This document shows, in pieces, positions 1 through 64,000 of a DNA stretch of 64,000 nt. The notes beneath the pieces are model-generated. The model made no database searches. It saw only the letters and a program-made list of their open reading frames with translations, and was not told the origin of the DNA. The number at the start of each line of letters is the position of its first letter. Positions within the stretch are counted from its first letter, which is position 1. The DNA lies in sequence record PV419677.1, one strand, 5' to 3'. Both the position numbers and the translations under genes were made by a program. Source of the DNA: a phage.

Positions 1-115
1 CTTCTTTATCAGCAAAGAATTTCGGGTCCAAGTCACAGTCATGGAAGTACCATTCATCACCGAACTTGTCCCACGCGGTCCAATTAGTAGCTACATATTC
101 TTCAAAACGTTTCAT
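1..115 (-). CDS. hypothetical protein, N-terminal part (gene runs off window start)
   Basis: ATG at 115..113 overlaps the stop of the upstream ORF; reads MKRFEEYVATNWTAWDKFGDEWYFHDCDLDPKFFADKE to position 1. Confidence 0.4.
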   Translation of the reverse strand, partial: MKRFEEYVATNWTAWDKFGDEWYFHDCDLDPKFFADKE

Positions 116-351
116 TCTTTCACCTTCATCATTTTTGCAATGGTACTATGAATAGTCTGGATTCTTTTGTTGAATTCAGAGCTTTCGAGGCCAGGATTGG
201 TGCTTAACCAACCGATAATAACAAACAGTAAACCAAACGGGATAGCCAGAATAAGCAGACAAACGATGAACAACACAAGCATTATGTTTGCCAGAATATC
301 TGCTGTAGCATTACGAAATTTATTCATATTTACCCTTAATTGATTAACCAA
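112..351 (-). CDS. small hydrophobic membrane protein (TTG start at 351 or ATG at 327)
   Basis: ORF track; hydrophobic core LVLFIVCLLILAIPFGLLFVIIGWL. Confidence 0.45.
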   Translation of the reverse strand: MVNQLRVNMNKFRNATADILANIMLVLFIVCLLILAIPFGLLFVIIGWLSTNPGLESSEFNKRIQTIHSTIAKMMKVKE

Positions 352-441
352 GCATTGATAAACACTAAACTATACTGCGAATAAAATTCTGGACCAAAAT
401 GAAAAATCATATCATTTATAGTATCCATAATGTAATTCAAT

Positions 442-912
442 TTAATCATGTTTCCACACCCCATCGGTATTTGACCAAAGTCGCTGATTATCTGACCCTC
501 GCCACAGTTTTTTGGTCGGAAGATTTTTCTCATACTTCCCATCAATAATAACATCAACATATTTAAGCATTTCTAGTTGTTTAATATCTTCAAACTTATA
601 TCCTGTCCACAACCAAATGCTTTTATTGGGATAAAGATTTTTAATAGTTTGAACCACAGAGTGAATAACATCTCGGTTATCAGGATAGAGAGGGTCTCCT
701 CCGGTTATAGTTAATCCTTCTATATAATCATTATTCAAACATTCAATTAATTGTTCTAGTGTTTCGCCAGTGAATGGAATACCATTTCTAGCGTTCCATG
801 TTGATTTATTATAACACCCTTCGCATTTATGCAAACAACCTGTAACGAAAAGAACGACCCTGCATCCAGGGCCATTCACAAAATCGCAAGGATAAAATCT
901 ATCATAATTCAT
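442..912 (-). CDS. nrdG: anaerobic ribonucleotide reductase activase (radical SAM)
   Basis: 156 aa; CLHKCEGC Cys cluster; sits downstream of nrdD as in T4. Confidence 0.9.
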   Translation of the reverse strand: MNYDRFYPCDFVNGPGCRVVLFVTGCLHKCEGCYNKSTWNARNGIPFTGETLEQLIECLNNDYIEGLTITGGDPLYPDNRDVIHSVVQTIKNLYPNKSIWLWTGYKFEDIKQLEMLKYVDVIIDGKYEKNLPTKKLWRGSDNQRLWSNTDGVWKHD

Positions 913-2726
913 TGGTGTTTAACCCTATGCATGATTTCTTTATTTTTGCCGAGATTAAATCCGCGTTCGTTCGGATTTCCCAAATAACCACAAGTTCTTC
1001 TTATTGTGTTCATCTTTTTAGGATCAGTTTCTCCACAAATAGAACAAACAAATCCGTTTTCAGTAGGAGTCATTTCATGGGTACTTCCACACGTAAAACA
1101 TTTATCTACTGGCATATTAACACCAAAATAATCTAAATGTTGTGCAGCATAATCCCATACAGCCTCAAGACCTTTTAAGTTATTTTTCATATCAGGAAGT
1201 TCAACATAAGAAATGTGACCACCTGTTGCAATGAAATGATATGGTGCTTCGCGAGAAATCTTTTCAAACGGGGTGATATTTTCTTCTACTGAAATATGGA
1301 AACTATTAGTGTACCAGCCTTTATCAGTAACATCCTTTACATTTCCATATTTTTCAGTATCAAGTTTACAGAAGCGATAACAAAGGTTTTCAGCAGGTGT
1401 AGAATACAAACTAAAAGCAAAACCGGTTCTTTCAGTCCACTGCTTAAGACGAGCATTCATTTTAGTTAAAATTTCTTGCCCAATATCACGACCGGCAAGA
1501 ATATTCAATTCGTGAATACCAATGTATCCCAAAGACACTGAACTTCTACCGTTTTTAAATAACTCAATTATATCATCATCAGGTTTAAGACGAACCCCGA
1601 ACGCACCTTCTTGGTAAAGAATAGGAGCAACAGTCGCTTTAACTCCTTTTAAAGAACTAATTCTACACATCAAAGCTTCAAAACATAAATCCATTCGCTC
1701 ATTGAACAATTCGATAAATTTCTGTTCATTGAACTGTGTTCCAATATAAGAATCTAATGCAATACGAGGAAGATTCAGTGTTACAACACCAAGATTATTA
1801 CGTCCATCAAGAATTTCATTACCAGTCGAATCTTTCCATACGCCCAAGAAACTACGACAACCCATTGGAGAAACAGGAATAGATGAACCGGTGATAGCTT
1901 TATTATTCTTAACTGAAATAATATCAGGATACATTCTTTTGCTTGCACACTCTAGAGCAAGCTGCTTAATATCATAGTTCGGGTCGTCTTTATAAAGATT
2001 AACACCTTCTTCAACGAACATAACAAGTTTAGGGAAAATAGGAGTTATCCCATCGCGACCAAGACCTTTGATACGATTTTTCAGAATTGCTTTCTGAATC
2101 ATTCGTTCAGTCCAGTCAGTTCCCGTACCAAATGTAATGGTTACAAAAGGCGTTTGTCCGTTTGAACTAAAGAGAGTATTTACTTCGTATTCATAAGCTT
2201 GGAATGCATCGTATACGTCTTTTTCTGTTTTAGATTGGGCATAATTCAATGCATCAGTGATTTGCCATTTTTCTGCGTCTTCAATATGTTTTGCGTATGT
2301 ACGTTTAACATAAGGAGAAAATACTTTATCTACATTCGCAAAAGTCGTTCCGCCATATTGATGGGAAGCAACCTGTGCAGTAATTTGTGCCATAATTGCA
2401 GTAGCAACACTGATTGATTTAGGAGTTTCAATCTGTGCATTACCGAGCTTAAACCCGTTCTCAAGCATTCCTTTTAAATCTACTAAACAACAATTAGTAA
2501 ATGGAAGAGCAGGGGAATAATCAATATCATGGAAATGGATAATTCCGCTTTCATGCGCTTTCATAATAAAAGATGGGACCATATTTTTGGCAATGTGTTT
2601 AGACACAATACCAGCCATAAGGTCACGTTGAGTTGGAAAAACACGAGAATCTTTATTAGCATTCTCGTTTAAAAGGTCTTTATTAGTTTTATGAATCAAT
2701 CCTTCAATTTCGTTTTCAATTGTCAT
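909..2726 (-). CDS. nrdD: anaerobic ribonucleoside-triphosphate reductase
   Basis: 605 aa; C-terminal glycyl-radical motif RRTCGYLG and Cys-rich zinc site; uninterrupted ORF. Confidence 0.95.
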   Translation of the reverse strand: MTIENEIEGLIHKTNKDLLNENANKDSRVFPTQRDLMAGIVSKHIAKNMVPSFIMKAHESGIIHFHDIDYSPALPFTNCCLVDLKGMLENGFKLGNAQIETPKSISVATAIMAQITAQVASHQYGGTTFANVDKVFSPYVKRTYAKHIEDAEKWQITDALNYAQSKTEKDVYDAFQAYEYEVNTLFSSNGQTPFVTITFGTGTDWTERMIQKAILKNRIKGLGRDGITPIFPKLVMFVEEGVNLYKDDPNYDIKQLALECASKRMYPDIISVKNNKAITGSSIPVSPMGCRSFLGVWKDSTGNEILDGRNNLGVVTLNLPRIALDSYIGTQFNEQKFIELFNERMDLCFEALMCRISSLKGVKATVAPILYQEGAFGVRLKPDDDIIELFKNGRSSVSLGYIGIHELNILAGRDIGQEILTKMNARLKQWTERTGFAFSLYSTPAENLCYRFCKLDTEKYGNVKDVTDKGWYTNSFHISVEENITPFEKISREAPYHFIATGGHISYVELPDMKNNLKGLEAVWDYAAQHLDYFGVNMPVDKCFTCGSTHEMTPTENGFVCSICGETDPKKMNTIRRTCGYLGNPNERGFNLGKNKEIMHRVKHQ

Positions 2727-3196
2727 TTTAAACTCTTTCTAAGCTGCTTCTTAAATGAAGCCATTAATTGTGTTTTGGTGTCAGATTCATTATAAGTCAT
2801 ACCATTCAAAAGCATTTCCCGAATCATTTCTTCTTTTCCCAGACGACCGAACTCTTTGGCTTTGTCTGTTACAAAATTGGGGTGAATATTGTTTTCGGTA
2901 TAATCAGATTTCAGATAGACAAGCAAACTCTCTAACCATTCCAGGTAGTCAACATCACGACCTTTCAGACCCGAGCGGCTGAACTTATGCTTCATTTGCC
3001 CTTCTGTCCCATTGCACAGATTGCATAGTAACCCGCGAACCTTACCAGCTTTTGGCCCGTTCAATTCGTGGTCATGGTCAAGATGATTGGCCTGAACATC
3101 GGAGTCCAAATCACGGTGGCAAATTGGACACTTACCAGCTTGTGCATCATAAAGTTTTTGTTTTTCTTCTTTGTATAATTTGCCAGTCAACAACAT
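2723..3196 (-). CDS. 49: endonuclease VII (Holliday junction resolvase)
   Basis: 157 aa; MLLTGKLYKEEKQK N-terminus and CPICHRDL..HLDHDHELNGPKAGKVRGLLCNLCN match T4 gp49 as recalled. Confidence 0.9.
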   Translation of the reverse strand: MLLTGKLYKEEKQKLYDAQAGKCPICHRDLDSDVQANHLDHDHELNGPKAGKVRGLLCNLCNGTEGQMKHKFSRSGLKGRDVDYLEWLESLLVYLKSDYTENNIHPNFVTDKAKEFGRLGKEEMIREMLLNGMTYNESDTKTQLMASFKKQLRKSLK

Positions 3197-3231
3197 AATA
3201 AACCCTTACCATTATTAGATAAGGGTATTTA
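3197..3231 (-). promoter_or_regulatory. hairpin covering the gene 49 ribosome-binding site
   Basis: inverted repeat cccttac..ataaggg immediately 5' of the gene 49 ATG. Confidence 0.4.
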
Positions 3232-3465
3232 TTATTTTTCGAATGTACTATAAAACGAGCGATGCAATCGTTTAAATTGACGAATCATCTTTTTGGTAGG
3301 TCGAGTATACAATCCTACACAGGTGGCCATAAACTGGTCGGTAGGACTTCCTTTGATAAGAAGTTTCCAGACCTTAGTGCCATTTAGTTTTTCAGTATAA
3401 ATCAGTTCAGTTTTCATAGTAAAACCCAAACTCCATATCGATGAAATCATTGTTTGAAGGTTCAT
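3232..3465 (-). CDS. hypothetical protein
   Basis: ORF track, 77 aa, basic; between nrdC-side genes and gene 49. Confidence 0.4.
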   Translation of the reverse strand: MNLQTMISSIWSLGFTMKTELIYTEKLNGTKVWKLLIKGSPTDQFMATCVGLYTRPTKKMIRQFKRLHRSFYSTFEK

Positions 3466-3539
3466 TATACTCTATTTCGGAATCGTTGTAAACAGGTTCC
3501 TCTGGCTCGGTAGTTTTCCACCGAGCGACATACCATGGC

Positions 3540-3848
3540 TTAACGGTCACACCACCAACTACTTACTTCAAAATCAGGTTCACCGTGTTCCCAGTACCAA
3601 GGACCGACTGGGTGCCAATCGCCATGTTCATCTTCTTCGTATTCTTCAGATTCGAGCCCAACGTATTGCCATTGGACTTCATAAGCAGTGCCACCGATTA
3701 CAACAGTGTTCTCGCCATATGGATGGGCTACAGCAAAGTCTATACCTTCTGCTTTGGCTAACCAAACCATATATTCGTATAGCTTATATTCCAGGTCATC
3801 TTCGGTGCCATCACCTAGAAAAATGGTTTGTTCGTTTAATTCAATCAT
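3540..3848 (-). CDS. hypothetical acidic protein
   Basis: ORF track, 102 aa, Trp/Glu-rich. Confidence 0.5.
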   Translation of the reverse strand: MIELNEQTIFLGDGTEDDLEYKLYEYMVWLAKAEGIDFAVAHPYGENTVVIGGTAYEVQWQYVGLESEEYEEDEHGDWHPVGPWYWEHGEPDFEVSSWWCDR

Positions 3849-4033
3849 AATTCCACCATAAATTCAAATAGCTGGTCACGTACACAAGTATCAGTCCAAC
3901 CCCATTTGTTGGCTTCTTCTTTTAACCAATCCGGGAGATTTGTCAATACGGTTTCTTTACTAGGCGCGGGAGTATCAAACTCTCTCGTCAACTCTCTTGC
4001 GCAGGTTTTATAGGCCATATCAAATTCAGTCAT
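3845..4033 (-). CDS. hypothetical protein
   Basis: ORF track, 62 aa, start overlaps downstream gene. Confidence 0.4.
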   Translation of the reverse strand: MTEFDMAYKTCARELTREFDTPAPSKETVLTNLPDWLKEEANKWGWTDTCVRDQLFEFMVEL

Positions 4034-4187
4034 TTAAAGTTCCAGAATGAAGCACCAACCAGAAATAAAGGCCAACAAATCATAGATGTCAGCCACCAAC
4101 AAAAGTCACCGGAGTCATCCAATTTAGCTAGGGTCTTAGCATAACCAATACCGATGATAAGATACAAAACAACCAACGATAATTCAA

Positions 4188-4451
4188 TCATTTGAAGTAT
4201 GCTCGCAGTTGGTCGAAGCCACCAATATGACTTCCGTCGGGGGCAAATACTTGCGGCATGGTCAAACCAATTTGGGATTCGCGGCCAAGCGCAGCCAGGA
4301 GTTGGGCAATCTTCTCATCATCAAACACACCTTTTTCTGGCATAACGTTGATGAACTCGTAAGGTTGTTTTTTAACATCCAAAAAACGTTTTGCATTATC
4401 GCAGAATACACAGCGATGAATAGATGAATCATAACCATATACTTTAAACAT
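4188..4451 (-). CDS. nrdC: glutaredoxin/thioredoxin
   Basis: 87 aa; MFKVYGYDS..CVFC active site..GLTMPQVFAPDGSHIGGFDQL match T4 NrdC as recalled. Confidence 0.9.
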   Translation of the reverse strand: MFKVYGYDSSIHRCVFCDNAKRFLDVKKQPYEFINVMPEKGVFDDEKIAQLLAALGRESQIGLTMPQVFAPDGSHIGGFDQLRAYFK

Positions 4452-4452
4452 A

Positions 4453-4710
4453 TTATTCCTTAATTCCTAATACTTGTTTGAAGGTCTCAGTATAATCGGG
4501 GTATTGACCGGTTTGTTCTTTATGTTTGACCATAATACCATAAACTCCTGAACGCATATTATTATATGAACGAGTTAAAGCAGATTTCAATACTGAATAA
4601 CTATCCGGAAGTTTACCGTGTTCTTTATAATAGGCCAGAGTTAATTCACGGACCGCCTTATCAGCAGTCTCAAGATATTCTTTACGCTTTGCCATTTTCG
4701 TCTCGCTCAA
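4453..4710 (-). CDS. hypothetical protein
   Basis: ORF track, 85 aa. Confidence 0.5.
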
Positions 4711-5026
4711 ATTTGTGTTTACAATGTCTGCATTTGTAACGAAGAGTACTAGTCTGCCAATGGACTAACTGGACCTGTTCAGTTCCGCATTCTGGACAGT
4801 TAGGAACGCTCTTAGAAGCACGTTCACGGCGGCGAACCATAGCCATTACCATATCCCAATCAGGAACCTGACTATAATCATCACAGCCATGAATCTTTCC
4901 TAACTGCACAAGGTCAACGCCCTCAGCGTTTTCAATAAATTTTAAAAGACCTTTATTAAACCCCGCCCCGGGTGTCCATTCTGGAAATGCAGTTTCTGCA
5001 ATATCTTCAGCTAAACGTTGTTTCAT
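4682..5026 (-). CDS. zinc-ribbon protein
   Basis: 114 aa; [13 protein letters not shown] four-Cys pattern. Confidence 0.5.
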
Positions 5027-6012
5027 TTCAGCAGCTCCAGAGCCTGTTCCAGTTTATCCAGACGATTAGTTGATTCTTCCCAAAATCGCTTGGCTTTGGT
5101 ATAGTCTTCAGTTGCCTTTTTATTAACAGCAAGAGCTTTATTATACGCTGTTTCCAGGGCAACAATTTCAGGCGCTTTTTGTTCCACTGACTCATTATTC
5201 AGATTATCAATCAGGTCTTCAAGGGTGGTTTCTTGCGGAGCGTTCATAATTTCCTCACTTTTCTTTTTATGGATTTCTGCAATAGTTGGTTGCTTTGCAC
5301 ATTTAACTTCACGCAATGTCACCACAATTTTCCAACCTTTCCAACCATGAGTACTGGTGATAGGGTCTACTTTAATTTTTTCAACAGTGCGCATATAATT
5401 AAGGGCACACTGCAGCTGATGAACAAGAACACATGCAACATCAAGATACTTTTTGACATTTTCTGGGGTAGCCACCGGCGTAAAGAATTCATACTTAACT
5501 GCAATAATTACCTGGTTTTCACCAGACTCTTTAACATTTATCATGTGCTCAGCCAAATGGGAGATAGTGCGAAAATCACCGCCCATCAATTTTGTCGCTG
5601 ATTTTATGATAGACATTTTGTTATCTCTGAATTCACGAGCCCAACAATTTGCGAATTCAGAAACAGTATAGCCTTGCTTATCAAGGTAGTATTTTTCAAC
5701 ATCACCAAACCAATGATATCCAATTGTACCTTTACCGCGTCTGGATTCAACGCCAAACTTATTAAGAAGGTCTTTATTAACCAGGTATGCCAGGACTCGG
5801 GAACCTTTAAAAGTTTTCTTGATATCATCATTACCGGCACGACTCGCAATAGTTGCAATGTCTTTCTTGAAGCGACCAGATGCAACAATCGTCGAGTCAA
5901 TCTGATTTAACCAGTAATTGATAATTAAAAGGATAGCCGATTCGCCTATCAATGGTTTTACTTTTGTGTCGATAGTTGCGTTAAAGGCCTGGATATATTC
6001 ATTACGTGTCAT
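5023..6012 (-). CDS. hypothetical protein with C-terminal coiled coil
   Basis: ORF track, 329 aa. Confidence 0.6.
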   Translation of the reverse strand: MTRNEYIQAFNATIDTKVKPLIGESAILLIINYWLNQIDSTIVASGRFKKDIATIASRAGNDDIKKTFKGSRVLAYLVNKDLLNKFGVESRRGKGTIGYHWFGDVEKYYLDKQGYTVSEFANCWAREFRDNKMSIIKSATKLMGGDFRTISHLAEHMINVKESGENQVIIAVKYEFFTPVATPENVKKYLDVACVLVHQLQCALNYMRTVEKIKVDPITSTHGWKGWKIVVTLREVKCAKQPTIAEIHKKKSEEIMNAPQETTLEDLIDNLNNESVEQKAPEIVALETAYNKALAVNKKATEDYTKAKRFWEESTNRLDKLEQALELLK

Positions 6013-6070
6013 AGTGTTCTCCTCATAAAGTAGGAATTCATTATACTCCCTCCATCCTTGGAAGTAAACA

Positions 6071-6976
6071 TTATTTTAATGCTAAAATCGCCGCCTGCAA
6101 TTTATTGCGTTGCGTTTCCATATTCTTGATGCGATTCAGAACATCCTGAATACCCTTTTTCTCATCTTCAATCAGACCGTTTAAGCGGTTGACTGATTCC
6201 TGGATAGCATCAGCATGATAACTCTCAATAGGCTTCATTGGTGGGTTAAAGATTTCAAGAGAGCTATCCGGTTGGACTTTCCATTTGTACATGTTTTTAA
6301 CGTCCACTGGCGAAATTTTAGCCTGGTCGTAAGATTTAAACTGACCTGTAACTGCTGGGTTATATGTCGCAGTAGGGATATGTTCTGCCATTTCTGGTTC
6401 CTTTTTCTCTTGATAAGGTGCATAAGACAAAAGATATTCTTTAGTTAATTTAATATCAATGACTATAGTTTTAAGGAATTTTTCCGTTTGGTGGATATAA
6501 TTTGTATCTTCTTCAAACGTGTATGCTTCAACAGCATGGCGCATATAAAACAGCGCGATACCCATAACCTCTTTAAAGGTATCACAAAGAACAACGTCGC
6601 CCTTGGTGGTTGGTTTGAACTTAATCTGTATACCATCATTCTTGATATTGATAATCAAGTTACTGGAGTTAAAATTATAGTTCTTGATGTTAACCGGAGC
6701 TTTACGAATACGAAGTCCAGCTGCCAGGATTTCCTTGATGCTCTTACGAACTGTGGCACCAAACAAAAACGCCGGGCGGCGGCAGTAATCATTCAGAGAG
6801 TTAATTCTTACAATACGTTGTCCATACCCCTGGGTGGCAGAACCTGATTTGATTTTGCCAAAGTTGACCAGAGAATTCATCGCGATAAGACGGGTTGCAC
6901 GTCCTTCACGCTGTTCAAATCGAGAATATTCTTTACGTGTTTTAATGTTCATATCAAAGTCCAAATAATTTTTCAT
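6071..6976 (-). CDS. hypothetical protein
   Basis: ORF track, 301 aa. Confidence 0.6.
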   Translation of the reverse strand: MKNYLDFDMNIKTRKEYSRFEQREGRATRLIAMNSLVNFGKIKSGSATQGYGQRIVRINSLNDYCRRPAFLFGATVRKSIKEILAAGLRIRKAPVNIKNYNFNSSNLIINIKNDGIQIKFKPTTKGDVVLCDTFKEVMGIALFYMRHAVEAYTFEEDTNYIHQTEKFLKTIVIDIKLTKEYLLSYAPYQEKKEPEMAEHIPTATYNPAVTGQFKSYDQAKISPVDVKNMYKWKVQPDSSLEIFNPPMKPIESYHADAIQESVNRLNGLIEDEKKGIQDVLNRIKNMETQRNKLQAAILALK

Positions 6977-7154
6977 AGAGTTTAGCTAAAGGCCAAGTCA
7001 CAATAGAAACTATTCCAAATAAAGCAAGCACCGGCCAAATAAAGGTAGCGAATACTGCTTCGCCACCTGAGCTAATTTCCATATGATTTCGACCAATCAG
7101 AACAGTAATAAATCCTATCACGAGATAAGCAAGAATAAAACCAATAATTTCCAT
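6954..7154 (-). CDS. small two-helix membrane protein
   Basis: 66 aa, two hydrophobic segments. Confidence 0.5.
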   Translation of the reverse strand: MEIIGFILAYLVIGFITVLIGRNHMEISSGGEAVFATFIWPVLALFGIVSIVTWPLAKLYEKLFGL

Positions 7155-7156
7155 GA

Positions 7157-8002
7157 TTAATCCTTAAGAAGATTTAAGATATCGATATATTTCTGACGTT
7201 CAGCCTTGGCCTTAGCATTCAGACCAGAGAGTCGGAAAATCTCATCATCTTGTTGTTGAATTGTAACATTCAAGCAAGTAAGCAAATTGCTAAAATACTC
7301 GATTTGAGCTTGATGTTTCTCATTGCTGCGCACTGGAACAGGTTCCATTTTAGGAGCTTGCTCTGAAGGCTCCTCAGCCTGGTCTTTAATTTTATAAAGT
7401 TTAATACGCTGACCCACTCCAGTTTCGGCATCACCAAAACTAAGAACGCCGTGCTGTTCTAATTCAGACAGGGCCAAGCGGAGATGGAACTTCCAGTTGT
7501 CATATTGACAACCACTAAAAGTTGAAATGGTATACTCATTTTCATTTCCGGGGTGGTTAACAATATTAAAGATAATCCAATCACCTGAACCGTTAGTCTT
7601 AAATGTCATTTGTTTATCAAGACCTTTTGCAAGACGAGCACCAAGGGCCAGTAGACGACGTTGATTAGTATTAAGGTCTTTAACAACTTCGCCAAATGAC
7701 ATCGCCGGGATTAAACGACCATAAAGGTCGTAGCCTTTGTTATAATTTTTAAGAATAATTTTGGCATTAGCACGAGACAACATACCTGTTTTACGAAGAG
7801 TTTTCATGACTCGGTCTTCTAAGGTAAACGAACCTTTAGTCTTGTCAAAGATTTTAGTGAAGTCATCTTTAACAGTACAAACATTGAACTTGTCCCACAT
7901 CATATATAGGACCTTTTCAACCACTTCTTTAGTGCTTGGAATACTGTTAAATTTAACAACTTTTTTAACTTCAGAACGAATTTCATTAATTGCTTGTGAC
8001 AT
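7157..8002 (-). CDS. hypothetical protein
   Basis: ORF track, 281 aa. Confidence 0.6.
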   Translation of the reverse strand: MSQAINEIRSEVKKVVKFNSIPSTKEVVEKVLYMMWDKFNVCTVKDDFTKIFDKTKGSFTLEDRVMKTLRKTGMLSRANAKIILKNYNKGYDLYGRLIPAMSFGEVVKDLNTNQRRLLALGARLAKGLDKQMTFKTNGSGDWIIFNIVNHPGNENEYTISTFSGCQYDNWKFHLRLALSELEQHGVLSFGDAETGVGQRIKLYKIKDQAEEPSEQAPKMEPVPVRSNEKHQAQIEYFSNLLTCLNVTIQQQDDEIFRLSGLNAKAKAERQKYIDILNLLKD

Positions 8003-8065
8003 AATAATTTCCTCAATAGATTAATCAAAGGTCAGAACCATTATACCATCCTTGGTATAAAGCGT

Positions 8066-8590
8066 TTATGCGAGAACCGTCTTTAAACGCTCTTCAAACT
8101 TCTGAAGGAGTACCTGGCGCTCTGCTCTTTGTTTGGTATAGGTTTCAATACGCTCTGAAGTGAGATTGTATTGTTCATTAACTGATTCCCTCATGAATTC
8201 AGGAATCTCTTTACATGCTTTGATTTCATTGAACTTATCAAGCACCGCTTGTTGTTCAGCAATCAGACCATCATAATATTGGATATCTGATTTGATGTTT
8301 TGTACATCAGATTCAGTTGGCATGTTTTTCTTCGCTCTTGCTGCTTGATACTCAGCATTAGTCTCTCTTGACCAGAATAAAGAACGGTTTTTATTGGTGT
8401 TTTTATACACATCAACAATACCAACTGAATCAACAGTCACAATCCAGTTCCAGGCGTTTTTATAAGTTTGACCACCTGATACTGTAATCTCACCAGCACA
8501 AGCAACATCATTAAAGAACTTGCTTTGTGCTTCTGATTTAAAATTACCATTATTGTAATTAATCAGGTTAAAGATTGATTTGGCTTCCAT
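8066..8590 (-). CDS. hypothetical protein (start MEAKS at 8590)
   Basis: the longer track ORF reads through the promoter/leader repeat; ATG at 8590 follows it. Confidence 0.55.
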   Translation of the reverse strand: MEAKSIFNLINYNNGNFKSEAQSKFFNDVACAGEITVSGGQTYKNAWNWIVTVDSVGIVDVYKNTNKNRSLFWSRETNAEYQAARAKKNMPTESDVQNIKSDIQYYDGLIAEQQAVLDKFNEIKACKEIPEFMRESVNEQYNLTSERIETYTKQRAERQVLLQKFEERLKTVLA

Positions 8591-8626
8591 TTTATTCTCC
8601 AGTATTTGGTAACTCAGTATGGGAAC

Positions 8627-8656
8627 ATTATACGCCCATCCCCATACCATGTACAC
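8627..8656 (-). promoter_or_regulatory. sigma70-like early promoter (-35 GTGTAC, -10 GTATAAT)
   Basis: plus-strand gtacac and attatac about 17 bp apart, followed by the conserved CCATACTGAGTTACC leader. Confidence 0.45.
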
Positions 8657-8658
8657 AT

Positions 8659-8961
8659 TTAATTAAAAGTTCTTTCAGTATTTTCACCACTGAACCAGAC
8701 GCTCTTAACGGCTTGCTGGGCGCGATGGAGCTGCTCTGCCATATAAACACCAAGGGCCTCAGCTTTACGCGTTCTGTGAGCTTCTGCGGCGACCATTTGC
8801 AGCTTATCCATCATGATAAGAGCTTTGCATTTCTCCTTCAGAGCATATCGCTTCTTCTCTTCTGGAGTTTTGACCATTCCTCTTAACTTGTGCATTTTCA
8901 ACTTAAAATGGTCAGCAGATTTCAGACATGCCTCAATCATGTCAAGTTCATACTTTTTCAT
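8659..8961 (-). CDS. hypothetical protein
   Basis: ORF track, 100 aa, basic. Confidence 0.5.
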   Translation of the reverse strand: MKKYELDMIEACLKSADHFKLKMHKLRGMVKTPEEKKRYALKEKCKALIMMDKLQMVAAEAHRTRKAEALGVYMAEQLHRAQQAVKSVWFSGENTERTFN

Positions 8962-8967
8962 AATTCC

Positions 8968-9174
8968 TCACTTGCGACGACGTTTTGGTAATGGTTTAGG
9001 GAAGAACATTGCTTTACCGGCAGGGGTCAAAGTCACACGCAAAGCATTACCAATACCAAGGGATGCTTTAACCAGACCTTTGGCTTTTAACTCACCAAAT
9101 GCTTGACGTTGTTCAGGGTCACGAGTGTTAACCATCAGACCTTTTTCACCAGCAGCTTTGATTAATTCTAACAT
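8968..9174 (-). CDS. small basic protein
   Basis: 68 aa, KR-rich C-terminal tail; preceded by repeat promoter/leader. Confidence 0.5.
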   Translation of the reverse strand: MLELIKAAGEKGLMVNTRDPEQRQAFGELKAKGLVKASLGIGNALRVTLTPAGKAMFFPKPLPKRRRK

Positions 9175-9215
9175 TTTATTCTCCGTTTGTTTATTTGGTA
9201 ACTCAGTATGGAATC

Positions 9216-9245
9216 ATTATGCATCATGACCATCTGGTTGTACAC
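9216..9245 (-). promoter_or_regulatory. sigma70-like early promoter (-35 GTGTAC, -10 CATAAT)
   Basis: repeat cassette; followed by CCATACTGAGTTACC leader. Confidence 0.45.
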
Positions 9246-9254
9246 TACTTTTTA

Positions 9255-9280
9255 AAATAAAAAAGGACCCCGAAGGGTCC
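9255..9280 (-). terminator. intrinsic terminator
   Basis: GGACCC-TTCG-GGGTCC hairpin followed by a U-run on the minus strand, just 3' of the ORF ending at 9288. Confidence 0.6.
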
Positions 9281-9287
9281 TTAGAAT

Positions 9288-10298
9288 TTAACGATAATAG
9301 GAATTGTGGTTGTCAAGATATACCTCCTCAACAAACTTGTCCCAGAACTTCATGTCCACCTTCGCAGGCATACCATTCTTAGCAGCCTGGATGGCCAGAA
9401 CTTCAACTAAATCGACAGTATCTTCAAGAAGTTCTTGAACTTCTTTAAATGGTAATTCACCAGCTTTAATCAGCTTAATGATAGAGGCTTCACGCAATGG
9501 GAATACCAAGTCACCTGTTTGGTAGATTTCCATCAATTGATACCCTGCACGATATGCATGGCTCAGTGCTTTCCAGTCAATACCTTCATTAGCTTCAGCC
9601 TTACGAGCACGTTCACCATATTCGGCGTCGAGTTTATCCAGAGATTGCTTGAGCTCGATTAATGATAGAGTAGTTTGGTATTTACGACCGAGGACAGTAT
9701 AGAACGTTTGAGGACCTGTTTTCTCATGGTTATGAAATACCCATTCGCAGAACTCGTTTTCAGGGAGTCGATGTTTGATATCTTCTACCTTAGTGCGACG
9801 TTGCTTAGTCGAACCGTCTTCTTGATAATCAACCCACTGTTCAGGAATCTGATTAACGATTGCCAGTACACCACGCAGTGCAGCCAATCGAGAACCTTTA
9901 ACACCATATTTGGAAGCTTGCTTACGGACATACCCCAAATAGGCTTTCATGTTAGTTGTATAGAACCGCGAACGGTTGTCTTGAATAAACTTCCATACAT
10001 CTGGTAAATCGGATTTGACTACCAGGTCAGCCGGTGTGTGAATCATATCCAGAGCAACGGTTTCGCCTTCAGCAGCCAGTTTAAAGAAATATTTCAGACT
10101 ATAAAGTTCATGGTCAACATCATCTTTTGTATTTTTGGTAGCCGTGTTATTCGTGTTCAGGTTGGTATGGTTCATCGCGGTTCCGAGCAGGATATCTCGC
10201 GGATGAGGAACAAAGATTTCTTTAAAATCGACATCAGATTCCGGAGTACTTGTTCCATAAAGGTGGGAGCCAAAATATCCCTTCATAACAGTTCTCAT
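9288..10298 (-). CDS. nucleotidyltransferase-fold protein
   Basis: N-terminal GSHLYGTSTPESDVDFKEIFV (GS..DxD signature); ATG at 10298 overlaps the upstream stop; ~336 aa. Confidence 0.6.
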   Translation of the reverse strand: MRTVMKGYFGSHLYGTSTPESDVDFKEIFVPHPRDILLGTAMNHTNLNTNNTATKNTKDDVDHELYSLKYFFKLAAEGETVALDMIHTPADLVVKSDLPDVWKFIQDNRSRFYTTNMKAYLGYVRKQASKYGVKGSRLAALRGVLAIVNQIPEQWVDYQEDGSTKQRRTKVEDIKHRLPENEFCEWVFHNHEKTGPQTFYTVLGRKYQTTLSLIELKQSLDKLDAEYGERARKAEANEGIDWKALSHAYRAGYQLMEIYQTGDLVFPLREASIIKLIKAGELPFKEVQELLEDTVDLVEVLAIQAAKNGMPAKVDMKFWDKFVEEVYLDNHNSYYR

Positions 10299-10747
10299 TT
10301 TTTGTCCTCGAAGTGGATTACAGGGCACATCTTAGATTTACGAGCTTTAATGTATTGAATAACGATGTTTTCTTTAGTTTCCTTTCCTTCACGTTTGGCT
10401 AGAATACGTTGCCATTCCTTTTCTTCTTTACGTAAATCATACCAGGACCATAAATTCATTAGACCATACATTAAACCAAATGCTACCGCCAGAATAAGAG
10501 CCAGTGTAGCTAGTCCTAAAATAAACCCTAAACCTAAACCAACCGGGGTACTTAATACAAAGAAATGCTCTAATACACCAGCCCCCGCGACAGTGAATCC
10601 AAAAACCACACTACCGATAAAAATGGCACAAACAAAACAGGCCCAAACCATTTTCCAAAAGTAAGCACACAATGAGTGTGGACGAGAATGGCGGTCATAA
10701 AATTTATCGTGGAAACGAGCATGCCAAGAGTTTGCATTGATAATCAT
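10295..10747 (-). CDS. membrane protein
   Basis: 150 aa, three hydrophobic segments, charged C-terminus. Confidence 0.6.
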   Translation of the reverse strand: MIINANSWHARFHDKFYDRHSRPHSLCAYFWKMVWACFVCAIFIGSVVFGFTVAGAGVLEHFFVLSTPVGLGLGFILGLATLALILAVAFGLMYGLMNLWSWYDLRKEEKEWQRILAKREGKETKENIVIQYIKARKSKMCPVIHFEDKK

Positions 10748-10757
10748 AATATTTTCC

Positions 10758-11318
10758 TTAAGAGTTCATAGTTGGGATAACAGAGTTCAGATAAGAGACT
10801 AAAACTTTTAGCTCGTCTTTAGTAAATACGACTTCACTTTCACCGTCATGTCTTTGGACAATGGACAACAAGTCACGACCGTTATGTTGAACAACAGTCA
10901 GTTCAGTATTATAATTCAATTCCTCTTCATCGCCTTCAAACGTTTCACTAGAACGAATCAGTGCATCTTGACCTGGGACTTTCCATTCAACTTCTGGTTT
11001 ACATTCTTCCTGGAAGAGTTTGAAAATACAATCAAAGAATTTATCAGAATCGCTAATGCTCAGGCATTCTATACCATTTTCCAGATTAAACCCATTTTCA
11101 TTTTTATAGATATAAGCGTATAGCTCATCGTTAATATCGACAGGAGCACTATGACGACCGTTAAGATATTCATCTTTATCCAAAACCATTAAATCATAAA
11201 GTGGTTTAATATCAGCGATAGTCAGTACGATTTTATCGTCTTCTTGACAAAGCTCAATTGCGTTATTAACTACTTCAGCGGTCAGTTCGCCAAACAATTC
11301 AGTTGTTTCAATAATCAT
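10758..11318 (-). CDS. hypothetical acidic protein
   Basis: ORF track, 186 aa. Confidence 0.6.
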   Translation of the reverse strand: MIIETTELFGELTAEVVNNAIELCQEDDKIVLTIADIKPLYDLMVLDKDEYLNGRHSAPVDINDELYAYIYKNENGFNLENGIECLSISDSDKFFDCIFKLFQEECKPEVEWKVPGQDALIRSSETFEGDEEELNYNTELTVVQHNGRDLLSIVQRHDGESEVVFTKDELKVLVSYLNSVIPTMNS

Positions 11319-11328
11319 TTTCTGTTCC

Positions 11329-11601
11329 TCAACGGTTATGTTTTAAAATACTATAAAGCTCTTCGACTTGGTCTGCATTCAGACAAATCATATCATTTTC
11401 TTGCTGGATTGTGATTCCACCTTTTTCTTCCCAATCTTTAACAAAGATGTCATCGTCGGATTCTTCATCATCTGCTAAAAGGACAATAATACCATCTTCA
11501 GAATTACCACTCGGGTCATATAACATTACAGTTTCCTCGCTAACCATGAAAAGAATAAACCAATTAAAACAGGTCCTACAGCCATTGTTAACCAAGCCCA
11601 A
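11329..11601 (-). CDS. hypothetical acidic protein
   Basis: ORF track, 90 aa. Confidence 0.4.
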   Translation of the reverse strand: MGLVNNGCRTCFNWFILFMVSEETVMLYDPSGNSEDGIIVLLADDEESDDDIFVKDWEEKGGITIQQENDMICLNADQVEELYSILKHNR

Positions 11602-11617
11602 GGTTCAAGATAGTAAA

Positions 11618-11875
11618 TCATCTCATGCTCCTGTGCCAACAATTTCGTGGCTCACGTTTAAAAATTTCATCATGCATTGATTGACAACCAACACAATATA
11701 TCACACCTTTAATCGCTTGTCTCCGCGCTTCAGGAATTTTTTCGTCGCAGTCAAAACAGAATTCAGCAGACTCCCTTTCAACTGCAACTTGTGCTCTCGC
11801 ATGGGTGATAGCGGCTTGGACAACCGCTTCCATCTCTAACTGTTCAGCACCATCTTTTGCAAATCCAACAGCCAT
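11618..11875 (-). CDS. TraR/DksA-family C4 zinc-finger protein
   Basis: CFDCDEKIPEARRQAIKGVIYCVGCQ matches the TraR/DksA CxxC-x17-CxxC finger. Confidence 0.65.
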   Translation of the reverse strand: MAVGFAKDGAEQLEMEAVVQAAITHARAQVAVERESAEFCFDCDEKIPEARRQAIKGVIYCVGCQSMHDEIFKREPRNCWHRSMR

Positions 11876-12057
11876 TATTCTTTCAACTCATTAAGATACT
11901 CAACCAATGCTGCTTTAGAATTCGCTAAATCTCGTTTACACTGCTCTATTCCGGAATATGAATAGCCTTCACAATGTTCAACAGCCAATTCATAAGAGTT
12001 AATTTCAACATCACGAGCGAGTTTGATAATTTTTTCAATCTGTTCAGTAGTTAACAT
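11875..12057 (-). CDS. hypothetical protein
   Basis: ORF track, 60 aa. Confidence 0.4.
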   Translation of the reverse strand: MLTTEQIEKIIKLARDVEINSYELAVEHCEGYSYSGIEQCKRDLANSKAALVEYLNELKE

Positions 12058-12061
12058 AATA

Positions 12062-12298
12062 TCACCAGTATTTTTTGATGGTAGAAATTAATTCTTGGAT
12101 TTGAGTGGTCTTCAGCTTACACCCACACCCCCTTAAGGTGTCTTTAAGGAGCCATGGCTCCTTGAGCTCGTCCTTTTCCATGCGGATTCTATATCCGCGG
12201 TAATCAGCAAATATGCTTCCGTCATCAAATATCTTAATTTCAAGAATATGATTATTGGTTTCATATTCCAATGAAACCATGGTATTTGTAAGTTTCAT
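12062..12298 (-). CDS. hypothetical protein
   Basis: ORF track, 78 aa. Confidence 0.45.
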   Translation of the reverse strand: MKLTNTMVSLEYETNNHILEIKIFDDGSIFADYRGYRIRMEKDELKEPWLLKDTLRGCGCKLKTTQIQELISTIKKYW

Positions 12299-12501
12299 TA
12301 TTCCACCACATATGATAATGAGAAAATTGCTGATGAAAGATGAGTAGCATCTTCTTCACACAGTTCAAATGGAGCTTTCTGTAAGAGTTCAACCACTTCT
12401 TCATCAGTGGCACTGTCCATAAAGATTGCATAATCATTAAGATAGATAACAACCTCATCACCAGTATTAACTGCATTAATCTTGATATTTTTAATTCTCA
12501 T
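12298..12501 (-). CDS. hypothetical acidic protein
   Basis: ORF track, 67 aa; preceded by promoter cassette. Confidence 0.45.
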   Translation of the reverse strand: MRIKNIKINAVNTGDEVVIYLNDYAIFMDSATDEEVVELLQKAPFELCEEDATHLSSAIFSLSYVVE

Positions 12502-12572
12502 TGTGTTCTCCTCAGTAGTTGATGGGATAATAGTACACCCTTTTTATGAGGATGTAAACCCCTTAATGAAAA

Positions 12573-12598
12573 AAGGTCCACCCGAAGGCAGACCTTTT
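12573..12598. terminator. symmetric hairpin flanked by A-run and T-run (possible bidirectional terminator)
   Basis: aaaaGGTCcacccgaaggcaGACCtttt. Confidence 0.4.
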
Positions 12599-12601
12599 GA
12601 A

Positions 12602-12985
12602 TTACTCTAATGTTAACAGATACTTAGTCTGAAAGAAAACTCCAACGATATCGTCCAGAGTCGATTGAATAGCCTTAGGTACAACTTTATAGACTCTTTC
12701 CGAGCTTTTAATCATTTCATCTAAAAACAAAATTGTATCTTTCGGCAAGTCCGAGGCGGACGGTAATGCAGCTTTGTATTGTTTCCCGCTGTAACCTAAC
12801 CATTGCTCACTGAACTGGTCGAGTGGACCTTGGATTTCTGTGAAGTAGAAATCATAAGCTTTATGGCGGGCGTAACTTTTGGTTTCAAGATGGGCGGACT
12901 TAAAATAAGCCAAAGAGACTAACAACCACCCAATATATGAATCCACCTCAGACCCACGACCCGTTACGAAATCATCAAATTTCAT
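12602..12985 (-). CDS. hypothetical protein (rI.-1 position)
   Basis: ORF track, 127 aa; downstream of rI. Confidence 0.5.
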   Translation of the reverse strand: MKFDDFVTGRGSEVDSYIGWLLVSLAYFKSAHLETKSYARHKAYDFYFTEIQGPLDQFSEQWLGYSGKQYKAALPSASDLPKDTILFLDEMIKSSERVYKVVPKAIQSTLDDIVGVFFQTKYLLTLE

Positions 12986-13268
12986 CTTCCAATTTTACCT
13001 TCATTAATTTAGCGTACTCGACTGCAGCAGCCCGGCCATCAATTTGACATGTGATTTCATTTACACATTGACTCTTATTGTTCCATTCAGTTTTAATAAA
13101 AGCCCAAAATTGTTCGGACTGCTCGACGCTGGGTTCTTTGAATTGCGAATAGATTTGCATCGCACTATCTGCATACTGGGTAAATTTACCATCTGTAGCA
13201 GAGGACATATTTGGGCCTAAACAGCCCATTAGTAATAGACTTAGAGAAAGTCCTCGAATAAGGTCCAT
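12975..13268 (-). CDS. rI: lysis inhibition regulator, periplasmic
   Basis: 97 aa; signal-anchor N-terminus; SEQF and Cys-x-Cys pattern resemble T4 RI as recalled; lies next to tk. Confidence 0.65.
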   Translation of the reverse strand: MDLIRGLSLSLLLMGCLGPNMSSATDGKFTQYADSAMQIYSQFKEPSVEQSEQFWAFIKTEWNNKSQCVNEITCQIDGRAAAVEYAKLMKVKLEDEI

Positions 13269-13337
13269 AAGGACTCCTATTGTTGGTCATGATTACGCTT
13301 TGCAGCCTTAACATAGCGGAATACTAGTTAGTAACTG

Positions 13338-13345
13338 TATTTATA
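13338..13345 (-). promoter_or_regulatory. late promoter octamer TATAAATA (minus strand)
   Basis: exact octamer about 70 bp 5' of the rI start. Confidence 0.4.
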
Positions 13346-13616
13346 GACGTTTAAAATTAAAGCAGTACTCTGAAAATAAACCTGCAAAATTACGTTCAAC
13401 CCAGACCCGTTGTTTTGGGCTAGTGACCATTGACAAATAGTATGCTTGTTGCAGGCTTATTCCATTTTTATTAGGACACTCTTTGTTGAACGAGTGATAG
13501 GTACTTGCAACGATTTCGACTTCGCGCTCATACCTTTCCTGGTCCTGCTGCATAGGAACAAAAACCAAAACCAGGAATATCAAAATAGAGATATACGTCC
13601 AAACCTTGTATACCAT
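13341..13616 (-). CDS. small membrane-anchored protein (rI.1 position)
   Basis: 91 aa; hydrophobic N-terminal helix. Confidence 0.5.
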   Translation of the reverse strand: MVYKVWTYISILIFLVLVFVPMQQDQERYEREVEIVASTYHSFNKECPNKNGISLQQAYYLSMVTSPKQRVWVERNFAGLFSEYCFNFKRL

Positions 13617-13623
13617 GCGAACC

Positions 13624-14196
13624 TCAGCTTGTTAATTCGAGCCAATGTTTTCTGCACAAAGATACGTACGATTCATTCCCACCGACCAATACTTGCTCGC
13701 CGTCCTTTACAGCAGCACCGTCGATTACTCGAGCGGTCATGGTTGCTTTCCGGCCGCAATGGCAGACGCCCTTTAATTCAACCAGTTTATCCGAAATAGC
13801 CAGAAGTCTGGCTGAACCGGGAAATAATTGACCCCGAAAATCTGTTCTTAACCCGTAACACATAACGGGGATATTGTAATTATCGACCACTTGAGCTAAC
13901 TGGTCAATTTGCTCTGGTAACAAAAATTGAGCTTCATCGACCAGGACACAATGGATATCCTTTTGAGACTCGGCCCATTTATAGAATTCAAACAGGTTCA
14001 TGTCGGCCGTTACCAGGTTTGCTTCCTGGCTAATACCGATGCGTGATTTAATTTCAGATTCCGAGTCCCGATTATCAATAACAGGTTTTAGCAAAAGCAC
14101 ACTCATTCCACGCTCTTTATAGGAATAAGCTGCAGTCAGCAATGAAGCTGTTTTGCCTGCATTCATTGCTGCGTAATGATAAATTAAACTCGCCAT
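13624..14196 (-). CDS. tk: thymidine kinase
   Basis: 190 aa; P-loop MNAGKTASLL; C-terminal Cys pairs typical of TK. Confidence 0.9.
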   Translation of the reverse strand: MASLIYHYAAMNAGKTASLLTAAYSYKERGMSVLLLKPVIDNRDSESEIKSRIGISQEANLVTADMNLFEFYKWAESQKDIHCVLVDEAQFLLPEQIDQLAQVVDNYNIPVMCYGLRTDFRGQLFPGSARLLAISDKLVELKGVCHCGRKATMTARVIDGAAVKDGEQVLVGGNESYVSLCRKHWLELTS

Positions 14197-14205
14197 ATCA
14201 CCTTC

Positions 14206-14391
14206 TTAAAGCGTATTCACATAAGCTATTAATTCGTTTTCTTTCTCGTCAAATCGACTAGCAAATTCTTCCAGATGGTCGGCATCTATTGGGCCATATT
14301 CATCGTAAAAAGCGTTTGCTTCGGCATGCTCTTCCAAAAGCTCATGGATGAGCTCAAACAATCTACTTTTCTGACTAATACTTAAACTCAT
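14206..14391 (-). CDS. hypothetical acidic protein
   Basis: ORF track, 61 aa. Confidence 0.45.
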   Translation of the reverse strand: MSLSISQKSRLFELIHELLEEHAEANAFYDEYGPIDADHLEEFASRFDEKENELIAYVNTL

Positions 14392-14594
14392 TTCGGTTCA
14401 CCATATCGCACAAATTTAGGATGTTCGCAATAACCAGAATGAAAACCTTCACCCTTATGATTAGAACATCCTTTATTAGAACAGTACCACCAGTAATCAT
14501 ATTCGCAATTCATTTCATCATTGCATAAAGCTGCGATTACTGGCCATTCGCATTTTTCACATTTGGCCGTTTTAAGAATTCGGGCTTGGCTCAT
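14388..14594 (-). CDS. Cys/Trp-rich small protein
   Basis: 68 aa with 9 Cys. Confidence 0.5.
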   Translation of the reverse strand: MSQARILKTAKCEKCEWPVIAALCNDEMNCEYDYWWYCSNKGCSNHKGEGFHSGYCEHPKFVRYGEPK

Positions 14595-15045
14595 AATCCA
14601 CCACTATTAAATCAATGTCAGGAGTAAACATATCAATTAATTTAGAAACCTTTTCCCAATCTCCACCTGCAATACCACAACCAATACGCGGAATATAAAT
14701 TACCGGTTTAAACAAAAGGGTTTCTGCTTGTAGATTTAATTCTATCATACAATTTACTAAAGCACCATAATCAAGATTAGGGCCCGGTTCATATTGGGTG
14801 TACAAATTATAACACATACCAAACCCATTGGGCTTATGTTTAAAAACAATAGACATATCACCGAGTTTTTCTCTGGAACCGTATTCAGTAGTGGTTTTAT
14901 CTATTTCTAAAACTTTTGGATAAGCCTTCGCCAACTGTCCGGCAACACCAGAACCCATTGTGTGGAAGCAGTTACAACCATGGGCAATAATATTACCTTG
15001 AAGAAAGAGGGCGACGATATCGCCCTTAATATACTGGGTAATCAT
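14572..15045 (-). CDS. macrodomain protein (ADP-ribose binding/hydrolase fold)
   Basis: GDIV..NIIAHGCNC..MGSGVAGQL and PRIGCGIAGGDW match macrodomain signatures (compare E. coli YmdB). Confidence 0.7.
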   Translation of the reverse strand: MITQYIKGDIVALFLQGNIIAHGCNCFHTMGSGVAGQLAKAYPKVLEIDKTTTEYGSREKLGDMSIVFKHKPNGFGMCYNLYTQYEPGPNLDYGALVNCMIELNLQAETLLFKPVIYIPRIGCGIAGGDWEKVSKLIDMFTPDIDLIVVDYEPSPNS

Positions 15046-15401
15046 TTAGAGTTCAATCCTCTATTATATGAATCCACTAACCTGTCAACCATACTGGTGC
15101 AGGCCGCCTTATATTTTGCACTTGACAGAATGCAATCCATTTCAAATAATTTCTTTTCATATTTGTTGGATAATACATTCTTTTTCAAAAGCGTATGTTC
15201 AACATCATTTTGGCCATCTTTATAGGCTGCAGTGAGCTTGGCACTGAACTGGATTACACAATCCACATTGCTTGCTGCGCAATAATCTTTGGCCGTCCTC
15301 GTTGCATATTCTATGATGCTGTTGTTGTCGTCGCTCTGTACTGAAGCTATTCCTCCCATGCTGAATACTAACCCTATGGCTAAAGTGATAACTCTTACCA
15401 T
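15042..15401 (-). CDS. secreted/periplasmic protein
   Basis: 119 aa; signal peptide MVRVITLAIGLVFSMGGIASV; four Cys. Confidence 0.55.
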   Translation of the reverse strand: MVRVITLAIGLVFSMGGIASVQSDDNNSIIEYATRTAKDYCAASNVDCVIQFSAKLTAAYKDGQNDVEHTLLKKNVLSNKYEKKLFEMDCILSSAKYKAACTSMVDRLVDSYNRGLNSK

Positions 15402-15403
15402 TT

Positions 15404-15946
15404 TTAATCCACCGTTTTTAATAGGCCTCGTGATTTCAAGTAGTTAGCTTTTTCTAGGACCTGTGAAGCATACGTATTACCAGCTTTCACATTCCACCCT
15501 GCGTTATATGATGATAGTGTTTTTCTTATATCCCCCTTATGAATATTCAACCAGTATGAAAGCTCAATATAAGCCCAGCGTGCACTGTTCTCTCTCTTGC
15601 TTATCATCTTGATTATTTCTTTATCTGTCATTGTCCACCCAACCTGTTTCACTCGTTCGCGTACGGTTGGAAGATAATTTTGGAATATACCATATGCATG
15701 ATGCTTATCTTTATTTAATCCAGTATTAATCCCAGCAGAACTCTCCTGCCAGGTTAAACCAGCCATGATATATCCCAAACCATTATGTTGGTGCGGATTT
15801 TCTTTGTACTTACCATTTTTCTGGAATTGTTCTCCAAACGCATAAGCATATTGGAGGTTTTCCATTTGTTCATTACTGAAAGTAGGCTCTACGCTATGGG
15901 CAGACATACTAACTGTCAATAGTAAGGTGGCGATTACTTTTTTCAT
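15404..15946 (-). CDS. periplasmic lytic-transglycosylase-like protein
   Basis: signal peptide MKKVIATLLLTVSMSAHS; QESS..AYGIFQ..SYNAG resembles family-1 lytic transglycosylase motifs. Confidence 0.6.
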   Translation of the reverse strand: MKKVIATLLLTVSMSAHSVEPTFSNEQMENLQYAYAFGEQFQKNGKYKENPHQHNGLGYIMAGLTWQESSAGINTGLNKDKHHAYGIFQNYLPTVRERVKQVGWTMTDKEIIKMISKRENSARWAYIELSYWLNIHKGDIRKTLSSYNAGWNVKAGNTYASQVLEKANYLKSRGLLKTVD

Positions 15947-15956
15947 GAATTCCCCA

Positions 15957-16415
15957 TTAGATATAAATCACTTTTGTGCTAATTTTTCCTTCCAGACGAT
16001 TAGAGTTAACAAACGCCATACGACAACACATGGTCGGAGACTTCCCAGGAATAGCGGGGTTAACTGTCATTCCTAACCACAGGTTCTTGTCTGTGATTTC
16101 CAGACGAAGTGGACGGTAGTTCACATTCGGGTCAATTTGTGCTTCAACTTCCGGGAGTGGTTTCATTTCCAGGAATTCAACGATTTCTTTTACATGTGGT
16201 GTGATTTTTCCAAACAAGTCAAAAACATATTGTTCATCAATTTCACGTTGGATTGCACGGTCCAACAGGTGCGGACTGTACTTAATGAAGAATGCTTCAA
16301 GGCCTGCTTCTTTACAAGCCTTGTTGATAGCATTATTAATTTTGAGGAACTCCGTTTCAAAAATGCGACGAAGTTTATTGCGGCGAATGTAAACACTTGA
16401 ATCGATAGTAGTCAT
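15957..16415 (-). CDS. regB: RegB site-specific endoribonuclease
   Basis: from MTTIDSS: VYIRRNKLRR..HLLDRAIQREIDEQYVFDLF matches T4 RegB as recalled; 152 aa. Confidence 0.8.
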   Translation of the reverse strand: MTTIDSSVYIRRNKLRRIFETEFLKINNAINKACKEAGLEAFFIKYSPHLLDRAIQREIDEQYVFDLFGKITPHVKEIVEFLEMKPLPEVEAQIDPNVNYRPLRLEITDKNLWLGMTVNPAIPGKSPTMCCRMAFVNSNRLEGKISTKVIYI

Positions 16416-16471
16416 GATTATCTCCTTTTGTTTGATGGGATAATCATAACTCATTTCAATCTGCTTGTACA

Positions 16472-17051
<580 letters not shown>

Positions 17052-17055
<4 letters not shown>

Positions 17056-17285
17056 TTCACTTCCTCGCCAGTTGCGATATCATATTCCACCAAACGAATG
17101 CCGTCAGTCCAACCTTGCACGGAGATATAAGTAGTTGGATAAATCATTTCTTTACCATTCCACTGACCGCCATTCCAGACTTCCAGAAAGTCTTGTTCAC
17201 CGGGTCCATTAAACCATTCAACAAATCTTTTCAGAGCTGCGTCAGAACCTTCAATAGTCAATTTAGACATATTTTTTCCAGTCAC
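17052..17285 (-). CDS. hypothetical protein
   Basis: ORF track, 77 aa. Confidence 0.5.
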
Positions 17286-17562
17286 TAATTAATCGCACAT
17301 CCTGGTCATAGGTCAGGAGGCTACGAGTTATAATACCCTTACACGGTCCAGAAATAAATTCCAGAGTAAAGTAAGGAACCAACTTCATCAAGCGAATACT
17401 CGGAGCAGTGCAACGAAATCTGGACCCAATAAAAGGTCCAGACAAAAACACATACTCAAAGAAATTAGCTTTATTAAAGATTTCATAATTCTTTACGAAA
17501 TCCTCAGACCGAACCTTTGGGCTAAAATAGATTTGGTCAAAAAGCTCTTCATGGGTCATCAT
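17263..17562 (-). CDS. hypothetical protein
   Basis: ORF track, 99 aa. Confidence 0.5.
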   Translation of the reverse strand: MMTHEELFDQIYFSPKVRSEDFVKNYEIFNKANFFEYVFLSGPFIGSRFRCTAPSIRLMKLVPYFTLEFISGPCKGIITRSLLTYDQDVRLISDWKKYV

Positions 17563-18101
17563 TGCATTCCTATCACAAAGAACAGAGGACGTGTGGTTTG
17601 ATTGGTTTCTTCACATGATGCACGACAACAATGTTGCACTACCTTTATATGAGCATCATAAATCTTATCCATATCAGGCGTTTTAACAGGCTCATCAATT
17701 ATATACAGAACCCGTGAAAGTGATAATCCACGGAATTTGCATGCAGTGTTACCAATAAAACTACGAACAGAATCAGTGTACAAACGGTACTTAATACTTT
17801 CTGTATGGTTATTAAAATATTCCTTTCGGATTGCAGTAGCCGAAACATTAGCATACGCGGCGCAATTAGACAAAATAATTACAGTCCCACCACCTGCGAG
17901 CCAATCAGACGCAAAAATGGATACTGCCCTTGTTTTACCAGATTGGCGTCCACCATCAAGTTTTAGGGTGCAGTATTCTTTAAACAGGGTTTGTGAATCG
18001 GGTACATAAAACCCACTATTACAAATGTGTTCTACTCTAGCATCAGAATGGTTTGCAAAAGCATTCATCAGGGATAGATAACTACCGGTTAAAAATTTCA
18101 T
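17559..18101 (-). CDS. small P-loop NTPase
   Basis: Walker A GGRQSGKT and Walker B-like LYIIDEP. Confidence 0.55.
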   Translation of the reverse strand: MKFLTGSYLSLMNAFANHSDARVEHICNSGFYVPDSQTLFKEYCTLKLDGGRQSGKTRAVSIFASDWLAGGGTVIILSNCAAYANVSATAIRKEYFNNHTESIKYRLYTDSVRSFIGNTACKFRGLSLSRVLYIIDEPVKTPDMDKIYDAHIKVVQHCCRASCEETNQTTRPLFFVIGMQ

Positions 18102-18244
18102 AGTTGTCTCTTAGTTGTGGGGCCGTTCCTTGGCGCATCATTCATCCCTTCCTGCATTTACCCATTACCGCACTCGGGCTCGACCTTATTACAGGTTGGC
18201 GGGAGTCCCTCAGGATTGAGGTCCAGGTTGCTCCCATTTAATTA
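18102..18244 (-). other. GC-rich structured non-coding spacer
   Basis: 143 nt with no ORF-track ORF on the minus strand; nested inverted repeats GGGAG..CTCCC and CCTCA..TGAGG; visibly GC-richer than flanks. Confidence 0.35.
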
Positions 18245-18508
18245 TTACGCTTTACCGCCAGAAACAATACCAAAGGTATCAAAATCCCATTCAATATTGT
18301 CAACATCAACTTTCTTACCAGCAACCACGAATGCGATTTCGCGGCGTTTTGCATAGGTAACAATTTCTTTACCATCGCCGCCAAAGAAAGAATAACCATT
18401 GCGCTTCATGGTGCCAAAGTCTTCAGCATCACCAGCGAAGGCGCGGACTTTAAAAGCACCGGTAGGAGCTTTAGCAGATTCAGTAATAAATTCTTGATAA
18501 GTTTTCAT
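18245..18508 (-). CDS. internal-protein-like (capsid-targeting N-terminus)
   Basis: from MKTYQEFITES: matches the T4 internal-protein N-terminal targeting sequence with an I-T-E cleavage motif. Confidence 0.6.
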   Translation of the reverse strand: MKTYQEFITESAKAPTGAFKVRAFAGDAEDFGTMKRNGYSFFGGDGKEIVTYAKRREIAFVVAGKKVDVDNIEWDFDTFGIVSGGKA

Positions 18509-18556
18509 TTTATATTCCATTGTTTGGTTGATAAAATCATTATACAACCTTTTTAG

Positions 18557-18973
18557 TTAAGCGTACACAGCTTTCCCATAGTATTTGTACCAGGTAGGCT
18601 TTTGAGAAATTTTCTCATTCAGTCTGGCTTGACTGATTTCAATTGACCAGATTGATGGTTGATAATCATTTTTCCATTCATCAGGAATATCACTTAAATC
18701 TTGGGTAGAAATATCTTTTATGTTAAACCCTCGCTTTAAACATTCTGCAATAAGTTCTTGATGACGGTTTTTAAGGAACAAAAGTTTATCATAAAAGAAG
18801 GTAACATGACCAGTCCCTAAAAGAAAAGATGATGGAATTTTAAAGTCAGAAACCTTTTTACCATTTTGCACATGCTTACGAACAGCGCCAAAAACGCGAG
18901 GAAGTTCACGATATTCAGCCATAAGATGTTGGTCAGCAAGTTCAGATACCAGGGTTAAATTAATGCGAGTCAT
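18557..18973 (-). CDS. denV: endonuclease V (pyrimidine dimer glycosylase)
   Basis: 138 aa; [35 protein letters not shown] matches T4 DenV as recalled. Confidence 0.85.
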
Positions 18974-18999
18974 GTTTGTTCTCCGTAGTTGATAGGGTC

Positions 19000-19029
19000 A
19001 TTATAACCCTATCATTTGGAGATGTACAC
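19000..19029 (-). promoter_or_regulatory. early promoter with -10 TATAAT inside a perfect inverted repeat
   Basis: gatagggt-tataat-gaccctatc on the minus strand with GTGTAC about 17 bp 5'. Confidence 0.45.
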
Positions 19030-19517
19030 TAATATGCGTCAAAAGTTCCGGTACGGAACGTTTCTATAACTCGTTTGGCTCGGTTCGGAGTCTGGACTTT
19101 ATACCATCTTGAGTCCGCCAGTTCCTTAGCAGCCGCTTCCCATGATTTAGCCTTCAGAAGTCGCATACCCTTAGGAAAACCAGCAACACCAGCAACACCC
19201 ATCTGGAATACCATATTAATGAGTGCACAACGACGAACTTCATCAAGTACATCATAAACAGGTTTTAAGACAGGGTGTCTCAAGATTCCGGCTTTAGCTT
19301 TTTCGACCGAACGATTAAACAATGTTTCAGCTTCGTGTTGGGTTATACGGCCATTACAGACACGACCCATGAGCTTGTCGAGCTCGGCGCGAGCGACATC
19401 TTTAGATGGGTTCTTAGTTATCAGTTGCCCGATACCAATGGTCCAATAGCCTTCAGTATCTTTATACAAATCCAACTTACAACCTTCATCTATGCGTAAC
19501 ATTTCGAATATATTCAT
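19029..19517 (-). CDS. e: lysozyme (endolysin)
   Basis: 162 aa; [37 protein letters not shown] matches T4 lysozyme. Confidence 0.95.
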
Positions 19518-19550
19518 AATACCCCCTTATATAGGGGTATTTATTATCCG
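19518..19550 (-). promoter_or_regulatory. hairpin covering the e ribosome-binding site
   Basis: ccccttatatagggg inverted repeat immediately 5' of the e ATG. Confidence 0.45.
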
Positions 19551-20002
19551 AAAATTTGAGTCATTACCTTGTACATCGATTTACCCATCACATACTGCCA
19601 TTGACTCGGTTTAATCAAAGCAAATGCATCGAACTCTGGAACCGAACTACCATCCGGAAAGGTATGATAGGCAGAGCATTTACTATGTCTGAACTGCTCA
19701 TGCTCGACCGGAACCGTGTACAAAAACAGGTGAAGGTTTTTATTATCTGAATAACGGAACTCACCCAGGTCCTTTAAGAATGCTGGGTCATATTGGGTAA
19801 ACCCAGTTTCTTCTTCGCATTCACGGATAGCAGCTTCAATCGGGGATTCACATGCTTCAACATGACCCTTAGGGATGTCCCATTTGTGCGCAGGCATACC
19901 TGGTTTACGAGAACCGGTAACACGACCCATGAACAACTCTTTATCTTCAGTCATGAAAATAATGCCAGCAGATAATTCTTTCACCTTGTTTTTCTTACTC
20001 AT
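19544..20002 (-). CDS. nudE: Nudix hydrolase
   Basis: Nudix box GHVEACESPIEAAIRECEEETG; ATG at 20002 chosen (152 aa). Confidence 0.8.
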   Translation of the reverse strand: MSKKNKVKELSAGIIFMTEDKELFMGRVTGSRKPGMPAHKWDIPKGHVEACESPIEAAIRECEEETGFTQYDPAFLKDLGEFRYSDNKNLHLFLYTVPVEHEQFRHSKCSAYHTFPDGSSVPEFDAFALIKPSQWQYVMGKSMYKVMTQIFG

Positions 20003-20231
20003 CGTCGCGCTTCCAAGATTTTTTAAAGATTTCGGCCATAATAGTTTCAACGCATGTTTCTGTTGATGGGCTTTCACTATCAGTTATTCGAACCATATAG
20101 TCGGAAATTGGTCGGAACATATCCAAGTCAGTTTCTAAATCATCTTTGATTTTCTCTTCTGATGTACCTGTATCATAGGAATACAGATAAGAATCACACG
20201 ACTCTGATTTAATATAAATTGCAATACTCAT
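19995..20231 (-). CDS. hypothetical acidic protein
   Basis: ORF track, 78 aa. Confidence 0.5.
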   Translation of the reverse strand: MSIAIYIKSESCDSYLYSYDTGTSEEKIKDDLETDLDMFRPISDYMVRITDSESPSTETCVETIMAEIFKKSWKRDDE

Positions 20232-20815
20232 TTACGGCATTCCTCAATAAAAGAGTTCAATGTATTTTTCTTGGCGATATCGTCGTATACCTTTTTAACT
20301 TTAGAAATACGAAAAGGTACTTCAATAACCATAGTCCATAAAAGTGATGCAATAAGTCCAACAGCAGCAGAAGAAACGCACGCGCCCATTACAGCTACAG
20401 GTGCTTCATTTTTACCTGTCAGGAAAAACCACAGGATTGGTAAAAATAAGATTCCAGCCCATGCATAAAATCTGGAACAAATTAACTTATCAAATTCATC
20501 TTTCCAGGTACGAAATCCATATTTCTTGCTATAAGAAATTAATGGGTCTGGTGTCTGTTCTTTGAGTGGTTCTGGTTGATGCCCATTAATGATGTATCCC
20601 ATTTTATATTCCTTAATTAAAAGCTCTTTCATATGACGATTGCATCGCGACCAATCAACATTTTCAACCTTGATTCCTTCATCACCATCATCAAGGTTTG
20701 CCCAATATTTTTTGGTAATCATAAATTCATCTCTTGATACAATTATACCTGCATTTTCTGCCCGCCGGATGAAGTTTACATCAACACCCATACAGCCAGG
20801 TTCATAAAGGGCCAT
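20228..20815 (-). CDS. membrane protein with FIEECRK tail
   Basis: 195 aa; two hydrophobic helices near the C-terminus. Confidence 0.55.
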   Translation of the reverse strand: MALYEPGCMGVDVNFIRRAENAGIIVSRDEFMITKKYWANLDDGDEGIKVENVDWSRCNRHMKELLIKEYKMGYIINGHQPEPLKEQTPDPLISYSKKYGFRTWKDEFDKLICSRFYAWAGILFLPILWFFLTGKNEAPVAVMGACVSSAAVGLIASLLWTMVIEVPFRISKVKKVYDDIAKKNTLNSFIEECRK

Positions 20816-21558
20816 TACCAGCCCTCCATGGGGAATTCCAGATATACTTGAGCATTAACGCGGATTTCATTTGTAATCTTTTTAACACGGTCGGTATTAC
20901 GAGACACACGACCAAACCAGCGCCAGCCGTTACTTACTGCGCGGGAACCTGTATGCCATGTCTGCCAATCAAACTGGAGCAACGTGCGGTCAGGAGCATC
21001 CCACTTAGTTAATTCATTGGACTCAATTTTTTCCAGAACTTCTTTATGCCACTGTCGATAGATAAGTTCACCATCAGGAATCTGACTAAATTGCGCAGTT
21101 CCTGTTGCAAAATAAGTAGGACACACATCAGCGTTAACAAGACCAAGAATATGTTCAGAATGGTAACGAGGATTATCATAATCAGGTTGTCCTGCGGTAA
21201 TAAAGTGTCGACCAACCGGAATATCTGGGCGTGGTACATCATCATGGTGATAACCTGGGATAGCAGGATACCAACCAGGCATCAGCATATGAACCCGGGA
21301 ATCAAATACAACCTGGTCAGTGTTCCAATCATCCGGCAGACTCATGATAAAGCTACGAGTAATAGGACCGCCATTGTCAAAAGCGAAAGCCAATGAGCTG
21401 TTGAAGAACATAGTTTCGTTTTTGATTTTATCATTAGAAATTTTACCAGCGAAACTACCTACTGCATGAGCTTGGGAATTAAAAGTTTTTGGACCGTTCA
21501 TAATATTTTCCTCATTGATTGTGGGACCATTGTGTCGTAGTCCCACTTGGATATACAC
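20815..21558 (-). CDS. hypothetical protein
   Basis: ORF track, 247 aa. Confidence 0.5.
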   Translation of the reverse strand: MYIQVGLRHNGPTINEENIMNGPKTFNSQAHAVGSFAGKISNDKIKNETMFFNSSLAFAFDNGGPITRSFIMSLPDDWNTDQVVFDSRVHMLMPGWYPAIPGYHHDDVPRPDIPVGRHFITAGQPDYDNPRYHSEHILGLVNADVCPTYFATGTAQFSQIPDGELIYRQWHKEVLEKIESNELTKWDAPDRTLLQFDWQTWHTGSRAVSNGWRWFGRVSRNTDRVKKITNEIRVNAQVYLEFPMEGW

Positions 21559-21560
21559 AA

Positions 21561-22541
21561 TTATTTTTCGAAAGGACGAATTAAATGTTGGTTAGCCTTG
21601 AAACGTTTAACATAGTCTTCGTGACCCAGGGTGTTGTACATATTAACCACTTCCTGGTAATGTTCCCAGGCATACTCGCGGAACCATCCAGAAGTAATGG
21701 AGGTACAGACTTTTTCTAGTGCAATATGGAAGCTCACGGATGGAGAAATATTGAACTCATTAGGAACCTGCGAACGCTCCAGAGCAAGTACACATGCTTC
21801 TTCATAAACCCCAGCCAGTTTAATAATCTCAGGGAGTGCTTCAAATTTTTCACGCGAGGTCATAACTTCTGAATTATCCTTCATATAGAACTTATATGCA
21901 GGCTTATCAGCAAGCGCCACGGCCTCGTGGATGGAGTCATGGTCAAGGGTATAGATTGTATCATTAAAGAAAGCTTTCTTATCCACGTCTAGTTTAGGGT
22001 GGCTATATGACAATGTTTCTGCCTGGCGCTGCAGCATGATTTTATGCAGTTCGTCATTAAGAACAACCCCCTTATTGCGAAGGTAATTAATATGACTCAT
22101 GGTCTTCAGGAAGAATGGATTGTTCTTCAGGTAACGATGAGACAATTTAATTGCCAGACAAATATCAGGAGTCGCCCAATAGAAACCAGATAGACGGTCT
22201 TTCTGAATATTTGCCTTCGCATATTTGAGTAAACGATAACTGGAGGTAAAATCTTCCTCTTGTAGCTCATCAGTCAGCTCACGAACACTTGTCAATGCGC
22301 GGACGATGTACGCTTCAAAATAGGTTTCTTTACCATTGTGCATACATTTAAAAGCTTGAACATCTGGGTTATCCACATGCACATGTTGTCCCATCATCTG
22401 GGTTTTAAAGCTATTCCAGGAGCCCTGGTCAGCGATAAAGTCCCAATCAGAGTTTTCAATTTTCTGACTTTCAATCAGACCAGCGTTATGTAATGCACGA
22501 GAACCAATAACTAACATCATAATATTTTCCTCAAATAACAC
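21561..22541 (-). CDS. hypothetical protein, possible nucleotidyltransferase-like N-terminus
   Basis: VIGSRALHNAGLIESQKIENSDWDFIA (GS..DxD-like, atypical spacing). Confidence 0.5.
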   Translation of the reverse strand: MLFEENIMMLVIGSRALHNAGLIESQKIENSDWDFIADQGSWNSFKTQMMGQHVHVDNPDVQAFKCMHNGKETYFEAYIVRALTSVRELTDELQEEDFTSSYRLLKYAKANIQKDRLSGFYWATPDICLAIKLSHRYLKNNPFFLKTMSHINYLRNKGVVLNDELHKIMLQRQAETLSYSHPKLDVDKKAFFNDTIYTLDHDSIHEAVALADKPAYKFYMKDNSEVMTSREKFEALPEIIKLAGVYEEACVLALERSQVPNEFNISPSVSFHIALEKVCTSITSGWFREYAWEHYQEVVNMYNTLGHEDYVKRFKANQHLIRPFEK

Positions 22542-22772
22542 TTAAATTTCAGCAGCAGAGATATTAGATTCATCTATCATCTCAGAGGCGGACCCCTTAA
22601 CGATAGGAACCAATTTGCCATAGAGGTCTTCATTGTAAGGGTCGTTGATACAGTGTGCATCTTCAAAACAAACACCGTAATCAGACTTCTTATAAACGAG
22701 ACCGTAAATCTTTGTAAACTTAGCACGACTAATTTTTACAGGCTCATCAGTCATTGGGGCGTAATACCACAT
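22542..22772 (-). CDS. hypothetical protein
   Basis: ORF track, 76 aa. Confidence 0.5.
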   Translation of the reverse strand: MWYYAPMTDEPVKISRAKFTKIYGLVYKKSDYGVCFEDAHCINDPYNEDLYGKLVPIVKGSASEMIDESNISAAEI

Positions 22773-22875
22773 AATGTTTTCCTCATTAGTTGACGAAATA
22801 ATGATACTACATTTCTTTAGGCTTGTACACTAAATTTCTGCACATAAGTCCTCCTACCACATCCGTGTGGCTAAA

Positions 22876-23103
22876 TTATTTTCCCAACGAAATACGAGTA
22901 GGTTTTTTGCCAAAATATTCTTCATAAGAACCATCTAAACGACCTGCTTTAGACCGACAATATGAATCATACTTTTTATAATAGGTCAACTCGGTATTAT
23001 AACGTGGGTGTCTATCAGCCATAATAATACTTAACGGCCAACCTTTGGCATAATCGCGAAGACCATTTATTTTACGAATGTATCTTTTCTTTAATTTTAG
23101 CAT
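22876..23103 (-). CDS. small basic protein
   Basis: ORF track, 75 aa. Confidence 0.45.
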   Translation of the reverse strand: MLKLKKRYIRKINGLRDYAKGWPLSIIMADRHPRYNTELTYYKKYDSYCRSKAGRLDGSYEEYFGKKPTRISLGK

Positions 23104-23321
23104 GAGCTCGGGTACCAGATTTTACCATCGGAGCGAGCAACGAAGGTACGACCAGCTTCTTCACCATAACAAGAGCTATTCAGCCAATCTTCAAGACGAA
23201 CTTCACCGTCGTAATCATCTAGCTCAACACCAAAATCTTGAGCGTTAGCCATATCTTTTACTTTCTTATACAGCGCAGCCAGTTCAAGAGCTGCTTTTTC
23301 CAATTCATTAATATTAGACAT
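23097..23321 (-). CDS. small acidic protein, W-x-S-S-C tail family, member 1
   Basis: 74 aa; ends GKIWYPSSC. Confidence 0.6.
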   Translation of the reverse strand: MSNINELEKAALELAALYKKVKDMANAQDFGVELDDYDGEVRLEDWLNSSCYGEEAGRTFVARSDGKIWYPSSC

Positions 23322-23330
23322 TTTTATTCC

Positions 23331-23561
23331 TTAGCAAGACATAGAGGAGTTAAACCAGAAACCCTGGCCATCATTGATGCCATAATCACTGCGAATCCAG
23401 TCATATTCTTCATATTCTTCGCTAGAAGCCGGAATATAACGTTGGAAACGGTCTGCGGCGTGTAAATTAAAAATTTCACCGGTTTTATCGGCTAACTGCT
23501 CACCTTCACAGATTAGTGCACGGATTTGGTCTTCAATTTCTTTAACAGTTTTAGTAGTCAT
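23331..23561 (-). CDS. small acidic protein, W-x-S-S-C tail family, member 2
   Basis: 76 aa; ends GFWFNSSMSC. Confidence 0.6.
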   Translation of the reverse strand: MTTKTVKEIEDQIRALICEGEQLADKTGEIFNLHAADRFQRYIPASSEEYEEYDWIRSDYGINDGQGFWFNSSMSC

Positions 23562-23570
23562 TTTATAACC

Positions 23571-23768
23571 TTAGCATTCATAAGAGGAGGACACCCAAGA
23601 GGTACCGCTAATAGTAATACAACCATTATAAAGCGTAATATGTTGTTCCAGATTACGCTGACCGTCAATATAGATATCAGCTTCTTCGCGTTCTTCTTTG
23701 CAAATCTGGATAACGTTTTCAATAGCTGCCGCGGCAGTACGGATTGCACAATCTAATTCACGAGACAT
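23571..23768 (-). CDS. small acidic protein, W-x-S-S-C tail family, member 3
   Basis: from MSRELD; ends TSWVSSSYEC. Confidence 0.6.
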   Translation of the reverse strand: MSRELDCAIRTAAAAIENVIQICKEEREEADIYIDGQRNLEQHITLYNGCITISGTSWVSSSYEC

Positions 23769-23776
23769 ATAATTCC

Positions 23777-24058
23777 TTAACATTCAGAAGAGGAGGACAC
23801 CCAACCGCCATTTTCTAGGTCGGTTGTGTAGTCATGAGTATTAACAATAGCCCATTCAGGATGACCATCTTCTTCCCAATGAGCAAGGTCAGCTTTCAAG
23901 GCGCCAGGAGAATAATAGTCACCGCCCATACCGCGAGCAGGGTATATATTAAAATGAGTCTCATATTTGTCTGCAATTTCCTCAGCACGGCGAATGGCTT
24001 CATGGATTTCTTTTACTGCGGCCAGAAGCTCTGGTTGGTTATGGTTATCATTCATCAT
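23777..24058 (-). CDS. small acidic protein, W-x-S-S-C tail family, member 4
   Basis: from MMNDNH; ends GGWVSSSSEC. Confidence 0.6.
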   Translation of the reverse strand: MMNDNHNQPELLAAVKEIHEAIRRAEEIADKYETHFNIYPARGMGGDYYSPGALKADLAHWEEDGHPEWAIVNTHDYTTDLENGGWVSSSSEC

Positions 24059-24059
24059 A

Positions 24060-24350
24060 TTAGCACACCTCAGAAGAGGAAACCCATGCACCAACAGTAA
24101 CAACACCGTTTTCAACTCGCCCGCCGTTGTTTTCAATATGGTGAGCAAACCATTCAGAACATTCATAACCAACTGGATGATATGTACGGCCGGTGCCATA
24201 ATCGCCAGTGCTGAATTCAATACCGTACTTGTCGGCAATTTCTTCACATTTGGATTCGATGGTGTCTACTTTACTCAACAGGTCATAGATGGCTTTTTCT
24301 GCAGATTTCTCGTCGGTGTATCCAGGGATTTCAATTTCAATTTTATTCAT
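24060..24350 (-). CDS. small acidic protein, W-x-S-S-C tail family, member 5
   Basis: 96 aa; ends GAWVSSSEVC. Confidence 0.6.
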   Translation of the reverse strand: MNKIEIEIPGYTDEKSAEKAIYDLLSKVDTIESKCEEIADKYGIEFSTGDYGTGRTYHPVGYECSEWFAHHIENNGGRVENGVVTVGAWVSSSEVC

Positions 24351-24700
24351 GATTTACATTCCTTAATAAAGGTTTCAAGGTCATTACGTTTTGTTTTGTC
24401 TAGGAACTTATTATACTCAGCCATTGCCAAAGCGTATCTCTTCCGGCTAGGAGCATTCACGGCGTTTGTATGACAGATATCATACACAACAGGGATAAAA
24501 TAAGCCACAACAGCCGGAGCGATTATCATAAAGAACCCCATCTCAATAGGCATGACTCCCTCGATTGCAGCCATAACCGTGGTCATTACCAGACCAACCA
24601 AACCACCGAGCATGGCGGTGACAATTCCCAATAATAAATTGCCGCCAATATCATATTCAGCCAATTGATAAACATGTGATGCAAGACTAGGCCGTTCCAT
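24347..24700 (-). CDS. membrane protein with FIKECKS tail
   Basis: from MERPSL; two hydrophobic helices. Confidence 0.5.
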   Translation of the reverse strand: MERPSLASHVYQLAEYDIGGNLLLGIVTAMLGGLVGLVMTTVMAAIEGVMPIEMGFFMIIAPAVVAYFIPVVYDICHTNAVNAPSRKRYALAMAEYNKFLDKTKRNDLETFIKECKS

Positions 24701-25082
24701 TACGAACCTCCTTAATAAATTCTTCGGCACATTTAATTTTGTGCTCTTCTTGTAGGGAAACACATTTTTGTTCCCACTCTTTAACTCGCCCACGATATCC
24801 TTTATTCATATGATTTTGATGCCACGCATTTATCAATATCATACTCAGGACCGTAATAAAAGGAGCTGCGATTATTAGCGCCCAGGCAACTCCAACACTA
24901 ATGATATCCATATCCCCACAAAGCACCATCATTATAACCCCAACGATGCACATGGACAAAGCTCCAAATGGAGGCATAAGGTCTTTATCAATCTTGTCTG
25001 CGTATACAAATTTTTCTGGTTTACTTGGCAGATATAACGTTCGCATTTTGAACCCCTTTAGCATATTCACGACATTCAGCAA
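24687..25082 (-). CDS. membrane protein with EEFIKEV tail
   Basis: hydrophobic helices; start uncertain (25082 or 25046). Confidence 0.45.
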   Translation of the reverse strand: MLNVVNMLKGFKMRTLYLPSKPEKFVYADKIDKDLMPPFGALSMCIVGVIMMVLCGDMDIISVGVAWALIIAAPFITVLSMILINAWHQNHMNKGYRGRVKEWEQKCVSLQEEHKIKCAEEFIKEVRNGTA

Positions 25083-25593
25083 TAAAACGATTAAGCTTAC
25101 GTTTCCGTTTACGACTCTCTAATGTATACTCAGCCGCCAAATCAAGAAGCTCATCTTTATCATAATTTTTAATATCAGTATAAGCTGGGCGGCGGTCAAC
25201 CATTCCAAATACATCGCCATTCTCTAGCGCCACATAACATACTAAATGGTAATCATCATCGGCCACATTAAGAAGTACGCAATCGTTGCTCTCGTTTAAA
25301 GCATACACTGAATAACGTAGTCCAGCGAATTCTGCTTGTTGGATACTCAGATTTACATCAATAATTTCCAAGGCATCTGCAAAAGAAAGGTCTTCAGCTA
25401 AAGCAAAAATAAAAGGCAATTTTGTAGTATCGCCGCGGCTAGTTGTTCTTCTTAAGAAATCATTGGAATAACCCAGGTCACCACGGATTCTATAAAGAAC
25501 TGTGTTAGTTTCAGTGGCAAGACCGCTCCCACCAAACCAATCTACATTTGATATAAGGTCAGTATATAAGCTCATAATATTCTCCTCTCCCAA
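25021..25593 (-). CDS. hypothetical protein with NRFIAECRE near C-terminus
   Basis: ORF track, 190 aa. Confidence 0.55.
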   Translation of the reverse strand: MGEENIMSLYTDLISNVDWFGGSGLATETNTVLYRIRGDLGYSNDFLRRTTSRGDTTKLPFIFALAEDLSFADALEIIDVNLSIQQAEFAGLRYSVYALNESNDCVLLNVADDDYHLVCYVALENGDVFGMVDRRPAYTDIKNYDKDELLDLAAEYTLESRKRKRKLNRFIAECREYAKGVQNANVISAK

Positions 25594-25617
25594 TTAGGGG
25601 GCAAAGCCCCCTTTATC

Positions 25618-26211
25618 TTACTTAAGTGAATTGATGTATTCTTCAATGTCAGCGGACGTGGTATCCACACCAACCTGTGGGCCTTTGAAGGTTTCAACAC
25701 GCATCAGGGTGTCTTCAATATCAATCTTAGTCAATGCAGCGATTTCAACAACATCATCTGCAGTCGCAATACCCAGGGCAGATACCTTACGGGTTTCGCG
25801 GATGTATTCCAGTTTAACAGCTAGTTCCTGACGAGAATCATCCAGCTCTTTAACTTTCAATTTAATTTCATTACGCATTTCAACATAATCATCGGCCTTC
25901 TTACGAAGTTGTTTAGCAGTGCGGCGATACAGGAGACCCAGTTTAGCATGGACCTGGACATCCGCACCATCAGCAATCAGTTTGCGGATTTCACGCTCTT
26001 TTGAAGCGGCGAGTTGGTCTTTTTCATCGGCCAACGCACGAATGCGTTTTTCTTCATTAACAGACTTAACGTGGGCGGTCTGGAGCTCAGTAATCTTGTC
26101 AATCAGGGTAGAAGCCGCTTGAGTATATTGGTCTTCAATAGACAGGTTTTTTGCCATTGCAGTACCCAGTTTGGAGCGGATGAATTCAACAAGTTTCTTT
26201 AAAGTATTCAT
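25618..26211 (-). CDS. coiled-coil protein (tentatively PspA/IM30-like)
   Basis: 197 aa, heptad-rich charged sequence; similarity to PspA is only an impression. Confidence 0.5.
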
Positions 26212-26286
26212 GGTATTTCCTTCAGTTGGTTAATGTTTTATTATCCAGGGAACATACTATCATGTTCCCAGAGGTATGTAAACATT

Positions 26287-26685
26287 TTATTTCATTTTTG
26301 CGAGGCAGATTTCATTGGCTTCCCATTGAGCTTGCTTAATAATAGCTTTTGATACAGGAACCTTTTGGCCATAAGTTTTTGACGTTGAGAGAACAATATA
26401 TTTGTTTGTCTCATTATGACAACCCCATGATTTTTCGCCATGAGTACCTTTAACTACAGCTGACACCTCAACAGAACAACCATCAGCTCCAATCTTGGTA
26501 TCCACAATCCATTCATTTCGCTTAATTGCTTCTTCCAATGTTGCCGCTTCCGCCATCCAGTGCGTTTCAGGGTCTATTTGTTCAATCTCACGAGTTAACG
26601 CAACTCCCAAGTCTTTTGCATATTTTTGTTGTTCAGGAGTTAATGAGTCATATAACTTTTTCATTTCTTTATCTTCAATATTCAT
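26287..26685 (-). CDS. hypothetical protein
   Basis: from MNIEDKEM (ATG at 26685). Confidence 0.5.
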   Translation of the reverse strand: MNIEDKEMKKLYDSLTPEQQKYAKDLGVALTREIEQIDPETHWMAEAATLEEAIKRNEWIVDTKIGADGCSVEVSAVVKGTHGEKSWGCHNETNKYIVLSTSKTYGQKVPVSKAIIKQAQWEANEICLAKMK

Positions 26686-26719
26686 AATATTTTCCTCAAG
26701 GGGCTTTCGCCCCATTCAT

Positions 26720-27052
26720 TTAGATTTTGTTTTCCTGCACACCATAATAAAGTTCATCAGACACAATATCCAGGATGCGGCGAACATATTCATCATGGTA
26801 TTGGCAGTCAAAATCAAATGCAACAGTAGTTTCCGCTTTGCGAGTGAATTTAACTTGCACATTCAGGTGATTAACAACGTTAGTTAATTTATCAGTAAAG
26901 AACTCTTTTGCTACCGCCTGTTGGACTTGCACTTTAAACTTGGTGTTACGAATCATATTTTCAGCAGATGCGAAATTACCAGTTTTATCAAAGTCAACAA
27001 GTGCCAGGTTGATGATGAATTTCATTTTATTCTCCAGTGTTTTATTGTGCAA
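26720..27052 (-). CDS. hypothetical protein
   Basis: ORF track, 110 aa; preceded by repeat promoter/leader. Confidence 0.5.
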   Translation of the reverse strand: MHNKTLENKMKFIINLALVDFDKTGNFASAENMIRNTKFKVQVQQAVAKEFFTDKLTNVVNHLNVQVKFTRKAETTVAFDFDCQYHDEYVRRILDIVSDELYYGVQENKI

Positions 27053-27066
27053 CTCAGTATGGAATC

Positions 27067-27096
27067 ATTATGCCTTAAAGCAGGGGGCTTGTATAC
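27067..27096 (-). promoter_or_regulatory. sigma70-like early promoter (-35 GTATAC, -10 CATAAT)
   Basis: repeat cassette with CCATACTGAGTTGC leader; GGGGG..CCCCC hairpin just 5'. Confidence 0.4.
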
Positions 27097-27107
27097 CCCC
27101 TTTTTAA

Positions 27108-27551
27108 TTAAATTTCAAATTCTTTGCGGAAGTTGGAAGCATAAGACTGAACTGATGCTTTGTTGAATCCAAACTCACGCACAATCATATCAATAACAGC
27201 TCTGCGAGCAGCACCATTAGACATATTAACAGTTTTGAACATATCATAGCATAAATCTTTGTTGCTCATACCGGAGCGTTTAGGTGCCTTACGTTCAGCT
27301 TTTGGTTCAGTCTTAGGAGTAGGTTTAACTTCTGGTTTAACCTGTCCATCATTCAGACCTTTAAAAATTTTACCTGCCAGTGTTGCCAGTTTAGCAGCTT
27401 CGCCACGAGTGATACCAAATACTGCCGGGTTAAATGAAATACCTTCAGCTGTCAGACGTTTGAAGAACATACGTGCAGCGGATTGTGCTTCAGCTTCAGA
27501 AGAGTTGTTTAATGCCAGTTTAACATACTTAACCAATTTTGAAGTTTTCAT
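27108..27551 (-). CDS. hypothetical protein, paralog A (VQSYASNFRK C-terminus)
   Basis: from MKTSKL; C-terminal GAARRAVIDMIV..VQSYASNFRK shared with the next gene. Confidence 0.55.
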   Translation of the reverse strand: MKTSKLVKYVKLALNNSSEAEAQSAARMFFKRLTAEGISFNPAVFGITRGEAAKLATLAGKIFKGLNDGQVKPEVKPTPKTEPKAERKAPKRSGMSNKDLCYDMFKTVNMSNGAARRAVIDMIVREFGFNKASVQSYASNFRKEFEI

Positions 27552-27593
27552 TTTATTATCCCGTTTGTTTATTTGGTAACTCAGTATGGGATA

Positions 27594-27623
27594 ATTATAC
27601 ACTATCCCACCTGGAAGTAAAAC
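27594..27623 (-). promoter_or_regulatory. sigma70-like early promoter (-35 GTTTTAC, -10 GTATAAT)
   Basis: repeat cassette; -10 flanked by GGGATA/TATCCC. Confidence 0.45.
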
Positions 27624-27634
27624 ACTTTTCTCAA

Positions 27635-28060
27635 TTATTTTTGAGCTTTGCGGAAGTTGGAAGCATAAGACTGAACAACAGTCTTTTTGATATCATGGGT
27701 GTTAACCAGAACATCAATCAGAGCGCGACGAGCTGCACCATCTGCCATATCAATTTCTGCAAATGCCTGGAAGCAAATGTCACGAGCATTACCAGATTTG
27801 GACCGGATTTTTTCTTCTTTAACTTCTTCAATTGGGAATTCAATCATTTCAGCTTGGATTAATTCAATGATAGATTCTTTTGACTGTTTGGTGTTTACCT
27901 TCAGTTCAGAATTAAGGGACTTGGCAATGGCAACAATCTGGGTTGAAGTCAGATGAATAAGTGCATCTTCACGAATGCAGATTTCACATACTTCGTCAGC
28001 AACCATTTTGTTGGTGATGCGGGTAACAGAGAATGCAGAGGTCAGGGTCAGGAAGTTCAT
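27635..28060 (-). CDS. hypothetical protein, paralog B (VQSYASNFRK C-terminus)
   Basis: from MNFLTL; C-terminal GAARRALIDVLV..VQSYASNFRK. Confidence 0.55.
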   Translation of the reverse strand: MNFLTLTSAFSVTRITNKMVADEVCEICIREDALIHLTSTQIVAIAKSLNSELKVNTKQSKESIIELIQAEMIEFPIEEVKEEKIRSKSGNARDICFQAFAEIDMADGAARRALIDVLVNTHDIKKTVVQSYASNFRKAQK

Positions 28061-28111
28061 TTTATTTCTCCAAAGTTTTGTTTGATTCAGTGTGTAACTC
28101 AGTATGGAATC

Positions 28112-28141
28112 ATTATGCACCCGGTCAATTCGGATGTACAC
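28112..28141 (-). promoter_or_regulatory. sigma70-like early promoter (-35 GTGTAC, -10 CATAAT)
   Basis: repeat cassette with CCATACTGAGTTAC leader. Confidence 0.45.
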
Positions 28142-28171
28142 TACTTTTTGAAGAAAATTTCAAATTTATTC

Positions 28172-28206
28172 GGGGTATAAAAAAGCCCCAACCTTTCGGA
28201 AGGGGC
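28172..28206 (-). terminator. intrinsic terminator 3' of the tRNA/stable-RNA cluster
   Basis: GCCCC..GGGGC hairpin followed by a six-U run on the minus strand. Confidence 0.55.
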
Positions 28207-28215
28207 TATGCCTTG

Positions 28216-28589
28216 CGGCAACCTTGTCGGGGTTCCACCTGCTAAGGCAAGTGTTTGTACGAAACGCCGGGATTTGAACCCGGTTATTAAGTAGTTGACG
28301 CTACTCAATATTTTTAAAAGGCCATATCTCGACCATATCCGAACGTTCCGTCAAAAACGCTGCTCGGCTTACGGCAAAGATATTCCCTCGAATCGATAAT
28401 TCTGTGCGCCGTTTCAGCTGTGATATAAGGGGACATCAACAAATCGTAAAGATTTATTAATGCCAGTCCTTAAACAGGGAACTTCAGTCCGACGACTTAC
28501 CGGTAGCGACCCGGTTTCTTGTTTGTTGCGCCGGTGAATGCTGATAATCAGTCTTCATACGACGGCTTGACTATATAATAGTCTTCATT
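28216..28589 (-). ncRNA. non-coding region 3' of tRNA-Arg, putative stable small RNAs
   Basis: ~375 nt with no ORF-track ORF; hairpins GACTAT-TA-ATAGTC and CTGAT-T-ATCAG; tRNA-like T-arm CCGGGTTCAAATCCCGG at 28266-28282. Confidence 0.4.
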
Positions 28590-28664
28590 TGGTATCCCGC
28601 CCTGGGATCGAACCAGGACCGCAAACTTAGAAGGATCGTATGCTATCCATTACACCAGCGGGAC
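28590..28664 (-). tRNA. tRNA-Arg (anticodon UCU)
   Basis: 75 nt hand-folded cloverleaf: acceptor GTCCCGC/GCGGGAT, T-arm CCTGG-TTCGATC-CCAGG, anticodon loop CTTCTAA, encoded CCA. Confidence 0.7.
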
Positions 28665-28669
28665 ATAGT

Positions 28670-28746
28670 TGGTGACCCAGACCAGATTTGAACTGGTAAC
28701 CTTTCCCTTATGAGGGGACTGCTGCTAACCATTGAGCTACAGGGCC
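28670..28746 (-). tRNA. tRNA with CAU anticodon (Met or Ile2-type)
   Basis: 77 nt: T-arm ACCAG-TTCAAAT-CTGGT, anticodon loop CTCATAA, encoded CCA; D-arm pairing imperfect in my hand fold. Confidence 0.6.
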
Positions 28747-28845
28747 TTAATTCTATTATGAAAGGTTCTTTGAGGGAAGAACCTTTGGTAATAGAGGGTA
28801 CTTAATAATGATATAGTAATAATATCACATAATTCTTAAAGCATA

Positions 28846-29226
28846 TCAACCTTCATCAACAATAGTATGTGTATTGGCATTGACAATCTGCCACCAGTCA
28901 AAACGGTTGAAACCATAACAAGGCTTATTCTCGTTTTCTTTAATGATAACACGCAGTTCATCTTCGGTCGCAGCCTTTGCGATTAAGTCAGCATAACCGC
29001 CGCGAGGATAATAGTTATCACCTGCAAAAAGCAAAAAATTTGTTTTGATATTCTTGAATTCTTCAAGAGTAATAACTGTTCCACCAGGTTGAACAATATC
29101 TACATAACTATACCCTAATTTTTGAGCTTCATCTACCGCTTCAAGCAGGGTGTCATGTGCCCGCCCAATTTGACAATCTGGTTTTTCAGATGGATTTGCC
29201 TGATAATCCGCATACACTTTATACAT
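28846..29226 (-). CDS. hypothetical protein
   Basis: from MYKVYADYQ (ATG at 29226). Confidence 0.5.
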   Translation of the reverse strand: MYKVYADYQANPSEKPDCQIGRAHDTLLEAVDEAQKLGYSYVDIVQPGGTVITLEEFKNIKTNFLLFAGDNYYPRGGYADLIAKAATEDELRVIIKENENKPCYGFNRFDWWQIVNANTHTIVDEG

Positions 29227-29227
29227 T

Positions 29228-29413
29228 TTACTCACCTTTAGAGATTTTATCCATAACGAAAGAGATTGAACCAATTAAAAATGCAACTACTAAAGAGATT
29301 ATATTCTCAGAAGTTGAAAGCATATTCAACATAAAGCCAGCAAACATGCTAAAACCAAAAGCGGTAACAGCAACAAGGGCAGTAACATTTCTAATTAATT
29401 CACAACGTTTCAT
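29228..29413 (-). CDS. small two-helix membrane protein
   Basis: 61 aa, hydrophobic. Confidence 0.45.
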   Translation of the reverse strand: MKRCELIRNVTALVAVTAFGFSMFAGFMLNMLSTSENIISLVVAFLIGSISFVMDKISKGE

Positions 29414-29441
29414 TTTATTCTCCTCAGTAGTTGATGGGATA

Positions 29442-29471
29442 ATTATAATGCAGTTATCCCATCACGTACAC
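29442..29471 (-). promoter_or_regulatory. early promoter with -10 TATAAT inside inverted repeat GATGGGATA/TATCCCATC
   Basis: -35 GTGTAC; arms flank the -10. Confidence 0.45.
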
Positions 29472-29749
29472 TAAATTTTTGTATATTGTCCAGCTTTAAC
29501 TTTTTTCAGTTCACGAGGGCTTACCGCATAAGTGAATGGAGCATTCCAGGAAGAACTGACTTTGTAACCTTTAGTCAACATCATTGCTGAAACTTTCTTG
29601 TTATCAGGACCGTTTTCGCCTTTAACAAGAAACAACTCAAATGCGCCACCATCAACCGGTTTGGCCTTAACCATCAGATGTCCTTTCAGGTCTTCCAGCA
29701 TGTCCGGGTGACTAATTGATTCGTTAATAAATTCTTGATAAGTTTTCAT
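29471..29749 (-). CDS. internal-protein-like (capsid-targeting N-terminus)
   Basis: MKTYQEFINES; 92 aa, basic. Confidence 0.65.
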   Translation of the reverse strand: MKTYQEFINESISHPDMLEDLKGHLMVKAKPVDGGAFELFLVKGENGPDNKKVSAMMLTKGYKVSSSWNAPFTYAVSPRELKKVKAGQYTKI

Positions 29750-29775
29750 TAGTAGCTCCAGTAGTTGATGGGATA

Positions 29776-29805
29776 ATTATACTGCAACTATCCCATCACG
29801 TACAT
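29776..29805 (-). promoter_or_regulatory. early promoter with -10 TATAAT inside inverted repeat GATGGGATA/TATCCCATC
   Basis: -35 ATGTAC; near-identical to the cassette at 29442-29471. Confidence 0.45.
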
Positions 29806-30104
29806 TACATTTTTGAACCACGAATTACGCCATAAGCGGCGAAGTCGTCAGTGATATTTTTAGGAGTGTTTTTACCCGTTTCAATGAAAGCAATGCTTGA
29901 TTTCTGACTAAAAGAGGTAATTTTGTTATAGTTAGAGTCAAGGAAGGTATAACCATTTTTACGCAGCTGGTCAAAGTCTTCAGCATCGCCTTTACCTTTG
30001 AAGTCAACCCATTTGTAGGTGTTTTTCTTCTGAAGGCCCAGAGGCCAGGTTTTTGCTTCCGCCAGGTAATTGTTTTCTACCAAAAATTCATGGAGCGTTT
30101 GCAT
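29805..30104 (-). CDS. internal-protein-like (capsid-targeting N-terminus)
   Basis: MQTLHEFLVEN; 99 aa; shares GKGDAEDF..KNGY block with the ORF at 18245. Confidence 0.6.
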   Translation of the reverse strand: MQTLHEFLVENNYLAEAKTWPLGLQKKNTYKWVDFKGKGDAEDFDQLRKNGYTFLDSNYNKITSFSQKSSIAFIETGKNTPKNITDDFAAYGVIRGSKM

Positions 30105-30112
30105 TTGAAATC

Positions 30113-30385
30113 CTATTTTAGATAAATTGCGTATTTTTTATAACCAGCTGTCTCATGACGGAGACCCTTGTCATTGGCAAAACGCTCAATGTTATTAATT
30201 TGGTTCTGGTCAAGTTCTGAAATGTCAAACGCGAAAAAGTTGCGTTTGTTGCCAATTGTTATATGGTCAGTTAAGTCAATGCTATACAGGTGATTGATAT
30301 TGTCAATCATAGCTTTGACTGCTTTACTAATTTTTACTTCTTCATTCAGTTGTGACTCGTTGAAAAATTCATTGAAAGTTTTCAT
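30113..30385 (-). CDS. internal-protein-like (capsid-targeting N-terminus)
   Basis: MKTFNEFFNES; 90 aa. Confidence 0.6.
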   Translation of the reverse strand: MKTFNEFFNESQLNEEVKISKAVKAMIDNINHLYSIDLTDHITIGNKRNFFAFDISELDQNQINNIERFANDKGLRHETAGYKKYAIYLK

Positions 30386-30393
30386 AAGAAACC

Positions 30394-30726
30394 TTATTTA
30401 TAAAGTTTTGCCAGTTCTTTACGTCCGCGAGCAGACATAATAAATTGTTCATCGCCAATTTTAAAATAAGCCATACCGCCGTCAACAGCGATACCAATTT
30501 CTTTAGTACCTTCTTTGCCTTTCCACTTGCCACCAGATTTCAGGACAGCTTCAACTGCAGCTTTGGAATATTTGGACGTTTGAAAACGTTCATTACCAAT
30601 CTGAAAGAAAACACCATCTGCATTTTTGGTTAAACCAAATTTCAGAGAGCCTTCACTATCATCAATTGATTTGGTCTCATTGATGGCGGATTCGGCTAAA
30701 AACTCGTTGTAAGTTTTGATGTTCAT
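30394..30726 (-). CDS. internal-protein-like (capsid-targeting N-terminus)
   Basis: MNIKTYNEFLAES from ATG at 30726; 110 aa. Confidence 0.6.
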   Translation of the reverse strand: MNIKTYNEFLAESAINETKSIDDSEGSLKFGLTKNADGVFFQIGNERFQTSKYSKAAVEAVLKSGGKWKGKEGTKEIGIAVDGGMAYFKIGDEQFIMSARGRKELAKLYK

Positions 30727-30789
30727 ATTAACTCCATTGTTCATTCGTTGGTGTAGGAACATAATACTGCACCTACACTTATTTGTACA

Positions 30790-31480
<691 letters not shown>

Positions 31481-31481
<1 letters not shown>

Positions 31482-32158
31482 TATATTACCTTATTAATTT
31501 TATCAAAAAGTTCTTCGAGTGTGCCATTGTTTTTAATAACAATGTCACTAGCTAGTGGTGGAAGTCCAGCTTCCGTAATGTGTGTATCAGTAGAATGATT
31601 TGCTTCATCGCGTTCTACAAAGATTATTGTAGCACCCATCGCCCGAAGCGAATCAAGTTCGTTCTTTTGACGAACATCTGGGACAACGTAATATTTATAT
31701 CCAGAATAGAGGTTGTCAAGATAATCGCACGCAAAAGTTTTAATCCAAAACATGCTGTCGAACTCTGTACAAACGATGTCAGTTCCAAGGGTCTGCATGA
31801 AACGTCTAACTGTCCAGGGCTCAACATTATTTAGTGTGTGAAATTCAATGATTTTACGAACCATATCTGGATTCGGAAGGTCAAGATTGTATTGTTGTTT
31901 CAACCATTCAAGAGCATCAACCAGAAGAATATAAGCTTCGGTGTTGTTCATTATCAAGGTTTTTTCACGGTCATAACCTTGTCCATCAAAATTTTCCAGG
32001 GTCAAATTGTGTGGCAGGTCTTGACGAATCCACGCTTTATAAAGCGCTTCTTTAATCGGACCTGCAAGCTGCCACTTTGTTCCGTTTTGACTAATAACAT
32101 AATCAGCAGTCGTATCTTTACCACTGCGTTTTTTACCCACAATCGCAATTAATTTCAT
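31481..32158 (-). CDS. 1: deoxynucleoside monophosphate kinase
   Basis: MKLIAIVGKKRSGKDTTADYV P-loop and overall match to T4 gp1 as recalled. Confidence 0.85.
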
Positions 32159-32754
32159 ACGTTTCTCATAGATGGATGCATTGACTTAGACCTGATTTCC
32201 TGTTGCATTGCTGCATTACTATCAATCTGTGGTCTACCTTCTATTATTATACCATCAATTTCTACAGCAAAAGACTTAAAGTTAAAAGTTGCTGTTGCAT
32301 TGATAGCCGGGTCAGAATCTTCTTTATATGAGTACTGAATCTCTGACAGGTCGGACGGCCATGCTCCATAGTAATGGATTGACATGACAATTTTGTCCTT
32401 GTTGTTATCTAAGATATGAAGCGTGACCGCTTCGGGGCGACCCTTCGGATGCCATGCTTTTGATTCGTGTGTGATGTAGTTGTTGAGCGAGAGCATCCAT
32501 TTATAGATGTCAAGCCATGCTCTTAAGTCTTTGTCACACAGAAAGTTAACAATCAGTGGGTCGAATTCTATTGTACTACCAGGAAGGCTGGAGCGATTTA
32601 TACCTTGTGTTCCGCCCGGAACATCCGTCACAGGAATGTGAACTCCAGGGAGGGTAACATCTTGAACGTTGAGTTTAAAGGTCTGTGTGAGGTTTGAATC
32701 GCTTACCTCTAATATAAAGTTAGTCGTGTTAGTTTGATTATATAAACCTGACAT
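32155..32754 (-). CDS. 3: tail completion / tube terminator protein gp3
   Basis: 199 aa at the T4 gene 3 position (order 1-3-2-4); assigned by synteny. Confidence 0.55.
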   Translation of the reverse strand: MSGLYNQTNTTNFILEVSDSNLTQTFKLNVQDVTLPGVHIPVTDVPGGTQGINRSSLPGSTIEFDPLIVNFLCDKDLRAWLDIYKWMLSLNNYITHESKAWHPKGRPEAVTLHILDNNKDKIVMSIHYYGAWPSDLSEIQYSYKEDSDPAINATATFNFKSFAVEIDGIIIEGRPQIDSNAAMQQEIRSKSMHPSMRNV

Positions 32755-32839
32755 AATGCACCTTGTTTGCTTTAAAACAATCAGTGTTATAATGGTTCTA
32801 GACCTTTTGTCCTTACCAATAACACTGACCGATAATAGA

Positions 32840-33514
32840 TTATTTTATTAATGTGTTAAGTCTTAGCTTAGTCATAAACGGATAACGTTCCAACATTGGC
32901 TTTACCCAGTATCGAGGATGCAATTCCTTTTTATATGCTAGGACCAACTCTCGAGCTTGCTCGACGGTATCAACTCCGAAGTTTTTACACATTTCTTGCC
33001 TATCTTTTTCCCACCGGCGCTTTCTCAATTCATCCTGAATCTCTTTATTTTTAAAATGTTCATTATTGCGAGAATGTTTTGTACCCTTGGTTGGACTGTA
33101 ATGTCTTCCTTTGACAAACCCATCCGGAACATCTTCCCATGGAAATAGTTTTATCGATTTGACACCATTATTAAAGTAAACTTTACCGGTTTGACTTTTA
33201 GAAATATTGTCAGCGTGCCTACGTCTTAACCAACCAAATAATTTATTATTGCGTTTCAAATACTTGCTTGACTGACTCATAGATGTGGCGGCAAAACTTA
33301 AACCTGGATTTGTATGATATATTTTAACCAATAGTTGATGGGCTACATAATGTTCCTCTGGAGTCAAATCGACCAGATTATCTGGGTCATTGGAACCGCC
33401 CATACATTTTGGAATGATGTGATGAGATTCTTTATATGAAATCAGGACCCTATTACGGGCCCTTTCAATTAACGATAAATATATAAACTGATAATTCAAA
33501 GTGAATTTCTCCAT
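32840..33514 (-). CDS. HNH homing endonuclease
   Basis: [29 protein letters not shown]; inserted between genes 3 and 2, overlaps gene 2 3' end. Confidence 0.7.
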
Positions 33515-34332
33515 ACTTTCTGTGAAGAAAATCTTTTGCCTTTTGAAAAAAACTGCTGAAGGGGGAGTAATACAACGTTTGCCCAGTCGCTGGGCTTGAT
33601 TTCAGTGATAGTACCTTTTATATTGCCAGGTATATATGCTTTAATCATCTGGTCAGCCCCTTTAAATCCCTTCACCTTTGACCAATCAATCTTCAGATGA
33701 GTCTTGTTTGTAATCGTAGGAGTATTGGCATATTGTTTAAGAAGTTCCTCAAGGAACTCTTGACGTGCCTTCGGTGGAATATAGTGCAAGTTCAAACCAT
33801 ACATCAAATTGTGCTTACCTAGCCCAAGATAAATGATTAACGGATATTTGTCCCAGTATGGAAGAGTATCCTTATGCTTTGCATCATAGATATAAGCATA
33901 AAGTTTGCCCGGTTGAGGTTTAGCCGTTACGTGCCCACGAACTGATTTCTTAATTGTCTCTGCGAACCATCTGGCAGATTTGGTGTTGCTTGCAGCACCT
34001 TCGTTAGCAATCTTATCTCTTATGCTCTTTCTAAAGCTATTCACCATTATCAGCTGGCGTTCTGCCTTCGTAAGTTTACCAGCAGGTTTCTTTTTGAGTT
34101 TAGATACTTTATAAGCAGTCTGAATTCTTGAATTGTATCTTGACATGCTTTTGGTAAAGGTCGAATAGTTGATTCCTTTCTCTTCAGCAAACTTCTTCGA
34201 GGTCATTCCCTTTTCTTTTGCTGTATAAAATTCAACCCCTATCTCAACCCATTGTTGTTCGGATTTACTGGGTTTCGGACCTGGTTTATCTGCAGATTCA
34301 TTGATAAATGTAAAAATACTCATCCTTTCCAT
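33496..34332 (-). CDS. 2: DNA end-protector protein gp2
   Basis: 278 aa basic protein at the T4 gene 2 position; by synteny and size. Confidence 0.6.
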
Positions 34333-35048
34333 CCTTCTATAAAATTAATCAAATCATTTTTTAAATAGTATGGTAAGGTTTCTGTATAGCCATCGACCAT
34401 AATATCTTTATTCAAATAACCTCTGTCTTTTATATATAATACAGATATTGCGGATTCTAACATTTTGGCTTGTGCACCCAGTTCAAATTCTCGATAATAT
34501 AATTTGGAACTAATGCATTTGGAAAAATGATTTTGCTGCCACAATCTAAAATCATGATTGGAAGTTATACCATACTTTAAAGCAGTTCCGCCCGGATATT
34601 CTATTTTATTAACATAAACAATAGCAGGTTTCTTTGCGTTAAATCCTTTGTGACAACAGTTTGGACATCCTTTGTTTTTTGTTGTAAAGTTGTTTAGATT
34701 TGTAATCCAACTGGTTGAACATGTAGAACACTTTATATAGGCTTTTGATTTTGTAAAAGTTGAATATGTGGTATCCCATTTATCAAAACTATACAATGGA
34801 TTCACGGAATTTATTCTTGTGATTGCATCTAATTCAGATATTAATTTGCTTTCACCATAAGAACGTTTTAAATTACAATTAGAACACCAACTTTTTGTTT
34901 TTAACTTATGCTTTAAAACAGTTGCTTTGTATTTGCATGTTTCTTCACATATAAAGCACTTTACAAATATCAAAGTTTTTGATTTATTAAAATCGCCTTG
35001 TCCCACTATCTCGCCATTTGTGATGTTAAAATCTGAACAATCGTACAT
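34320..35048 (-). CDS. zinc-finger protein with C-terminal GIY-YIG-like motif (putative endonuclease)
   Basis: N-terminal Cys clusters; [21 protein letters not shown] followed by a conserved Arg; inserted between genes 2 and 4. Confidence 0.45.
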
Positions 35049-35500
35049 TATAAACCCTTATATCCCATTTTTCTAAGCGCATCTTCAGTAATCAATCTAA
35101 ACTGGATGCCCATTTTATCGGCTACGGCCTGCGCTGCTTTCCACTTATCCTTGTTGACGGCCCAAGTGTACATTTCGTTCATGAATCTCTTCTTGCTCGC
35201 GGCAGTCGTATTAACTGGTTTTGCTGGAGGCCTTGTTTCCTTTTTGGGTTTGACCTCAAAGAAAAACTGTTGTCCATTTGAGAATTTCACCCACATATCC
35301 ATGTAATATCTGCGTTTTTTACCATCCGCATTACTGAAATATGGAATAATTACGGTCTCTGACCCCCATTGCACCACATCTGGATGATTATCCAACCAGT
35401 TAAATACAAATTTTTCCCAGTTTGACCTGTATGTGATTTTCTTCCAGTCTCCTTTGTACTTGGCAACGTTTTTTGGCTGCCACTTCCCGGAGTATGCCAT
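35048..35500 (-). CDS. 4: head completion protein gp4
   Basis: 150 aa; MAYSGKW N-terminus; T4 gene 4 position and size. Confidence 0.75.
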   Translation of the reverse strand: MAYSGKWQPKNVAKYKGDWKKITYRSNWEKFVFNWLDNHPDVVQWGSETVIIPYFSNADGKKRRYYMDMWVKFSNGQQFFFEVKPKKETRPPAKPVNTTAASKKRFMNEMYTWAVNKDKWKAAQAVADKMGIQFRLITEDALRKMGYKGL

Positions 35501-35528
35501 ATAGCCTCCTAATAAATATTGATATACT

Positions 35529-35536
35529 TATTTATA
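35529..35536 (-). promoter_or_regulatory. late promoter octamer TATAAATA for gene 4 (minus strand)
   Basis: exact octamer ~30 bp 5' of the gene 4 ATG; plus-strand TATAAATG near-consensus faces gene 53. Confidence 0.5.
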
Positions 35537-35548
35537 AATGGAGGCTTT

Positions 35549-36151
35549 ATGCTTTTTTCATTTTTTAACCCAATTGATTATGATGCTAAAACAATCAGAA
35601 AAAACTCGGCATCATTAACGAAAGAAGACGTCTTAAGCATCCCAATGACTGACATCTTCAGAAACTATCGTGCATATTTTGATAAGGTTGCGGTTAATTA
35701 TACACCGAAAACATATTACATCGCTGGAGCTCCAAGACCTGAAGAACTTGCATATCAGCTCTATGGTAATACTCAACTCTATTGGGTTCTCCTTATGCTT
35801 AATGATATCTATGACCCGTATTATGGTTGGATATGTTCACAAGAATCATCATATCAGGCATCAATTCAACGCTATTCGAATATAGGTGGTAATCAGGTTC
35901 TTTATCATGTAAATGAAGATGGTGAAAAATTCTGGAATCTTGTTTCTTATCCTGATAATCCATACACATGGTATGATAAAGGTGATAAGAACAAATTATA
36001 CCCACAGTATGAAGGCCCATTAGCTGCAGTGGATATCTACGAAGATGCTATTCGCAAAAATGAATATAAACGAGAAATAAAGATAATCGACCCTAATGAT
36101 ATCGAATCATTTATTTCGGCATTAATCCGCGAGATGGAGAAGGCGCTATGA
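35549..36151 (+). CDS. 53: baseplate wedge protein gp53
   Basis: from MLFSFFNPIDYDAKT; ~200 aa; matches T4 gp53 as recalled. Confidence 0.8.
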   Translation: MLFSFFNPIDYDAKTIRKNSASLTKEDVLSIPMTDIFRNYRAYFDKVAVNYTPKTYYIAGAPRPEELAYQLYGNTQLYWVLLMLNDIYDPYYGWICSQESSYQASIQRYSNIGGNQVLYHVNEDGEKFWNLVSYPDNPYTWYDKGDKNKLYPQYEGPLAAVDIYEDAIRKNEYKREIKIIDPNDIESFISALIREMEKAL

Positions 36152-37890
36152 TTAATATGTCAGATAGTGTAAGTTGGTTCGTCGGTGTTGTCGAAGACCG
36201 AATGGACCCACTTCAACAAGGTCGTGTTCGTGTTCGTGTATGGGGTATGCATCCATATGAGAAATCGCAAGGGCCTGTAAAAGGTATCAGAACTGAAGAC
36301 CTGCCCTGGATGTCTGTATTGATGCCAACATCATCTGCATCGGTTTCCGGTATTCAAACTGCCATGACTGGTATGGTCCCGGGTACTCAAGTATATGGTC
36401 ACTTTTTGGACAAATGGAAGCTCAATGGATTAGTCCTTGGTACATATGGCTCAGCATCAAGACAGAAGGCAAACACAACAGAAGGTTTTAGTGACCCCAC
36501 AGGGCAATATCCGCTTTATGTGGGCAATGATGCTGCTGCGCTTAACCGAGGCGGTGAGGTCGGTTATGATGACACTTCAAACGTAATTCAGGATGCAAAC
36601 CTTGATTTGGGTATTAACCCTGATGGCCTTGATTTGAGTCAAGTTAAGCCAGATGATAATCCTAATTTCACAATTGAAAATATGCTTCACCGCGATGAAG
36701 GTCTTCGTCTGAAAGTATATTGGGACACTGAAGGTTATCCTACTATAGGTATAGGACACTTAATTACACCACAACCTATTAGAGATATGAATCAGATAAA
36801 CAAAATATTATCCAATCAAATAGGCCGTGAAGTTAAAGGTAACCCTGGTGCAATATCAATGGACGAGGCTTCTAAGTTATTCCAAGAAGACCTTAAAAAA
36901 GTCCAAAATGATATAGGTAGACATAGTGTTGTAGGTCCGGTTTACAATAAAGAAAACCGTTCAAGACAAATGGCTCTTGAAAACATGGCTTTCCAAATGG
37001 GATTAGGTGGACTTGCTAAATTCCGTGGAATGCTTAGTGCAATGTTAATAGGCGATTATAAAAAGGCATTTGAAGAAGCTCGCAATTCAGTATGGTTTAA
37101 CCAAACTAAAGGACGTGCATCAAGGGTATCAATGATTATCCTTACTGGTAATATGGAATCATATGGTATTATGGCCCCTAAAGAAATGGAATTTAAAGGG
37201 CGTTCATATAGGATGATTCAAACCTTTGCGGCCCCTACAAATTCTGACCCGGCCGACCCGTGGACTCCAGAAGATACGAGGATTCTATTTAAAGAGCCAG
37301 AATCAAGTTACAAGGGCGAATATCCTTATGTACAGACAATGCAAACCGAAGGCGGACATATTCAGGAATTCGATAACACTCCAGGACAAGAACGTTATCG
37401 ACTGATTCATCCGACCGGTTCCTATGAGGAAGTTGCACCAGATGGTCGTAAGACTTCGAAGACGGTAGCCGATGGCTATTATATGACCCAGGGTGATTCA
37501 AGCACTTATGTTGGCGGGAATAATAAAGTCAACGTTGGCGGTGATGAAACCTATTACAATATGGCTAACGTTCGTCGTCAGACTGATGGAAACGAAAGTA
37601 TTCATATCAGAGGGAATGAAACCAAAACTATCGAAGGTGATGGTACAATTATCGTCAAAGGTAATGTAAGTATTCTTGTCGAAGGTAATGCTGAAATAAC
37701 TGTCAAAGGCGATGCAAAAACTCTTGTCGAAGGTGACCATGATTATACGGTAAATGGTAATGTCAAATGGTCCGTTAATGGAAACGTTGATATGACCGTG
37801 GCTGGCAATTGGTCCGAAACAATGTCAACAATGAGTTCTATTGCATCTGGTCAATATACTATTGATGGTTCGAGGATTGACATTGGCTAA
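36148..37890 (+). CDS. 5: baseplate hub/tail lysozyme gp5
   Basis: 580 aa; OB-fold N-terminus, lysozyme segment HRDEGLRLKVYWDTEGYPTIGIGHL, C-terminal VxGxxxxx beta-helix repeats. Confidence 0.9.
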   Translation: MINMSDSVSWFVGVVEDRMDPLQQGRVRVRVWGMHPYEKSQGPVKGIRTEDLPWMSVLMPTSSASVSGIQTAMTGMVPGTQVYGHFLDKWKLNGLVLGTYGSASRQKANTTEGFSDPTGQYPLYVGNDAAALNRGGEVGYDDTSNVIQDANLDLGINPDGLDLSQVKPDDNPNFTIENMLHRDEGLRLKVYWDTEGYPTIGIGHLITPQPIRDMNQINKILSNQIGREVKGNPGAISMDEASKLFQEDLKKVQNDIGRHSVVGPVYNKENRSRQMALENMAFQMGLGGLAKFRGMLSAMLIGDYKKAFEEARNSVWFNQTKGRASRVSMIILTGNMESYGIMAPKEMEFKGRSYRMIQTFAAPTNSDPADPWTPEDTRILFKEPESSYKGEYPYVQTMQTEGGHIQEFDNTPGQERYRLIHPTGSYEEVAPDGRKTSKTVADGYYMTQGDSSTYVGGNNKVNVGGDETYYNMANVRRQTDGNESIHIRGNETKTIEGDGTIIVKGNVSILVEGNAEITVKGDAKTLVEGDHDYTVNGNVKWSVNGNVDMTVAGNWSETMSTMSSIASGQYTIDGSRIDIG

Positions 37891-37900
37891 TATACTTCCA

Positions 37901-38422
37901 ATGAGCACTGACCTAGGAGACTCCATGGAAGGAGCCTCAATCGATGTTACGTTTACAGCTCAATTAGAAACAAACGAAACATTAGTCGAAATAAATATAA
38001 CTGAATATGAGGCCACCCCTGGCGTTAATGTTGAGGGTAATCATCTTTATGGTGTTTATGAATCCGTGTTCGGATTTGCGGATGATGCACTTAAATATCG
38101 GCTTAATGACGAATTTAAAACTGCTGGTTCATGGGAAGACCTTCCTACCGATAAGAGTACTCAATTGTATCTCTGGAGGGCCCCATCGAGCCTCCAGAAG
38201 GTCTTTTCATACACGGTAACCCTAACCTATGACTTTCAAGAAGAGAGCTCTGGCGGAGACACAGGGAACTCTGGTGGCAGTAATAGCCGTGCAGTTAATG
38301 AGACCGACCCACCTCCTGCGCCAGTAAGAAAGACAATGACAAAAGTTTACACAAAAACTATCGTTGGCAACTGGTCAAGATGGGCAGATAAATTGCGTTC
38401 ATACGTATACGCGAGGGATTAA
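37901..38422 (+). CDS. hypothetical protein at the gene 5.1 position
   Basis: ATG at 37901 after gp5 stop. Confidence 0.5.
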
Positions 38423-38715
38423 TGGCTGGATTAAGTTTTAATCAATGTGTTACAGCAGGCCACGAAGCATGGCCGCCGACTGTAATTAATGCAACTCAAG
38501 GTAAAGTATTCACCGGGGGAATTCCAGTATTAGTTGCCGGAGACCCTATTACCGAGCATACCGAAATTAAAAAACCATATGAAACCCATGGCGGAGTAAC
38601 ACAACCAAGAACTTCAAAGGTATTCGTCACCGGTAAGAAAGCTGTTCAAATGGCAGACCCGATTTCATGTGGTGATACTGTGGCTCAAGCCTCGGGGAAG
38701 GTGTTCATAAAATGA
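38422..38715 (+). CDS. 5.4: PAAR-repeat spike-tip protein gp5.4
   Basis: 97 aa; the T4 gp5.4 size and Gly-rich PAAR-like pattern. Confidence 0.7.
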
Positions 38716-39389
38716 ATAAAGAATTTAATTTTGTGTATATAACCACAAACCTTAAAAATGGTAAAAAGTATATAGGTAAACATTCCACGGATGATATGTT
38801 TGATGGATATTATGGTACAGGAGAGCTTATCAAAAAAGCTTATAAAAAATATGGAAAGGATTTGTTTGAGACAAAAATAATAAAATTTTTTGATACTGAA
38901 GATGAGGCTTACGACTACGAAGAATTTTTAGTAGACGAATCTATAATTTATGATGATAGATATTATAATATAGATTTGGGTGGCAAAGGAAGTATGCGAG
39001 GAAGAAAACATAAGGAATCTTCAAAGAAGCAAATATCAGACAAAATGAAGGGTAGGTCAAAGCCACCACGAAGTAAAGAATATATTGAAAATTTTGAAAA
39101 AGCTATGGCCAAAAGGAGAAAGCCTAAACCACCTCCTAAGCCGAGGGTTTTTGTTAGAGGAGAAGAACATCCTTTATATAAAAGATCAAGACCGCAATCT
39201 GTTATTGACCTATGTAAACTTAATAATAGAAAACACCCCATATGGCAATCATATGATATTTTATTCAAATTATGGAAAGAAAATGATAAGCCAGGTTGGA
39301 GAAAAATGACCAGATTAGCCATTGAAAACGGATTTCCAAATACGGCTTATGATAAAATGATAAAACAATTTAAACAGGATTCAGAATAA
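38712..39389 (+). CDS. GIY-YIG homing endonuclease (Seg-like)
   Basis: [27 protein letters not shown] motif; basic C-terminal DNA-binding region; inserted between 5.4 and 6. Confidence 0.75.
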
Positions 39390-41335
39390 TGGCTACTCCT
39401 ACGAATTACCAATTAACAAGAACCGTTAACGCTATCCCAAAAGTATTTGTGGGAGCTACGTTTGAAGAAATTAAAAAGAATATCATCGACTGGTTATCAA
39501 GCCAGGATGAATTTAAGGATTATGATTTCGTAGGTTCGCGAATGAATATCCTGATTGACATGCTTGCATATAATACATTGTATATGCAGCAGTTTGCTAA
39601 TACAGCGGTTTATGAATCATTTATCGGAACTGCAAACTTAAGGTCTTCAGTTGTTCAGGCTGCGCAGGATAATGGATATCTTCCATCTTCTCGCTCGGCT
39701 GCAAAGACTTCGGTTATGTTGACATGTTCTCATGCTCTGCAGCCATCGAATATTGAAATCCCACGAGGAACTAAATTCCTGGCTTATGCTCGTGATACAT
39801 CAGCCGACCCTTATGTTTTTGTTACCACGGAAAACGTTATCGCGGTTAAAGATATTAACAACCAATACCTTCCGATTGTATCTCTGGCACAGGGTCGTAT
39901 TATTCGTACGGAACTTTTATATGACCCGAAACAACCTATTCTTATCCGCGACCCGGATATTGACCGCAAAGAAGTTAAGTTATATGTGAATGGTGTTGAG
40001 TGGGATGACTGGACGAATAAATCAATGGTTCACGCTGGTTCGACTTCCACCATATTTTATATGCGTGAAACAATCGATGGCTATACCGAATTTTTCTTCG
40101 GTGAAGGCGAATCCACCAAATCTGTGGCCGGTGGCGTTATGGAAGCCAACTATATTGGCGGTCTTAAACCTGTGCAAGATTCAACAATTGTTATTGAGTA
40201 TCTTCGTACTTCCGGGGCAGATGCAAACGGCGCTGTCGATTTCAGTTATGCTGATACGTTGTCTTATATCACAGTGGATAAGATTACCGAAAACTATAAT
40301 AACGACCCTGATTATGTCGGTGCCGATGGCGGTGGTGACCCAGAAGATATCGAACGTATCCGTGAACTGGCTGTTGTTAAACGTGAAGCGCAGATGCGTG
40401 CTGTCACCGGAACGGATTATGATACCTTCGTATCCGAAAGATTTGGCTCAATCGTGCAAGCCGTACAGACGTTTACAGACGCTAATAAACCAGGGTATGC
40501 GTTTATATCAGTTAAGCCTAAATCGGGCTTGTATCTCACTGCAGTGCAGCGTGAGGACATCCAGAACTACCTTAGCGAGTTCAACGTATCAACAATTACA
40601 CCATCGGTAATTTCTCCGGATTATTTGTTCCTTAAACATAATATCAAAGTGTCTTATGCGCTGAACAAATTGCAAGAATCTGAACAATGGTTGCAAGCAC
40701 AAATCATTAATCAGATTGACCGTTATTATATTGATGAAGTTGAAATCTTTAACAGAAGTTTTGCTAAGTCAAAAATGCTTACATACGTGGATAATACCGA
40801 CCATAGTATTCTTGGTTCGTCTGCAACCATTTCGATGGTGCGTGAGGTCCTGAACTTCTTTAAGACTCCGGAATCCGGCATTAAATACTATAACCAGTAT
40901 GGCAACCGTTCAGTCGAATCAAGCGAATTTGAATTTGTTCCGACTACAGGTGAAGCCTATAACGTTCGCATTGTTGCAACTGATAAAGATTCTCGCGGTG
41001 ATGGCAAAATGGTAATTGGTCCATTCCGTCCGGGTGATGTTATCGAAAACGTAAACATCCAGCCTTACCTGCAAGATGACTTTAATAAAATGGAAGCTCC
41101 GGCTGACCAAACAGTTTATTACGCAATTGGCGAAATTGACTATTACTCTGATTATATTTTTTGGGATATCGCTGCGATTGGATTGACCTCCGACCGCTTT
41201 GAAGTTCAATCAATCGAACTTTATGCAAGTCCCAACCAAGATAATATATACACGCAAGATGGTTCACTGATTGTATTTGAGAATGACCTTCGTCCACAAT
41301 ATACAAAGATTGACCTTGAACCGATTACACTATAA
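39389..41335 (+). CDS. 6: baseplate wedge protein gp6
   Basis: 648 aa; size and synteny. Confidence 0.8.
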   Translation: MATPTNYQLTRTVNAIPKVFVGATFEEIKKNIIDWLSSQDEFKDYDFVGSRMNILIDMLAYNTLYMQQFANTAVYESFIGTANLRSSVVQAAQDNGYLPSSRSAAKTSVMLTCSHALQPSNIEIPRGTKFLAYARDTSADPYVFVTTENVIAVKDINNQYLPIVSLAQGRIIRTELLYDPKQPILIRDPDIDRKEVKLYVNGVEWDDWTNKSMVHAGSTSTIFYMRETIDGYTEFFFGEGESTKSVAGGVMEANYIGGLKPVQDSTIVIEYLRTSGADANGAVDFSYADTLSYITVDKITENYNNDPDYVGADGGGDPEDIERIRELAVVKREAQMRAVTGTDYDTFVSERFGSIVQAVQTFTDANKPGYAFISVKPKSGLYLTAVQREDIQNYLSEFNVSTITPSVISPDYLFLKHNIKVSYALNKLQESEQWLQAQIINQIDRYYIDEVEIFNRSFAKSKMLTYVDNTDHSILGSSATISMVREVLNFFKTPESGIKYYNQYGNRSVESSEFEFVPTTGEAYNVRIVATDKDSRGDGKMVIGPFRPGDVIENVNIQPYLQDDFNKMEAPADQTVYYAIGEIDYYSDYIFWDIAAIGLTSDRFEVQSIELYASPNQDNIYTQDGSLIVFENDLRPQYTKIDLEPITL

Positions 41336-41354
41336 GCCTCTTCGGAGGCTTTTT
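41336..41354 (+). terminator. intrinsic terminator after gene 6
   Basis: GCCTC-TTCG-GAGGC hairpin plus T-run. Confidence 0.55.
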
Positions 41355-41363
41355 AAGGAAACC

Positions 41364-44300
41364 ATGATGAGTGTTAAAGCCCCTTATGTAACCAGCTTAC
41401 GGATTGATAAACTATCTGCTAACCAGGTTAGCATAAAATGGGATAATGTTGGCGCCAACTTTTATTATTTTGTTGAGATTGCTACGACAAAAGAAAATGG
41501 TGTTGCTATTCCAGAAGAAAATCTGTTATGGAGGAATTTAGGTTATACTCCAGACAATGAATGGTTCGAACAAGATTTTATTCGTCCAGTATCATTTTAC
41601 AAAATGCGTGTTGCTGTTGCAGCAATGGGTTTTGAACAATCTGATTGGGTTTATACCGAAGAATTTGAAACCTTTGCAACTAACGCATACACATTTGAGC
41701 ACATGCGTGAATTTACATTAACAAATAAATTCATCGAAGAAAAATTCACAAACAATAACCAAGCTTATATCAACTTTAATAATGATGCAATTATGGCATC
41801 GCTGATGTCTGAAGATTTTAGCTTTACTCCTGCGTATTCTCATTTGTCTTCAATTTCAAACTATGTATTAAAAGAAGACCAATATCATGAAATTCAGGGT
41901 AACATTCAGCCGGTATGTAACGATGTTAATCGTACAATGATTGCTGAACTTGGTGGCGTACTGTATTTGTTTGAACGATTCCAGACAACTGTCAAAGTCT
42001 CCAATGATAAAGGGCAGAACTGGTATTATGTAAAATTGTTTAATGACCGTATCGGTAACCCAGTATCGCGCACAATTTATTATCAATCAGATACAACAAC
42101 TTACGTACTCGGGTATGACCGAATTTTTTACGGCCGCAAATCAAGTGACATAAGATGGTCTGCTGATGATGTTCGATTCAGTTCCCAGGATATAACATTT
42201 GCAAAAATTGGTTCGGATATCAATCTTGGATTTGATATTGAAATATTTGGCACATACGCAAGACTTCCTGCTTATATCTCGACAATTGCTGAAGCAATCA
42301 CTACGACCGATTCCATGATTTACGTTGCCGGGCGCGACCGCGTGTACAAAGCTAAATCTTCTGATGCTCCAATTGATAACGACCCCAACTCCCCAACATT
42401 CGGTGAAAAATTATTTGAAGCTGGATATAGCACAATAAGTGGTAACCCCAAAGCTGTTTGTTACAAGATGGATTCAATTGACGGTGAAGTGTTTGCATTA
42501 ATCACGGGTGAAGTAAAAGAAGAGCGACAAGACCCGACTAAACCTGAAAACGTTGTCGATTCGTTATCTAAGGGCGTTTATAAATTAAATGCTGACACCG
42601 ATACATGGACACGAGTTTTTGGTAACACAGAGGATGAACGTCGACGTATTGAACATGGTTACACAAGCATGTCAACCGACGGAATTGAACTTTTTATCAG
42701 TTCAAGTAACTTCCGTTATTCCGTAGAGCCGGATACTGAACTCCCTGCTAAGTATCCTGAAGAAGTTAATGAAGCAGTCAAATATGTGTATGATGAACAA
42801 TGGATACATGACAAGCATTATTTGATGATGAGTTTTAGGTCGAATAAAGATTCAGGTTGGGAAGAGTTTAAACCTGGCCGTATGTCATATTACGCTGAAC
42901 CGTTCTTTAACTGGTCTCGTCGTGATGATACTCGTTGTTGGATTACTACGTCAGACAGAGCTCTGGTTGTATATAATGACATGCTATATCAAAAGATTAT
43001 CGATACCTTTGGTGGTTCATCCCCTGAACGTATTGTACACGAATACTGGAATAAAGGTCAAGTAAAAGTTACTTCGCCTAACATCGAATTCAATGGCTTT
43101 AAAAAATACGCCTCGGGTATTATGTTACACAAAAATACTGGAGAGCTTATTGGCTATTTTGAATTTGACTATCGTAGACGTGATGAAGTTAGATTAATCT
43201 GGAAACCGAAAGAAGTTATGTTCACTGCAGAATTACAGAACCAGGAACATGATATTCCATGGACACCAGATAATGACGAACAAGAGAAAGACCCAGACTT
43301 GCGTCCTCTTTTAACAAAGATGGTTCCGGATAGTTATTTGCTCCAGGATAGCAACTTTGAAAAATTCTGTGAATATTATTTGCAGTTTATCAGTGATGGC
43401 TCTGGTACCTATTATAACAACCTTTTGAACTTGATTCGCAACCAGTACCCGCGCGAGGAAGATGCATGGGAATACCTTTGGAGCGAAATGTACAAAAGAA
43501 ATATATATTTGTCAAAGACCAAGCGTGACGAAGTAGTTCGTTTCTTTGAAGCAAGACAGTCTGATTTTTGGGCCACTAAGGGTACTGAAGCATCCTATAA
43601 GTTTTTGTTCAAATTGTTATATAATGAAGACGTTGAAATCGATATTGAATCCAAGAACGGAACCGAGTATGACATAATCGTCGAATCTGATAACATCAGC
43701 GAAGATATTGTTGGACAAACAATTTACACACCAACTGGTCGCAGTAACGTTACTTATATGGAACGTGACTACAAACAGGGTAAATTGAGATGGCGTATCA
43801 CGATTCATAACTTACTTGGTCGCTTTATTGTTGGGCAAGAAATTAAATCCGAAAGGACTTCCTTTGAAGGTATGATTGTTCAGGGTGTTCGTGGGAAAGA
43901 ATTACTTAGCAACAACATCGATTATATCAACCGAAATCGTTCTTACTATGTAATGACCATTAAATCAAGTCTCCCAACATCTCGTTATCGTAATGACGTA
44001 TTGCGATTTGTTCATCCGGTTGGATTTGGATTCGTTGGAATTACATTATTGACAATGTTTGTTAATGCTGGTCTGTCATTAAAACATACAGAAACTATTA
44101 TCAATAAACTGAACAACTATCGTTGGTCGTCTGGTATTCCGTCAGAATGGTGCGACCGTATCGCAGTTATTGGGGCCGATGGAAACATTGAGCATAGTCC
44201 TGTTACAGGTGAAGCAGTATATAATATTGCTCCTAATGCAGGTTTACCATTCCCATTACCAGCAGATTACGATGCCGAAAACGATTTTTCGGATTTTCAT

Positions 44301-44462
44301 GGGACTCTCCCGTCTGAACGTCGTAAAAAATACAGTCCATTGTTTGACCAGTCTGCCGTGACTTTTGCTAACTGGCGCAATTTGGTTAATCAACGTCTTA
44401 AGGATGATATTGGTAATCCACGCGACCCGAAAGACCCCACACAGGTAAAGGTAAATGAATAA
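41364..44462 (+). CDS. 7: baseplate wedge protein gp7
   Basis: ~1032 aa from ATG at 41364 (RBS aagga); size and synteny. Confidence 0.8.
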   Translation: MMSVKAPYVTSLRIDKLSANQVSIKWDNVGANFYYFVEIATTKENGVAIPEENLLWRNLGYTPDNEWFEQDFIRPVSFYKMRVAVAAMGFEQSDWVYTEEFETFATNAYTFEHMREFTLTNKFIEEKFTNNNQAYINFNNDAIMASLMSEDFSFTPAYSHLSSISNYVLKEDQYHEIQGNIQPVCNDVNRTMIAELGGVLYLFERFQTTVKVSNDKGQNWYYVKLFNDRIGNPVSRTIYYQSDTTTYVLGYDRIFYGRKSSDIRWSADDVRFSSQDITFAKIGSDINLGFDIEIFGTYARLPAYISTIAEAITTTDSMIYVAGRDRVYKAKSSDAPIDNDPNSPTFGEKLFEAGYSTISGNPKAVCYKMDSIDGEVFALITGEVKEERQDPTKPENVVDSLSKGVYKLNADTDTWTRVFGNTEDERRRIEHGYTSMSTDGIELFISSSNFRYSVEPDTELPAKYPEEVNEAVKYVYDEQWIHDKHYLMMSFRSNKDSGWEEFKPGRMSYYAEPFFNWSRRDDTRCWITTSDRALVVYNDMLYQKIIDTFGGSSPERIVHEYWNKGQVKVTSPNIEFNGFKKYASGIMLHKNTGELIGYFEFDYRRRDEVRLIWKPKEVMFTAELQNQEHDIPWTPDNDEQEKDPDLRPLLTKMVPDSYLLQDSNFEKFCEYYLQFISDGSGTYYNNLLNLIRNQYPREEDAWEYLWSEMYKRNIYLSKTKRDEVVRFFEARQSDFWATKGTEASYKFLFKLLYNEDVEIDIESKNGTEYDIIVESDNISEDIVGQTIYTPTGRSNVTYMERDYKQGKLRWRITIHNLLGRFIVGQEIKSERTSFEGMIVQGVRGKELLSNNIDYINRNRSYYVMTIKSSLPTSRYRNDVLRFVHPVGFGFVGITLLTMFVNAGLSLKHTETIINKLNNYRWSSGIPSEWCDRIAVIGADGNIEHSPVTGEAVYNIAPNAGLPFPLPADYDAENDFSDFHGTLPSERRKKYSPLFDQSAVTFANWRNLVNQRLKDDIGNPRDPKDPTQVKVNE

Positions 44463-45459
44463 TTCATCTGTAGTTTATCGTTCGATAATTACCTCGAAAT
44501 TTCGAACTGAAAAAATGTATAACTTTTATAAAATGATTGGTAATGAGCCCGACCAGAATACGATGTATGTAACATTCGGTCGTGCTGAACCCTGGGCTTC
44601 GAATGAGAATGACCCGGGGTTCGCCCCTCCTTATCCGGTTGATACAGCACAAGGTGTTGAAGATACTTGGACCAATATGATGGGGGCAGTCAAAGTTTAT
44701 AAATCAATGCTTGATTGTGTTGTCCCACGTAAAGACTGGGGCGATATCAGATATCCTAATCCGCTTAACTTCCAGGTAGGGGAAATTGTTGTAGCTAACA
44801 GTGCTCCATATAACCGAACTGATGTTGGTAAAGGTTGGATGGTTTATCGTTGTGTAGATGTTCCTGATGTTGGGACTTGCTCCATTTATTCCATTATCAA
44901 TAAAGAAGAGTGCTTAAAACTCGGTGGTAAATGGACGGCGGAATATAACTCGACGAGAGCTCCAGCAGGGACTGGCGACACTGAAGGACGAGTTGATATG
45001 GGCGATGGTTATCTCTGGGAATATTTGTATGAGATTCCGCCTGATGTATCCATCAACCGTTGTACTAACGAATATATTGTTGTTCCATGGCCTGAAGAAA
45101 TCGAAGAAGACCCGTCACGCTGGGGTTACAAAGATAATATCAGCTGGCAACAAGATGATTTCGGTTTAATATATAGAATCAAAGGATATACAATCAGATT
45201 TAAAGCATTTATGGATTCCATTTACTTCCCAGAATTCAGTCTCCCGGGAAACAAAGGCTTCCGACAGCTGTCGATTATATCCAACCCACTTGAAGTTAAA
45301 GTACATCCTAATGACCCAAATATCAAAGCAATCAAAGAATACTACGATGCAATTGATTTGGACCGTCATTCTGGGGAAATGATTTATATGGAAAACCGCC
45401 CACCAATTATTCGTGCAATGGACCAGACAGAAGAAGTTAACATTATTTTTGAATTCTAA
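44455..45459 (+). CDS. 8: baseplate wedge protein gp8
   Basis: 334 aa, same as T4 gp8; synteny. Confidence 0.8.
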   Translation: MNNSSVVYRSIITSKFRTEKMYNFYKMIGNEPDQNTMYVTFGRAEPWASNENDPGFAPPYPVDTAQGVEDTWTNMMGAVKVYKSMLDCVVPRKDWGDIRYPNPLNFQVGEIVVANSAPYNRTDVGKGWMVYRCVDVPDVGTCSIYSIINKEECLKLGGKWTAEYNSTRAPAGTGDTEGRVDMGDGYLWEYLYEIPPDVSINRCTNEYIVVPWPEEIEEDPSRWGYKDNISWQQDDFGLIYRIKGYTIRFKAFMDSIYFPEFSLPGNKGFRQLSIISNPLEVKVHPNDPNIKAIKEYYDAIDLDRHSGEMIYMENRPPIIRAMDQTEEVNIIFEF

Positions 45460-45462
45460 CTA

Positions 45463-45484
45463 GGGACCTTCGGGTCCCTTTTTT
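45463..45484 (+). terminator. intrinsic terminator after gene 8
   Basis: GGGACC-TTCG-GGTCCC hairpin plus T-run. Confidence 0.6.
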
Positions 45485-45488
45485 ATTC

Positions 45489-45496
45489 TATAAATA
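45489..45496 (+). promoter_or_regulatory. late promoter octamer TATAAATA for gene 9
   Basis: exact octamer 28 bp 5' of the gene 9 ATG. Confidence 0.55.
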
Positions 45497-45523
45497 TAGC
45501 TATATCAATAACGAGGCTTACCT

Positions 45524-46393
45524 ATGATTAATCAAACCCCAAAATTATTAGTAGACATCGGCGAGATTGGTAACGCCAGCACCGGTGATATTCTATATGA
45601 AGGCGGTCGTAAACTGAACGTGGATTTAGACAGTTTGTATAATACATTTGGCGACCAGCGTCTATACTCCGTGAACAATGGAGAAAACACCCAGGTCCTT
45701 CATGCGACTGGATACTATCAAAAAGCTACAAATATCATCGAATGGAACTCAACTGTTGCTCTCGGTTCTATGCGTGATGTCAATACTGCCGAAGGTGTTA
45801 TCACCGCAAGAATTGCAAAAGGTAAAGCAGGCGAAGGTGTTATCTTTATTAACTCCAATGGTTCATTATCCACCTCGATGCCTCTGGAAGTTGAACTACA
45901 AGGCACGGATTCATTCCTGACCGCTGCAACGAACAAAATGAAATTTACTCAGCCTTATACAAAAATTACATTGTGGTGTATTGACGATGCTAACGGCGTA
46001 GGGACCTGGGACTACAAAATTGAAAGTATGTTTGGTAACCAATCTGTATTGCTCGACAAAACATACAATATGAGCTCGGTTGTTCGTGATATTCCAATCG
46101 CTTACCGCGCAGATTATAAAACTATCAAATTGATGCTTACGGCTATTTCAACAGACGAAACTAAATACAAAGCATCAGAAATGTTACTTTACATCGACCT
46201 TAAGGACCGCAAGGTATATAGCACAGAATACGCTGTAATCAGACGTGGACAAGCTAACGACGATGATGAGATATATGCCATCGATTTTAGAATTGATAAC
46301 CAGGACATCATACAGGCGGCTATAAGCTCACCCACTGCCATGAAGCTCGCTATTAAAGTAATTTCCGCCCAAACAATCGGAGTACCGGTATAA
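45524..46393 (+). CDS. 9: baseplate protein gp9 (long tail fibre socket)
   Basis: 289 aa; size and synteny. Confidence 0.8.
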   Translation: MINQTPKLLVDIGEIGNASTGDILYEGGRKLNVDLDSLYNTFGDQRLYSVNNGENTQVLHATGYYQKATNIIEWNSTVALGSMRDVNTAEGVITARIAKGKAGEGVIFINSNGSLSTSMPLEVELQGTDSFLTAATNKMKFTQPYTKITLWCIDDANGVGTWDYKIESMFGNQSVLLDKTYNMSSVVRDIPIAYRADYKTIKLMLTAISTDETKYKASEMLLYIDLKDRKVYSTEYAVIRRGQANDDDEIYAIDFRIDNQDIIQAAISSPTAMKLAIKVISAQTIGVPV

Positions 46394-48204
46394 TGAAACA
46401 GAATTTAAAAATTGGCAATATGGTTGATGATGGTACTGGTGATTACCTTCGTCTCGGCGGTCAAAAAATAAATAATAACTTTGATGACCTTTATTATCAG
46501 CTAGGGGACGGTGAAAATCCCCATGCAGCTGGTGCATGGAAAACTTGGACTACGCAAGAAGGCACCGAGTTGTCCGCTGTTATGGGTCGAAGCTATACCA
46601 TCGATACATCAGCCGGCGCAGTTCGAGTTATCCTTCCAAAAGGAACAACTCAAGAATACAATTATGTAATTCGCTTGCGTGATGTGTTTGCTACCTGGCA
46701 AATCAACCCGGTGACAATTGTTCCTGCAGTTGGGGATACGATTAAAGGCTCACCGAATCCAGTAGAAATTAAACGCAACTTAGCTGACCTTGAACTTGTA
46801 TATTGTTCACCAGGTCGTTGGGAATATATCGATAATAAACAAGTCGATAAAATTTCAAATAACGACGTTGCCACAGTTGCATCCCAACAGTTTATTGCCA
46901 CCGAAGGACAAACTGACTTTATCAATGTGTTTGGTGCTATTCCATATAGCATATCGAACTTAGAAGTCAAACATCGTGGTAACGACCTGTTTTATGGTAA
47001 AGATGATATTTTCGACCCGGTGAATGCTGAATTTGGTTCCCCTGGTGCAAACCCTGGTGAAATCGTTGCGCTTGATGGTAAAAGCATCCGTCTGAAAATG
47101 CCATGTGCTGAAGGTGATACTGTTATCATCCGAACATTTAATGATGGTATTGCTCAATGGCGTAGTTCGTATAATCGTCGTGATATACTTGTTCGTAGTC
47201 AAGACAGGACCAAAGAAACAACAATTAATGGCTCTTTGATTGTTACGGATTTGACAACCAAACACACCTTTACAATTGAAGAACTTGGTATTTCTCCGGG
47301 TAGCCCAATTAACCCAAACGCATGTCAGGTATTCATTAACAGTATTTTACAACACCAAGCCGGGACCGCAGGAACTCCAGTATTTTATTGCGAAGGTGCA
47401 CAAGGTTCTACTGCTGCAGAATGTAGTGCAAATGGTGGTAGCTGGTCTGAATCAAACCAGGATTATTTGCTGCAATTTGATGATGATAACCGTATCGAAG
47501 GCATTAGCATTTACCGTGAATTTGAAGACGGTGATATTCTGTCGGTCATTTGGTACAATAACGATATCGGCACAACTATGACCATGGATGAAATCCGTGA
47601 TGAGACTGATACTCTTTATGTTTCTCAGGGAAATACGTTGAGCCTAACCGGTCGTGTGCGTATTACAGATTTTGATAATCCGTTTGCACCAAACGTTGAA
47701 CCAGTCGGTCTTCAGGAAGTTGTTCCATCTTCTGTTGGCGCTATCTTTGAATTATTCTATCCGGTCGGTACAATTTACGAAAATACGGTTAACCCAAATA
47801 ACCCGGTTACTTATATGGGATTTGGTTCATGGAAACGTTTGAAAGAACGTGTAATTGTTGCCTGGTCAGACGACCCTGCCTCAAACTTCCATACAAACAA
47901 TAATGACCTGGATTCTGGTGGTAACCCACAAGCGACAGCAGGTGGTACAGGTGGTAGCGTTGAAGTTCATATTAAAGATATAAACGTACCTAAACTTGAA
48001 ACTGATGAGAAGGTTTTAGTTGTTGATGATAATGGTCCGATTGTTGTCGGTGGTTGTCAGGTAGACCCAGATGCACAAGGTCCAGCCTATACCAAATACA
48101 GAGAAGACAAAGCCACCATTAATCAGGCGCAAGACCCTCAAGCTCAACCAGTTTATACAATGCCTCCATATTTGATTGCTCATCGCTGGGTAAGGATTGC
48201 TTAA
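46393..48204 (+). CDS. 10: baseplate wedge protein gp10
   Basis: 603 aa; size and synteny. Confidence 0.8.
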   Translation: MKQNLKIGNMVDDGTGDYLRLGGQKINNNFDDLYYQLGDGENPHAAGAWKTWTTQEGTELSAVMGRSYTIDTSAGAVRVILPKGTTQEYNYVIRLRDVFATWQINPVTIVPAVGDTIKGSPNPVEIKRNLADLELVYCSPGRWEYIDNKQVDKISNNDVATVASQQFIATEGQTDFINVFGAIPYSISNLEVKHRGNDLFYGKDDIFDPVNAEFGSPGANPGEIVALDGKSIRLKMPCAEGDTVIIRTFNDGIAQWRSSYNRRDILVRSQDRTKETTINGSLIVTDLTTKHTFTIEELGISPGSPINPNACQVFINSILQHQAGTAGTPVFYCEGAQGSTAAECSANGGSWSESNQDYLLQFDDDNRIEGISIYREFEDGDILSVIWYNNDIGTTMTMDEIRDETDTLYVSQGNTLSLTGRVRITDFDNPFAPNVEPVGLQEVVPSSVGAIFELFYPVGTIYENTVNPNNPVTYMGFGSWKRLKERVIVAWSDDPASNFHTNNNDLDSGGNPQATAGGTGGSVEVHIKDINVPKLETDEKVLVVDDNGPIVVGGCQVDPDAQGPAYTKYREDKATINQAQDPQAQPVYTMPPYLIAHRWVRIA

Positions 48205-48869
48205 TGAAAACATTAACGAATAAAAAGGCTGGAGTAATTTCCCGCCTTGCTAGTTGCTTAGAATTTCAAAATACATCAAAAAATATTACGGCTGTCATGG
48301 GTCAACGAGCAATCGGCGGCCCATCTGCAACACAAACAACCGAGGGTATTTTTTATCCAACAGTTCAGAGCGCAATAGATGATATTGCGTTTCGATATGA
48401 GCTTCCGGTTGGCAGTGTAATTACTAATACGAATAACCTTTCTCCTGCGGCAATCAGTCAGTCGGATAAAATTAAATTTACCGGGTCTATTTCTGGTGCT
48501 GGAGTTGGTGATACTGTTTTATTTTTCATTTTTGGTATTCCAGTTGAGGTTATTGTCGGGGATTCGGCTGTATTAGTTGCTTCCAAGGTTAACGATGCTT
48601 TGCTGGCGGCTGTTGCTGATAGTTTAATTGTATCAAGCTCTGCAATTGATAGTGTAGACCAGTCTATATTAAATATTACATATAACGACTATCAAAACCA
48701 TAATTTTGCACCTTTTACTCAATATGGTTGTACGCTTAGCCAGACTATTATACAGCAACCGCGCGGTGGTTATGGTTCCTGGGAATATCTTGGAACTTCA
48801 ACCCAGACATTATCAGGTGGCACAGCAGATGGCGCAATTTCACTTTACCATTATAAGCGAGTATCGTAA
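48204..48869 (+). CDS. 11: baseplate wedge protein gp11
   Basis: 221 aa; size and synteny. Confidence 0.8.
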   Translation: MKTLTNKKAGVISRLASCLEFQNTSKNITAVMGQRAIGGPSATQTTEGIFYPTVQSAIDDIAFRYELPVGSVITNTNNLSPAAISQSDKIKFTGSISGAGVGDTVLFFIFGIPVEVIVGDSAVLVASKVNDALLAAVADSLIVSSSAIDSVDQSILNITYNDYQNHNFAPFTQYGCTLSQTIIQQPRGGYGSWEYLGTSTQTLSGGTADGAISLYHYKRVS

Positions 48870-50419
48870 TGACAACGACTAACACGCTAAAACACATTAG
48901 CGATAAATCCGAATATAAAACATTCGACCCGACGGGAACAGCTTTCCCGTCGACTGTTACCAACGTACAAGAGGCTTTAGGGTCTCTTAATAAAATTGCG
49001 TTAGATGGATATATCCCAGCCTCATCCGAAACGACCGCAGGACTCATCAGGCTAGCCACCACACAAGAAGTTATTGATGGTATTAGTCCAGACTCTGCAG
49101 TTACTCCAGCGACCTTAAAAGCTCGTTTAGACATTCCTACGCAAGCTACAGAAACTTATGTAGGTATTACCCGTTATGCAACCAATGCCGAAGCAATTGC
49201 CGGGACAGTAACCGATGCAGCTATTGTTCCATCTTCATTAAAAGCAACAATTGATAATGTTTTTACTGTTCGTGTTGGTACTGAAAATAACCTGGGTGTT
49301 CTTCGTATTAGTACCGAGGATGCAGCTTTAGCTGGCACAGATGACACAACCGCTATGTCTCCGTTGAAAGTTGCTCTGGCAATTGGCAAAGCAACAGCGG
49401 CGCTTCCAACTTATTCAACTGCCACACAAACTGTTTCTGGTTTAGTACGAATTGCTACAAATGCTGAAGTGCAAGCAGGAACCCTGGGTGACGGTGTAGC
49501 AATTTCTCCAGCAGGTTTAAATGCTCGTACAGCAACACAAGACCGCGCTGGGATTATTCGTCTTGGTAATCAGTCAGAGATTAATAACAGTGCTGATGGT
49601 GTTGCGGTAACTGGCGCAACTCTTAATGGTCGTGGAGCCACAACCGATAATCGCGGCGTCGTTAGATTAACTACTCAGGCTGGGGTTGCTCCTGGTGGTG
49701 ATGGTGCCGGTGCACTGGCTTGGAATGCTGATGTAATCAACACTCGCGGTGGTCAACGAATTAATGGAAGTCTTTCTTTAGATTATATTTCCACCGGCAA
49801 TTTTGATTCCAATACAGCTCATATGGGCGGTCAATTACTTTCTACACAGCGTTATGCTTCTGAACGGGTTCCAGTTGGAACGGTGATGATGTTCGCAGGT
49901 GATAGTGCTCCTCCTGGCTGGATTATGTGTCACGGCGGCACCGTTAATGGGGACCAATTCCCCGACTATCGAAATACTGTTGGAACTCGTTTCGGTGGCG
50001 ATTGGACCAACGTCGGTATTCCTGATATGCGTGGTTTGTTTGTTCGTGGTGCTGGTACCGGTGGACATATTCTGAATAACCGCGGTCAAGATGGTTATGG
50101 CAAAGACCGTTTGGGTGTTGGTTGTGATGGTTCATGGGTCGGTGGTGTACAAGCTCAGCAAATGTCATATCATAAACACGCGGGTGGTTGGGGTGAATAC
50201 CAACGTAACGAAGCTCCATTTGGTGCATCAGTTTATCAAGGTTATCTGGGTACAAGAAAATATGCAGACTGGGATAACGCTTCATATTTTACTAACGATG
50301 GATTTGAACTCGGTGGCGGCAGAGATGCTTTAGGTACGTTAAACCGTGAAGGTCTTATTGGTTATGAAACTCGCCCATGGAATATGTCTTTAAACTATAT
50401 TATCAAAATTCATTACTAA
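48869..50419 (+). CDS. 12: short tail fibre protein gp12
   Basis: 516 aa; Ala/Thr/Gly-rich repeats; size and synteny. Confidence 0.8.
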   Translation: MTTTNTLKHISDKSEYKTFDPTGTAFPSTVTNVQEALGSLNKIALDGYIPASSETTAGLIRLATTQEVIDGISPDSAVTPATLKARLDIPTQATETYVGITRYATNAEAIAGTVTDAAIVPSSLKATIDNVFTVRVGTENNLGVLRISTEDAALAGTDDTTAMSPLKVALAIGKATAALPTYSTATQTVSGLVRIATNAEVQAGTLGDGVAISPAGLNARTATQDRAGIIRLGNQSEINNSADGVAVTGATLNGRGATTDNRGVVRLTTQAGVAPGGDGAGALAWNADVINTRGGQRINGSLSLDYISTGNFDSNTAHMGGQLLSTQRYASERVPVGTVMMFAGDSAPPGWIMCHGGTVNGDQFPDYRNTVGTRFGGDWTNVGIPDMRGLFVRGAGTGGHILNNRGQDGYGKDRLGVGCDGSWVGGVQAQQMSYHKHAGGWGEYQRNEAPFGASVYQGYLGTRKYADWDNASYFTNDGFELGGGRDALGTLNREGLIGYETRPWNMSLNYIIKIHY

Positions 50420-50427
50420 GGACCAAA

Positions 50428-52053
50428 ATGATTAATAAACTCAGTCTCAAAGAACTGCCGTATAGCATCGGTATTCCAGACGAAGGTCAACAGAGAATTC
50501 GTTGGATACAAAACGGCGATTGTATGACTGCGGCCAGTACCAAATATGGTCATGATGGTAATTTGAACGCCGCTGCAGTTGGCGTTCAAACAAACGTAGA
50601 TACACTCGACGACAACTCAAATGCATCTAAAGAAAAAATAAACGAAATTATTGATAACGTCAATAATATTCAGGAAGCTTTGAATATAACAACTAACACG
50701 GAAGTTGTTAAACAAATTGAAAAAAACCGTACAGATATTCTTGACCTTGATGAACGTCAATTTAATACCGAATTGTTATCAAGCGAAACATCTGAAGACC
50801 TTAAAAAGTTAAAAGAAGATGTTGGTGTTTATGACCCGTTAACCGATTCATATTATCGCACAGTTCGTAATGACCTCGTATGGATTAAAAATGAATTAGG
50901 CCAGTATGTTGACCAAGATATAAATGGTCTCCAGGTTATCGGCAATCCGTCAAAAGGCATGAAACGCCGCATCATCGATAACAGTTCGGCTATTGTTGCT
51001 CATGGAGTTCGTATTAAGACTCTTGAAGATAACTATCATGATTCTGATGTTGGTTCTCTTAACGTAAAAGTAATTAAAATTCGTGAAGAATTAGGTGAGT
51101 CTACTTTAGCAACAGGTAAACCGGCTGTATTTGTTCGACTGAATACTCTTGATGGTAAAGCAGTTGAAATTGACGAAGATATTGCCAACATTCAAGAAGC
51201 TATTGGTTTTGGTACCGGACTTGCAATTACAACTCGCGTTGAAAATCTTGGTGGACGTGTTTCGGTCAATGAAACAGATATTGCGGATATCAAACCAAGA
51301 CTTGCTAAGGTTGAAGCTGATATCGGCACCGCTCTGGAACCGTTAACAATTAATGGTCGAATCAGTGCTTTGCGTTCGGATGTTAATGGCTTACAGGTTG
51401 TTGTTGGCCAGGATTCAAGCTCTGGTTTACGTGGTACCACTGCATGGCTTTCTCAGAGAATCGGTACAGAGCAATCTCCGGAGCCAAACACTATCACGTA
51501 TAAGTTGAATGCGACCACTACACTGGCTAACGAAACTGCATCAGGCCTTCAGGATGTACAGGCCGAAATCGGTACAAATAACACTGGTATGAAAGGCTCT
51601 ATTTTGACTTTAACTAGCCAGATGAATGGTACAAACCCTAACGGTGCTACCGTGGCTGAACGTGGTGTTCTTCCAGTTGTAATTAACTTGGATATGCTGA
51701 TGGCGTCCAAGCTGAACGACGCACCATTGGACAATAAGTTATATGGTCGCAAGCAAGGAAACTGGACTGAAATTATCGATACCAGAACCGAGATTGATGC
51801 AATTAAACTCGATACTGCAAAAATTGCACCATTAACCACTCGCGTGACAACCCTTGAAGGTACAGTAACTCCGCTCCCTGGTCGCCTGGATGCGGCCGAG
51901 GCGAAGATAACTACTTTAGAAGGTAAAGTATCAGCCTTAGAAACAGAGCTCGCCAAAAGGCCTCCTGTCGCTCCTGCAGCTGATGGTCTCCCTTATGTGC
52001 TCGTTGATAATGCATGGGTTCTTTTGTCTACATTCGTGACTGTTGGACCATAA
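50428..52053 (+). CDS. wac: fibritin (whisker)
   Basis: coiled-coil heptads; C-terminal foldon-like GLPYVLVDNAWVLLSTF; ATG at 50428 after gp12 stop. Confidence 0.8.
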   Translation: MINKLSLKELPYSIGIPDEGQQRIRWIQNGDCMTAASTKYGHDGNLNAAAVGVQTNVDTLDDNSNASKEKINEIIDNVNNIQEALNITTNTEVVKQIEKNRTDILDLDERQFNTELLSSETSEDLKKLKEDVGVYDPLTDSYYRTVRNDLVWIKNELGQYVDQDINGLQVIGNPSKGMKRRIIDNSSAIVAHGVRIKTLEDNYHDSDVGSLNVKVIKIREELGESTLATGKPAVFVRLNTLDGKAVEIDEDIANIQEAIGFGTGLAITTRVENLGGRVSVNETDIADIKPRLAKVEADIGTALEPLTINGRISALRSDVNGLQVVVGQDSSSGLRGTTAWLSQRIGTEQSPEPNTITYKLNATTTLANETASGLQDVQAEIGTNNTGMKGSILTLTSQMNGTNPNGATVAERGVLPVVINLDMLMASKLNDAPLDNKLYGRKQGNWTEIIDTRTEIDAIKLDTAKIAPLTTRVTTLEGTVTPLPGRLDAAEAKITTLEGKVSALETELAKRPPVAPAADGLPYVLVDNAWVLLSTFVTVGP

Positions 52054-52058
52054 CAAAA

Positions 52059-52076
52059 GGGCTTCGGCCCTTTTTT
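52059..52076 (+). terminator. intrinsic terminator after wac
   Basis: GGGC-TTCG-GCCC hairpin plus six Ts. Confidence 0.6.
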
Positions 52077-52078
52077 CG

Positions 52079-52086
52079 TATAAATA
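52079..52086 (+). promoter_or_regulatory. late promoter octamer TATAAATA for gene 13
   Basis: exact octamer 19 bp 5' of the gene 13 ATG. Confidence 0.55.
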
Positions 52087-52104
52087 CAGTAAAGAGGAAA
52101 ACAT

Positions 52105-53043
52105 ATGGCAACTGAATCATACAACCCGAAACAATTAAAAGATGCAATCCTTCGACGTCTTGGTGCTCCAATTACGAATATCGAAGTTACGACCGAACAG
52201 GTCTATGATTGCATCCAGCGTGCATTAGAATTATATGGCGAATATCATTATAATGGTTATAACAAAGGTTATCAGGCTTTTTATATCGGTCATGATGACG
52301 TTTCACAACAGAAATTTCGCGATGGTGTTTTCGATTTAAAAGGCCGTAATATTTTTGCAGTAACGCAGATTATTCGTACTAACGTCGGTTCATTAACTTC
52401 GATGGATGGTCAAGCTACATATCCATGGTTCACAGATTTTGTTCTGGGACTGGCCGGGATTAACGGTGGAATGGGTAGCTCATGTAACAGCTTTGGTCCA
52501 AATGCTTTTGGTGCAGACCTTGGTTATTTTACACAGCTTATGCAATATCGTTCAATGATGCAAGACCTGATGGTTCCGCTTCCGGATTACTGGTATAATG
52601 ACGATACTGAACAACTTAAAATTATGGGCAACTTCCGTCAGGGAGATGTGATTGTAATTGAAGTTTATACCAAATCGTATAACGGCGTGGATTCAATGGT
52701 AGGTAATACAGCTGGATATGGTTTTGCTTCGGCCGATTGTGATAATCCGTGGAATGCTGGCGCACAGTGGGATAACCCGGCACGCAGAATAAGCGGCATG
52801 AGAGCAGGTGAGGACCTTGGACTTCAAGATGGCGCATACAACAACCGTTGGGTGAAAGACTATGCCACGGCGCTCGTTAAGGAAGTTAACGGCAACGTAT
52901 TGGCTAAACACCAGGGGATGATGATGCCAGGTGGTACCACGGTTGATGGTGTTCGTTTAATTGAAGAAGCTCGTATGGAAAAAGAACGTCTCCGCGAAGA
53001 ACTTGACCTGCTGGATGCACCGACTCCTATATTGGTGGGCTAA
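52105..53043 (+). CDS. 13: neck protein gp13
   Basis: 312 aa; size and synteny. Confidence 0.8.
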
Positions 53044-53828
53044 TGGCTACTTATGACGCAAGATTATTCGCCCGGCTCGAAGACGGGACCGGGTATGACA
53101 ATACCAATGCTACAGAGATATTGAACCCTTATGTAAACTTTATGCATCATGAAAATACTCAGACTTTAGCCGATGCTATTGTTGCTGAAAGTATTCAAAT
53201 GCGCGGAATGTCTCTTTATTATATCCCAAGACAATTCGTTAAACCGGATTTATTATTCGGTGAAGACCTCCAGAGTAAATTTGATAAAGCATGGAAATTT
53301 GCTGGATATCTGGATACGTTCGATGCATATCAGGGTGATGGTTCTATCTTTAGTAAATTCGGTATGACTGTGAACGATGAAATTACAATATCCATTAACC
53401 CTAATCTGTTTAAACACCAATGTAACGGAACTGAACCTATTGCCGGGGATTTGATTTATTTCCCTCTTGATAACAGCCTGTTCGAAATTACATGGGTGCA
53501 ACCTTATGACCCATTCTATCAGGTAGGTCAAAATGCTATCCGTAAAATCACCGCGAGCAAATACATTTACTCCGGAGAAGAGCTTAAACCCGAATTGCAA
53601 CGGAATGAAGGTATTAATATTCCAGAATTCAGTGAGCTCGATTTACAACCAATCCACAATATCGATGGTCTTACAGATATCAGCGATATCCCTTATGCTG
53701 AATCCAATGAGATTAACGCAGAAGCAGCTGAATATGTTAAACCATATTTTGTGCAGAATGGTCGTGGACTTGAGGCTCCTCCGAAGGCAAAACAGGATAG
53801 CTTTGACGATAGTTTCTTTGATGAATAA
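53043..53828 (+). CDS. 14: neck protein gp14
   Basis: 261 aa; size and synteny. Confidence 0.8.
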
Positions 53829-53871
53829 ATACATTTATTAATGCGCCCGAACTGGGCGCCTGGAGGTTACT

Positions 53872-54743
53872 TTGTTTGGGCATTTTTATAATTCGTCTCT
53901 GCGTCGCTATATCGTTTTAATGGGCGATTTATTTTCCCATGTACAAGTGGCCAGAACCAGAGAAGACACTGGACTTAAATATATTAAGGTCCCTATTTCT
54001 TATGCTTCAAAAGAAAAATTCATGATGCAGCTTGGAAAATGGACCGCTATTCAGAATACACCGACTCCTGACATGTCACCACAAGAACGTGCTGCTCAGA
54101 AGGCTAAAATCGAGACCGTATTGCCCCGTATGAACCTGCATATGGTTGACTTGATGTATAACGGGCAATATAAAACGGCTCTCCAGAATCACACACAGGC
54201 GCGATTTGCTAATAACGACCCCCGCAAGCAGATATCTCAATATTCTCCTGTACCGGTCAAAATGATTTTCGAGCTTGGAATATATACAAGGCATCAAGAT
54301 GATATGTTCCAGATTATCGAACAAATCATGCCTTACTTCCAGCCACATTTTAATACAACTATCACAGAACTTTATACGAATGAAATTACGTTCGAACGTG
54401 ATATAAGAATCGTATTGCAGTCCATAGCAATGGATGAGCAAATTGAAGGTGATGCAATGACTCGTCGTAGACTCGAATGGTCCATTATGTTCGAAGTTAA
54501 CGGTTGGTTATATCCACCGGTCAAGGAAGTAGCCGGGGAAATCCGTACTATCTATCTTGACTTCTTTGCAAATTCCAGAGAGCTTGCACCGGAAGGTAAT
54601 TTCGAATCTGTTGACTCGGAAGCCGTTCCACGAGACGTCGACCAAGAAGACTGGCAAGGCGAATCTGTTCAAACCTATTCGCAGGATATTCCTGTACCGG
54701 TTGACCCAGCACCTCCAGCTCCAAGAAAAAATAGGGTACCATT

Positions 54744-54747
<4 letters not shown>
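53872..54747 (+). CDS. 15: tail sheath stabiliser/completion protein gp15
   Basis: [13 protein letters not shown] matches T4 gp15 as recalled; apparent TTG start with RBS ggagg. Confidence 0.8.
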
Positions 54748-57054
<2,307 letters not shown>

Positions 57055-57083
57055 AAGTAAAGCAAACTATTAGAGGACTCAAA

Positions 57084-59063
57084 ATGGCTTTATTATCCCC
57101 GGGCATTGAGCTCAAAGAAACAACGGTACAAAGCACTGTTGTTCGTAACGCGACGGGTCGTGCGGCGCTGGTTGGTAAATTCCAGTGGGGCCCAGCTTTC
57201 CAGGTAACTCAAATTACAAACGAAGTTGAACTTGTTGATTTGTTTGGTGGTCCGAATAATGAAACAGCAGATTACTTTATGAGTGGGATGAACTTCCTGC
57301 AATATGGTAATGACCTCCGTACTGTACGTGTTGTTAACCGTGACGAAGCTAAAAACGCATCCCCTATTGCTGGCAATATTGAAACTACCATCGTAACTGC
57401 TGGTACAAACTATGCTGTCGGTGATGTTATTCAGGTTAAACACAACCAGACTGTTGTTGAACCGGCTGGCCGTGTGACCAAGGTCGACGTTGATGGTAAA
57501 ATTCTGGCAATCTTTATTCCTACAAATAAGATTATTGCATTTGCCAAAACTATTAACCAGTATCCTAATTTAGGTAGTGCATGGACCGCGGAAGTTACAA
57601 CCACTTCTTCTGGTGTATCTGGTACCATCACCGTTGGGAAAATTGTTACCGATTCTGGCATTCTGTTGACTGAAGCAGAAAACAGTGAAGAAGCAATTAC
57701 TTCTCTGGAATTCCAGGCATCACTAGCAAAATATGCAATGCCAGGTGTTGTTGCTCTTTATCCAGGTGAAATCGGTTCGACTTTGGAAGTTGAAATCGTA
57801 TCTAAAGCTGACTTTGAAAAAGGCGCAGCTGCAAATCTGAATATTTTCCCAGGCGGCGGAACGCGTGCTTCTGTGGCTCGTGCCGTGTTTAACTATGGCC
57901 CGCAGTCTGAAAACCAATATGCAATTATCGTTCGCCGCGATGGCGCAATCGTCGAAAACGTTGTTTTGTCTACCAAACAGGGCGAAAAAGATGTTTACGG
58001 TAATAACATTTACTTGGATGACTACTTTGCAAAAGGTACTTCCAACTACATCTATGCAACATCTCGCAACTGGCCTGCAGGCTTCAGTGGTATCATCAAT
58101 CTGTCTGGTGGTATTTCTGCAAACGATAAGATTACCGCTGGTGATTTGATGCAAGGTTGGGACCTGTTTGCTGACCGTGAAGCACTGCATATTAACCTGC
58201 TTATCGCTGGTGCTGTTGCCGGTGAAGGTGATGCGACTGCTTCCACTGTTCAGAAACACGTGGTTTCTATTGCTGACGAACGTCAGGATTGTCTGGCATT
58301 TATTTCCCCGCCGAAAGGTCTGTTGGTTAACGTTCCTCTGACCCGTGCAGTGGATAACCTGATTGACTGGCGTACAGGTGCTGGCGCATTTGATACTGAT
58401 AACATGAATATCAGCACGACTTATGCAGCGATTGATGGCAACTATAAATATCAGTATGATAAATATAATGACGTTAACCGTTGGGTTCCTCTGGCAGCTG
58501 ATATGGCTGGTCTGTGTGCTCGTACTGATGATGTTTCTCAGCCTTGGATGTCTCCGGCTGGTTATAACCGCGGTCAGATTCTGAACGTTCTGAAATTGGC
58601 TGTTGAACCACGTCAGACCCAACGTGACCGCATGTATCAAGAAGCTATCAACCCGGTTGTTGGTTTCGCAGGTGGTGATGGTTTTGTTCTGTATGGTGAT
58701 AAGACTGCAACTAAAGTTCCATCTCCGATGGACCATATTAACGTTCGTCGTCTTACGAATATGCTGAAGAAAAATATCGGTGATGCATCCAAATATAAAC
58801 TGTTTGAGCTTAACGATAACTTCACTCGTGCATCATTCCGTATGGAAACTTCTCAATACTTGGATGGTATTCGTGCACTTGGTGGCATTTATGAAGGTCG
58901 TGTAGTTTGTGATACTACTAACAACACCCCGGCGGTTATAGACCGAAATGAGTTTGTTGCTAGCATATATTTTAAACCAGCAAGGTCGATAAATTTTATC
59001 ACGCTTAATTTCGTAGCAACAAGCACGGGCGCTGATTTTGATGAGTTGATTGGAGCGAACTAA
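57084..59063 (+). CDS. 18: tail sheath protein gp18
   Basis: 659 aa, same as T4 gp18; synteny. Confidence 0.9.
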   Translation: MALLSPGIELKETTVQSTVVRNATGRAALVGKFQWGPAFQVTQITNEVELVDLFGGPNNETADYFMSGMNFLQYGNDLRTVRVVNRDEAKNASPIAGNIETTIVTAGTNYAVGDVIQVKHNQTVVEPAGRVTKVDVDGKILAIFIPTNKIIAFAKTINQYPNLGSAWTAEVTTTSSGVSGTITVGKIVTDSGILLTEAENSEEAITSLEFQASLAKYAMPGVVALYPGEIGSTLEVEIVSKADFEKGAAANLNIFPGGGTRASVARAVFNYGPQSENQYAIIVRRDGAIVENVVLSTKQGEKDVYGNNIYLDDYFAKGTSNYIYATSRNWPAGFSGIINLSGGISANDKITAGDLMQGWDLFADREALHINLLIAGAVAGEGDATASTVQKHVVSIADERQDCLAFISPPKGLLVNVPLTRAVDNLIDWRTGAGAFDTDNMNISTTYAAIDGNYKYQYDKYNDVNRWVPLAADMAGLCARTDDVSQPWMSPAGYNRGQILNVLKLAVEPRQTQRDRMYQEAINPVVGFAGGDGFVLYGDKTATKVPSPMDHINVRRLTNMLKKNIGDASKYKLFELNDNFTRASFRMETSQYLDGIRALGGIYEGRVVCDTTNNTPAVIDRNEFVASIYFKPARSINFITLNFVATSTGADFDELIGAN

Positions 59064-59105
59064 GACTTTACTTCTGATTTAACTTGGGTTATAATGCGCG
59101 TATAA

Positions 59106-59113
59106 TATAAATA
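59106..59113 (+). promoter_or_regulatory. late promoter octamer TATAAATA inside GCGCG/CGCGC inverted repeat
   Basis: gcgcgTATAATATAAATAcgcgc, 18 bp 5' of the HNH ORF. Confidence 0.45.
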
Positions 59114-59130
59114 CGCGCAAGGATTTACAA

Positions 59131-59736
59131 GTGATTATTTCTAAATTTGTTGAAGTTCAAATACGAAATCATGCAAAGTGGTGGAGCGAATACTTAGGTA
59201 AAACTCTAACATATCATGATGTGATTTCTGTACCAGTTGAACAAATGCCAGATAATAGTAATAAAAAGATTGAATGTTCCTGTGATGAATGTGGTGCACA
59301 TTTTGAACGTGGTATTCAGTTGCTTCGGCGCGTTGATAAACATTTATGTAAGACCTGCGCAAGAAAAGATGTGGGTGCAAAAGTTTCTGTAAAAATGGCT
59401 GGAGTATCAAGATTTGATTTACGAGGAGAAAACCACCCTAGATGGAAAGGTAATCGCAAAGAATATGATTTGTATGCCCAGCGCATTCATGCATTAACTC
59501 GTGGAAAACATCTAAAGAATATTTGGTCAACATGGGAAAATGCAGATAAGATAGGAAAATGTGGAGAAGAAGGTGCATATCAGCTTGACCATAAAGTTTC
59601 TATTGCATATGGATTTTATAATCATATACCAGAGACAGTTATCGCTTCGCTCAACAATTTAGAAATAGTCACTTGGGAATCTAATAGGTCCAAAGGAAAA
59701 TCAAATAGTATTGACTTATGGGATATATTATCCTGA
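59131..59736 (+). CDS. HNH endonuclease with N-terminal zinc finger
   Basis: YQLDHKVSIAYGF..NLEIVTWESNRSKG HNH motif; CSCDECG..CKTCARK; GTG start; inserted between genes 18 and 19. Confidence 0.65.
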   Translation: MIISKFVEVQIRNHAKWWSEYLGKTLTYHDVISVPVEQMPDNSNKKIECSCDECGAHFERGIQLLRRVDKHLCKTCARKDVGAKVSVKMAGVSRFDLRGENHPRWKGNRKEYDLYAQRIHALTRGKHLKNIWSTWENADKIGKCGEEGAYQLDHKVSIAYGFYNHIPETVIASLNNLEIVTWESNRSKGKSNSIDLWDILS

Positions 59737-59871
59737 CAGTAAATGTAATTAAGCAGTAAACCGTAGAACCATTATACAATGCTATAAATAAAAGCATATC
59801 ATCGGTTCTACGGACTCCTCAGAGCTCCTCCAGCGACCTAAATACATTTATTGATGAATCATATTACCTAG

Positions 59872-59879
59872 TATAAATA
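59872..59879 (+). promoter_or_regulatory. late promoter octamer TATAAATA for gene 19
   Basis: exact octamer 52 bp 5' of the gene 19 ATG. Confidence 0.55.
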
Positions 59880-59931
59880 CATGCATCAGGGACGCGTACG
59901 CGCGACCTGTGTCTATAAAGAGGATTCCTTA

Positions 59932-60423
59932 ATGGAACTTACTGATATATCCAGAGCCTTCGAATCCGGCGACTTTGCTCGTCCTAACCTGTTCGAAGTC
60001 GAAATCCCATTCCTGGGTAAAAACTTTGCTTTCCATTGTAAAGCAGCCCCGATGCCAGCAGGCATTGTAGAAAAAGTTCCTGTCGGTTACATGAACCGTA
60101 AAATCAACGTTGCGGGCGACCGTACATTTGATGACTGGACTATTACGATTTATAACGACGATGCTCATAAAGTTCGTCAAGCAATTGTTGATTGGCAAAA
60201 CCTGTGTCACGGTATGACTAACGAAATCACCGGTGCAGCTCCTGCTGATTATAAGAAAACCGCTACTGTCCGCCAGTTCCATCGTGATGGCAAGACCGTT
60301 ACGAAAGAAGTTGTTATTACCGGCATGTGGCCAACCAACGTTGGGGAAGTCCAGATGGATTGGGATTCGAACAACGAAATTGAAACGTTCGAAGCAACGT
60401 TCGCAATTGACTGGTGGGAATAA
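59932..60423 (+). CDS. 19: tail tube protein gp19
   Basis: from MELTD: ISRAFESGDFARPNLFEVEI..GIVEKVPVGYMNRKINVAGDRTFDDWT matches T4 gp19 as recalled. Confidence 0.9.
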   Translation: MELTDISRAFESGDFARPNLFEVEIPFLGKNFAFHCKAAPMPAGIVEKVPVGYMNRKINVAGDRTFDDWTITIYNDDAHKVRQAIVDWQNLCHGMTNEITGAAPADYKKTATVRQFHRDGKTVTKEVVITGMWPTNVGEVQMDWDSNNEIETFEATFAIDWWE

Positions 60424-60424
60424 G

Positions 60425-60432
60425 TATAAATA
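60425..60432 (+). promoter_or_regulatory. late promoter octamer TATAAATA for gene 20
   Basis: exact octamer 48 bp 5' of the gene 20 ATG, followed by GAGGC-TTCG-GCCTC hairpin. Confidence 0.5.
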
Positions 60433-60480
60433 AAGTTATTATGAGGCTTCGGCCTCATTTCCCAAACTTCGGAGACTCTA

Positions 60481-62055
60481 ATGGCAGGTTTTAACACAAT
60501 ACTAAATTTTCTTAAGCCTTGGGCTAAAGAAGATGAACAAGAATATAAGCAACAAGAAAAAAATAATTTAGAGTCAATGACCGGGCCGAAGTTTGACGAT
60601 GGGGCTCGCGAAATTGAGTCACAAGAACAAAACGTCCCGTATAATGCATTGATGCAACAGATGTTCGGGAGTAATGAACCTGAAGTAAAAAATACCAGGG
60701 AATTAATTGACACCTACCGCAACTTACTAAATAATTATGAAGTTGATAACGCGGTGCAAGAAATTGTGTCTGATGCTATCGTTTTTGAAGACGGTAAAGA
60801 TGTTGTAGCTCTTAACCTTGATGCTACCGAATTTAGTCAGAAAATTAAAGACCGAATCCTTGAAGAATTTTTGGAAGTTAATAACCTCCTTAATTTCGAG
60901 CGTAAAGGTTCTGACCATTTTAAACGTTGGTATGTGGATTCTCGAATTTTCTTCCACAAAATTATCAACCCAGCAAAACTTAAAGATGGAGTTCAAGAAC
61001 TTCGTCGCCTTGACCCAAGACAAATCCAGTTCATTCGTGAAATCGTTACACGCATGGAAAATGGTACAAAAATTGTCGACGGTTACAGAGAATATTTTGT
61101 ATACGATACTGGCCATGAAAGTTATTGTGCCGATGGTCGTATATATGAAGCAGGTACTAAAATAAAAATTCCTCGTGCGGCAATTGTATATGCACATTCT
61201 GGATTACTTGATTGCTGTGGTAAGAATATCATCGGATACTTGCAACGAGCAATTAAACCTGCAAACCAATTAAAACTATTAGAAGATGCTTTAGTCATTT
61301 ATCGTATAACTCGTGCCCCAGACCGCCGAGTCTTTTATATCGATACCGGGAATATGCCGTCTCGTAAAGCAGCAGCACATATGCAACATATTATGAACAC
61401 GATGAAAAACCGTGTCGTATATGATGCAACCACGGGTAAAATCAAAAACCAACAGCACAACATGTCTATGACAGAAGACTATTGGTTGCAACGTCGTGAT
61501 GGTAAAGCTGTCACCGAAGTTGATACTCTTCCGGGAGCGCAAGGCATGTCGGATATGGACGATGTTCGCTGGTTTAAGAACAACCTATATCAGGCTCTCC
61601 GAATTCCATTATCTCGTATCCCTAATGACCAAAACAGCGGCGTTATGTTTGATGCGGGCGCGACAATTACTCGCGATGAATTGAATTTCTCTAAATGGAT
61701 TAGGCAGCTACAGAATAAATTTGAAGAAGTTTTCCTCGACCCGCTTAAAACCAACCTTATCCTGAAAAAAATTATTTCAGAAGAGGAATGGGAAAAGGAA
61801 CTAAATAATATTAAAGTTACGTTCAACCGTGATAGCTATTTCACCGAAATGAAAGACGCAGAAATCATGGAACGCAGAATCAATATGCTAACGATGGCTG
61901 AACCGTTTATCGGTAAATATATTTCGCATCAAACGGCTATGAAGGACTTCCTCCAGATGTCTGATGAAGAAATTAATCAAGAAGCTAAGCAAATTGAATT
62001 GGAGTCCAAAGAGGCTCGTTTCCAAAACCCTGAAGAAGAAGAAGAGGATTTCTAA
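60481..62055 (+). CDS. 20: portal protein gp20
   Basis: 524 aa, same as T4 gp20; synteny. Confidence 0.9.
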
Positions 62056-62303
62056 TGGATGATTTATTTGAAGCCATTAAATCAAACGACCTCGTAGCCG
62101 TTCGCAAATATTTTGCTGAAAACATTGGCCCAGTATGCGGTAGTTTGATTGAAGAACGTAAGATTGAAATTGCACGTTCCATCATGATTGAAGGCGAAGA
62201 GCCTAAAGAAGATGATGAAGACGGTAAAGCAGAAAAGAAAGACAAAAAAGAATCTGATGACGCTGACGAAGGCGACGATGATGAAGATGAGGACGATGAA
62301 TAA
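62055..62303 (+). CDS. 67: prohead core protein gp67
   Basis: 82 aa with poly-acidic C-terminus. Confidence 0.8.
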
Positions 62304-62731
62304 TGTTTATTATCCCTGATGATTACGAATTAACTCTTGAAAACATTGAAAGTGTTTCCGAAGAAGCTCAGGGACAATTTGATTCATTATCTGAAGCCTT
62401 AGAAAAAGACGATATAAATATTATTGTAGAAAACATGTTTGCAGCCGGTGAATATGAAAAAGCAACGGTTATCGGCGCGCTGAATGAAGGTGTTCAGCTT
62501 AACGAATTTATCGTTAAACATGTATCGTCTCGCGGTGAGTTAACCCGCACAAAAGACCTAGCTACTCGTAAGCGTAATGCTTTCCAAACAACTGGTCTTT
62601 CTAAAGCTAAACGTCGTCAAATTGCCCGTCTGGCTACTAAAACAAAAAGAGCAAACCCATCTACGCAAATCAGAGCAGAGCGCAAGCGCAAAAAAGCTCG
62701 AGCTAAGCGTAAAGCATTCGGACTTGATTAA
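62303..62731 (+). CDS. 68: prohead core protein gp68
   Basis: 142 aa, basic C-terminus; synteny. Confidence 0.8.
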
Positions 62732-63369
62732 TGGAACAGAAACCAGAGTTACTAATTGAACACTGGGGTCAACCGGGCGAAATTAAAGATGGTGTACCGA
62801 TGTTGGAATCTCATGACGGTTCCAGCAGCGGTTTAAAGCCAGGACTTTATATTGAAGGTATTTTCCTACAAGCTGAAGTTGTTAACCGTAATAAACGACT
62901 TTATCCTAAACATATTTTGGAAAAAGCCGTTGCTGATTATATGACAGAACAGGTTGCTACTAAACAAGCTTTAGGAGAATTAAATCATCCGCCCCGTGCT
63001 AACGTCGACCCTATGCAAGCCGCTATTATTATTGAAGATATGTGGTGGAAAGGTAATGATGTATATGGCCGCGCACGTATTATCGAAGGCGACCATGGCC
63101 CAGGTGATAAACTTGCTGCAAATATAAGAGCAGGTTGGATTCCAGGTGTATCTAGTCGTGGACTTGGTTCCTTGACTAAATCAGCAAAAGGTTATAGCAT
63201 CGTTAATGAAGGTTTTAAATTGACGGTTGGAGTAGATGCAGTATGGGGGCCAAGTGCTCCGGACGCTTGGGTCAAACCAAAGCAGATTACAGAATCACAA
63301 ACGGCAGTTGCCGATACCAGTGCCGATGACGCCTTTATGGCTCTCGCAGAGGCTTTAAAGACGTTATAA
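62731..63369 (+). CDS. 21: prohead core protease gp21
   Basis: 212 aa, same as T4 gp21; synteny. Confidence 0.85.
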   Translation: MEQKPELLIEHWGQPGEIKDGVPMLESHDGSSSGLKPGLYIEGIFLQAEVVNRNKRLYPKHILEKAVADYMTEQVATKQALGELNHPPRANVDPMQAAIIIEDMWWKGNDVYGRARIIEGDHGPGDKLAANIRAGWIPGVSSRGLGSLTKSAKGYSIVNEGFKLTVGVDAVWGPSAPDAWVKPKQITESQTAVADTSADDAFMALAEALKTL

Positions 63370-63372
63370 ATA
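63365..63372 (+). promoter_or_regulatory. late promoter octamer TATAAATA for gene 22
   Basis: exact octamer overlapping the gene 21 stop. Confidence 0.55.
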
Positions 63373-63401
63373 AATGTATATCTTAACAACAGGACTACAA
63401 A

Positions 63402-64000
63402 ATGCTTAAAGAACAACTCATTTCTGAAGCTCAGAATATCGATGCTTCCGTTGCTCTCGATAGTATTTTCGAATCAGTTAATTTGTCCCCGGAAGCGAAA
63501 GCTACCTTCGGCACTGTATTCGAAGCTACCGTCAAGCAACACGCCATCAAACTGGCAGAATCTCACATTCACGCCATCGCTGAAAAAGCTGAAGAAGAAG
63601 TCGAAAAGAATAAAGAAGAAGCCGACGAAAAAGCAGAGAAAAAACTGAAAGAATCTGCAGCTAAATTCCTGGACCACGTTGCTAAAGAATGGCTCGCTGA
63701 AAATAAACTGGCTGTCGACCGTGGCATTAAAGCTGACCTGTTCGAATCCATGTTCACCGGCATGAAAGAACTGTTCGTTGAGCACAACGTTGTTGTTCCA
63801 GAAGAATCTGTCGATGTTGTTGCAGAAATGCAGGAAGAACTGGCTGAACAGAAAGAAGAAACCGCTAATCTGTTCGAAGAAGTTGCTAAGCGTGATGCTT
63901 ATATCAATTATGTCCAACGTGAAGTTGCGTTGACTGAAGCGACTAAAGACCTGACTGAATCTCAAAAAGAAAAAGTTGGTTCTCTGGTAGAAGGCATGGA
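63402..64000 (+). CDS. 22: prohead core scaffold protein gp22 (C-terminus beyond window)
   Basis: MLKEQLISEAQNIDASVALDSIFESVNLSPEAKATFGTVFEATVKQHAIKLAES matches T4 gp22 as recalled. Confidence 0.85.
   Translation, partial: MLKEQLISEAQNIDASVALDSIFESVNLSPEAKATFGTVFEATVKQHAIKLAESHIHAIAEKAEEEVEKNKEEADEKAEKKLKESAAKFLDHVAKEWLAENKLAVDRGIKADLFESMFTGMKELFVEHNVVVPEESVDVVAEMQEELAEQKEETANLFEEVAKRDAYINYVQREVALTEATKDLTESQKEKVGSLVEGM

Follow-up and report, generated by a model that had tools for sequence, protein, structure and literature searches.

The stretch of DNA analysed here (PV419677.1; 64 kb, hereafter the window) was identified as that of a T4-like phage. At positions 18102-18244 it displays a 143-nt spacer with minus-strand genes on both sides, as the initial annotation had described and as the ORF list and the sequence confirm, the TAA of the upstream gene lying at 18245-18247 and the ATG of vs.8 at 18101. 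The upstream neighbour (18245-18508, minus strand) encodes an internal-protein-like product of 87 aa, the listed ORF extending to 18547 from an upstream TTG. Downstream, vs.8 (17559-18101, minus strand) encodes a 180-aa P-loop protein for which the Pfam matches, Terminase_6N and AAA_30, are both sub-threshold only and homologues were found in T4-like phages only; its start region (18099-18118, minus strand) combines a weak Shine-Dalgarno sequence, AAGAGA, with the ATG. At the other end of the spacer, the stop codon of the upstream gene is followed by an A/U-rich run (TAA then TAATTAAAT; 18236-18247, minus strand). The spacer had also been called GC-rich, and its G+C content is indeed 0.517 (51.7%) when compared to 0.399 (39.9%) for the window and 0.39 for each flanking gene, a value reached by just 0.96% of all 143-nt windows in the 64-kb stretch. 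A sequence scan revealed neither promoter-like nor terminator-like sites within 18102-18244. Since a promoter and a terminator of its own are absent in the window, transcription of the element described below probably occurs as part of an mRNA that starts in or before the internal-protein-like gene and continues into vs.8.

The whole element in its T4-like form (18119-18235, minus strand; 117 nt, 58% G+C), as supported by blastn conservation and T4-like alignments, consists of a 5' hairpin (P1), a helix with an invariant loop (P2) and a T4-like-specific 3' extension. The nested repeats reported initially are present, with GGGAG (18231-18235) and CTCCC (18201-18205) enclosing CCTCA (18217-18221), ATCC and TGAGG (18208-18212), and they make up the variable hairpin P1 (18201-18235, minus strand), in which the outer stem GGGAG/CTCCC is followed by a 9-nt internal loop CAACCTGGA, the inner stem CCTCA/TGAGG and the loop ATCC. 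The outer stem covaries, as read off the T4-like alignments (GGGAG/CUCCC, GGGAA/UUCCC, AAAGG/CCUUU, AAAGC/GCUUU and AAAGA/UCUUU), and the inner stem displays one compensatory change, from C-G to U-A, in L146. All other lineages have a hairpin of unrelated sequence at the P1 position. The hairpin noticed initially is a real structure, but it is not the defining part of the element: P1 is variable, and the conserved core (P2 and the invariant loop, 18161-18199) had been overlooked. The A/U-rich run TAATTAAAT abuts P1, and its counterpart in variant B, UAAUAAAG, belongs to the conserved module.

The core lies just downstream of P1 and consists of the bulged helix P2 (CCNACC / GGU-AA-N-G-NN) closing a nearly invariant 24-nt loop (UGUAAUAAGGUCGAGCC-N5-GC). 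In the window, the 5' strand of P2 reads CCAACC (18194-18199, minus strand; CCNACC in the family) and the 3' strand GGU-AA-U-G-GG (18161-18169, minus strand), with a conserved AA bulge at 18165-18166 and a conserved G bulge at 18163, while the 24-nt loop closed by the helix (TGTAATAAGGTCGAGCC-CGAGT-GC; 18170-18193, minus strand) varies only at loop positions 4-6 and in the N5 stretch. Alignment A2 brings together 49 distinct sequences drawn from at least 10 phage lineages. The P2 pairs form in 99.8% of its cells, and compensatory changes are seen at three of them (42 cells), a level of pairing or of covariation that 0 of 500 shuffles reached; pairs 21:59, 22:58 and 23:56 change on both sides. 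The covariation score of P2 is 0.298 when compared to 0.061 in shuffles, and pairing in slid controls does not exceed 55% of cells. The N77-N79 partners (N112, N114 and N115) also covary, as A:U, U:A, U:G and C:G in alignment A2 and as G:C in L157 (outside A2, by eye), and RNAalifold independently recovered the A:U / U:A / U:G / C:G pair. All 49 sequences have GGTAA and the bulged G unchanged, and the core is invariant across lineages whose flanks cannot be aligned; the pattern AAGGTCGAGCCN5GCGGTAA has one match in the window with 0 expected by chance. The invariant sequence stretch in the core reads AAGGUCGAGCC. The structure is assigned to the gene-sense strand because the U:G and G:U pairs of P2 would be A.C mismatches on the opposite strand. 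At the loci compared, the strand of the element is always that of the flanking genes or tRNAs.

By thermodynamics alone the region would go unnoticed, the MFE z-score being +1.36 for the minus strand and -0.26 for the plus strand, a fold no better than that of shuffled sequence; the evidence beyond chance is therefore that of conservation and covariation. Taken alone, the twice-bulged P2 is a weak helix. A first model of P2, in which CUGUA paired with a downstream UACAG, was replaced after RNAalifold by the CCNACC/GGUAANGNN helix and was kept as a tentative pseudoknot only. In the window the pseudoknot partner would be TGCA (18153-18156, minus strand), facing TGTA at 18190-18193. A series of changes in variant C is consistent with this contact, with A:U in L040 and L055, G.U in L039, L043 and L165 and G:C in L030, together with an A:U replacing G:C in L036. 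Per sequence, pseudoknot-type helices are no rarer than in shuffled tails, and they are absent from the Pylas type, L016, L037, L054 and L170. An additional helix, P3 (18170-18179, minus strand), may form between GCC (18177-18179) and (T)GC (18170-18172) with a variable apical loop, CGAG, and would stack on P2; one compensatory C:G to U:A change in degenerate second copies (L043 vs L040) and GCC-UUUU-GGC in L037 point to it. P3 is mutually exclusive with a GGU/GCC mini-hairpin, and GGU-CGA-GCC never varies. Likewise, a local hairpin ACCU[GUAAUA]AGGU is invariant and so offers no variation by which to test its pairing.

The 3' extension (18119-18152, minus strand) is specific to T4-like phages and forms the vs.8 leader, with GGAAGGGATGAATGATGC followed by a hairpin made of GCC (18132-18134), AAGGAAC and GGC (18122-18124), then CCC. 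Its sequence is kept throughout the T4-like copies, for which RNAalifold gives no consensus fold besides this hairpin. In the divergent vs.8 locus L174 the leader hairpin is kept as GUC-AAGGAU-GAC, with a compensatory change, and P1 and P2 are missing, as established for the core by a covariance-model search with filters off. Because L174 has vs.8 and the leader hairpin without the core, the core is a separable module, and the 3' extension with its GGA-loop hairpin would be part of the vs.8 leader rather than of that module. The two GGA motifs of the extension, at a spacing of 18 nt, suggested the idea of a CsrA site, and some variant B copies resemble what we take to be the CsrA SELEX consensus.

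By blastn, the spacer was matched in 934 phage records, among them T4, where the core lies at ~64,835-64,925. Exact-pattern scans recovered the core in variants A, B and C of the Tevenvirinae, in Vequintavirinae, in the N4-like Klebsiella phage Pylas, in Pseudomonas phage KIL1 and in several uncultured lineages; many chance matches in coding sequence among the metagenome and IMG/VR pattern matches were filtered out by their flanks. The shared core of ~45 nt is carried by myoviruses, podoviruses and siphovirus-sized contigs, with Escherichia, Klebsiella and Pseudomonas as hosts. Outside the T4-like phages (Vequintavirinae, Pylas, the Pseudomonas syringae KIL phages and uncultured groups) the element always sits in tRNA gene islands: upstream of the tRNA clusters in rV5-like phages, between tRNA-Met and tRNA-Arg in KIL1, after tRNA-Pro in L036, where an intrinsic terminator ~25 nt on is followed by a Shine-Dalgarno sequence and an ATG, and between two hairpins of ~20 bp in L042, with an rnaD-like 3' end nearby. 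In T4-like phages the tRNA cluster is ~6-10 kb away, and the element precedes vs.8 or an IP-like gene, always 15-40 nt 5' of a start codon. There it marks the edge of the hypervariable internal-protein/denV region, with vs.8 constant downstream and an upstream neighbour that differs among phages (an IP gene, Ip4, IpII, denV or another gene); in L014 an N-terminus homologous to the internal-protein-like gene sits downstream of the element. What follows the element varies by lineage (vs.8, an IP-like gene, a promoter and small basic ORF, tRNAs or a long hairpin), and no vs.8 homologue was found near it outside the T4-like phages. Some of the loci have homing endonuclease genes and group I introns nearby. 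One copy is present in the 64-kb window, by pattern and by covariance model R1, and variant C phages have two in tandem, the second being degenerate. Among Pseudomonas phages, a blastn search with the KIL1 copy reached almost nothing but the P. syringae KIL group (nine Pseudomonas records, all listed ones being KIL phages). A 16-mer scan of 596 Gb of contigs for bacterial or prophage copies returned 54 matches, all with unrelated flanks and attributable to chance (~280 expected), and blastn gave no match in 5,426 E. coli genomes at E<=1, a search that seeds under ~19 nt would escape. The core sequence was in no paper that we found, and the term 'vs.8' gave no literature matches.

A search of Rfam had been proposed with the initial annotation. 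No Rfam 15 family reaches its gathering score in the spacer, and two tRNAs are all that the window yields above threshold. At E<=10, the hits in 18050-18300 and in the JEP1 copy are noise (13-16 bits vs gathering scores of 36-55), and six other element-bearing loci gave tRNAs and group I introns only. With ARAGORN and RF00005, no tRNA cloverleaf was detected at 18102-18244 or over the element in 12 other loci. An intrinsic terminator was rejected, as the spacer scan gave no G+C-rich hairpin with a U tract and the sequence after P1 is GCCAACC; the site is labelled 'terminator' in one GenBank record, but the T run is missing from the sequence. Mimicry of, or antisense to, the E. coli rrn operon was dismissed too, with best local scores of 18-19 when compared to a shuffled mean of 19.1. 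The only 8-mers shared with the operon include GCGGTAAT of the 16S 530 loop. An informal comparison with some sequences of CRISPR repeats and type III antitoxins gave no resemblance, and the UG27 ncRNA array described in a preprint is an unrelated system.

Several known systems invite comparison. In E. coli, 3'ETS-leuZ is a non-tRNA segment of a tRNA co-transcript that is freed by processing and acts in trans; the analogy with the element is functional only. No complementary target of the element was identified, and similarity or complementarity to the rrn operon is not significant. Like the element, rnaC and rnaD of T4 are phage-encoded structured non-tRNA RNAs (roughly 120-140 nt) associated with tRNA genes; they set a precedent for abundant small RNAs from phage tRNA regions, and homologues lie in the window downstream of tRNA-Met/Arg. 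A loose theme, GGGUCG…CCGGUAAG, is common to rnaD and the element. Homology was not detected, covariance model R1 having no match in L171 (the T4 tRNA/rnaC/rnaD region) and no alignment being found by eye. Besides, rnaC and rnaD have tRNA-like acceptor/CCA ends and lie with tRNAs, whereas the element has the P2 helix, bulges and an invariant loop and, in T4-like phages, stands ~6-10 kb off the tRNA cluster, presumably inside an mRNA. The virulent Pseudomonas myovirus PAK_P3 expresses sRNA1 and sRNA2, abundant transcripts of roughly 100 nt from intergenic/tRNA regions, which indicates that phage tRNA/intergenic islands do yield discrete small RNAs (PMC4933390). The core was not found in the published PAK_P3 sRNA sequences. 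PeSLs are short stem-loops located immediately upstream of sigma70-type early promoters and dispersed in many copies per genome (PMC4122927); they and the element are alike as conserved non-coding modules bordering variable cassettes of T4-like genomes (PMC2839356, PMC4122927). A PeSL assignment was rejected, as 18102-18244 has no sigma70-like promoter and the 64-kb window a single copy; unlike a PeSL, the element lacks a promoter, occurs once per genome, spans ~90-120 nt with a conserved core and is present beyond the T4-like phages.

The initial annotation had suggested a small RNA or a cis-regulatory structure among its readings of the spacer, and the structured-RNA reading stands because the structure is conserved, with compensatory changes, over many phage lineages. 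The element is very probably a conserved structured RNA module. The comparison of sequences identifies the spacer as holding one copy of a putative family of compactly folded phage RNAs that is previously uncatalogued and is in no RNA family database.

This reading has to be weighed against those in which the RNA fold has no role. A frame can be followed through the element, one sense frame (…RQPVIRSSPSAVMGK…) being open across the core in most lineages, and in L177 and RB14 gene callers extended ORFs across the element; the T4 RefSeq gives vs.8 219 aa, with a start inside P1. That the element encodes protein, either as a 31-codon ORF or as the N-terminal extension of vs.8 seen in the T4 RefSeq, is nonetheless hardly credible. 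Upstream of the core, L003, L002, L016, L035, L125, L036, L054 and L170 lack a start codon altogether, and none is conserved; L031 has an in-frame stop, ORF ends range from 16 to >90 codons, and indel lengths are not multiples of three. The frame joins vs.8 only in T4, via a 10-nt duplication, and in RB14 it meets a stop, the annotated start being in another frame. Changes are non-conservative, with I/A/K/E/T at one codon, P/L/Q/R at the first N5 codon and S/R/C/L at the second, and the conserved vs.8 N-terminus, M[KR]xFLTG…, begins at the downstream ATG in all homologues. The 31-codon minus-strand frame that the initial annotation had left open does exist (18142-18237; MGATWTSILRDSRQPVIRSSPSAVMGKCRKG) but is not a gene, coding being excluded by comparison: starts, stops and frame are unconserved. 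By the same comparisons, T4's own annotation appears to take the element mistakenly for protein-coding sequence, as the N-terminus of the hypothetical protein vs.8, although few genomes have been studied as well as that of T4. A feature acting at the level of DNA could be a PeSL-like cassette-exchange junction in the internal-protein/denV region, a homing target or a drifting acquired remnant without RNA function; the position at the edge of the hypervariable region, the sharing of the module by unrelated phages and the homing endonuclease genes and group I introns near some loci would all suit it. We consider it highly improbable, since a DNA site would not be expected to undergo compensatory changes that preserve pairing in RNA, with G.U pairs possible on one strand only among them, the PeSL hallmarks (a promoter beside the stem-loop and many copies) are absent, and the core is maintained, invariant over lineages with unalignable flanks. 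Of the earlier suggestion of a 'remnant of acquired DNA', the acquired part survives, the module being shared horizontally by unrelated phages, but it is maintained rather than decaying.

Among RNA-level alternatives, the main rival is a cis-acting leader, riboswitch-like, in which the core, as an aptamer, would bind a metabolite, ion or protein and would control translation or transcription of the next gene, here vs.8, through the 3' extension and the weak Shine-Dalgarno sequence. Riboswitch aptamers and orphan RNA motifs resemble the element in their short covarying helices, invariant loop and bulge nucleotides, modularity, sometimes tandem copies and frequent placement in 5' UTRs. Judged by generic riboswitch features, aptamer-like covarying helices around invariant unpaired nucleotides are present, whereas a consistent 5' UTR placement before related genes and an expression platform were not found. 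The architecture and the tandem copies therefore speak for a leader, as do its constant position directly 5' of the start codon in T4-like phages, the intrinsic terminator ~25 nt past the L036 element with a Shine-Dalgarno sequence and ATG beyond, the Pylas-type downstream AGGUUAG, which can pair with the P2 5' strand CUAACCU as an alternative helix, and, in many T4-like phages, a pyrimidine-rich P1 3' strand (UUUCC) that complements GGAA motifs of the leader/Shine-Dalgarno region. We nevertheless regard a leader role as rather unlikely. The features downstream are unrelated from lineage to lineage and functionally incoherent, at odds with one ligand-to-gene logic; many copies lie between RNA genes, and that of KIL1 is flanked by two tRNA genes; L174 has vs.8 and the leader without the core; RNAalifold gives the 3' extension no conserved fold that could serve as an expression platform; and no Rfam riboswitch matches, even at E<=10. 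An element that merely punctuates its transcript in cis, as a site for RNase E, RNase III or RNase P, as a 5' or 3' stabiliser uncoupling cistron decay or through processive antitermination of long untranslated tRNA-type transcripts, would fit its location at boundaries between cistrons or RNA genes, the A/U-rich single-stranded run adjoining P1 in all T4-like variants and the two long hairpins around the L042 element, which resemble processing stems and whose repeat arms hold UGCUCUUU, boxA-like by what we take to be the consensus. Such a role is decidedly unlikely: a 24-nt loop that is invariant across phage families is not a usual requirement of processing sites and stabilisers, the covariance model finds a single copy in a 64-kb window with many cistron boundaries, and no U-tract, nut-like or put-like features were detected.

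The reading that we prefer is that of an autonomous module bound by a factor in trans, a mechanism that is possible though we would stop short of calling it probable. The covarying stems would fix the shape of the invariant loop and bulges, and the surface so formed would be recognised by a conserved trans factor, which could be a host or phage protein or possibly a small ligand or another RNA, so that the module would work wherever it is transcribed. In many phages, tRNA-type precursor transcripts are the probable source from which it is freed as a discrete small RNA. In T4-like phages, by contrast, the element may never be a free abundant RNA, because species 1 and 2 are, to our knowledge, the sole stable small RNAs listed in classic T4 work. 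Not all of the very high sequence identity that the core displays between phage families need be due to constraint; recent horizontal transfer could account for part of it.

An extended form of the trans-acting model, speculative and unlikely, would see in the element a horizontally mobile phage RNA 'tool' acting on machinery conserved in Gammaproteobacteria, either as a decoy or inhibitor of a tRNA-directed host factor or as a new class of aptamer for a host metabolite or immune signal; were this true, a new functional class of phage RNA would be present in T4 itself. If the general model is right, the elements can be described as a new RNA family, for which a covariance model is ready, and vs.8 starts and spurious ORFs can be corrected in hundreds of phage records. 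A ~45-nt core found over diverse phages and hosts would also point to a common cellular target, and the family would join the non-tRNA components of phage tRNA islands (rnaC, rnaD, the PAK_P3 sRNAs), which are poorly understood and the functions of which have been open since the 1970s. As to a tRNA-directed host factor, the element travels with phage tRNA genes, and its invariant loop starts with CUGUAAA, CUGUAAU or CUGUGAU, sequences that match what we take to be the anticodon loops of tRNA-Tyr and tRNA-His.

The spacer (143 nt, 18102–18244, minus strand) lies in a minus-strand array in which it is preceded by nudE (19544–20077), the lysozyme gene e (19029–19517), denV (18557–18973) and an internal-protein-like gene of 87–100 aa (18245–18508/18547), and followed by vs.8, encoding a 180 aa P-loop protein (17559–18101), and vs.7 (17263–17562). 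The region is 100% identical in Shigella phage fPSFA, and many T4-like (Tevenvirinae) phages are related. As the initial annotation had described, the spacer is G+C-rich (51.7%, against 39.9% for the window and 39% for the flanking genes; only about 1% of all 143-nt windows reach that value) and contains the nested repeats GGGAG…CTCCC enclosing CCTCA-ATCC-TGAGG (18201–18235). Its folding energy is unremarkable (z = +1.36 for the sense strand, -0.26 for the opposite strand). With the spacer as blastn query, 934 phage records matched, 551 of them with at least 80% query coverage; T4 is included, matching in the stretch from denV to the conserved vs.8 start. E. coli genomes gave no match. In Vequintavirinae the matches span ~45–60 nt at roughly 90% identity.

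IMG/VR and metagenomes were scanned for exact occurrences of the core pattern (helix P2 and its loop, 18161–18199), and the matches were filtered by flanking sequence. The core is carried by three T4-like variants, namely A (T4 and the window phage), B (JS98, VR7, Klebsiella Jiaodavirus and Moonvirus) and C (165–177-kb phages, often with two tandem copies), by two types of Vequintavirinae, by the N4-like Klebsiella phage Pylas and related 46-kb contigs, by Pseudomonas syringae phages KIL1-5 (genus Flaumdravirus) and by at least five uncultured lineages (L036, L037, L054, L157 and L170). A 16-mer scan of bacterial genomes returned chance matches only. The tandem copies of variant C were located at L040 5079–5256, L043 9015–9193 and L165 357–535; of the two, the copy nearer vs.8 has a degenerate version (GGUCAGCC or GGCCAGUCC) of the loop that is invariant elsewhere, and a shorter apical loop.

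From 29 T4-like sequences RNAalifold predicted pairing of CCNACC with GGUAANGG, in a helix whose third pair is A:U in 14, U:A in 7, U:G in 5 and C:G in 3. When a bulged G was allowed, every lineage came into register in a gap-free alignment of 49 distinct sequences covering all lineages. In this alignment P2 consists of N77-N115, N78-N114, N79-N112, A80-U109, C81-G108 and C82-G107, interrupted by AA and G bulges, and pairing holds in 99.8% of cells. Three pairs vary, occurring as CG/GC/AU, CG/UA/GC/AU/GU and AU/UA/UG/CG; both sides have changed in 42 cells, against 10.1 ± 2.3 after shuffling (0 of 500 shuffles reached the observed value), and the covariation score is 0.298 compared with 0.061 for shuffled data. 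Shifting the 3' partner by 1–3 columns reduces pairing to 12–55%. L157, too short to be aligned, has G:C as third pair. The changes arose independently several times, for instance within variant B, between two Pylas sub-types and in variant C, and further in Vequintavirinae type 2, KIL1 and L054. A structured RNA, one of the options initially raised for the spacer, is thus borne out by conservation with compensatory changes across lineages. A hairpin of unrelated sequence, P1, is found 5' of P2 in every lineage and ends 0–8 nt before it; within T4-likes its outer stem covaries (GGGAG/CUCCC, GGGAA/UUCCC, AAAGG/CCUUU, AAAGC/GCUUU, AAAGA/UCUUU) and its inner stem shows one compensatory change. 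In the 24-nt loop closed by P2, variation is restricted to three positions (GU-RNN-A) and an N5 stretch. A stacked P3 (GCC/GGC, with N5 as apical loop) may form as well, given one compensatory change that distinguishes degenerate second copies. UGUR may also pair with a YACA further 3' in a tentative pseudoknot, for which variant C offers the pair series A:U, G.U, G:C; this pseudoknot has no per-sequence significance and is missing in several lineages.

Among distant vs.8 loci, L175–L178 have the element, and a search with filters off found none in L174 (vs.8 37% identical). There, denV leads directly to …AUGUGUCAAGGAUGACCCUAACUAAGAGACAUAUAUG, which is the T4-like element's 3' extension; its hairpin, GUC…GAC, represents a compensatory change from GCC…GGC. 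Loss of the core with retention of the extension indicates that the T4-like spacer is composite: judging by the sequence, P1 and P2 (18161–18235) are the separable core module, and 18119–18152, with a GGA-loop hairpin, is a leader that remains with vs.8. In this leader and its T4-like homologues two GGA motifs stand ~18 nt apart, one in the hairpin loop. The first reads AUACAUGGAUGA in some variant B phages, which we take to be near the CsrA SELEX consensus, and vs.8 could possibly be under CsrA control.

Public records describe the element otherwise. T4 RefSeq makes it codons 1–40 of a 219-aa vs.8 (NC_000866, 64793–64912), a frame link that arose accidentally through a 10-nt duplication; in RB14 the annotated vs.8 start lies inside it in a different frame (L001, 1617). 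It is hidden by an over-extended denV-like ORF call in L177 (2164–2487), lies under a spurious antisense hypothetical CDS in KIL1 (L173, 889–1131) and is labelled 'terminator' in MZ726795.1. No promoter-like or terminator-like site was found inside 18102–18244, and both identities were rejected. So were a tRNA, none being detected at the element; an rrn operon mimic or antisense, on comparison with the rrn operon; and a relative of rnaC, rnaD or the PAK_P3 sRNAs, no relatedness being found. The PeSL cassette (PMC4122927) was also rejected, since it requires a promoter and is repeated many times in each genome. Rfam 15 contains no family matching the element, even at E<=10, and we found no paper with the core sequence; it is an orphan structured phage RNA, possibly listed earlier without characterisation, for example in a large phage csRNA catalogue.

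A coding function is hardly credible: the sole frame open through the core lacks a conserved start or stop, with no upstream start in eight lineages and a stop codon in Pylas, and its variable codons change non-conservatively. The 31-codon ORF noted initially does exist as a reading frame (18142–18237), and the same unconserved ends and codon changes across lineages dismiss it as a gene. On the opposite strand the wobbles of P2 would fail to pair, and it is therefore the gene-sense RNA that folds; we regard a role at the DNA level as very improbable. Rather, the element is a conserved, strand-specific, non-coding RNA structure that moves as a unit between phage families and operates in transcripts of very different kinds, and we are highly confident that it is a conserved structured RNA module. 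Its interest lies in its occurrence in T4, its mis-annotation as protein, its unusually clean covariation and its unusually wide distribution.

Covarying stems around an invariant loop and bulges would form the surface expected for recognition by a specific partner. This partner must be common to hosts from Escherichia to Pseudomonas, or else each of these phages must encode it, and the most economical guess is therefore conserved cellular machinery. The loop start (CUGUAAA/U or CUGUGAU) presumably resembles the anticodon loops of tRNA-Tyr and tRNA-His, and, speculatively, the element could be a decoy for a tRNA-directed enzyme. An autonomous, trans-factor-binding model has, in our estimate, a little under an even chance. 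A cis-acting, riboswitch-like leader, the main rival, is rather less likely. In T4-likes vs.8 is always 3' of the element, except in L014 where an IP-like gene is found, and the 5' gene varies (IP genes, Ip4, IpII, denV). No vs.8 homologue accompanies the element outside the T4-likes, to which vs.8 is confined. Outside them the element is always found within or next to a tRNA gene island and on the same strand as the tRNAs: between tRNA-Met and tRNA-Arg in KIL1, after tRNA-Pro and before an intrinsic terminator in L036, and 5' of the tRNA cluster in rV5-like phages, where consensus promoters border the 350-nt gap that holds it. In L042 two ~20-bp hairpins from alternating inverted repeats flank it; a function in processing, stability or antitermination nevertheless seems improbable. 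For the trans-acting model, the tRNA-island context, flanking processing-type hairpins and the unrelated precedents of rnaC/rnaD and the PAK_P3 sRNAs (PMC4933390) suggest that many phages would release the element as a small RNA; the copy in the window would lie within the ip-vs.8 mRNA, where it may act without being released.

Several neighbouring features were also observed. The T4 small stable RNAs rnaD and rnaC have clear homologues at 28195–28590 of the window (minus strand), 3' of tRNA-Met (28670–28746) and tRNA-Arg (28590–28664), with an intrinsic terminator near 28200; neither Rfam nor ARAGORN reported them. A sequence at ~2400–2450 of L042, ending …GGUUGAAGCGGCGCACCA, resembles the T4 rnaD 3' end (…GAAACGGCGCACCA), which suggests that rnaD-like RNAs are also common to unrelated phages. 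In Pylas-like tRNA islands (L042 1932–2227; L031 10516–10730) two 18-nt inverted repeats, A (ACAACAGGTAAGAGCATT) and B (AGTGCTCTTWYCGTTGTG), alternate and fold into ~20-bp hairpins that enclose 50–70-nt inserts; arm B contains UGCUCUUU, which we take to resemble the boxA antitermination sequence, and the repeats look like processing or antitermination punctuation. In Pylas, 3' of the element, a ~100-nt stretch (L031 10980–11090) has 76–93% identity to many unrelated phages (among them 156–163-kb Salmonella, Klebsiella and Enterobacter phages, 45-kb siphoviruses and HK633) and is perhaps a further small non-coding module of wide distribution. In rV5-like phages (L002 2337–2686, Escherichia phage JEP1; L035 450–830) the core sits inside a ~250–350-nt G+C-rich non-coding region with more conserved blocks, such as CUUGAUAGUGCACCACACU, bounded by consensus sigma70 promoters, which may be a larger independent RNA gene. 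Group I introns (three of them in the KIL1 locus) and HNH endonuclease genes occur within a few kb of the element in the tRNA islands (L046 5067–7951; L036 12784–13079). Finally, ~1 kb 3' of vs.8, L177 and L178 (both 3671–3949) carry an Acb2/Tad1-hairpin family gene, presumably a T4 vs.4-like anti-CBASS sponge, which indicates that the vs cluster is partly an anti-defence region.

Follow-up and report, generated by a model that had tools for sequence, protein, structure and literature searches.

Several early promoters on the minus strand of this phage DNA carry the -10 element inside an inverted repeat. This poses the question whether the symmetry marks an operator for a dimeric regulator, a recombination-prone cassette or a promoter-early stem-loop (PeSL) of the kind described in T4-type phages, all of which the initial annotation had raised. 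The window, i.e. the whole 64,000-nucleotide stretch analysed, is that of a Gaprivervirus-type T4-like phage. We counted 17 early promoters on its minus strand (GTGTAC/GTTTAC, 17-18 nt, TATAAT-like; the spacer is 17 nt when the -35 is taken as TGTACA). In eight of them, the -10 is enclosed by perfect Watson-Crick arms of 7 bp or more (range 7-11 bp); the other nine lack such arms (Table 1). Shuffles of the promoter flanks that preserved composition (2000 runs) gave 0.24 such promoters on average and three at most. The dyad signal is strongest for a search centred on the -10 and drops once this centre is slid by 12 nt or more, and the RNA folding z-scores of the eight arm-bearing cassettes range from -1.7 to -5.5. 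The inverted symmetry around the -10 is thus confirmed as real and far above chance.

Table 1. Early-promoter cassettes of the window, with the arms or other helices found in them (SD, Shine-Dalgarno sequence).
Feature	Span	Strand	Promoter	Arms or helix	Folding z	Remarks
denV cassette	18971..19029	-	-35 GTGTAC 19029..19024; -10 TATAAT 19005..19000	inner TGATAGGGT 19014..19006 + ACCCTATCA 18998..18990; outer TCTCC 19022..19018 + GGAGA (SD) 18984..18980	-5.5	ATG 18973; MFE -20.5 kcal/mol
Cassette before IP-like ORF	29747..29805	-	-35 ATGTAC; -10 TATAAT 29781..29776	TGATGGGATA 29798..29789 + TATCCCATCA 29775..29766	-3.8	
Cassette before trna.4 orthologue	29411..29471	-	-35 GTGTAC; -10 TATAAT 29447..29442	TGATGGGATAA 29464..29454 + TTATCCCATCA 29442..29432	-3.9	leader CAACTACTGAGGAGAATAAAATG, includes RegB optimum site
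Cassette downstream of 57B	30724..30790	-	-10 TATTAT 30766..30761	GTGTAGG 30778..30772 + CCTACAC 30757..30751	-2.4	
Cassette 27622	27549..27622	-	-10 TATAAT 27599..27594	TGGGATA 27609..27603 + TATCCCA 27593..27587	-2.8	type-B leader
Cassette 26283	26209..26283	-	-10 TAGTAT 26259..26254	GGGAACAT 26269..26262 + ATGTTCCC 26255..26248	-2.8	-10 partly within 3' arm
Cassette 21558	21499..21558	-	degenerate: GTGTAT, N18, CACAAT	GTGGGAC 21546..21540 + GTCCCAC 21527..21521	-1.7	7-bp arms despite degenerate promoter
Cassette 8656	8588..8656	-	-10 TATAAT 8632..8627	GTATGGG 8647..8641 + CCCATAC 8623..8617	-1.7	leader with GGAGAATAAAA
regB cassette	16413..16472	-		GATTATC 16445..16439 (begins in -10) + GATAATC 16422..16416 (SD-to-AUG spacer)		-10 without flanking arms
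Canonical terminator, then cassette 12559	12499..12600	-		spacer TCCTCA 12552..12547 + SD TGAGGA 12514..12509		terminator GGTCTGCC-TTCG-GGTGGACC + T6; no -10 arms
Canonical terminator, then cassette 9245	9172..9290	-	GTGTAC ... CATAAT			terminator GGACCC-TTCG-GGGTCC + T6; no -10 arms; type-B leader with GGAGAATAAAA
Cassette 27101	27023..27101	-	-35 GTATAC	GGGGG 27100..27096 / CCCCC 27087..27083		-35, not -10, in hairpin
Cassette 28141	28058..28141	-		intra-spacer CATCCG + CGGGTG (one G-U pair)		type-B leader
Cassette 22830	22770..22830	-	-10 TATCAT	GAAAT 22815..22811 + ATTTC 22799..22795		weak 5-bp arms around -10
Cassette before internal-head-protein gene	18506..18568	-		GGTTG 18549..18545 + CAACC 18530..18526		weak 5-bp arms around -10
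Cassette 6069	6010..6069	-		intra-spacer CTTCCA + TGGAGG (one G-U pair)		no -10 arms

All sequences quoted in the initial annotation lie on the minus strand where it had placed them. Three further cassettes that enclose the -10 fall within its range but were not listed there (27622, 26283 and 21558), and two lie beyond it (30790 and 8656). The cassettes it had called related, at 12559, 16472 and 22830, do have the promoter and leader in common, but their arms around the -10 do not exceed 5 bp. Only one of the two supposed internal-protein genes at 29.4-29.8 kb has the look of one: the ORF after 29805 starts with the IP-like leader MKTYQEFI, while 29471 precedes an orthologue of Trna.4 with 67% identity to the T4 protein. 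The two cassettes form a 91% direct repeat, 334 nt apart (family D3).

The layout is not confined to this phage. In T4, it is found ahead of denV, ipI, ipII, ipIII, regB, trna.4 and e.7, with 8-14 bp arms around the -10 in the three ip cassettes. A helix encloses the -10 in 128 of 229 distinct cassettes of T4-like phages, compared with 36 +/- 4 in shuffles; duplicates were removed by exact sequence only and the cassettes are phylogenetically related, so that p-values are optimistic. When only the spacer is shuffled (score of at least 7), helices ending beside the -10 number 70 against 4.3, and those ending on the SD 38 against 3.4. Paralogous cassettes of the window have arms that are unlike in sequence and yet complementary. 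The same is seen between phages. SP18 and VR26 have the same denV cassette, VR20 and VR25 carry another inverted-repeat cassette instead, and at the denV position of other phages the arms differ but still pair. Downstream of 57B, one orthologous position is occupied by five or more complementary arm pairs that are unrelated to each other, among them TGATGAGGTA/TACCTCATCA in T4. This means that complementarity is conserved and a recognition sequence is not. Among close relatives the arms are retained while the loop, the flanks and the distance from arm to -10 change: at 30790 the arms are constant across SP18, VR20, VR25 and VR26 and loop and flanks differ, and orthologues of the 29471 cassette retain ATGGGATA/TATCCCAT with a loop of 9 nt. 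Compensatory double changes were not seen among the closest relatives, in which the 3' arm is no more conserved than the remaining leader.

Each cassette comprises four parts within about 55-75 nt, often beginning at the stop codon of the upstream gene (TAGTGTAC). These are an A/T-rich tract, a sigma-70 early promoter (G-T-G/T-T-A-C, 17-18 nt, TATAAT-like), a stem-loop, and a conserved leader with a GGAG SD and the start codon. As both promoter hexamers are fixed, the arms are limited to the spacer and the discriminator/+1 region, which leaves the -10 in the loop. General sigma-70 promoter geometry places the expected start about 7 nt past the -10, and the 5' arm would thus always lie upstream of it. 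RNA from the cassette's own promoter would then lack the 5' arm and have an unstructured leader, and the hairpin would form only in RNA read through from promoters further upstream, which contains both arms and could fold. Here, the hairpin may mark and insulate the cistron boundary within an intergenic space of 55 nt, either by transcription attenuation or pausing, or by providing a stable 3' end for the upstream message after a cut at the neighbouring RegB-type GGAG site. The SD would be covered by the hairpin in a minority of cassettes.

Folding energies are consistent with this model, at -11 to -25 kcal/mol for read-through RNA and 0 to -3 for own leaders, which are less structured than their own shuffles (p = 4e-17). 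The sense RNA is more stable than the antisense by a small difference of about 1 kcal/mol (p = 4e-4). A -10 helix is present in 10 of 39 cassettes with a canonical terminator no more than 70 nt upstream and in 118 of the 190 others (odds ratio 0.21, p = 3.5e-5). Helices and upstream terminators are thus anticorrelated, as if substituting for each other, and the cassettes at 12559 and 9245 fit the pattern, each with a terminator upstream and no -10 arms. The RegB optimum GGAGAATAAAA (Durand 2006, PMC1702504) has four perfect copies, all four inside cassette leaders, where 0.04 are expected. On balance, we lean towards a hairpin that acts at the RNA level on read-through transcripts; both this action and its biochemical effect are inferred.

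How do other explanations fare? In an operator, the arms would be half-sites through which a dimeric phage or host regulator shuts off early promoters. The dyad overlaps the -10, most arms contain GGG/CCC, and the mechanism of early-promoter shut-off in T4 has been described as incompletely understood (PMC3014915; PMC2988021). However, the candidate half-sites (GTGTAGG, TGATGGGATA, TGGGATA, GGGAACAT, GTGGGAC, TGATAGGGT and GTATGGG) differ from cassette to cassette, their centre-to-centre distance varies between 14 and 24 nt, and the dyad centre is not at a constant position with respect to the -10. Nine of the 17 promoters do without such arms, orthologous positions carry unrelated pairs, and an operator does not predict the anticorrelation with terminators. 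We therefore regard the operator that the initial annotation had suggested as very improbable. Slightly less remote, though still improbable, is an effect on RNA polymerase kinetics, which the G-rich spacer and the C-rich discriminator would each tune, their complementarity being incidental. The 5' arms are indeed G-rich and the 3' arms C-rich, in line with early-promoter logos of T4-like phages, which are GT-rich 5' of -12 and have C at -3 to -1 (PMC1524935). Yet shuffles that keep composition yield 4-15 helices where 70-84 are observed, the excess recurs for helices that reach the SD, arm positions and lengths vary, and here too the anticorrelation with terminators stands against it.

Two further readings keep the hairpin but change its target. 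The helix might mainly hide ribosome-binding and RegB sites in read-through RNA and thereby restrict translation of each gene to transcripts from its own promoter, as for T4 e, soc, 49 and I-TevI. Spacer-SD pairing occurs in 38-46 of the 229 cassettes (3-10 expected); T4 denV and regB show it, as do most orthologues of denV. SD accessibility falls at 16472, 12559, 19029 and 29805; in the regB cassette, the unpaired probability from SD to AUG is 0.80 in its own transcript and 0.20 in read-through RNA. There is precedent (reviewed in PMC3014915), and RegB requires single-stranded GGAG (PMC1702504). Most helices of the window, however, stop right after the -10, with the SD accessible 10-25 nt downstream. 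Occlusion is clear in only 4 of 16 window cassettes, and the unpaired probability of the SD stays the same at 30790 and 26283 and hardly changes at 8656 and 29471. As the sole function, such a translation gate does not fit the cassettes flagged initially, and we consider it unlikely. Less likely again is a structure of the DNA itself, a hairpin or cruciform formed in the single-stranded or supercoiled state and read by a structure-specific protein or nuclease as an active recombination hotspot. Breakpoints gather in the cassettes, and several of them coincide exactly with the -10 or an arm boundary. Mismatches within helices show no preference (seven G-U, seven A-C), which leaves room for a role at the DNA level. 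In addition, Arbiol 2010 detected PeSL mini-circles and speculated about a protein aimed at GGGG...CCCC stems (PMC2839356). By established DNA biophysics, though, cruciform extrusion is unfavourable with loops of 6-17 nt, and 50-60 bp of homology alone are enough for T4 recombination (PMC2839356). Breakpoint enrichment is weak at the junction level, and the terminator anticorrelation, the greater stability of sense RNA and the unstructured own leaders point to RNA.

The claim of a recombination-prone cassette is supported as an association. In comparisons with SP18, VR20, VR25 and VR26, 15 of 45 clusters of homology breakpoints fall in cassette intervals, which make up 5.4% of the region (p = 6e-9); counting gene junctions only, the enrichment is modest (9/13 vs 16/43, p = 0.04). 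Homology blocks end at 19005, 27598 and 29447, all in -10 hexamers, the second being the end of a block shared with VR20 and VR25 in the 27622 cassette. Another ends at 29720, the end of the 10-codon internal-protein leader. The indel of gene 26287-26715 has one boundary at 26269, inside the 5' arm of the 26283 cassette, and insertions in SP18 and VR26 near the 21558 cassette are bounded at 21514/21550 and 21565. With the hairpin acting on RNA, these crossovers may be a side effect, in which the repeated 50-60 bp of homology and the 10-codon leader serve as crossover points and small genes between cassettes would be shuffled, deleted or inserted.

Taken together, PeSL-type cassettes with a hairpin acting on read-through RNA are probably the best overall reading, and for the first part of it, that these are PeSL-type promoter/stem-loop elements forming a standard intergenic module of T4-like phages, we are highly confident. 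As defined by Arbiol 2010, a PeSL consists of a promoter and a stem-loop, which may overlap the -10; such overlap is one of the two commonest arrangements (PMC2839356). The window cassettes show every sequence-level defining feature examined and are, as the initial annotation had left open, the same in kind. Compared with the PeSLs of RB49/phi1, PST/T4 and nt-1/KVP40 (PMC2839356; Comeau et al. 2014, PMC4122927), they likewise combine an AT-rich tract, a sigma-70-type early promoter, a stem-loop, an SD and a start codon in one intergenic cassette. Stem-loops overlapping the -10 are a common named subclass, stems have G-run/C-run cores, and in both cases the cassettes cluster in variable early regions ahead of small ORFs and are linked to indels and replacements among close relatives. 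The -35 differs (GTGTAC/GTTTAC, the T-even type, rather than TTGACA), as do the stem cores (G3/C3 rather than G4/C4). The T-even-type cassettes have been termed analogues, not sequence homologues, of the RB49/phi1 elements (PMC2839356). PST/T4 stems are placed just upstream of the promoter by the 2014 figure legend (PMC4122927), whereas here and in T4 many enclose the -10. The finding is real but ordinary, as cassettes of this kind have been described before and are found in T4 itself.

One PeSL stem-loop lowered downstream lacZ expression in the manner of a strong terminator (PMC2839356). Like Rho-independent terminators upstream of promoters, the window elements are G/C-rich hairpins between genes, which RNA coming from the upstream gene encounters. 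Unlike these, the -10-enclosing hairpins have loops of up to 17 nt, none is followed by a T-run and a score typical of canonical intrinsic terminators is reached by none, so that terminator activity, the other half of the PeSL concept, stays putative for them. The T-even ip-locus elements of Repoila et al. 1994, as far as PMC2839356 relates them, occupy the same loci (ip genes beside denV/e and 57B/trna.4), and are also based on early promoters with stem-loops, with gene shuffling restricted to these loci. The window stems are more G/C-rich than the AT-rich ip stems of T4, and the layout is far wider, extending to denV, trna.4 and ORFs at 8.6, 21.5, 26.2 and 27.6 kb. In T4 e, soc, 49 and I-TevI, a promoter-in-hairpin arrangement controls translation (Uzan and Miller 2010, PMC3014915). 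There, as here, the 5' strand of the helix either contains the proximal promoter or lies downstream of it, so that distal transcripts alone can fold. Those genes use late promoters, however, and their 3' strand always covers the SD or AUG, whereas in most early cassettes of the window the 3' arm ends short of the SD. The window's own gene e is preceded by the classical late-promoter form of the hairpin, at about 19509-19549.

Across bases 18000-30000, the window matches Shigella phage fPSFA at 100% identity and SP18, VR20 and their kin at ~92%; these matched relatives are members of the genus Gaprivervirus, Tevenvirinae. Its early and middle genes (regB, the ip genes, denV, e, nudE, tRNAs, trna.4, 57B, 57A, 1, 3, 2 and others) occupy the minus strand up to ~35.5 kb and are followed by the late genes on the plus strand. 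By combining a pattern scan with inspection of every intergenic gap on the minus strand, we identified 16 intergenic early-promoter cassettes, each named here by the position of the 5' end of its -35. A seventeenth, doubtful site (3493) fits the promoter pattern, but it coincides with or falls within the start of an ORF and lacks arms, as we call the inverted-repeat halves on either side of the -10; it was excluded from the cassette list. The cassettes are confined to the minus-strand early region at 6-31 kb, with none in the late-gene half.

All 16 predicted promoters fit G/T-T-G/T-T-A-C, N17-18, TAnnAT or CATAAT, and a consensus scan listed TGTACA-17-TATAAT at 19028, 30789, 28140, 22829 and 16471. 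At the -35, GTGTAC is favoured in the window (10 of 17 sites) and GTTTAC in T4, JS98 and most relatives. In many cassettes the stop codon of the preceding gene runs into this element (TAGTGTAC), because TA commonly stands before the -35 and completes a TAG. Every cassette carries an SD and a start codon at its 3' end (16/16), and the predicted leaders of 20-45 nt fall into two repeat families, CAACTAC(T)GAGGAG...ATG and ATACTGAGTTACCAAATAAACAAACGGAGAATAAAATG. The 11-mer GGAGAATAAAA has four perfect copies in the window, against 0.04 expected, all of them in cassette leaders. The T4 endoribonuclease RegB cleaves GGAG where it is single-stranded in the intergenic regions of early genes, and this 11-mer is its optimal site (PMC1702504). 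A RegB orthologue is encoded in the window behind cassette 16472.

The initial annotation had described -10 elements enclosed by inverted repeats, and all cassette sequences it quoted were found in the window. A search for the longest perfect Watson-Crick stem with arms flanking the -10 returned arms of 7-11 bp at 8 of the 17 sites: 30790 (downstream of 57B), 29805 (IP-like ORF), 29471 (trna.4), 27622, 26283, 21558, 19029 (denV) and 8656. This extends the observation beyond the examples first noted. Shuffling the flanks in 2000 trials gave a mean of 0.24 armed sites and a maximum of 3. Since the arm signal is also centred on the -10, and the folding z-scores of the eight armed cassettes range from -1.7 to -5.5, the observation is confirmed. 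Three further sites that had been listed as related (12559, 16472 and 22830) share the promoter and the leader, but not the -10 arms. Promoters devoid of these arms hold other elements in their place: a directly adjacent upstream terminator, a hairpin enclosing the -35, a helix within the spacer, or one reaching from the -10 to the SD/AUG (see table). Likewise, the assignment of two cassettes to internal-protein genes does not hold for 29471, whose gene is a Trna.4 orthologue.

These cassettes closely resemble promoter-early stem-loops (PeSLs), which are defined by an AT-rich tract, a sigma-70-like early promoter, a stem-loop, and an SD with start codon. PeSLs fall into five subclasses by stem position, the commonest being 'between -35 and -10' and 'overlapping the -10 box', and concentrate in hyperplastic regions and at indels (PMC2839356; PMC4122927). 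All of these sequence-level features are present in the window. The 16 sites have a predicted early promoter with -35 and -10 ~17 nt apart, and stem-loops enclose the -10 in eight cassettes, enclose the -35 in one and lie inside the spacer in three. An A/T-rich tract precedes the -35 (A+T of the preceding 20 nt 0.74, against 0.61 for the region; P < 0.0002, 5000 random sets), the SD and start codon form the 3' end, and the cassettes sit in the variable early region, beside genes that differ between close relatives. In contrast, the RB49/phi1 elements have a TTGACA -35 and G4/C4 stems, where the window has GTGTAC/GTTTAC and G3/C3 cores, and the window cassettes lack sequence homology to them. 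PeSL-like sequences have been noted in JS98 (PMC2839356); for the T-even IP loci, the same paper cites Repoila 1994 and reports analogous elements built on early promoters of the T4 type. As homology to RB49 is absent and those authors class the T-even elements as analogues (PMC2839356), the window cassettes are PeSL-type by architecture, not by descent. The cassettes are real, statistically solid and of an already known type; the idea of a recombination cassette or PeSL is upheld, and that of an operator is rejected.

The arms are retained in related phages. Among SP18, VR20, VR25 and VR26, 172 of 190 arm pairs are unchanged, and the trna.4 cassette keeps ATGGGATA/TATCCCAT with a 9-nt loop, against 11-13 nt. 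The prospect raised initially, that the arms might not be conserved in relatives, is therefore not borne out. In these four phages variation is highest in the non-arm spacer (15.8%), followed by the 5' arm (9.5%) and the 3' arm (4.1%). Compensatory double substitutions were found in 0 of the 190 pairs, because divergence among the four relatives is too low; the covariation evidence consequently rests on different cassettes and on more distant phages, where whole-cassette replacement is indistinguishable from stepwise compensation. T4 has the -10-arm layout before denV, ipII (14 bp), ipIII (8 bp), ipI (10 bp), regB, trna.4 and e.7, and its trna.4 sequence, ATAGGGT/ACCCTAT then CAACTACTGAGGAGAATAAAATG, is nearly identical to those of the window.

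The symmetry around the -10 had also been taken to suggest an operator for a dimeric regulator. Such a site calls for a conserved half-site at fixed spacing and position, and none is present. The arm sequences are unlike one another (GTGTAGG, TGATGGGATA, TGGGATA, GGGAACAT, GTGGGAC, TGATAGGGT and GTATGGG), loops vary from 6 to 17 nt, half-site spacing ranges from 14 to 24 nt, and the dyad centre shifts relative to the -10. Moreover, the arms found at orthologous sites are unrelated. An early promoter with an inverted repeat precedes denV in nearly all T4-like relatives, but it is built from arm pairs as different as TCTCCTGTAG/CTACAGGAGA, ATCTCCGTTTG/CAAACGGAGAT, TTCCTCCAAG/CTTGGAGGAA, TTGATG/CATCAA and others, and at least five different pairs occur downstream of 57B among T4-like phages. 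Judging from these arms, what is maintained across cassettes is complementarity, not sequence. The recombination reading fares better. Of 45 breakpoint clusters in 9.3-35.5 kb, defined by the ends of BLAST blocks between the window and SP18, VR20, VR25 and VR26, 15 fall in cassette intervals, which make up 5.4% of the sequence (binomial p = 6e-9); at the level of gene junctions, 9 of 13 cassette junctions and 16 of 43 others have a breakpoint (p = 0.04). Block ends only approximate crossovers, with those at 19005, 27598 and 29447 coinciding with -10 hexamers and that at 26269 lying within a 5' arm. Between conserved cassettes, the ip genes of the window differ from those of VR25/VR26. This breakpoint pattern matches what the PeSL shuffling model would predict. 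The tandem cassettes 29805 and 29471, 91% identical and 334 nt apart, are an obvious candidate substrate for cassette-bounded mini-circles.

A further block end, 29720, falls where the 10-codon leader common to the ip genes stops. The repeated MKTYQEFI... start is the capsid-targeting leader of internal proteins. As homology blocks begin exactly at its end, leader and promoter cassette jointly serve as a shuffling linker. The cassettes account for the gain and loss of small early and internal-protein genes between close relatives, and they provide transcription-unit boundaries and true start codons for annotating Gaprivervirus genomes. Ip1 and Ip2 are internal proteins and known anti-restriction factors (PMC12373910), which makes these points of shuffling relevant to host range. 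In VR20 and VR25, e and denV are separated by an additional IP-like ORF (MKTYNEFL...), whose ATG overlaps the e stop codon (locus L002 of VR20, 9660-9965, against window 19005-19032). Their denV cassette differs from that of the window, with TTGATG/CATCAA around TATTAT, showing that the cassette has been replaced at an orthologous site within one genus.

The hairpin may do more than link genes. In 229 distinct cassettes from the window, SP18, T4 and ~60 further T4-like loci (IMG/VR), a -10-enclosing helix (score >=6) occurs in 128, against 36 +/- 4 after shuffling. When only the spacer was shuffled and everything downstream kept (score >=7), helices with the 3' arm beside the -10, the class that predominates in the window, numbered 70 against 4.3 +/- 2.0, and those with the 3' arm on the SD 38 against 3.4 +/- 1.4. 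Both classes are thus roughly 10-fold or more above expectation. At sigma-70 promoters, transcription starts ~7 nt after the -10. By this geometry, the start would fall within the 3' arm or past it, and in every case downstream of the 5' arm, so that RNA from the cassette's own promoter could not form the helix and read-through RNA arriving from upstream promoters could. Predicted folding energies are -11 to -25 kcal/mol for read-through segments and 0 to -3 for own leaders. Other comparisons, whose p-values are optimistic because the 229 cassettes are related by descent and de-duplicated by exact sequence only, show that own leaders are less structured than shuffles of themselves (p = 4e-17), that sense RNA is slightly more stable than antisense (p = 4e-4), and that the helix is rarer when a canonical terminator lies <=70 nt upstream (10/39 vs 118/190, odds ratio 0.21, p = 3.5e-5). 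Of these four results, the terminator anticorrelation is the most telling for the read-through reading: helix and upstream terminator appear to be alternative ways to handle incoming transcripts. The position of the -10 in the loop would be a packing solution, the spacer and discriminator being the sole free positions in the 55-nt gap from the stop codon.

Several effects of the helix on read-through RNA are conceivable. One RB49 stem-loop lowered downstream lacZ expression like rrnB T1 (PMC2839356). In the window, true terminators were found upstream of cassettes 12559 and 9245, but the -10-enclosing hairpins have no T-run and none appears in the minus-strand terminator list; as the T-run is lacking, they are not textbook intrinsic terminators, in which a G/C-rich stem with a short loop precedes such a run. 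Occlusion of the SD is the known design of promoter-in-hairpin genes (T4 e, soc, 49 and I-TevI), where the 3' strand covers SD/AUG and the proximal transcript does not contain the 5' strand. Here the 3' strand covers SD/AUG at 16472, 12559 and in the outer helix of 19029, but the -10-proximal helices of 30790, 26283, 8656 and 27622 leave it free; with occlusion clear at four cassettes only, we reject it as a universal function in the window. Lying 10-15 nt before the RegB-type site, the hairpin could shield the upstream message at its 3' end once cleavage has occurred, which is consistent with the view that mapped T4 transcript ends are stable RNA ends and not termination sites (PMC6024815). 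A link to DksA through the discriminator was dropped, as the T4 literature reports no discriminator motif correlating with the DksA effect (PMC6024815). Helix mismatches, used to tell RNA- from DNA-level pairing, were uninformative (G-U vs A-C, 7 vs 7).

The two helix classes above expectation and the terminator anticorrelation suggest that the hairpin is part of early transcription logic and not merely a recombination linker. As evidence for a helix that would act on read-through RNA, they are new relative to the literature consulted. Stems at early promoters go unmentioned in T4 early-transcription reviews and in a promoter survey of five genomes (PMC2988021; PMC1524935). Early-promoter logos are GT-rich 5' of -12 and have C residues from -3 to -1 (PMC2988021; PMC1524935), features that agree with the base bias of the arms measured across cassettes, G-rich on the 5' side and C-rich on the 3' side. 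It is possible, though we consider it rather unlikely, that T4-like phages generally use the start-straddling helix as a 'transcript-origin discriminator', which renders read-through and own RNA structurally different at more than half of early promoters and thereby sets, for each cistron, translation, 3'-end stabilisation or cutting by RegB, which requires single-stranded GGAG (PMC1702504). If true, what is known from four textbook late-promoter cases (e, soc, 49, I-TevI) would apply throughout the early transcriptome, and the 'extra consensus' of the logos would be explained as stem arms.

Positions of cassette variants and neighbouring features in the window
Feature	Position	Strand	Detail
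Canonical terminator directly upstream, no -10 arms	12559, 9245	-	
Hairpin enclosing the -35 (one cassette)	27096	-	
Helix within the spacer (three cassettes)	28141, 12559, 6069	-	
Helix from -10 to SD/AUG, no -10 arms	16472	-	
Repeated MKTYQEFI... start at four ORFs	18477-18509, 29718-29750, 30354-30386, 30689-30721	-	first 10-11 codons
Three tandem modules	27023-28160	-	type-B cassette + ORF of ~100-147 aa; spacing 527 nt and 518 nt; one extra unit in VR20 and VR25
Stretch shared by two ORFs of the tandem modules	27122-27152, 27646-27676		31 nt at the 3' end, 100% identical
Late promoter in hairpin before e	19509-19549	-	AATAAATACCCC-TATATAA-GGGGGTATTATG; 3' arm is SD/start, as in T4 gene e
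Late promoter in hairpin, design as before e	3188-3237	-	
Late promoter in hairpin, arms GCCTCC...GGAGGC	35492-35554	-	TATAAATA in loop; divergent region between minus- and plus-strand gene blocks
Gene with homing endonuclease match	32840-33514	-	absent from SP18, VR20, VR26; present in VR25; blocks end 32843/33502
Gene with endonuclease match	34320-35048	-	absent from VR20, VR25, VR26; SP18 locus stops short; blocks end 34335/35062
Inverted repeat before gene 32155-32754 (gp3 orthologue)	32746-32845	-	10 bp, TCAGTGTTAT / ATAACACTGA, 29-nt loop; adjoins inserted endonuclease gene; no evident promoter
tRNA region	28237-28746	-	tRNA-Arg + tRNA-Met only; SP18 annotation Arg, Asn, Met
Stretch within tRNA region	28237-28319	-	contains CGGCGTTTCGTACAAACACTTGCC, present also beside T4 rnaC/rnaD
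Putative promoter upstream of gene 7157-8002	7994-8071	-	GCTTTA, N12, TATAAT

Several neighbouring features deserve mention. The three tandem modules look like a cassette-bounded paralogue array. The two endonuclease matches (PHROGs, E = 2e-56 for the homing endonuclease and 2e-29 for the second gene) are probably mobile genes inserted among genes 3, 2 and 4. At Rfam gathering thresholds, a search of the window returned the two tRNAs only, with no matches at the cassettes or at the stretch sharing a sequence with the T4 rnaC/rnaD surroundings, which may encode a homologue of a T4 small stable RNA. The promoter before gene 7157-8002 looks like a MotA-dependent middle promoter, not an early one.

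Follow-up and report, generated by a model that had tools for sequence, protein, structure and literature searches.

The DNA analysed here, referred to as the window, is a stretch of 64,000 nt (sequence record PV419677.1) from a T4-like phage showing 100% identity to Shigella phage fPSFA; the region described below is about 90% identical to phage SP18. Four ORFs with shared C-terminal endings had been reported in a first-pass annotation at 20228-20815, 24347-24700, 24687-25082 and 25021-25593, and all of them are present on the minus strand. By their sequences they are homologs of the T4 early-region genes e.2, e.3, e.4 and e.5, respectively, and synteny, sequence and length agree on orthology to the T4 genes. 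The names e.2, e.3, e.4 and e.6 are supported by the annotations of fPSFA and SP18 as well as by PHROG matches. Comparison with T4 by phmmer yielded 1e-13 for e.2, 3e-8 for e.3 and 2e-15 for e.4, while the match between the two e.5 genes is weak (phrog_2607, E=0.004; hhalign, 25 columns, P=1e-5). In T4, e.2 to e.5 are hypothetical early-region genes located between e/nudE and e.6. The order e.6, e.5, e.4, e.3 ... e.2 ... nudE, e, all on a single strand, is kept in this phage, with 3.5 kb of other genes placed between e.3 and e.2, as likewise in RB69 and SP18. In the databases the families are kept apart as PHROGs 2203, 2330, 2604 and 8788/2607, each annotated without a function. Newer Pfam entries, PF26896 and PF26873, were seen on homologs; e.2, e.3 and e.4 themselves gave no Pfam or NCBIfam match at E up to 0.1-1.

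The e.2 homolog (20228..20815, minus strand; 195 aa; phrog_2203, E=1.6e-66), listed as "e.2, putative membrane protein" in fPSFA and SP18, consists of a soluble N-terminal domain of about 110 aa, two hydrophobic helices (~20342-20470, residues ~116-158), a short basic linker and the tail FIEECRK, the ORF ending with NSFIEECRK. Its tail motif F-I-E-E-C-R (20234..20251, minus strand) is encoded by TTT ATT GAG GAA TGC CGT. Codons 3-4, GAGGAA, serve as the Shine-Dalgarno sequence for the following gene; the ATG of that gene, at 20231, shares nucleotides with the stop codon of e.2 (ATGA). The e.3 homolog (24347..24700, minus strand; 117 aa; phrog_2330, E=6.8e-46) ends with ETFIKECKS. It contains a two-helix membrane hairpin (~24485-24637, residues ~22-72), and the second helix is predicted to continue as a single long cytoplasmic helix up to the tail FIKECKS. 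A hairpin with helices at residues 18-47 and 52-116 was also obtained in an AlphaFold2 model (mean pLDDT 68.5). Within its motif F-I-K-E-C-K (24353..24370, minus strand), codons 3-4, AAGGAA, provide the Shine-Dalgarno sequence for the first gene of an acidic family, this gene starting at 24350. For the e.4 homolog (24687..25046, or to 25082 with a TTG start, minus strand; 119 aa from the annotated ATG; phrog_2604, E=1.4e-44), two hydrophobic helices (~24831-24971, residues ~26-72) are followed by a linker rich in Lys, Arg and Glu and by the tail FIKEVRNGTA, so that the C-terminus reads EEFIKEVRNGTA. Codons 3-5 (AAGGAGGT) of its motif F-I-K-E-V-R (24702..24719, minus strand) form an almost perfect Shine-Dalgarno sequence for e.3 with its start at 24700.

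The e.5-like gene (25021..25575, or to 25593, minus strand; 184 aa; phrog_8788, E=2.5e-111) specifies a soluble protein without a hydrophobic helix. Its C-terminus is NRFIAECREYAKGVQNANVISAK, the motif F-I-A-E-C-R (25069..25086, minus strand; TTT ATT GCT GAA TGT CGT) lying 16 residues ahead of the stop codon. This motif harbors no ribosome-binding site; e.4 has its Shine-Dalgarno sequence (AAAGGGG) 28 nt downstream of it. The structure model of e.5 (pLDDT 42) is too poor to judge exposure of the tail. On the upstream side the tail-bearing genes are adjoined by the e.6 homolog (25618..26211, minus strand), a coiled-coil protein of 197 aa. The acidic array (23097..24350, minus strand) comprises tandem genes for small acidic proteins ending W-x-S-S-x-x-C (phrog_899, phrog_4882). 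It represents a separate family outside the tail family, inserted blockwise between e.3 and e.2, and four other genes (20815-23103) lie between e.2 and the array. Tail genes therefore flank the acidic array on either side, as had been noted before, and three of the four proteins indeed carry hydrophobic helices ahead of the tail, two each in e.2, e.3 and e.4 and none in e.5.

The sequence F-I-x-E-[C/V]-[R/K] is present within 16 residues of the C-terminus in all four ORFs. When the last 26 residues of the 173 window ORFs of at least 60 aa were considered, FIxE[CV][KR] was observed four times, compared to 0.0045 times on average and once at most after shuffling of residues, and no further match was detected in any real gene of the 64 kb. 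The tail is a real feature common to the four proteins. Its general form is Φ-x-x-[F/Y/W]-[I/V]-x-x-C-[R/K], with Φ being a hydrophobic residue, arranged as an amphipathic helix at the C-terminus. In e.2-, e.3- and e.4-type proteins, it is preceded by hydrophobic helices and basic linkers. The corresponding T4 sequences are FVIDCRKIK at the end of e.3, FVKESRCKSQS at the end of e.4, and FVKECREY, followed by further residues, in e.5; a search of 148 kb of T4 sequence revealed only one stray match outside e.3-e.5, in tk. When twelve e.5-type proteins taken from several groups of T4-like phages (Tevenvirinae genera, Aeromonas phages, a Klebsiella phage) were aligned, only F164 and C168 were invariant besides Met1, and the tail is the segment of e.5 most strongly conserved among distant genera. 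In e.4-type families V, I, L, M or S stands in place of the Cys, which therefore acts as a small hydrophobic rather than a reactive residue. The tail is lost in T4 e.2 and in some natural variants and is thus not essential. The same tail occurs on at least six sequence families without other detectable similarity, several of which are soluble, namely the e.5 types and proteins of 99-161 aa from the Klebsiella phages Roth34 and KaAlpha, Enterobacter phage Entb_45 and Providencia phage PSTRCR127. Altogether, the tail family accounts for 15 clusters among 1.84 billion representatives. The shared tail, its occurrence on soluble proteins and its limitation to the region downstream of e.6 were not described in the databases and literature searched. 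A looser pattern also matches the thymidine kinase of the window, an unrelated protein.

To decide at which level the tail is conserved, the first-pass annotation had proposed a comparison of codons and amino acids. In a survey of 37 tails from nine phages, conservation followed the amino acids. Phe is present in 32 tails (TTT 24, TTC 8), Ile or Val in all 37, Cys in 29 (TGT 15, TGC 14), and Arg in 34, for which all six codons are used. Among close relatives, the differences in the codons for F, I, C and R are all silent, whereas those at the x positions replace the residue. In 25 tails the ribosome-binding site for the gene that follows is located inside the motif, at codons 3-4 in 12 and at codons 5-7 in 13 of them, and in 12 tails it is outside; it is downstream of the motif in eight (six of these with CGY for Arg), upstream in one, and was not found in three. 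With the Shine-Dalgarno sequence inside the motif, the distance from the Phe codon to the next ATG is 17-32 nt, and 17-28 nt in all but one. For e.2, e.3 and e.4 of the window (GAGGAA, AAGGAA, AAGGAGG) it is 19-20 nt. The overlap of the tail with the ribosome-binding site and start of the next gene noticed earlier thus holds for e.2, e.3 and e.4, but not for e.5. The ribosome-binding site has been fitted into free positions of the motif, either the x-x codons or the Arg codon, making the sequence dual-coding. Judged from these codon patterns, the motif is maintained by selection on the protein.

The surroundings of the tail genes were analysed in 42 further loci from IMG/VR. The first ORF after e.6 carries the motif in 38 of 39 cases, and a strict tail is present in 125 of the 632 ORFs that lie downstream of e.6 and in none of the 583 upstream ones, counts that overstate independence, since the loci compared are phylogenetically related. 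In all loci examined, e.6 is directly upstream of the tail-bearing genes. When an e.6 profile was compared to the PDB, the top four matches were Vipp1 chains (E=0.003-0.02), collinear over positions 1-140 versus 1-142, and hhalign gave a probability of 74% for PspA/Vipp1. PF04012 was matched by one of 11 e.6 homologs (E=1.9e-4); the window e.6 searched against Pfam did not match it. Other coiled-coil Pfam families score comparably for single e.6 homologs, and the marginal likeness to PspA/Vipp1 could be caused by coiled-coil bias.

From these data, the following interpretation is proposed. The e.2, e.3 and e.4 proteins are predicted to be two-helix proteins of the inner membrane whose N- and C-termini are both cytoplasmic, the second membrane helix being prolonged into the cytoplasm by a long charged helix that bears the motif at its tip, and e.5 would be a soluble protein bearing the same tip. 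The motif may then represent a common docking or oligomerisation helix, by which the membrane anchors as well as the soluble e.5 would be bound to a single partner or to one another. Through this tail, the proteins probably bind a common partner. The leading candidate for the partner, suggested by gene neighbourhood and by analogy, is the weakly PspA/Vipp1-like coiled-coil protein e.6 encoded just upstream. Such an arrangement would be analogous to the host Psp system, in which PspA, a member of the IM30/ESCRT-III superfamily, is bound by the cytoplasmic C-terminal domain of PspC, one of the two small inner-membrane proteins PspB and PspC (PMC5596341). Similarities are the coiled coil of e.6, with its weakly PspA/Vipp1-like sequence pattern, and the location of its gene next to genes for membrane proteins of about 120 aa with predicted cytoplasmic C-terminal helices. 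On the other hand, no homology of e.2, e.3 and e.4 to PspB or PspC was detectable, the similarity of e.6 is marginal (E ~0.003), and PspC has no identifiable counterpart of the tail motif. The phage system also differs in being phage-encoded and in having several anchors and a soluble carrier, with e.6 as a putative partner. A docking helix shared by these proteins, with e.6 as candidate partner, is regarded as the best explanation as a whole, with a probability of about 0.5; the variable Cys and the loss of the tail from T4 e.2 and some variants count against it.

Alternatively, the tails could be nucleotide-level junction cassettes, made up of a U-rich tract, a Shine-Dalgarno sequence, a spacer and overlapping stop and start codons, which are retained because they couple translation, or have been spread by recombination, and whose own translation into protein is incidental. 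The frequent position of the Shine-Dalgarno sequence within the motif would fit, as would junctions of PSTRCR127 that remain similar (TGY-MGA-GGT-AAA) even with the Arg codon turned into a stop. A caveat of this kind in the first-pass annotation was justified insofar as 25 of the 37 tails are dual-coding; a pure DNA cassette is highly improbable, because the motif persists with the ribosome-binding site elsewhere and its codons vary synonymously. One reading frame is kept while the ribosome-binding site moves or is absent, with downstream sites the Phe codon and the following ATG are up to 126 nt apart, each conserved residue is encoded by mixed synonymous codons, the x positions bearing the ribosome-binding site are those variable in the protein, and F and C are invariant in the e.5 family despite the distant next start. 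The window tails share about 11 nt at most and were not grouped together in a DNA repeat search. The tails do resemble the promoter-early stem-loop (PeSL) cassettes, which mediate the shuffling of modules in the hyperplastic parts of T4-like genomes (PMC4122927), in being short repeated sequences at gene boundaries in variable regions, and the number of tail genes differs among phages, as expected for such a region. PeSLs, however, are intergenic terminator/promoter elements, while the tails are coding and conserved in amino acids, and neither a PeSL-type promoter/terminator pair nor a promoter or hairpin was found at the tail junctions. The membrane proteins and the small acidic proteins had also been interpreted as interleaved, repeated two-gene modules, possibly superinfection-exclusion or immunity-like pairs; the latter would be toxin/antidote-like. 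Consistent with this, the acidic Cys-terminal family is present in 28 of 36 loci with membrane-tail genes and in none of six without, translation of the first acidic gene is coupled to that of e.3, and a Cys close to the C-terminus is conserved in both families. The gene orders in the 42 loci, however, are S-M-M-a-a-a-a-a-M and similar, that is, blocks instead of alternating pairs, with unequal numbers of membrane and acidic genes; eight loci have membrane genes but no acidic gene, e.5-e.4-e.3-e.2 of T4 are contiguous without any, and the tail is also carried by e.5, a non-membrane protein. A function in exclusion or immunity found no support, as neither Imm and Sp nor other exclusion or toxin families could be linked to these proteins in PHROG, Pfam or NCBIfam. 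T4 Imm, Sp and other small T4 membrane proteins are likewise small early inner-membrane phage proteins, but they share no sequence similarity with e.2-e.5 and are encoded at different T4 loci. Pair modules are accordingly considered improbable.

The basic tail could also be a degradation or quality-control tag, recognized for example by FtsH or ClpXP, which limits the lifetime of early proteins. Many tails end with basic residues (CRK, CRGKK, VRRK, CRKARK), some of the tags read by ClpX are basic peptides at the C-terminus, and FtsH begins the degradation of membrane proteins at their cytoplasmic tails. The conserved residues, however, are F, I/V, C and R and not the extreme C-terminus, the motif of e.5 proteins is 11-30 residues away from the end with variable sequence following it, and to our knowledge no known degron consensus is matched, which makes a tag very improbable. 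Finally, the tail could be left over from tandem duplication and have an intramolecular or homo-oligomeric role, such as a helix cap or homodimer contact, without a common partner or a link to e.6. The genes lie side by side in one orientation, e.3 and e.4 differ little in size, and the family appears small and young from its few clusters. Profiles of e.3 and e.4 could be aligned over 74 columns (P=3e-6), and over 23 columns (P=5e-4) after removal of the tails; for other family pairs, the alignment was confined to 8-17 tail columns, all alignments being shallow (Neff ~2). Weak cross-matches to PHROGs were obtained for e.2 with e.3 (E=0.002) and for e.4 with the e.3 family (E=0.004), while phmmer revealed no cross-matches between the families. 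Thus, similarity beyond the tail is detectable in these comparisons for e.3 and e.4 only. The earlier designation of the four genes as paralogs may apply to this pair; e.2 is linked to the other families by its weak cross-match and its architecture, and the soluble e.5 has the tail alone in common with them. Duplication without a shared partner is considered possible yet rather unlikely, because the tail is found on at least six otherwise dissimilar families and is the best-conserved segment of e.5, and retention of about ten residues amid divergence elsewhere is typical of an interaction motif.

The region 20000-25700 matches Shigella phage fPSFA at 100% identity, and a group of T4-like coliphages, SP18 (genus Gaprivervirus) among them, at 87-95%. 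Every gene in this region is located on the minus strand. PHROG profiles and the annotations of deposited records identify the four ORFs ending in a common C-terminal tail as homologs of T4 e.2 (20228-20815), e.3 (24347-24700), e.4 (24687-25046), and e.5 (25021-25575), which are long-known T4 ORFs of unknown function. The set is flanked by nudE/e (19029-20002) and by e.6 (25618-26211), the gene for a coiled-coil protein. The genes e.5, e.4, e.3, and the first gene of the acidic small-protein array overlap mutually and are probably translated as one unit. Searches with the four proteins against Pfam, NCBIfam, and PDB sequences yielded nothing useful; PF26873 and PF26896 were encountered only as precomputed tags on homologs.

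In the window, the proteins end in NSFIEECRK (e.2), ETFIKECKS (e.3), EEFIKEVRNGTA (e.4), and NRFIAECREYAKGVQNANVISAK (e.5). These shared C-termini had been described in the first-pass annotation, and the description could be confirmed and extended. The pattern FIxE[CV][KR] occurs within the last 26 residues of four of the 173 window ORFs of at least 60 aa, compared to a mean of 0.0045 expected by chance from residue shuffles, and is absent from all other genes in the 64-kb window. Among the T4 proteins, e.3 ends in FVIDCRKIK, e.4 in FVKESRCKSQS, and e.5 in FVKECREYVKAITIPSK, while the truncated e.2 stops short of the tail. In the 148 kb searched for T4 (both strands, ORFs of at least 40 aa), the strict motif is restricted to e.3, e.5, and tk. 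The looser pattern [FYW][IV]xxC[RK] adds thymidine kinase alone in the window (13668 region, minus strand, C-terminus YVSLCRKHWLELTS), and the same enzyme is matched in T4; this match is unrelated to the tail family.

The comparison was extended to the e.6-to-e regions of RB69, Klebsiella phages Roth34, KaAlpha, and phi1_146010, Serratia phage X20, Enterobacter phage Entb_45, Providencia phage PSTRCR127, and two Aeromonas phages. Each enterobacterial phage, and likewise the Providencia phage, encodes two to six proteins with the C-terminal motif Φ-x-x-[F/Y/W]-[I/V]-x-x-C-[R/K] (Φ, hydrophobic residue). Most of them have one to three membrane helices, and several are soluble, comprising e.5 types and proteins of 99-161 aa. 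At 42 further e.6 loci from IMG/VR, with e.6 identities from 98% down to 32%, the first ORF after e.6 bears the motif in 38 of 39 cases. The strict tail was detected in 125 of 632 ORFs within 6 kb downstream of e.6 and in none of 583 ORFs upstream, but these loci are mutually related and the counts do not represent independent events. The tail motif is widespread in T4-like phages and limited to the locus downstream of e.6. A word-indexed homolog search with e.3 as the sole query retrieved only nine close relatives, whereas searches with family alignments yielded 38 homologs per family, exclusively from T4-like phages. When 1.84 billion representatives were searched exhaustively with profiles, 15 clusters were detected, throughout belonging to the same families and all carrying the tail, and no relatives outside T4-like phages.

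Natural losses of the tail were observed three times. In PSTRCR127 (locus L011, 8962-9222) the Arg codon CGA is changed to TGA while the downstream junction DNA is still alike, in the homolog of Klebsiella phage RCIP0102 (P0072) the tail is frameshifted, and T4 e.2 (locus L003, 2153-2461) is truncated inside a membrane helix. The tail is therefore dispensable for phage viability.

It had been noted that the tail partly overlaps the ribosome-binding site of the next gene, and that some of its conservation could be that of junction DNA. The codons of 37 tails were tabulated together with the annotated start of the next gene. Position 1 of the motif is Phe in 32 tails (TTT 24, TTC 8), Tyr in three, and Trp in two; position 2 is Ile in 27 and Val in ten, specified by six codons. 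At position 5, Cys is present in 29 tails (TGT 15, TGC 14) and Val, Ile, Ser, or Met in the rest, and Arg at position 6 (34 tails) is encoded by all six Arg codons. Residues vary at positions 3 and 4 (K, E, D, A, G, Y, Q, and others). The Shine-Dalgarno sequence of the next gene coincides with positions 3-4 in 12 of the 37 tails, AAGGAA being read as Lys-Glu, GAGGAA as Glu-Glu, and AAAGGA as Lys-Gly. It covers positions 5-7 in 13 tails, with AGG, AGA, or CGA plus a following G as the usual Arg codon. In eight tails it lies downstream of the motif, with CGT or CGC for Arg in six of them, and in one it lies upstream; in three it was not found. When the window phage is compared to close relatives, only synonymous changes (TGT/TGC, CGT/CGC, ATT/ATC) are seen in the codons for F, I, C, and R, and the x positions differ in amino acid. 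The four window tails were not grouped as DNA repeats by a repeat finder, and no promoter-terminator element was detected at the tails.

The codon tabulation, the synonymous changes, and the missing repeat grouping show that the tail is selected as protein. A mere junction sequence, for which the shared nucleotides at the overlap could speak, does not account for a ribosome-binding site that moves relative to the motif. In the window, the overlap itself is present for e.2, e.3, and e.4, but not for e.5; the Shine-Dalgarno sequence is fitted into the free positions of the motif, and the ribosome-binding site is probably the reason why the window phage prefers Lys/Glu-Glu at positions 3-4. The locus is a clean example of dual coding, a putative interaction motif and the next ribosome-binding site being specified by the same nucleotides, with codon choice shifting according to the position of the latter. 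In the acidic array, unlike in the tails of the membrane proteins, there is a repeat at the DNA level: a 30-nt direct repeat, 93% identical (23569-23598 and 23775-23804), spans the C-terminal codons, the stop, and the following junction of two acidic-family genes.

Hydrophobic helices had been noted ahead of the tail in three of the ORFs; e.2, e.3, and e.4 have two each, and none is present in e.5. The membrane members have a common layout of a short N-terminus, two helices with a short acidic loop, a Lys-, Arg-, and Glu-rich linker of 20-45 residues, and the tail. By the positive-inside rule, both ends are predicted to be cytoplasmic. An AlphaFold2 model of e.3 (13 sequences, mean pLDDT 68.5) is a simple hairpin with an unbroken second helix from residue 52 to 116, so that a long cytoplasmic helix would carry the motif at its tip; the model of e.5 (pLDDT 42) was unusable. 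By their spacing, Φ(-3), F(0), I/V(+1), and C/V(+4) share a single face of the helix, and the conserved Arg comes next.

Contrary to what had been proposed, the four proteins are not simply paralogs. Pairwise phmmer comparisons matched orthologs and gave no matches between families. Profile-profile comparisons included e.2, e.3, e.4, a fourth membrane family, and three e.5 subfamilies. In these, e.3 and e.4 aligned over 74 columns (P=3e-6) and, with tails removed, over 23 columns (P=5e-4); the other cross-family pairs aligned only over 8-17 tail columns, and reversed-sequence controls were far weaker. In PHROG searches, the membrane-plus-tail part of e.3 also matched the e.2 family (E=0.002), and that of e.4 matched the e.3 family (E=0.004). 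From these similarities, common descent of the membrane proteins via tandem duplication is plausible, but it is demonstrable for e.3/e.4 only. The unifying feature is the tail, which is present on soluble proteins too: in 12 e.5-type proteins from distant genera, the tail Phe and Cys are the only invariant columns besides Met1.

Pairing of membrane and acidic genes into modules was not supported. At the 42 IMG/VR loci, the acidic Cys-terminal family is arranged as a block, in orders such as S-M-M-a-a-a-a-a-M (S, soluble tail protein; M, membrane tail protein; a, acidic protein). Acidic genes are present at 28 of 36 loci with membrane-tail genes and absent from eight, and the T4 e locus has none; at none of the six loci lacking membrane-tail genes was the acidic family detected. 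Nothing points to a role in superinfection exclusion. The acidic proteins of the tandem array (23097-24350, minus) have a Ser-rich stretch followed by a terminal Cys, W-[V/I/L]-S-S-S-x-x-C at the C-terminus, with the variants SSC, SSMSC, and SSYEC. Members of the family are encoded at this locus by Serratia, Enterobacter, and Klebsiella phages as well (L006, 9832-10125; L008, 9711-10028; L009, 9249-9829).

The best-supported reading is that the tail is a putative protein-level docking helix common to a soluble and several membrane-anchored proteins encoded downstream of e.6. Other functions of the motif were considered. A metal-binding or disulfide-forming Cys was dropped as an explanation, since whole subfamilies have V, I, L, or M at this position, which argues for a hydrophobic contact residue rather than a redox residue or metal ligand. 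Superficially, the E-F-I-x-E core resembles the start of an internal-head-protein homolog (18245-18547, minus; compare ipI of T4), MKTYQEFITE, which is the consensus for capsid targeting and the protease site in T4 internal proteins. As tails of other phages do not keep the Glu, and as the tail is C-terminal, this likeness was judged coincidental, and a prohead-protease or capsid-targeting signal was rejected. A clamp-binding role was dropped too, the motif being different from the LDFLF type, and nascent-peptide stalling was discarded with distances between motif and stop ranging from 0 to 30 residues.

The candidate partner for docking is e.6 (25618-26211, minus), the sole constant neighbour of the tail genes. 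It specifies a conserved coiled-coil protein of 197 aa, for which tblastn retrieved 1111 phage records. When a profile of e.6 homologs was compared to PDB sequences, Vipp1 chains were the best four matches (E=0.003-0.02), with a collinear alignment from residue 1 to about 140, and hhalign gave a probability of 74% for Vipp1 residues 1-148. Pfam PspA_IM30 was matched by one of 11 e.6 homologs (E=1.9e-4), but other coiled-coil families also match single members, and coiled-coil bias is a real risk. By these marginal similarities, e.6 may be PspA/Vipp1-like (IM30/ESCRT-III superfamily); no such annotation was found for e.6. PspA of the Psp system is bound by PspC, a small membrane protein, through the cytoplasmic C-terminal domain of the latter (PMC5596341), which is a precedent for small anchors engaging a PspA-type protein via a C-terminal helix. 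No PspB/PspC homology was detected in the phage membrane proteins; they may work like Psp components, and membership is not claimed.

Tentatively, with a probability of roughly one in four, T4-like phages may carry their own Psp-like module for membrane maintenance or remodelling. In such a module, e.6 would be the PspA/Vipp1/ESCRT-III-type protein and the Φ-x-x-F-I-x-x-C-R tail its adaptor motif. Via the tail, e.2, e.3, e.4, and variable paralogs would recruit e.6 to the inner membrane, and soluble e.5 would regulate or compete for it. The anchors would differ in number between phages as an adaptation to the membranes of the hosts or to defences that target the membrane. If true, this phage-encoded membrane-stress or remodelling system would matter for the question of how T-even phages maintain an energised host membrane during infection, in lysis inhibition, or under attack by membrane-acting defences.

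The genes e.2-e.8 are among many T4 early genes without function after decades of study; the literature searched contained nothing relevant on T4 e.2-e.6 function or on phage-encoded PspA. The searchable databases and papers contained no description of the shared tail, of its dual coding with the next ribosome-binding site, of its confinement to the e.6 locus, or of a possibly PspA-like e.6. One protein-level motif joins at least six otherwise unrelated small-protein families into one unit in place of many orphans. This motif, its defined location downstream of e.6, and a candidate partner change the approach to the e genes.

Some further elements were observed in the region. Between e.2 and the acidic array, a 326-aa protein (21561-22541, minus) is encoded, a homolog of RB69ORF134c strongly matching Pfam DUF7277 (E=2.7e-27) and DUF7275 (E=9.4e-76); the corresponding gene is labelled nucleotidyltransferase in one phage record. 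The 42-nt gap between e.6 and e.5, just upstream of the overlapping genes, contains a GC-rich hairpin, AGGGGGCAAAGCCCCCT, at 25596-25612, and a similar one is located at 26700-26713. Both may be RNA-stability or terminator-like elements separating transcription or translation units. Four genes behind intergenic gaps (starts 21501, 22520, 22772, and 25575) share the initiation cassette GAGGA(A/G)AATATTATG at 21499-21521, 22518-22540, 22770-22792, and 25560-25587, which is a genuine nucleotide-level element.

What the first reader, a model, noticed from the sequence alone, without database searches (positions are those of the whole stretch)
23097..24350. Tandem array of five small acidic paralogs with a conserved Trp-Ser-rich tail ending in Cys
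Five consecutive minus-strand genes of 65-96 aa end in GKIWYPSSC, GFWFNSSMSC, TSWVSSSYEC, GGWVSSSSEC and GAWVSSSEVC, each followed directly by the stop codon. The codons encoding the tail differ between copies (TCC TCC TCT versus AAC TCC TCT versus CCG AGC TCA), so the conservation is at the protein level, not a DNA repeat. The N-terminal bodies are divergent and strongly acidic. A diversifying family of small acidic proteins in a phage accessory region is the pattern expected for DNA mimics or anti-defence effectors, and the invariant C-terminal Cys suggests a shared modification, metal site or partner-docking tail. I do not recognise this family.
Basis: seen in the sequence. Interest (0 to 1): 0.8.

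Follow-up and report, generated by a model that had tools for sequence, protein, structure and literature searches.

The report
Cys-tailed small phage proteins with partner enzyme
Five neighbouring genes of a T4-like phage encode small acidic proteins that all end in the same Trp-Ser-Ser-Cys motif; they belong to a large, unstudied phage family that almost always sits just upstream of one conserved enzyme-like gene, which points to an undescribed two-part phage system.

Summary
Five consecutive minus-strand genes (96, 93, 65, 76 and 74 aa; pI 4.3-4.6) each end in W-x(4-6)-C directly before the stop codon, and no other ORF in the 64 kb window does.

The window is a Gaprivervirus, a T4-like phage. 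The motif is conserved in orthologues and in about 75 distant protein clusters from T4-like, Phapecoctavirus, Otagovirus and jumbo phages. It was not found in a scan of cellular genomes.

No Pfam, NCBIfam, PADLOC or PDB match exists. The high-confidence AlphaFold model (pLDDT 90) has no significant fold neighbour. I found no paper on the family.

The main new result is a conserved gene linkage. In 74 of 80 loci retrieved with the ~310-aa DUF7277-DUF7275 protein (window 21561-22520), one to six tail-bearing genes lie upstream on the same strand. Of those upstream ORFs, 224 of 1195 carry the tail, against 5 of 2508 other ORFs. No other gene family is shared beyond 32 loci.

My best reading (confidence about 0.4) is that the small proteins are partners or substrates of this enzyme-like protein. 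The constant tail would be what it recognises or modifies, and the variable bodies would address different host targets.

The DNA-mimic and anti-defence idea is untested. Published phiR1-RT data show three family members are non-toxic in E. coli and were not among the proteins identified in virions.

The parts
24060..24350 (-). Member A (96 aa, ..GAWVSSSEVC*). It has the 'DYGTGRTYHP' variant of the hairpin motif. Its start overlaps the stop of the upstream membrane-protein gene (ATGA).
   Evidence: phrog_899, E 2e-21; orthologues in many genera
23777..24058 (-). Member B (93 aa, ..GGWVSSSSEC*). This is the canonical type, with the 'RGMGGDYYSP' hairpin motif. It was the sequence modelled with AlphaFold.
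   Evidence: phrog_899; tblastn finds it in 282 phage records; AF2 pLDDT 90.1
23571..23768 (-). Member C (65 aa, ..TSWVSSSYEC*). The body is divergent and is filed in a separate PHROG.
   Evidence: phrog_4882, E 3e-36; body not detectably homologous to A/B/D without the tail
23331..23561 (-). Member D (76 aa, ..GFWFNSSMSC*).
   Evidence: phrog_899; homologous to A and B without the tail. Absent from phage RZ, so copy number varies.
23097..23321 (-). Member E (74 aa). It has two copies of the motif, an internal DWLNSSC and a terminal IWYPSSC, and both are conserved across genera.
21561..22520 (-). Conserved partner gene: the DUF7277 + DUF7275 protein (about 319 aa from the MMLVIGS start; the ORF extends to 22541 from a GTG). 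The N-terminal motif IGSRA..x17..DWDF plus E76 looks like a nucleotidyltransferase. The C-terminal domain has invariant K/H/R, H-D, H, EE and ER residues.
   Evidence: Pfam PF23942 and PF23940; found next to tail genes in distant loci; invariant residues
22542..23103 (-). Two small intervening genes (22542-22772, 76 aa; 22876-23103, 75 aa, basic) between the array and the partner gene. They are lineage-specific insertions, not conserved parts of the module.
   Evidence: absent from or different in other loci
24347..25046 (-). Two upstream e.3/e.4-like predicted membrane-protein genes (about 24347-24700 and 24687-25046). They are co-oriented with the array and overlap it. This is context in T4-like phages only, not in the other lineages.

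Best explanation
The five genes encode members of a large, phage-restricted family of small acidic alpha/beta proteins. The family is defined by an invariant C-terminal signature of Trp, a Ser three residues later (usually Ser-Ser-Ser), and Cys as the last residue.

They form a two-part module with the gene downstream, a ~310-aa DUF7277-DUF7275 protein that looks like an enzyme with two conserved polar sites. One site is an N-terminal nucleotidyltransferase-like G-S...D-x-D...E. The other is a C-terminal His/Asp/Glu/Lys cluster.

Most likely the small proteins are interchangeable protein partners of that enzyme, acting as substrates or specificity adaptors. The constant W-SS-C end would be the element the enzyme binds and probably modifies covalently, for example by nucleotidylylation of the invariant Ser hydroxyl or by chemistry on the terminal thiol. 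The divergent bodies would give each paralog a different host target during early infection, in host takeover or counter-defence.

Shown: the family, its motif, its restriction to phages and the gene linkage. Inferred: that the linkage reflects physical or enzymatic interaction, the nucleotidyltransferase chemistry, and the host-directed role.
For: Motif conservation:
- W, S and C are invariant in 81 diverse sequences.
- In 240 family proteins, 235 end exactly at Cys. Ser at +3 is 100% and Ser at +4 is 94% in the main class.

Linkage found independently of the motif:
- 80 loci were fetched with the enzyme alone. In 74 of them, 1-6 tail genes lie upstream on the same strand.
- 224 of 1195 upstream same-strand ORFs carry the tail, against 5 of 2508 other ORFs.
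- The tail family is the only gene family shared by more than 32 of the 80 loci.

The linkage holds in unrelated genomic contexts and phage lineages:
- L038 and L039, with gaps of 8-18 nt
- an Erwinia jumbo phage
- Phapecoctavirus ESCO13 and Otagovirus M5.1
- Yersinia phiR1-RT, g126-g128 upstream of g125

Other points:
- Several paralogs to one enzyme fits substrates or adaptors better than a 1:1 inhibitor.
- Short paralogs keep the tail but lose the rest of the body (L023, L033).
- The enzyme's GS..DxD..E and H/HD/H/EE/ER residues are invariant even in actinophage homologues.
- Two GenBank records call it a nucleotidyltransferase.
Against: - No interaction or modification has been shown, and no multimer prediction was possible.
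- Six of 80 enzyme loci, plus the Stenotrophomonas, Streptomyces and Gordonia phage homologues, have no tail gene nearby. The enzyme can therefore work without them.
- The median gap between the last tail gene and the enzyme is 340 nt. In this window two unrelated genes intervene.
- AlphaFold puts W and the first Ser inside a beta-strand, so their conservation could be structural rather than a recognition site.
Confidence: 0.4

Rival explanations
1. The small proteins are stand-alone host-takeover or anti-defence effectors, either DNA or protein mimics or active-site plugs. Each one binds a host protein by itself, with the terminal Cys (thiol plus carboxylate) or the whole W-SS-C end acting as the warhead. 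The enzyme next door is merely co-inherited and co-expressed.
For: - The proteins are small, acidic and diversifying, and copy number varies between related phages.
- They sit in an accessory region that T4 lacks entirely.
- They are early-region, co-oriented genes with overlapping stop and ribosome-binding sequences.
- The enzyme exists without them in some phages.
Against: - The linkage to the enzyme survives across at least four unrelated phage lineages and different neighbourhoods, which is hard to explain by synteny alone.
- No fold similarity to known DNA mimics or anti-defence proteins was found, and there was no PADLOC-related hit.
- Three members are non-toxic in E. coli (PMC6893735 supplement). 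This argues against inhibition of an essential host function but not against anti-defence.
Confidence: 0.25
2. The small proteins are regulators of the enzyme, either antitoxin-like inhibitors or activators. They would keep a potentially harmful nucleotidyltransferase-like activity in check or switch it on at the right time.
For: - The upstream-small-gene, downstream-enzyme order resembles type II/IV toxin-antitoxin pairs.
Against: - One to six different paralogs per single enzyme is not the usual 1:1 arrangement.
- The enzyme occurs intact without them.
Confidence: 0.12
3. The module is RiPP-like. The proteins would be precursors whose C-terminal octapeptide is matured by the enzyme, for example by Ser activation and elimination followed by Cys addition to give a lanthionine-like ring, or by a Trp-Cys crosslink. 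It might then be released as a small peptide or cofactor.
For: - Several tandem small genes sit directly upstream of one conserved enzyme.
- The C-terminal core is rich in Ser and Cys, with Ser N-terminal to Cys.
- Gly is enriched just before the Trp: 56% at -2 and 38% at -1.
Against: - No known RiPP enzyme family, protease or exporter is nearby.
- The 'core' is conserved while the 'leader' varies, the reverse of the prochlorosin type.
- AlphaFold places the start of the 'core' inside the folded domain.
- The W-x4-C class has Ser adjacent to Cys.
Confidence: 0.08
4. The proteins are virion or assembly proteins, as a few GenBank records annotate them ('tail completion protein').
For: Annotation in phages UPEC07, IME540 and ABTNLsp5.
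Against: - No Pfam or PHROG support exists for that name.
- The same records give neighbouring small genes equally implausible names ('major capsid protein'), and other records call the enzyme a 'prohead assembly scaffold protein'.
- phiR1-RT g126-g128 were not among the 78 proteins identified in virion proteomics; they were kept in the non-structural screen set (PMC6893735).
- Copy number varies, and the genes lie in the early region.
Confidence: 0.02

Closest known systems
PII signal protein with GlnD (uridylyltransferase/uridylyl-removing enzyme), or other small proteins nucleotidylylated by Pol-beta-type transferases. From established knowledge; not tested here.
   Same: - A small alpha/beta protein is paired with an enzyme that appears to combine an N-terminal nucleotidyltransferase-like motif with a second His/Asp-rich domain.
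- A hydroxyl residue (Ser, or the near-invariant Tyr of the hairpin) is invariant in the small protein.
   Different: - There is no sequence or fold similarity to PII.
- The enzyme matches no NTase or HD profile.
- There are many paralogous small proteins per enzyme.
- The system is phage-encoded.
- No modification has been shown.
Nif11/NHLP-type RiPP precursors processed by one enzyme (prochlorosins ProcA/ProcM). From established knowledge.
   Same: - Several tandem precursor-sized genes (65-100 aa) sit next to a single conserved enzyme.
- The functional residues (Ser, Cys) are at the extreme C-terminus, after a Gly-rich junction.
   Different: - Here the C-terminal segment is conserved and the N-terminal body varies.
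- No LanM-, LanB- or YcaO-type enzyme, protease or exporter is present.
- The body is predicted to be a compact fold that includes the start of the motif.
Small acidic phage anti-restriction or DNA-mimic proteins (T7 Ocr, T4 Arn, ArdA). From established knowledge.
   Same: Size, strong negative charge, location in the early or accessory region, and rapid diversification.
   Different: - No structural match was found.
- Those proteins have no invariant C-terminal Trp-Ser-Cys signature and no obligatory enzyme neighbour.
Nucleotidyltransferase toxin-antitoxin pairs (MenAT, AbiE, MNT-HEPN). From established knowledge.
   Same: A small protein gene lies upstream of an NTase-like gene, and the model shows weak topological resemblance to Phd/YefM antitoxins.
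   Different: - The ratio is 1-6 small genes to one enzyme.
- No DUF1814 or HEPN match was found.
- The module is found in lytic phages only and not in a scan of 100,044 cellular genomes.
PHROG families phrog_899 and phrog_4882 (unknown function)
   Same: A, B, D and E match phrog_899 and C matches phrog_4882, with E-values from 4e-10 to 3e-36. The family is therefore already catalogued as a sequence cluster.
   Different: The PHROGs carry no function. They split the family in two, and they do not record the tail motif or the link to DUF7277/DUF7275.

Membership tests
phrog_899 / phrog_4882 (uncharacterised phage protein clusters) | Significant HMM match to the family profile | tested here: met
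   A 2.1e-21, B 1.4e-19, D 5.9e-15 and E 4.1e-10 to phrog_899; C 2.9e-36 to phrog_4882
W-SS-C tail family (as defined here) | Small (45-145 aa) acidic protein ending in W-x(4-7)-C, with Ser at W+3 and Cys as the last or second-to-last residue | tested here: met
   All five window proteins. The motif is invariant in 81 diverse homologues. 235 of 240 proteins end at Cys.
W-SS-C tail family (as defined here) | Encoded upstream of, and co-oriented with, a DUF7277-DUF7275 gene | tested here: met
   In the window the array lies 23097-24350 and the enzyme 21561-22520, on the same strand. The arrangement holds in 74 of 80 enzyme-anchored loci.
DNA-mimic proteins (Ocr/Arn/ArdA type) | Strong net negative charge | tested here: met
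   pI 4.3-4.6, net charge -6 to -12. This feature is not specific.
DNA-mimic proteins (Ocr/Arn/ArdA type) | Fold or charge pattern resembling a known DNA mimic, or binding to DNA-binding enzymes | tested here: not met
   [not shown]
RiPP precursor peptides | Adjacent recognised maturation enzyme (LanB/M/KC, YcaO, radical SAM and similar), protease or exporter | tested here: not met
   The neighbours have only DUF or unknown PHROG matches. No other conserved neighbour exists.
RiPP precursor peptides | Post-translational modification and release of the C-terminal core | not testable with these tools
   This needs mass spectrometry.
Type II/IV toxin-antitoxin (Phd/YefM-like antitoxin with NTase toxin) | Significant structural or sequence similarity of the small protein to an antitoxin family | tested here: not met
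   [not shown]
Pol-beta-type nucleotidyltransferase (partner protein) | hG[GS]-x(9-17)-D-h-[DE]-h motif plus a third carboxylate | tested here: met
   IGSRA..DWDF and E76. G13, S14, D32 and D34 are invariant in 30 homologues and in actinophage versions. This is read by eye against the published motif.
Pol-beta-type nucleotidyltransferase (partner protein) | Statistically significant profile or structure match to a known NTase | tested here: not met
   No NTase Pfam hit in 30 members at E<=5. No PDB hit with the full or N-terminal-domain profile.
Virion 'tail completion protein' (GenBank label) | Similarity to a tail-completion family, or presence in virions | tested here: not met
   No such Pfam or PHROG match. 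The phiR1-RT homologues were not among the proteins identified in the virion proteome (PMC6893735).

The most novel reading that the evidence does not exclude
A previously unrecognised phage protein-modification system. A single conserved two-site enzyme (DUF7277-DUF7275, nucleotidyltransferase-like plus a His/Asp domain) would covalently modify the invariant Ser/Cys C-terminus of a diversifying set of small effector proteins. This would either arm them or mature their ends into a peptide-derived warhead or cofactor. The result would be a modular toolkit of one enzyme and many effectors, shared by T4-like, Phapecoctavirus, Otagovirus and jumbo phages of Proteobacteria.
Probability: 0.3. Interest if true: 0.85.

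Novelty: categorically new. Interest (0 to 1): 0.72.

Why it matters
The module is present in hundreds of sequenced lytic phages, including many therapeutic candidates and BASEL collection phages. The B-type protein occurs in 282 phage records and the enzyme in 732. It is missing from T4's e.2-e.3 junction, where related phages carry it, which probably explains why it was never studied.

If the small proteins are substrates or adaptors of the enzyme, this would be a new kind of phage-encoded post-translational system and a new source of host-directed effectors.

Even if they act alone, an invariant Trp-Ser-Ser-Cys carboxy-terminus on an apparently new small fold is a well-defined and easily mutated handle. 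It can be used to find the host or defence targets that these phages neutralise.

Tried and rejected
Searches with the five proteins that found no informative match:
- Pfam, NCBIfam and PADLOC scans.
- PDB sequence search with the family profile.
- The first AlphaFold run, with 21 close sequences, was useless (pLDDT 49). Only the 81-sequence alignment gave a confident model.

Spurious hits:
- The long hits in the exhaustive HMMER search (HAMP-repeat histidine kinases, e.g. P0070 and P0081) match only the N-terminal helix. I rejected them as spurious.
- The genome-contig scan gave only chance matches.

The partner enzyme:
- PDB searches with the sequence and with two profiles, a Pfam scan of 30 members, and hhalign against Cca and KNTase all failed to support an NTase or HD assignment.
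- I considered a shared zinc or disulfide 'clasp' between the tail Cys and enzyme Cys250/Cys279. Cys250 is Tyr in two homologues that have tail genes, and Cys279 is also kept in homologues without tail genes.
I used a DNA pattern instead.

Literature:
- Searches for phrog_899, DUF7275/7277, RB69 ORF names and the motif strings returned nothing relevant.
- The 'sulfurtransferase' label on an e.4-like neighbour in phage JK36 has no Pfam support in the window homologue.
Full report
**Observation**

The region 23097-24350 holds five consecutive minus-strand ORFs of 96, 93, 65, 76 and 74 aa. I call them A to E, in order of transcription. They end in GAWVSSSEVC, GGWVSSSSEC, TSWVSSSYEC, GFWFNSSMSC and GKIWYPSSC, each followed directly by TAA.

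- All five are acidic, with pI 4.34-4.59 and net charge -6 to -12.
- A six-frame scan of the whole 64 kb window finds such ORF ends only at these five places.
- Each stop codon overlaps the ribosome-binding site of the next gene (TGC TAA GGA ... ATG). The first gene's start overlaps the stop of the upstream membrane-protein gene, so the array looks like one translationally coupled unit.
The exception is B and C, which share 28 of 30 nt across the tail, stop and ribosome-binding site.
- Protein E carries the motif twice: DWLNSSC internally and IWYPSSC at the end.

**Where the window comes from**

The window is a T4-like phage of the genus Gaprivervirus. It is 100% identical to Shigella phage fPSFA over the query, 95% to UPEC07 and TH55, and 88% to SP18.

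The array lies between the e.3/e.4-like membrane-protein genes and the e.2/nudE/e block. In T4 itself, e.2 abuts e.3 and the whole insert is missing. That probably explains the lack of experimental history.

**The family**

- Pfam, NCBIfam and PADLOC give nothing.
- PHROGs place A, B, D and E in phrog_899 and C in phrog_4882, both of unknown function.
- tblastn with B finds 282 phage records in Gaprivervirus, Dhakavirus, Mosigvirus, Klebsiella, Enterobacter, Citrobacter and Serratia phages, plus an Erwinia jumbo phage.
- Orthologues keep the tail, and arrays of 2-5 members occupy the same slot.
- An exhaustive HMMER search of 1.84 billion representatives gave 89 hits at E<=1e-3. About 75 of them are 72-144-aa proteins with the same layout.

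That shared layout has four parts:
- a long N-terminal helix (..EAE-IADE-G-h-x-F-x-F);
- a hairpin motif, YGMGGxYYP or YGSGRTYYP;
- an acidic, Trp-rich linker of variable length;
- the ending G-x-W-h-S-S-S-x-x-C.

The remaining hits are HAMP-repeat kinases that match only the helix. I regard them as spurious.

Conservation of the tail:
- In an alignment of 81 diverse members, only W, one S and C are invariant.
- Among 240 family proteins collected from loci, 70% have W-x6-C and 25% have W-x4-C.
- Ser at W+3 is universal, though the collecting pattern partly enforces this. Ser at W+4 is 94% in the main class.
- 235 of 240 end exactly at Cys.
- 39 of 240 carry a second, internal motif.
- Some loci carry 45-49-aa paralogs that keep only the linker and tail.

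Profile-profile comparison shows A, B and D are homologous even without the tail (about 98%). C and E are not detectably homologous once the tail is removed. 'Five paralogs' is therefore safe for three members and plausible for the other two.

The family appears to be phage-restricted. A tail-coding DNA pattern gave mostly true members in viral contigs, where 30 stretches matched. In 100,044 bacterial and archaeal genomes it gave only chance, out-of-frame matches, none of them next to the partner gene.

**Structure**

With a shallow alignment AlphaFold failed (pLDDT 49). With the 81-sequence alignment, protein B is modelled at mean pLDDT 90.1 and pTM 0.78:
- helix 9-32
- strands 35-38 and 46-49, flanking the GMGG loop
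- helices 51-64 and 71-74
- strand 84-88 (G-G-W-V-S)
- a terminal turn at 89-92

Residues 81-90 average pLDDT 92, and only the last three drop to 67. So the Trp and the first Ser residues belong to the fold. The 'tail' is better described as a conserved C-terminal strand and turn that presents the Cys.

- Foldseek against the PDB gives nothing.
- BFVD returns only uncharacterised family members.

The fold has no significant known neighbour in the libraries available.

**The main new finding: a conserved partner gene**

I looked up two distant members and found each immediately followed (gaps of 18 and 8 nt) by a gene with Pfam DUF7277 + DUF7275. The same two domains make up the 326-codon ORF at window 21561-22541, about 550 bp downstream of the array. 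tblastn found this protein in 27 of the 39 loci fetched up to that point.

I then reversed the test. Using only the enzyme alignment, I fetched 80 viral loci with 4 kb flanks and scanned them for tail-ending ORFs.
- 74 of 80 have 1-6 such ORFs upstream on the same strand.
- 224 of 1195 upstream same-strand ORFs carry the tail, against 5 of 2508 other ORFs.
- Clustering all ORFs showed that the tail family is the only neighbour shared by more than 32 loci. The largest tail cluster alone covers 70 loci.
- The nearest tail gene ends a median of 340 nt before the enzyme start. In 22 of 68 loci the gap is 100 nt or less.

The pairing recurs in unrelated lineages and neighbourhoods:
- E. coli Phapecoctavirus ESCO13, with three tail genes directly upstream
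- Pseudomonas Otagovirus M5.1
- jumbo phages of 355-371 kb
- Aeromonas and Acinetobacter T4-likes
- Yersinia phiR1-RT, g126-g128 upstream of g125

Exceptions exist. CC31, one small clade, and the Stenotrophomonas, Streptomyces and Gordonia phage homologues have the enzyme but no tail gene nearby.

**What the partner is**

It is strongly conserved, with 58 invariant columns in 30 sequences of 45-75% identity.
- The N-terminal domain has h-h-G-S-x-A, then 13-17 residues, then D-x-D-[FY]-[IL], and a later invariant Glu. This is the pattern of Pol-beta-type nucleotidyltransferases.
- The C-terminal domain has invariant K132/H135/R136, E175, H181-P182, D200-H201-D202-x2-H205, E247-E248 and E255-R256.
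- Most of these residues persist in actinophage homologues.
- Two GenBank records label it '(putative) nucleotidyltransferase'.

Every statistical test I could run failed to confirm this. There was no NTase or HD Pfam hit in 30 members. There was no PDB hit with the sequence or with two profiles. The enzyme nature is therefore an inference from motif conservation.

**Published data**

No paper mentions the family, the DUFs, or the RB69 ORFs.

One screen does include it unknowingly. In the phiR1-RT toxicity screen (PMC6893735), g126, g127 and g128 are a C-type, an A-type and an E-type member; I confirmed this by translation.
- They were retained as non-structural unknowns after virion LC-MS/MS.
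- They gave relative CFU of 0.94, 0.69 and about 1.0, above the toxicity cut-off of 0.4.
- These members are therefore not toxic to E. coli and were not among the proteins identified in virions.

The GenBank labels are evident annotation-transfer errors. They include 'tail completion protein' for these genes, 'major capsid protein' for neighbouring small genes, and 'prohead assembly scaffold protein' for the enzyme.

**Interpretation**

Shown:
- a large, phage-only family of small acidic proteins with an invariant Trp/Ser/Cys C-terminus;
- an apparently new fold;
- variable copy number;
- a tight, directional, cross-lineage linkage to one conserved enzyme-like protein.

Inferred: the linkage reflects a functional partnership.

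I favour (about 0.4) the view that the small proteins are substrates or specificity adaptors of the enzyme, with the constant end as the recognised or modified element and the variable bodies addressing different host factors. Three observations fit this better than a 1:1 inhibitor: the many-to-one gene ratio, the retention of the tail in truncated paralogs, and the second copy of the motif in E-type proteins.

Rivals:
- stand-alone effectors, co-inherited with the enzyme (0.25);
- regulators of the enzyme (0.12);
- RiPP-like precursors (0.08);
- structural proteins (0.02).

I considered a shared metal or disulfide site between the tail Cys and the enzyme's cysteines and did not find support for it.

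The suggestion of a shared modification or docking tail is the part that the genomic evidence favours.

**Novelty**

The family is catalogued only as two unknown-function PHROGs, and the partner only as two DUFs. Neither the motif nor the linkage appears in any source I could search. By sequence, fold and literature it lies outside every known system I could test, so I rate it as categorically new. The caveat is that the mechanism remains hypothetical.

Noticed in passing
window 23322-23330, 23562-23570, 23769-23776, 24059: Each tail gene's TAA stop overlaps the next gene's ribosome-binding site (TGC TAA GGA/GGT ... ATG). Gene A's ATG overlaps the stop of the upstream membrane-protein gene (ATGA at 24347-24350). 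The array looks translationally coupled.
   Followed up: partly
window 23569-23598 vs 23775-23804: The 30 nt that encode the tail, stop and next ribosome-binding site are 93% identical between genes C and B, while the other copies are 63-70% identical. This may reflect local gene conversion or joint constraint from the tail and the ribosome-binding site.
   Followed up: no
P0053 = RB69ORF139c (Escherichia phage RB69): In the reference phage RB69 the A-type member is truncated to 71 aa and lacks the W-SS-C end. Close relatives have the 101-aa form. This is a natural tail-less variant that could be used as a control.
   Followed up: partly
L023 9138-9287; L033 704-841: Short paralogs of 45-49 aa next to full-length members keep only the linker helix and the tail (..WDSSWDDSSC, ..WTSWEGSSC). 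They have lost the N-terminal helix and the YGMGG hairpin.
   Followed up: partly
GenBank records MW250787 (UPEC07), MT150133, MW149274, MK295203, and Klebsiella phage VAC36: The tail genes are labelled 'tail completion protein', neighbouring small genes 'major capsid protein', and the DUF7277/7275 gene 'prohead assembly scaffold protein'. These look like shifted or erroneous annotation transfers.
   Followed up: partly
window 25596-25612: A GC-rich hairpin (AGGGGGCAAAGCCCCCT) lies in the 24-nt gap between the e.6-like gene (25618-26211) and the 190-aa gene (25021-25593). It may be a terminator or an RNA-stabilising element at the head of the transcription unit that contains the array.
   Followed up: no
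window 28590-28746: Two tRNA genes (Arg-tct, Met-cat) lie about 4 kb upstream of the array. The partner enzyme also sits near tRNA clusters or RNA ligase genes in several unrelated phages: Gordonia BrutonGaster, Streptomyces Blueeyedbeauty, L039 and Stenotrophomonas Ps15. This may be a coincidence or a hint of an RNA-related role for the enzyme.
   Followed up: no
window 22876-23103: A 75-aa basic ORF (phrog_7065, unknown function) and a 76-aa ORF (22542-22772, phrog_3723) are inserted between the array and the enzyme in this lineage. Many other phages lack them.
   Followed up: partly
L003 5624-6240 (Erwinia phage Kaldavass); L122 543-1286 (ESCO13): A NinI-like Ser/Thr phosphatase gene lies within a few kb of the module in two unrelated phages. 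It was not seen in most loci, so this is probably a coincidence.
   Followed up: no
PMC6893735 (phiR1-RT Gp136, Gp137): Two adjacent small membrane proteins of phiR1-RT are toxic to E. coli. I did not establish whether they correspond to the e.3/e.4-like membrane proteins that flank the array in this window.
   Followed up: no
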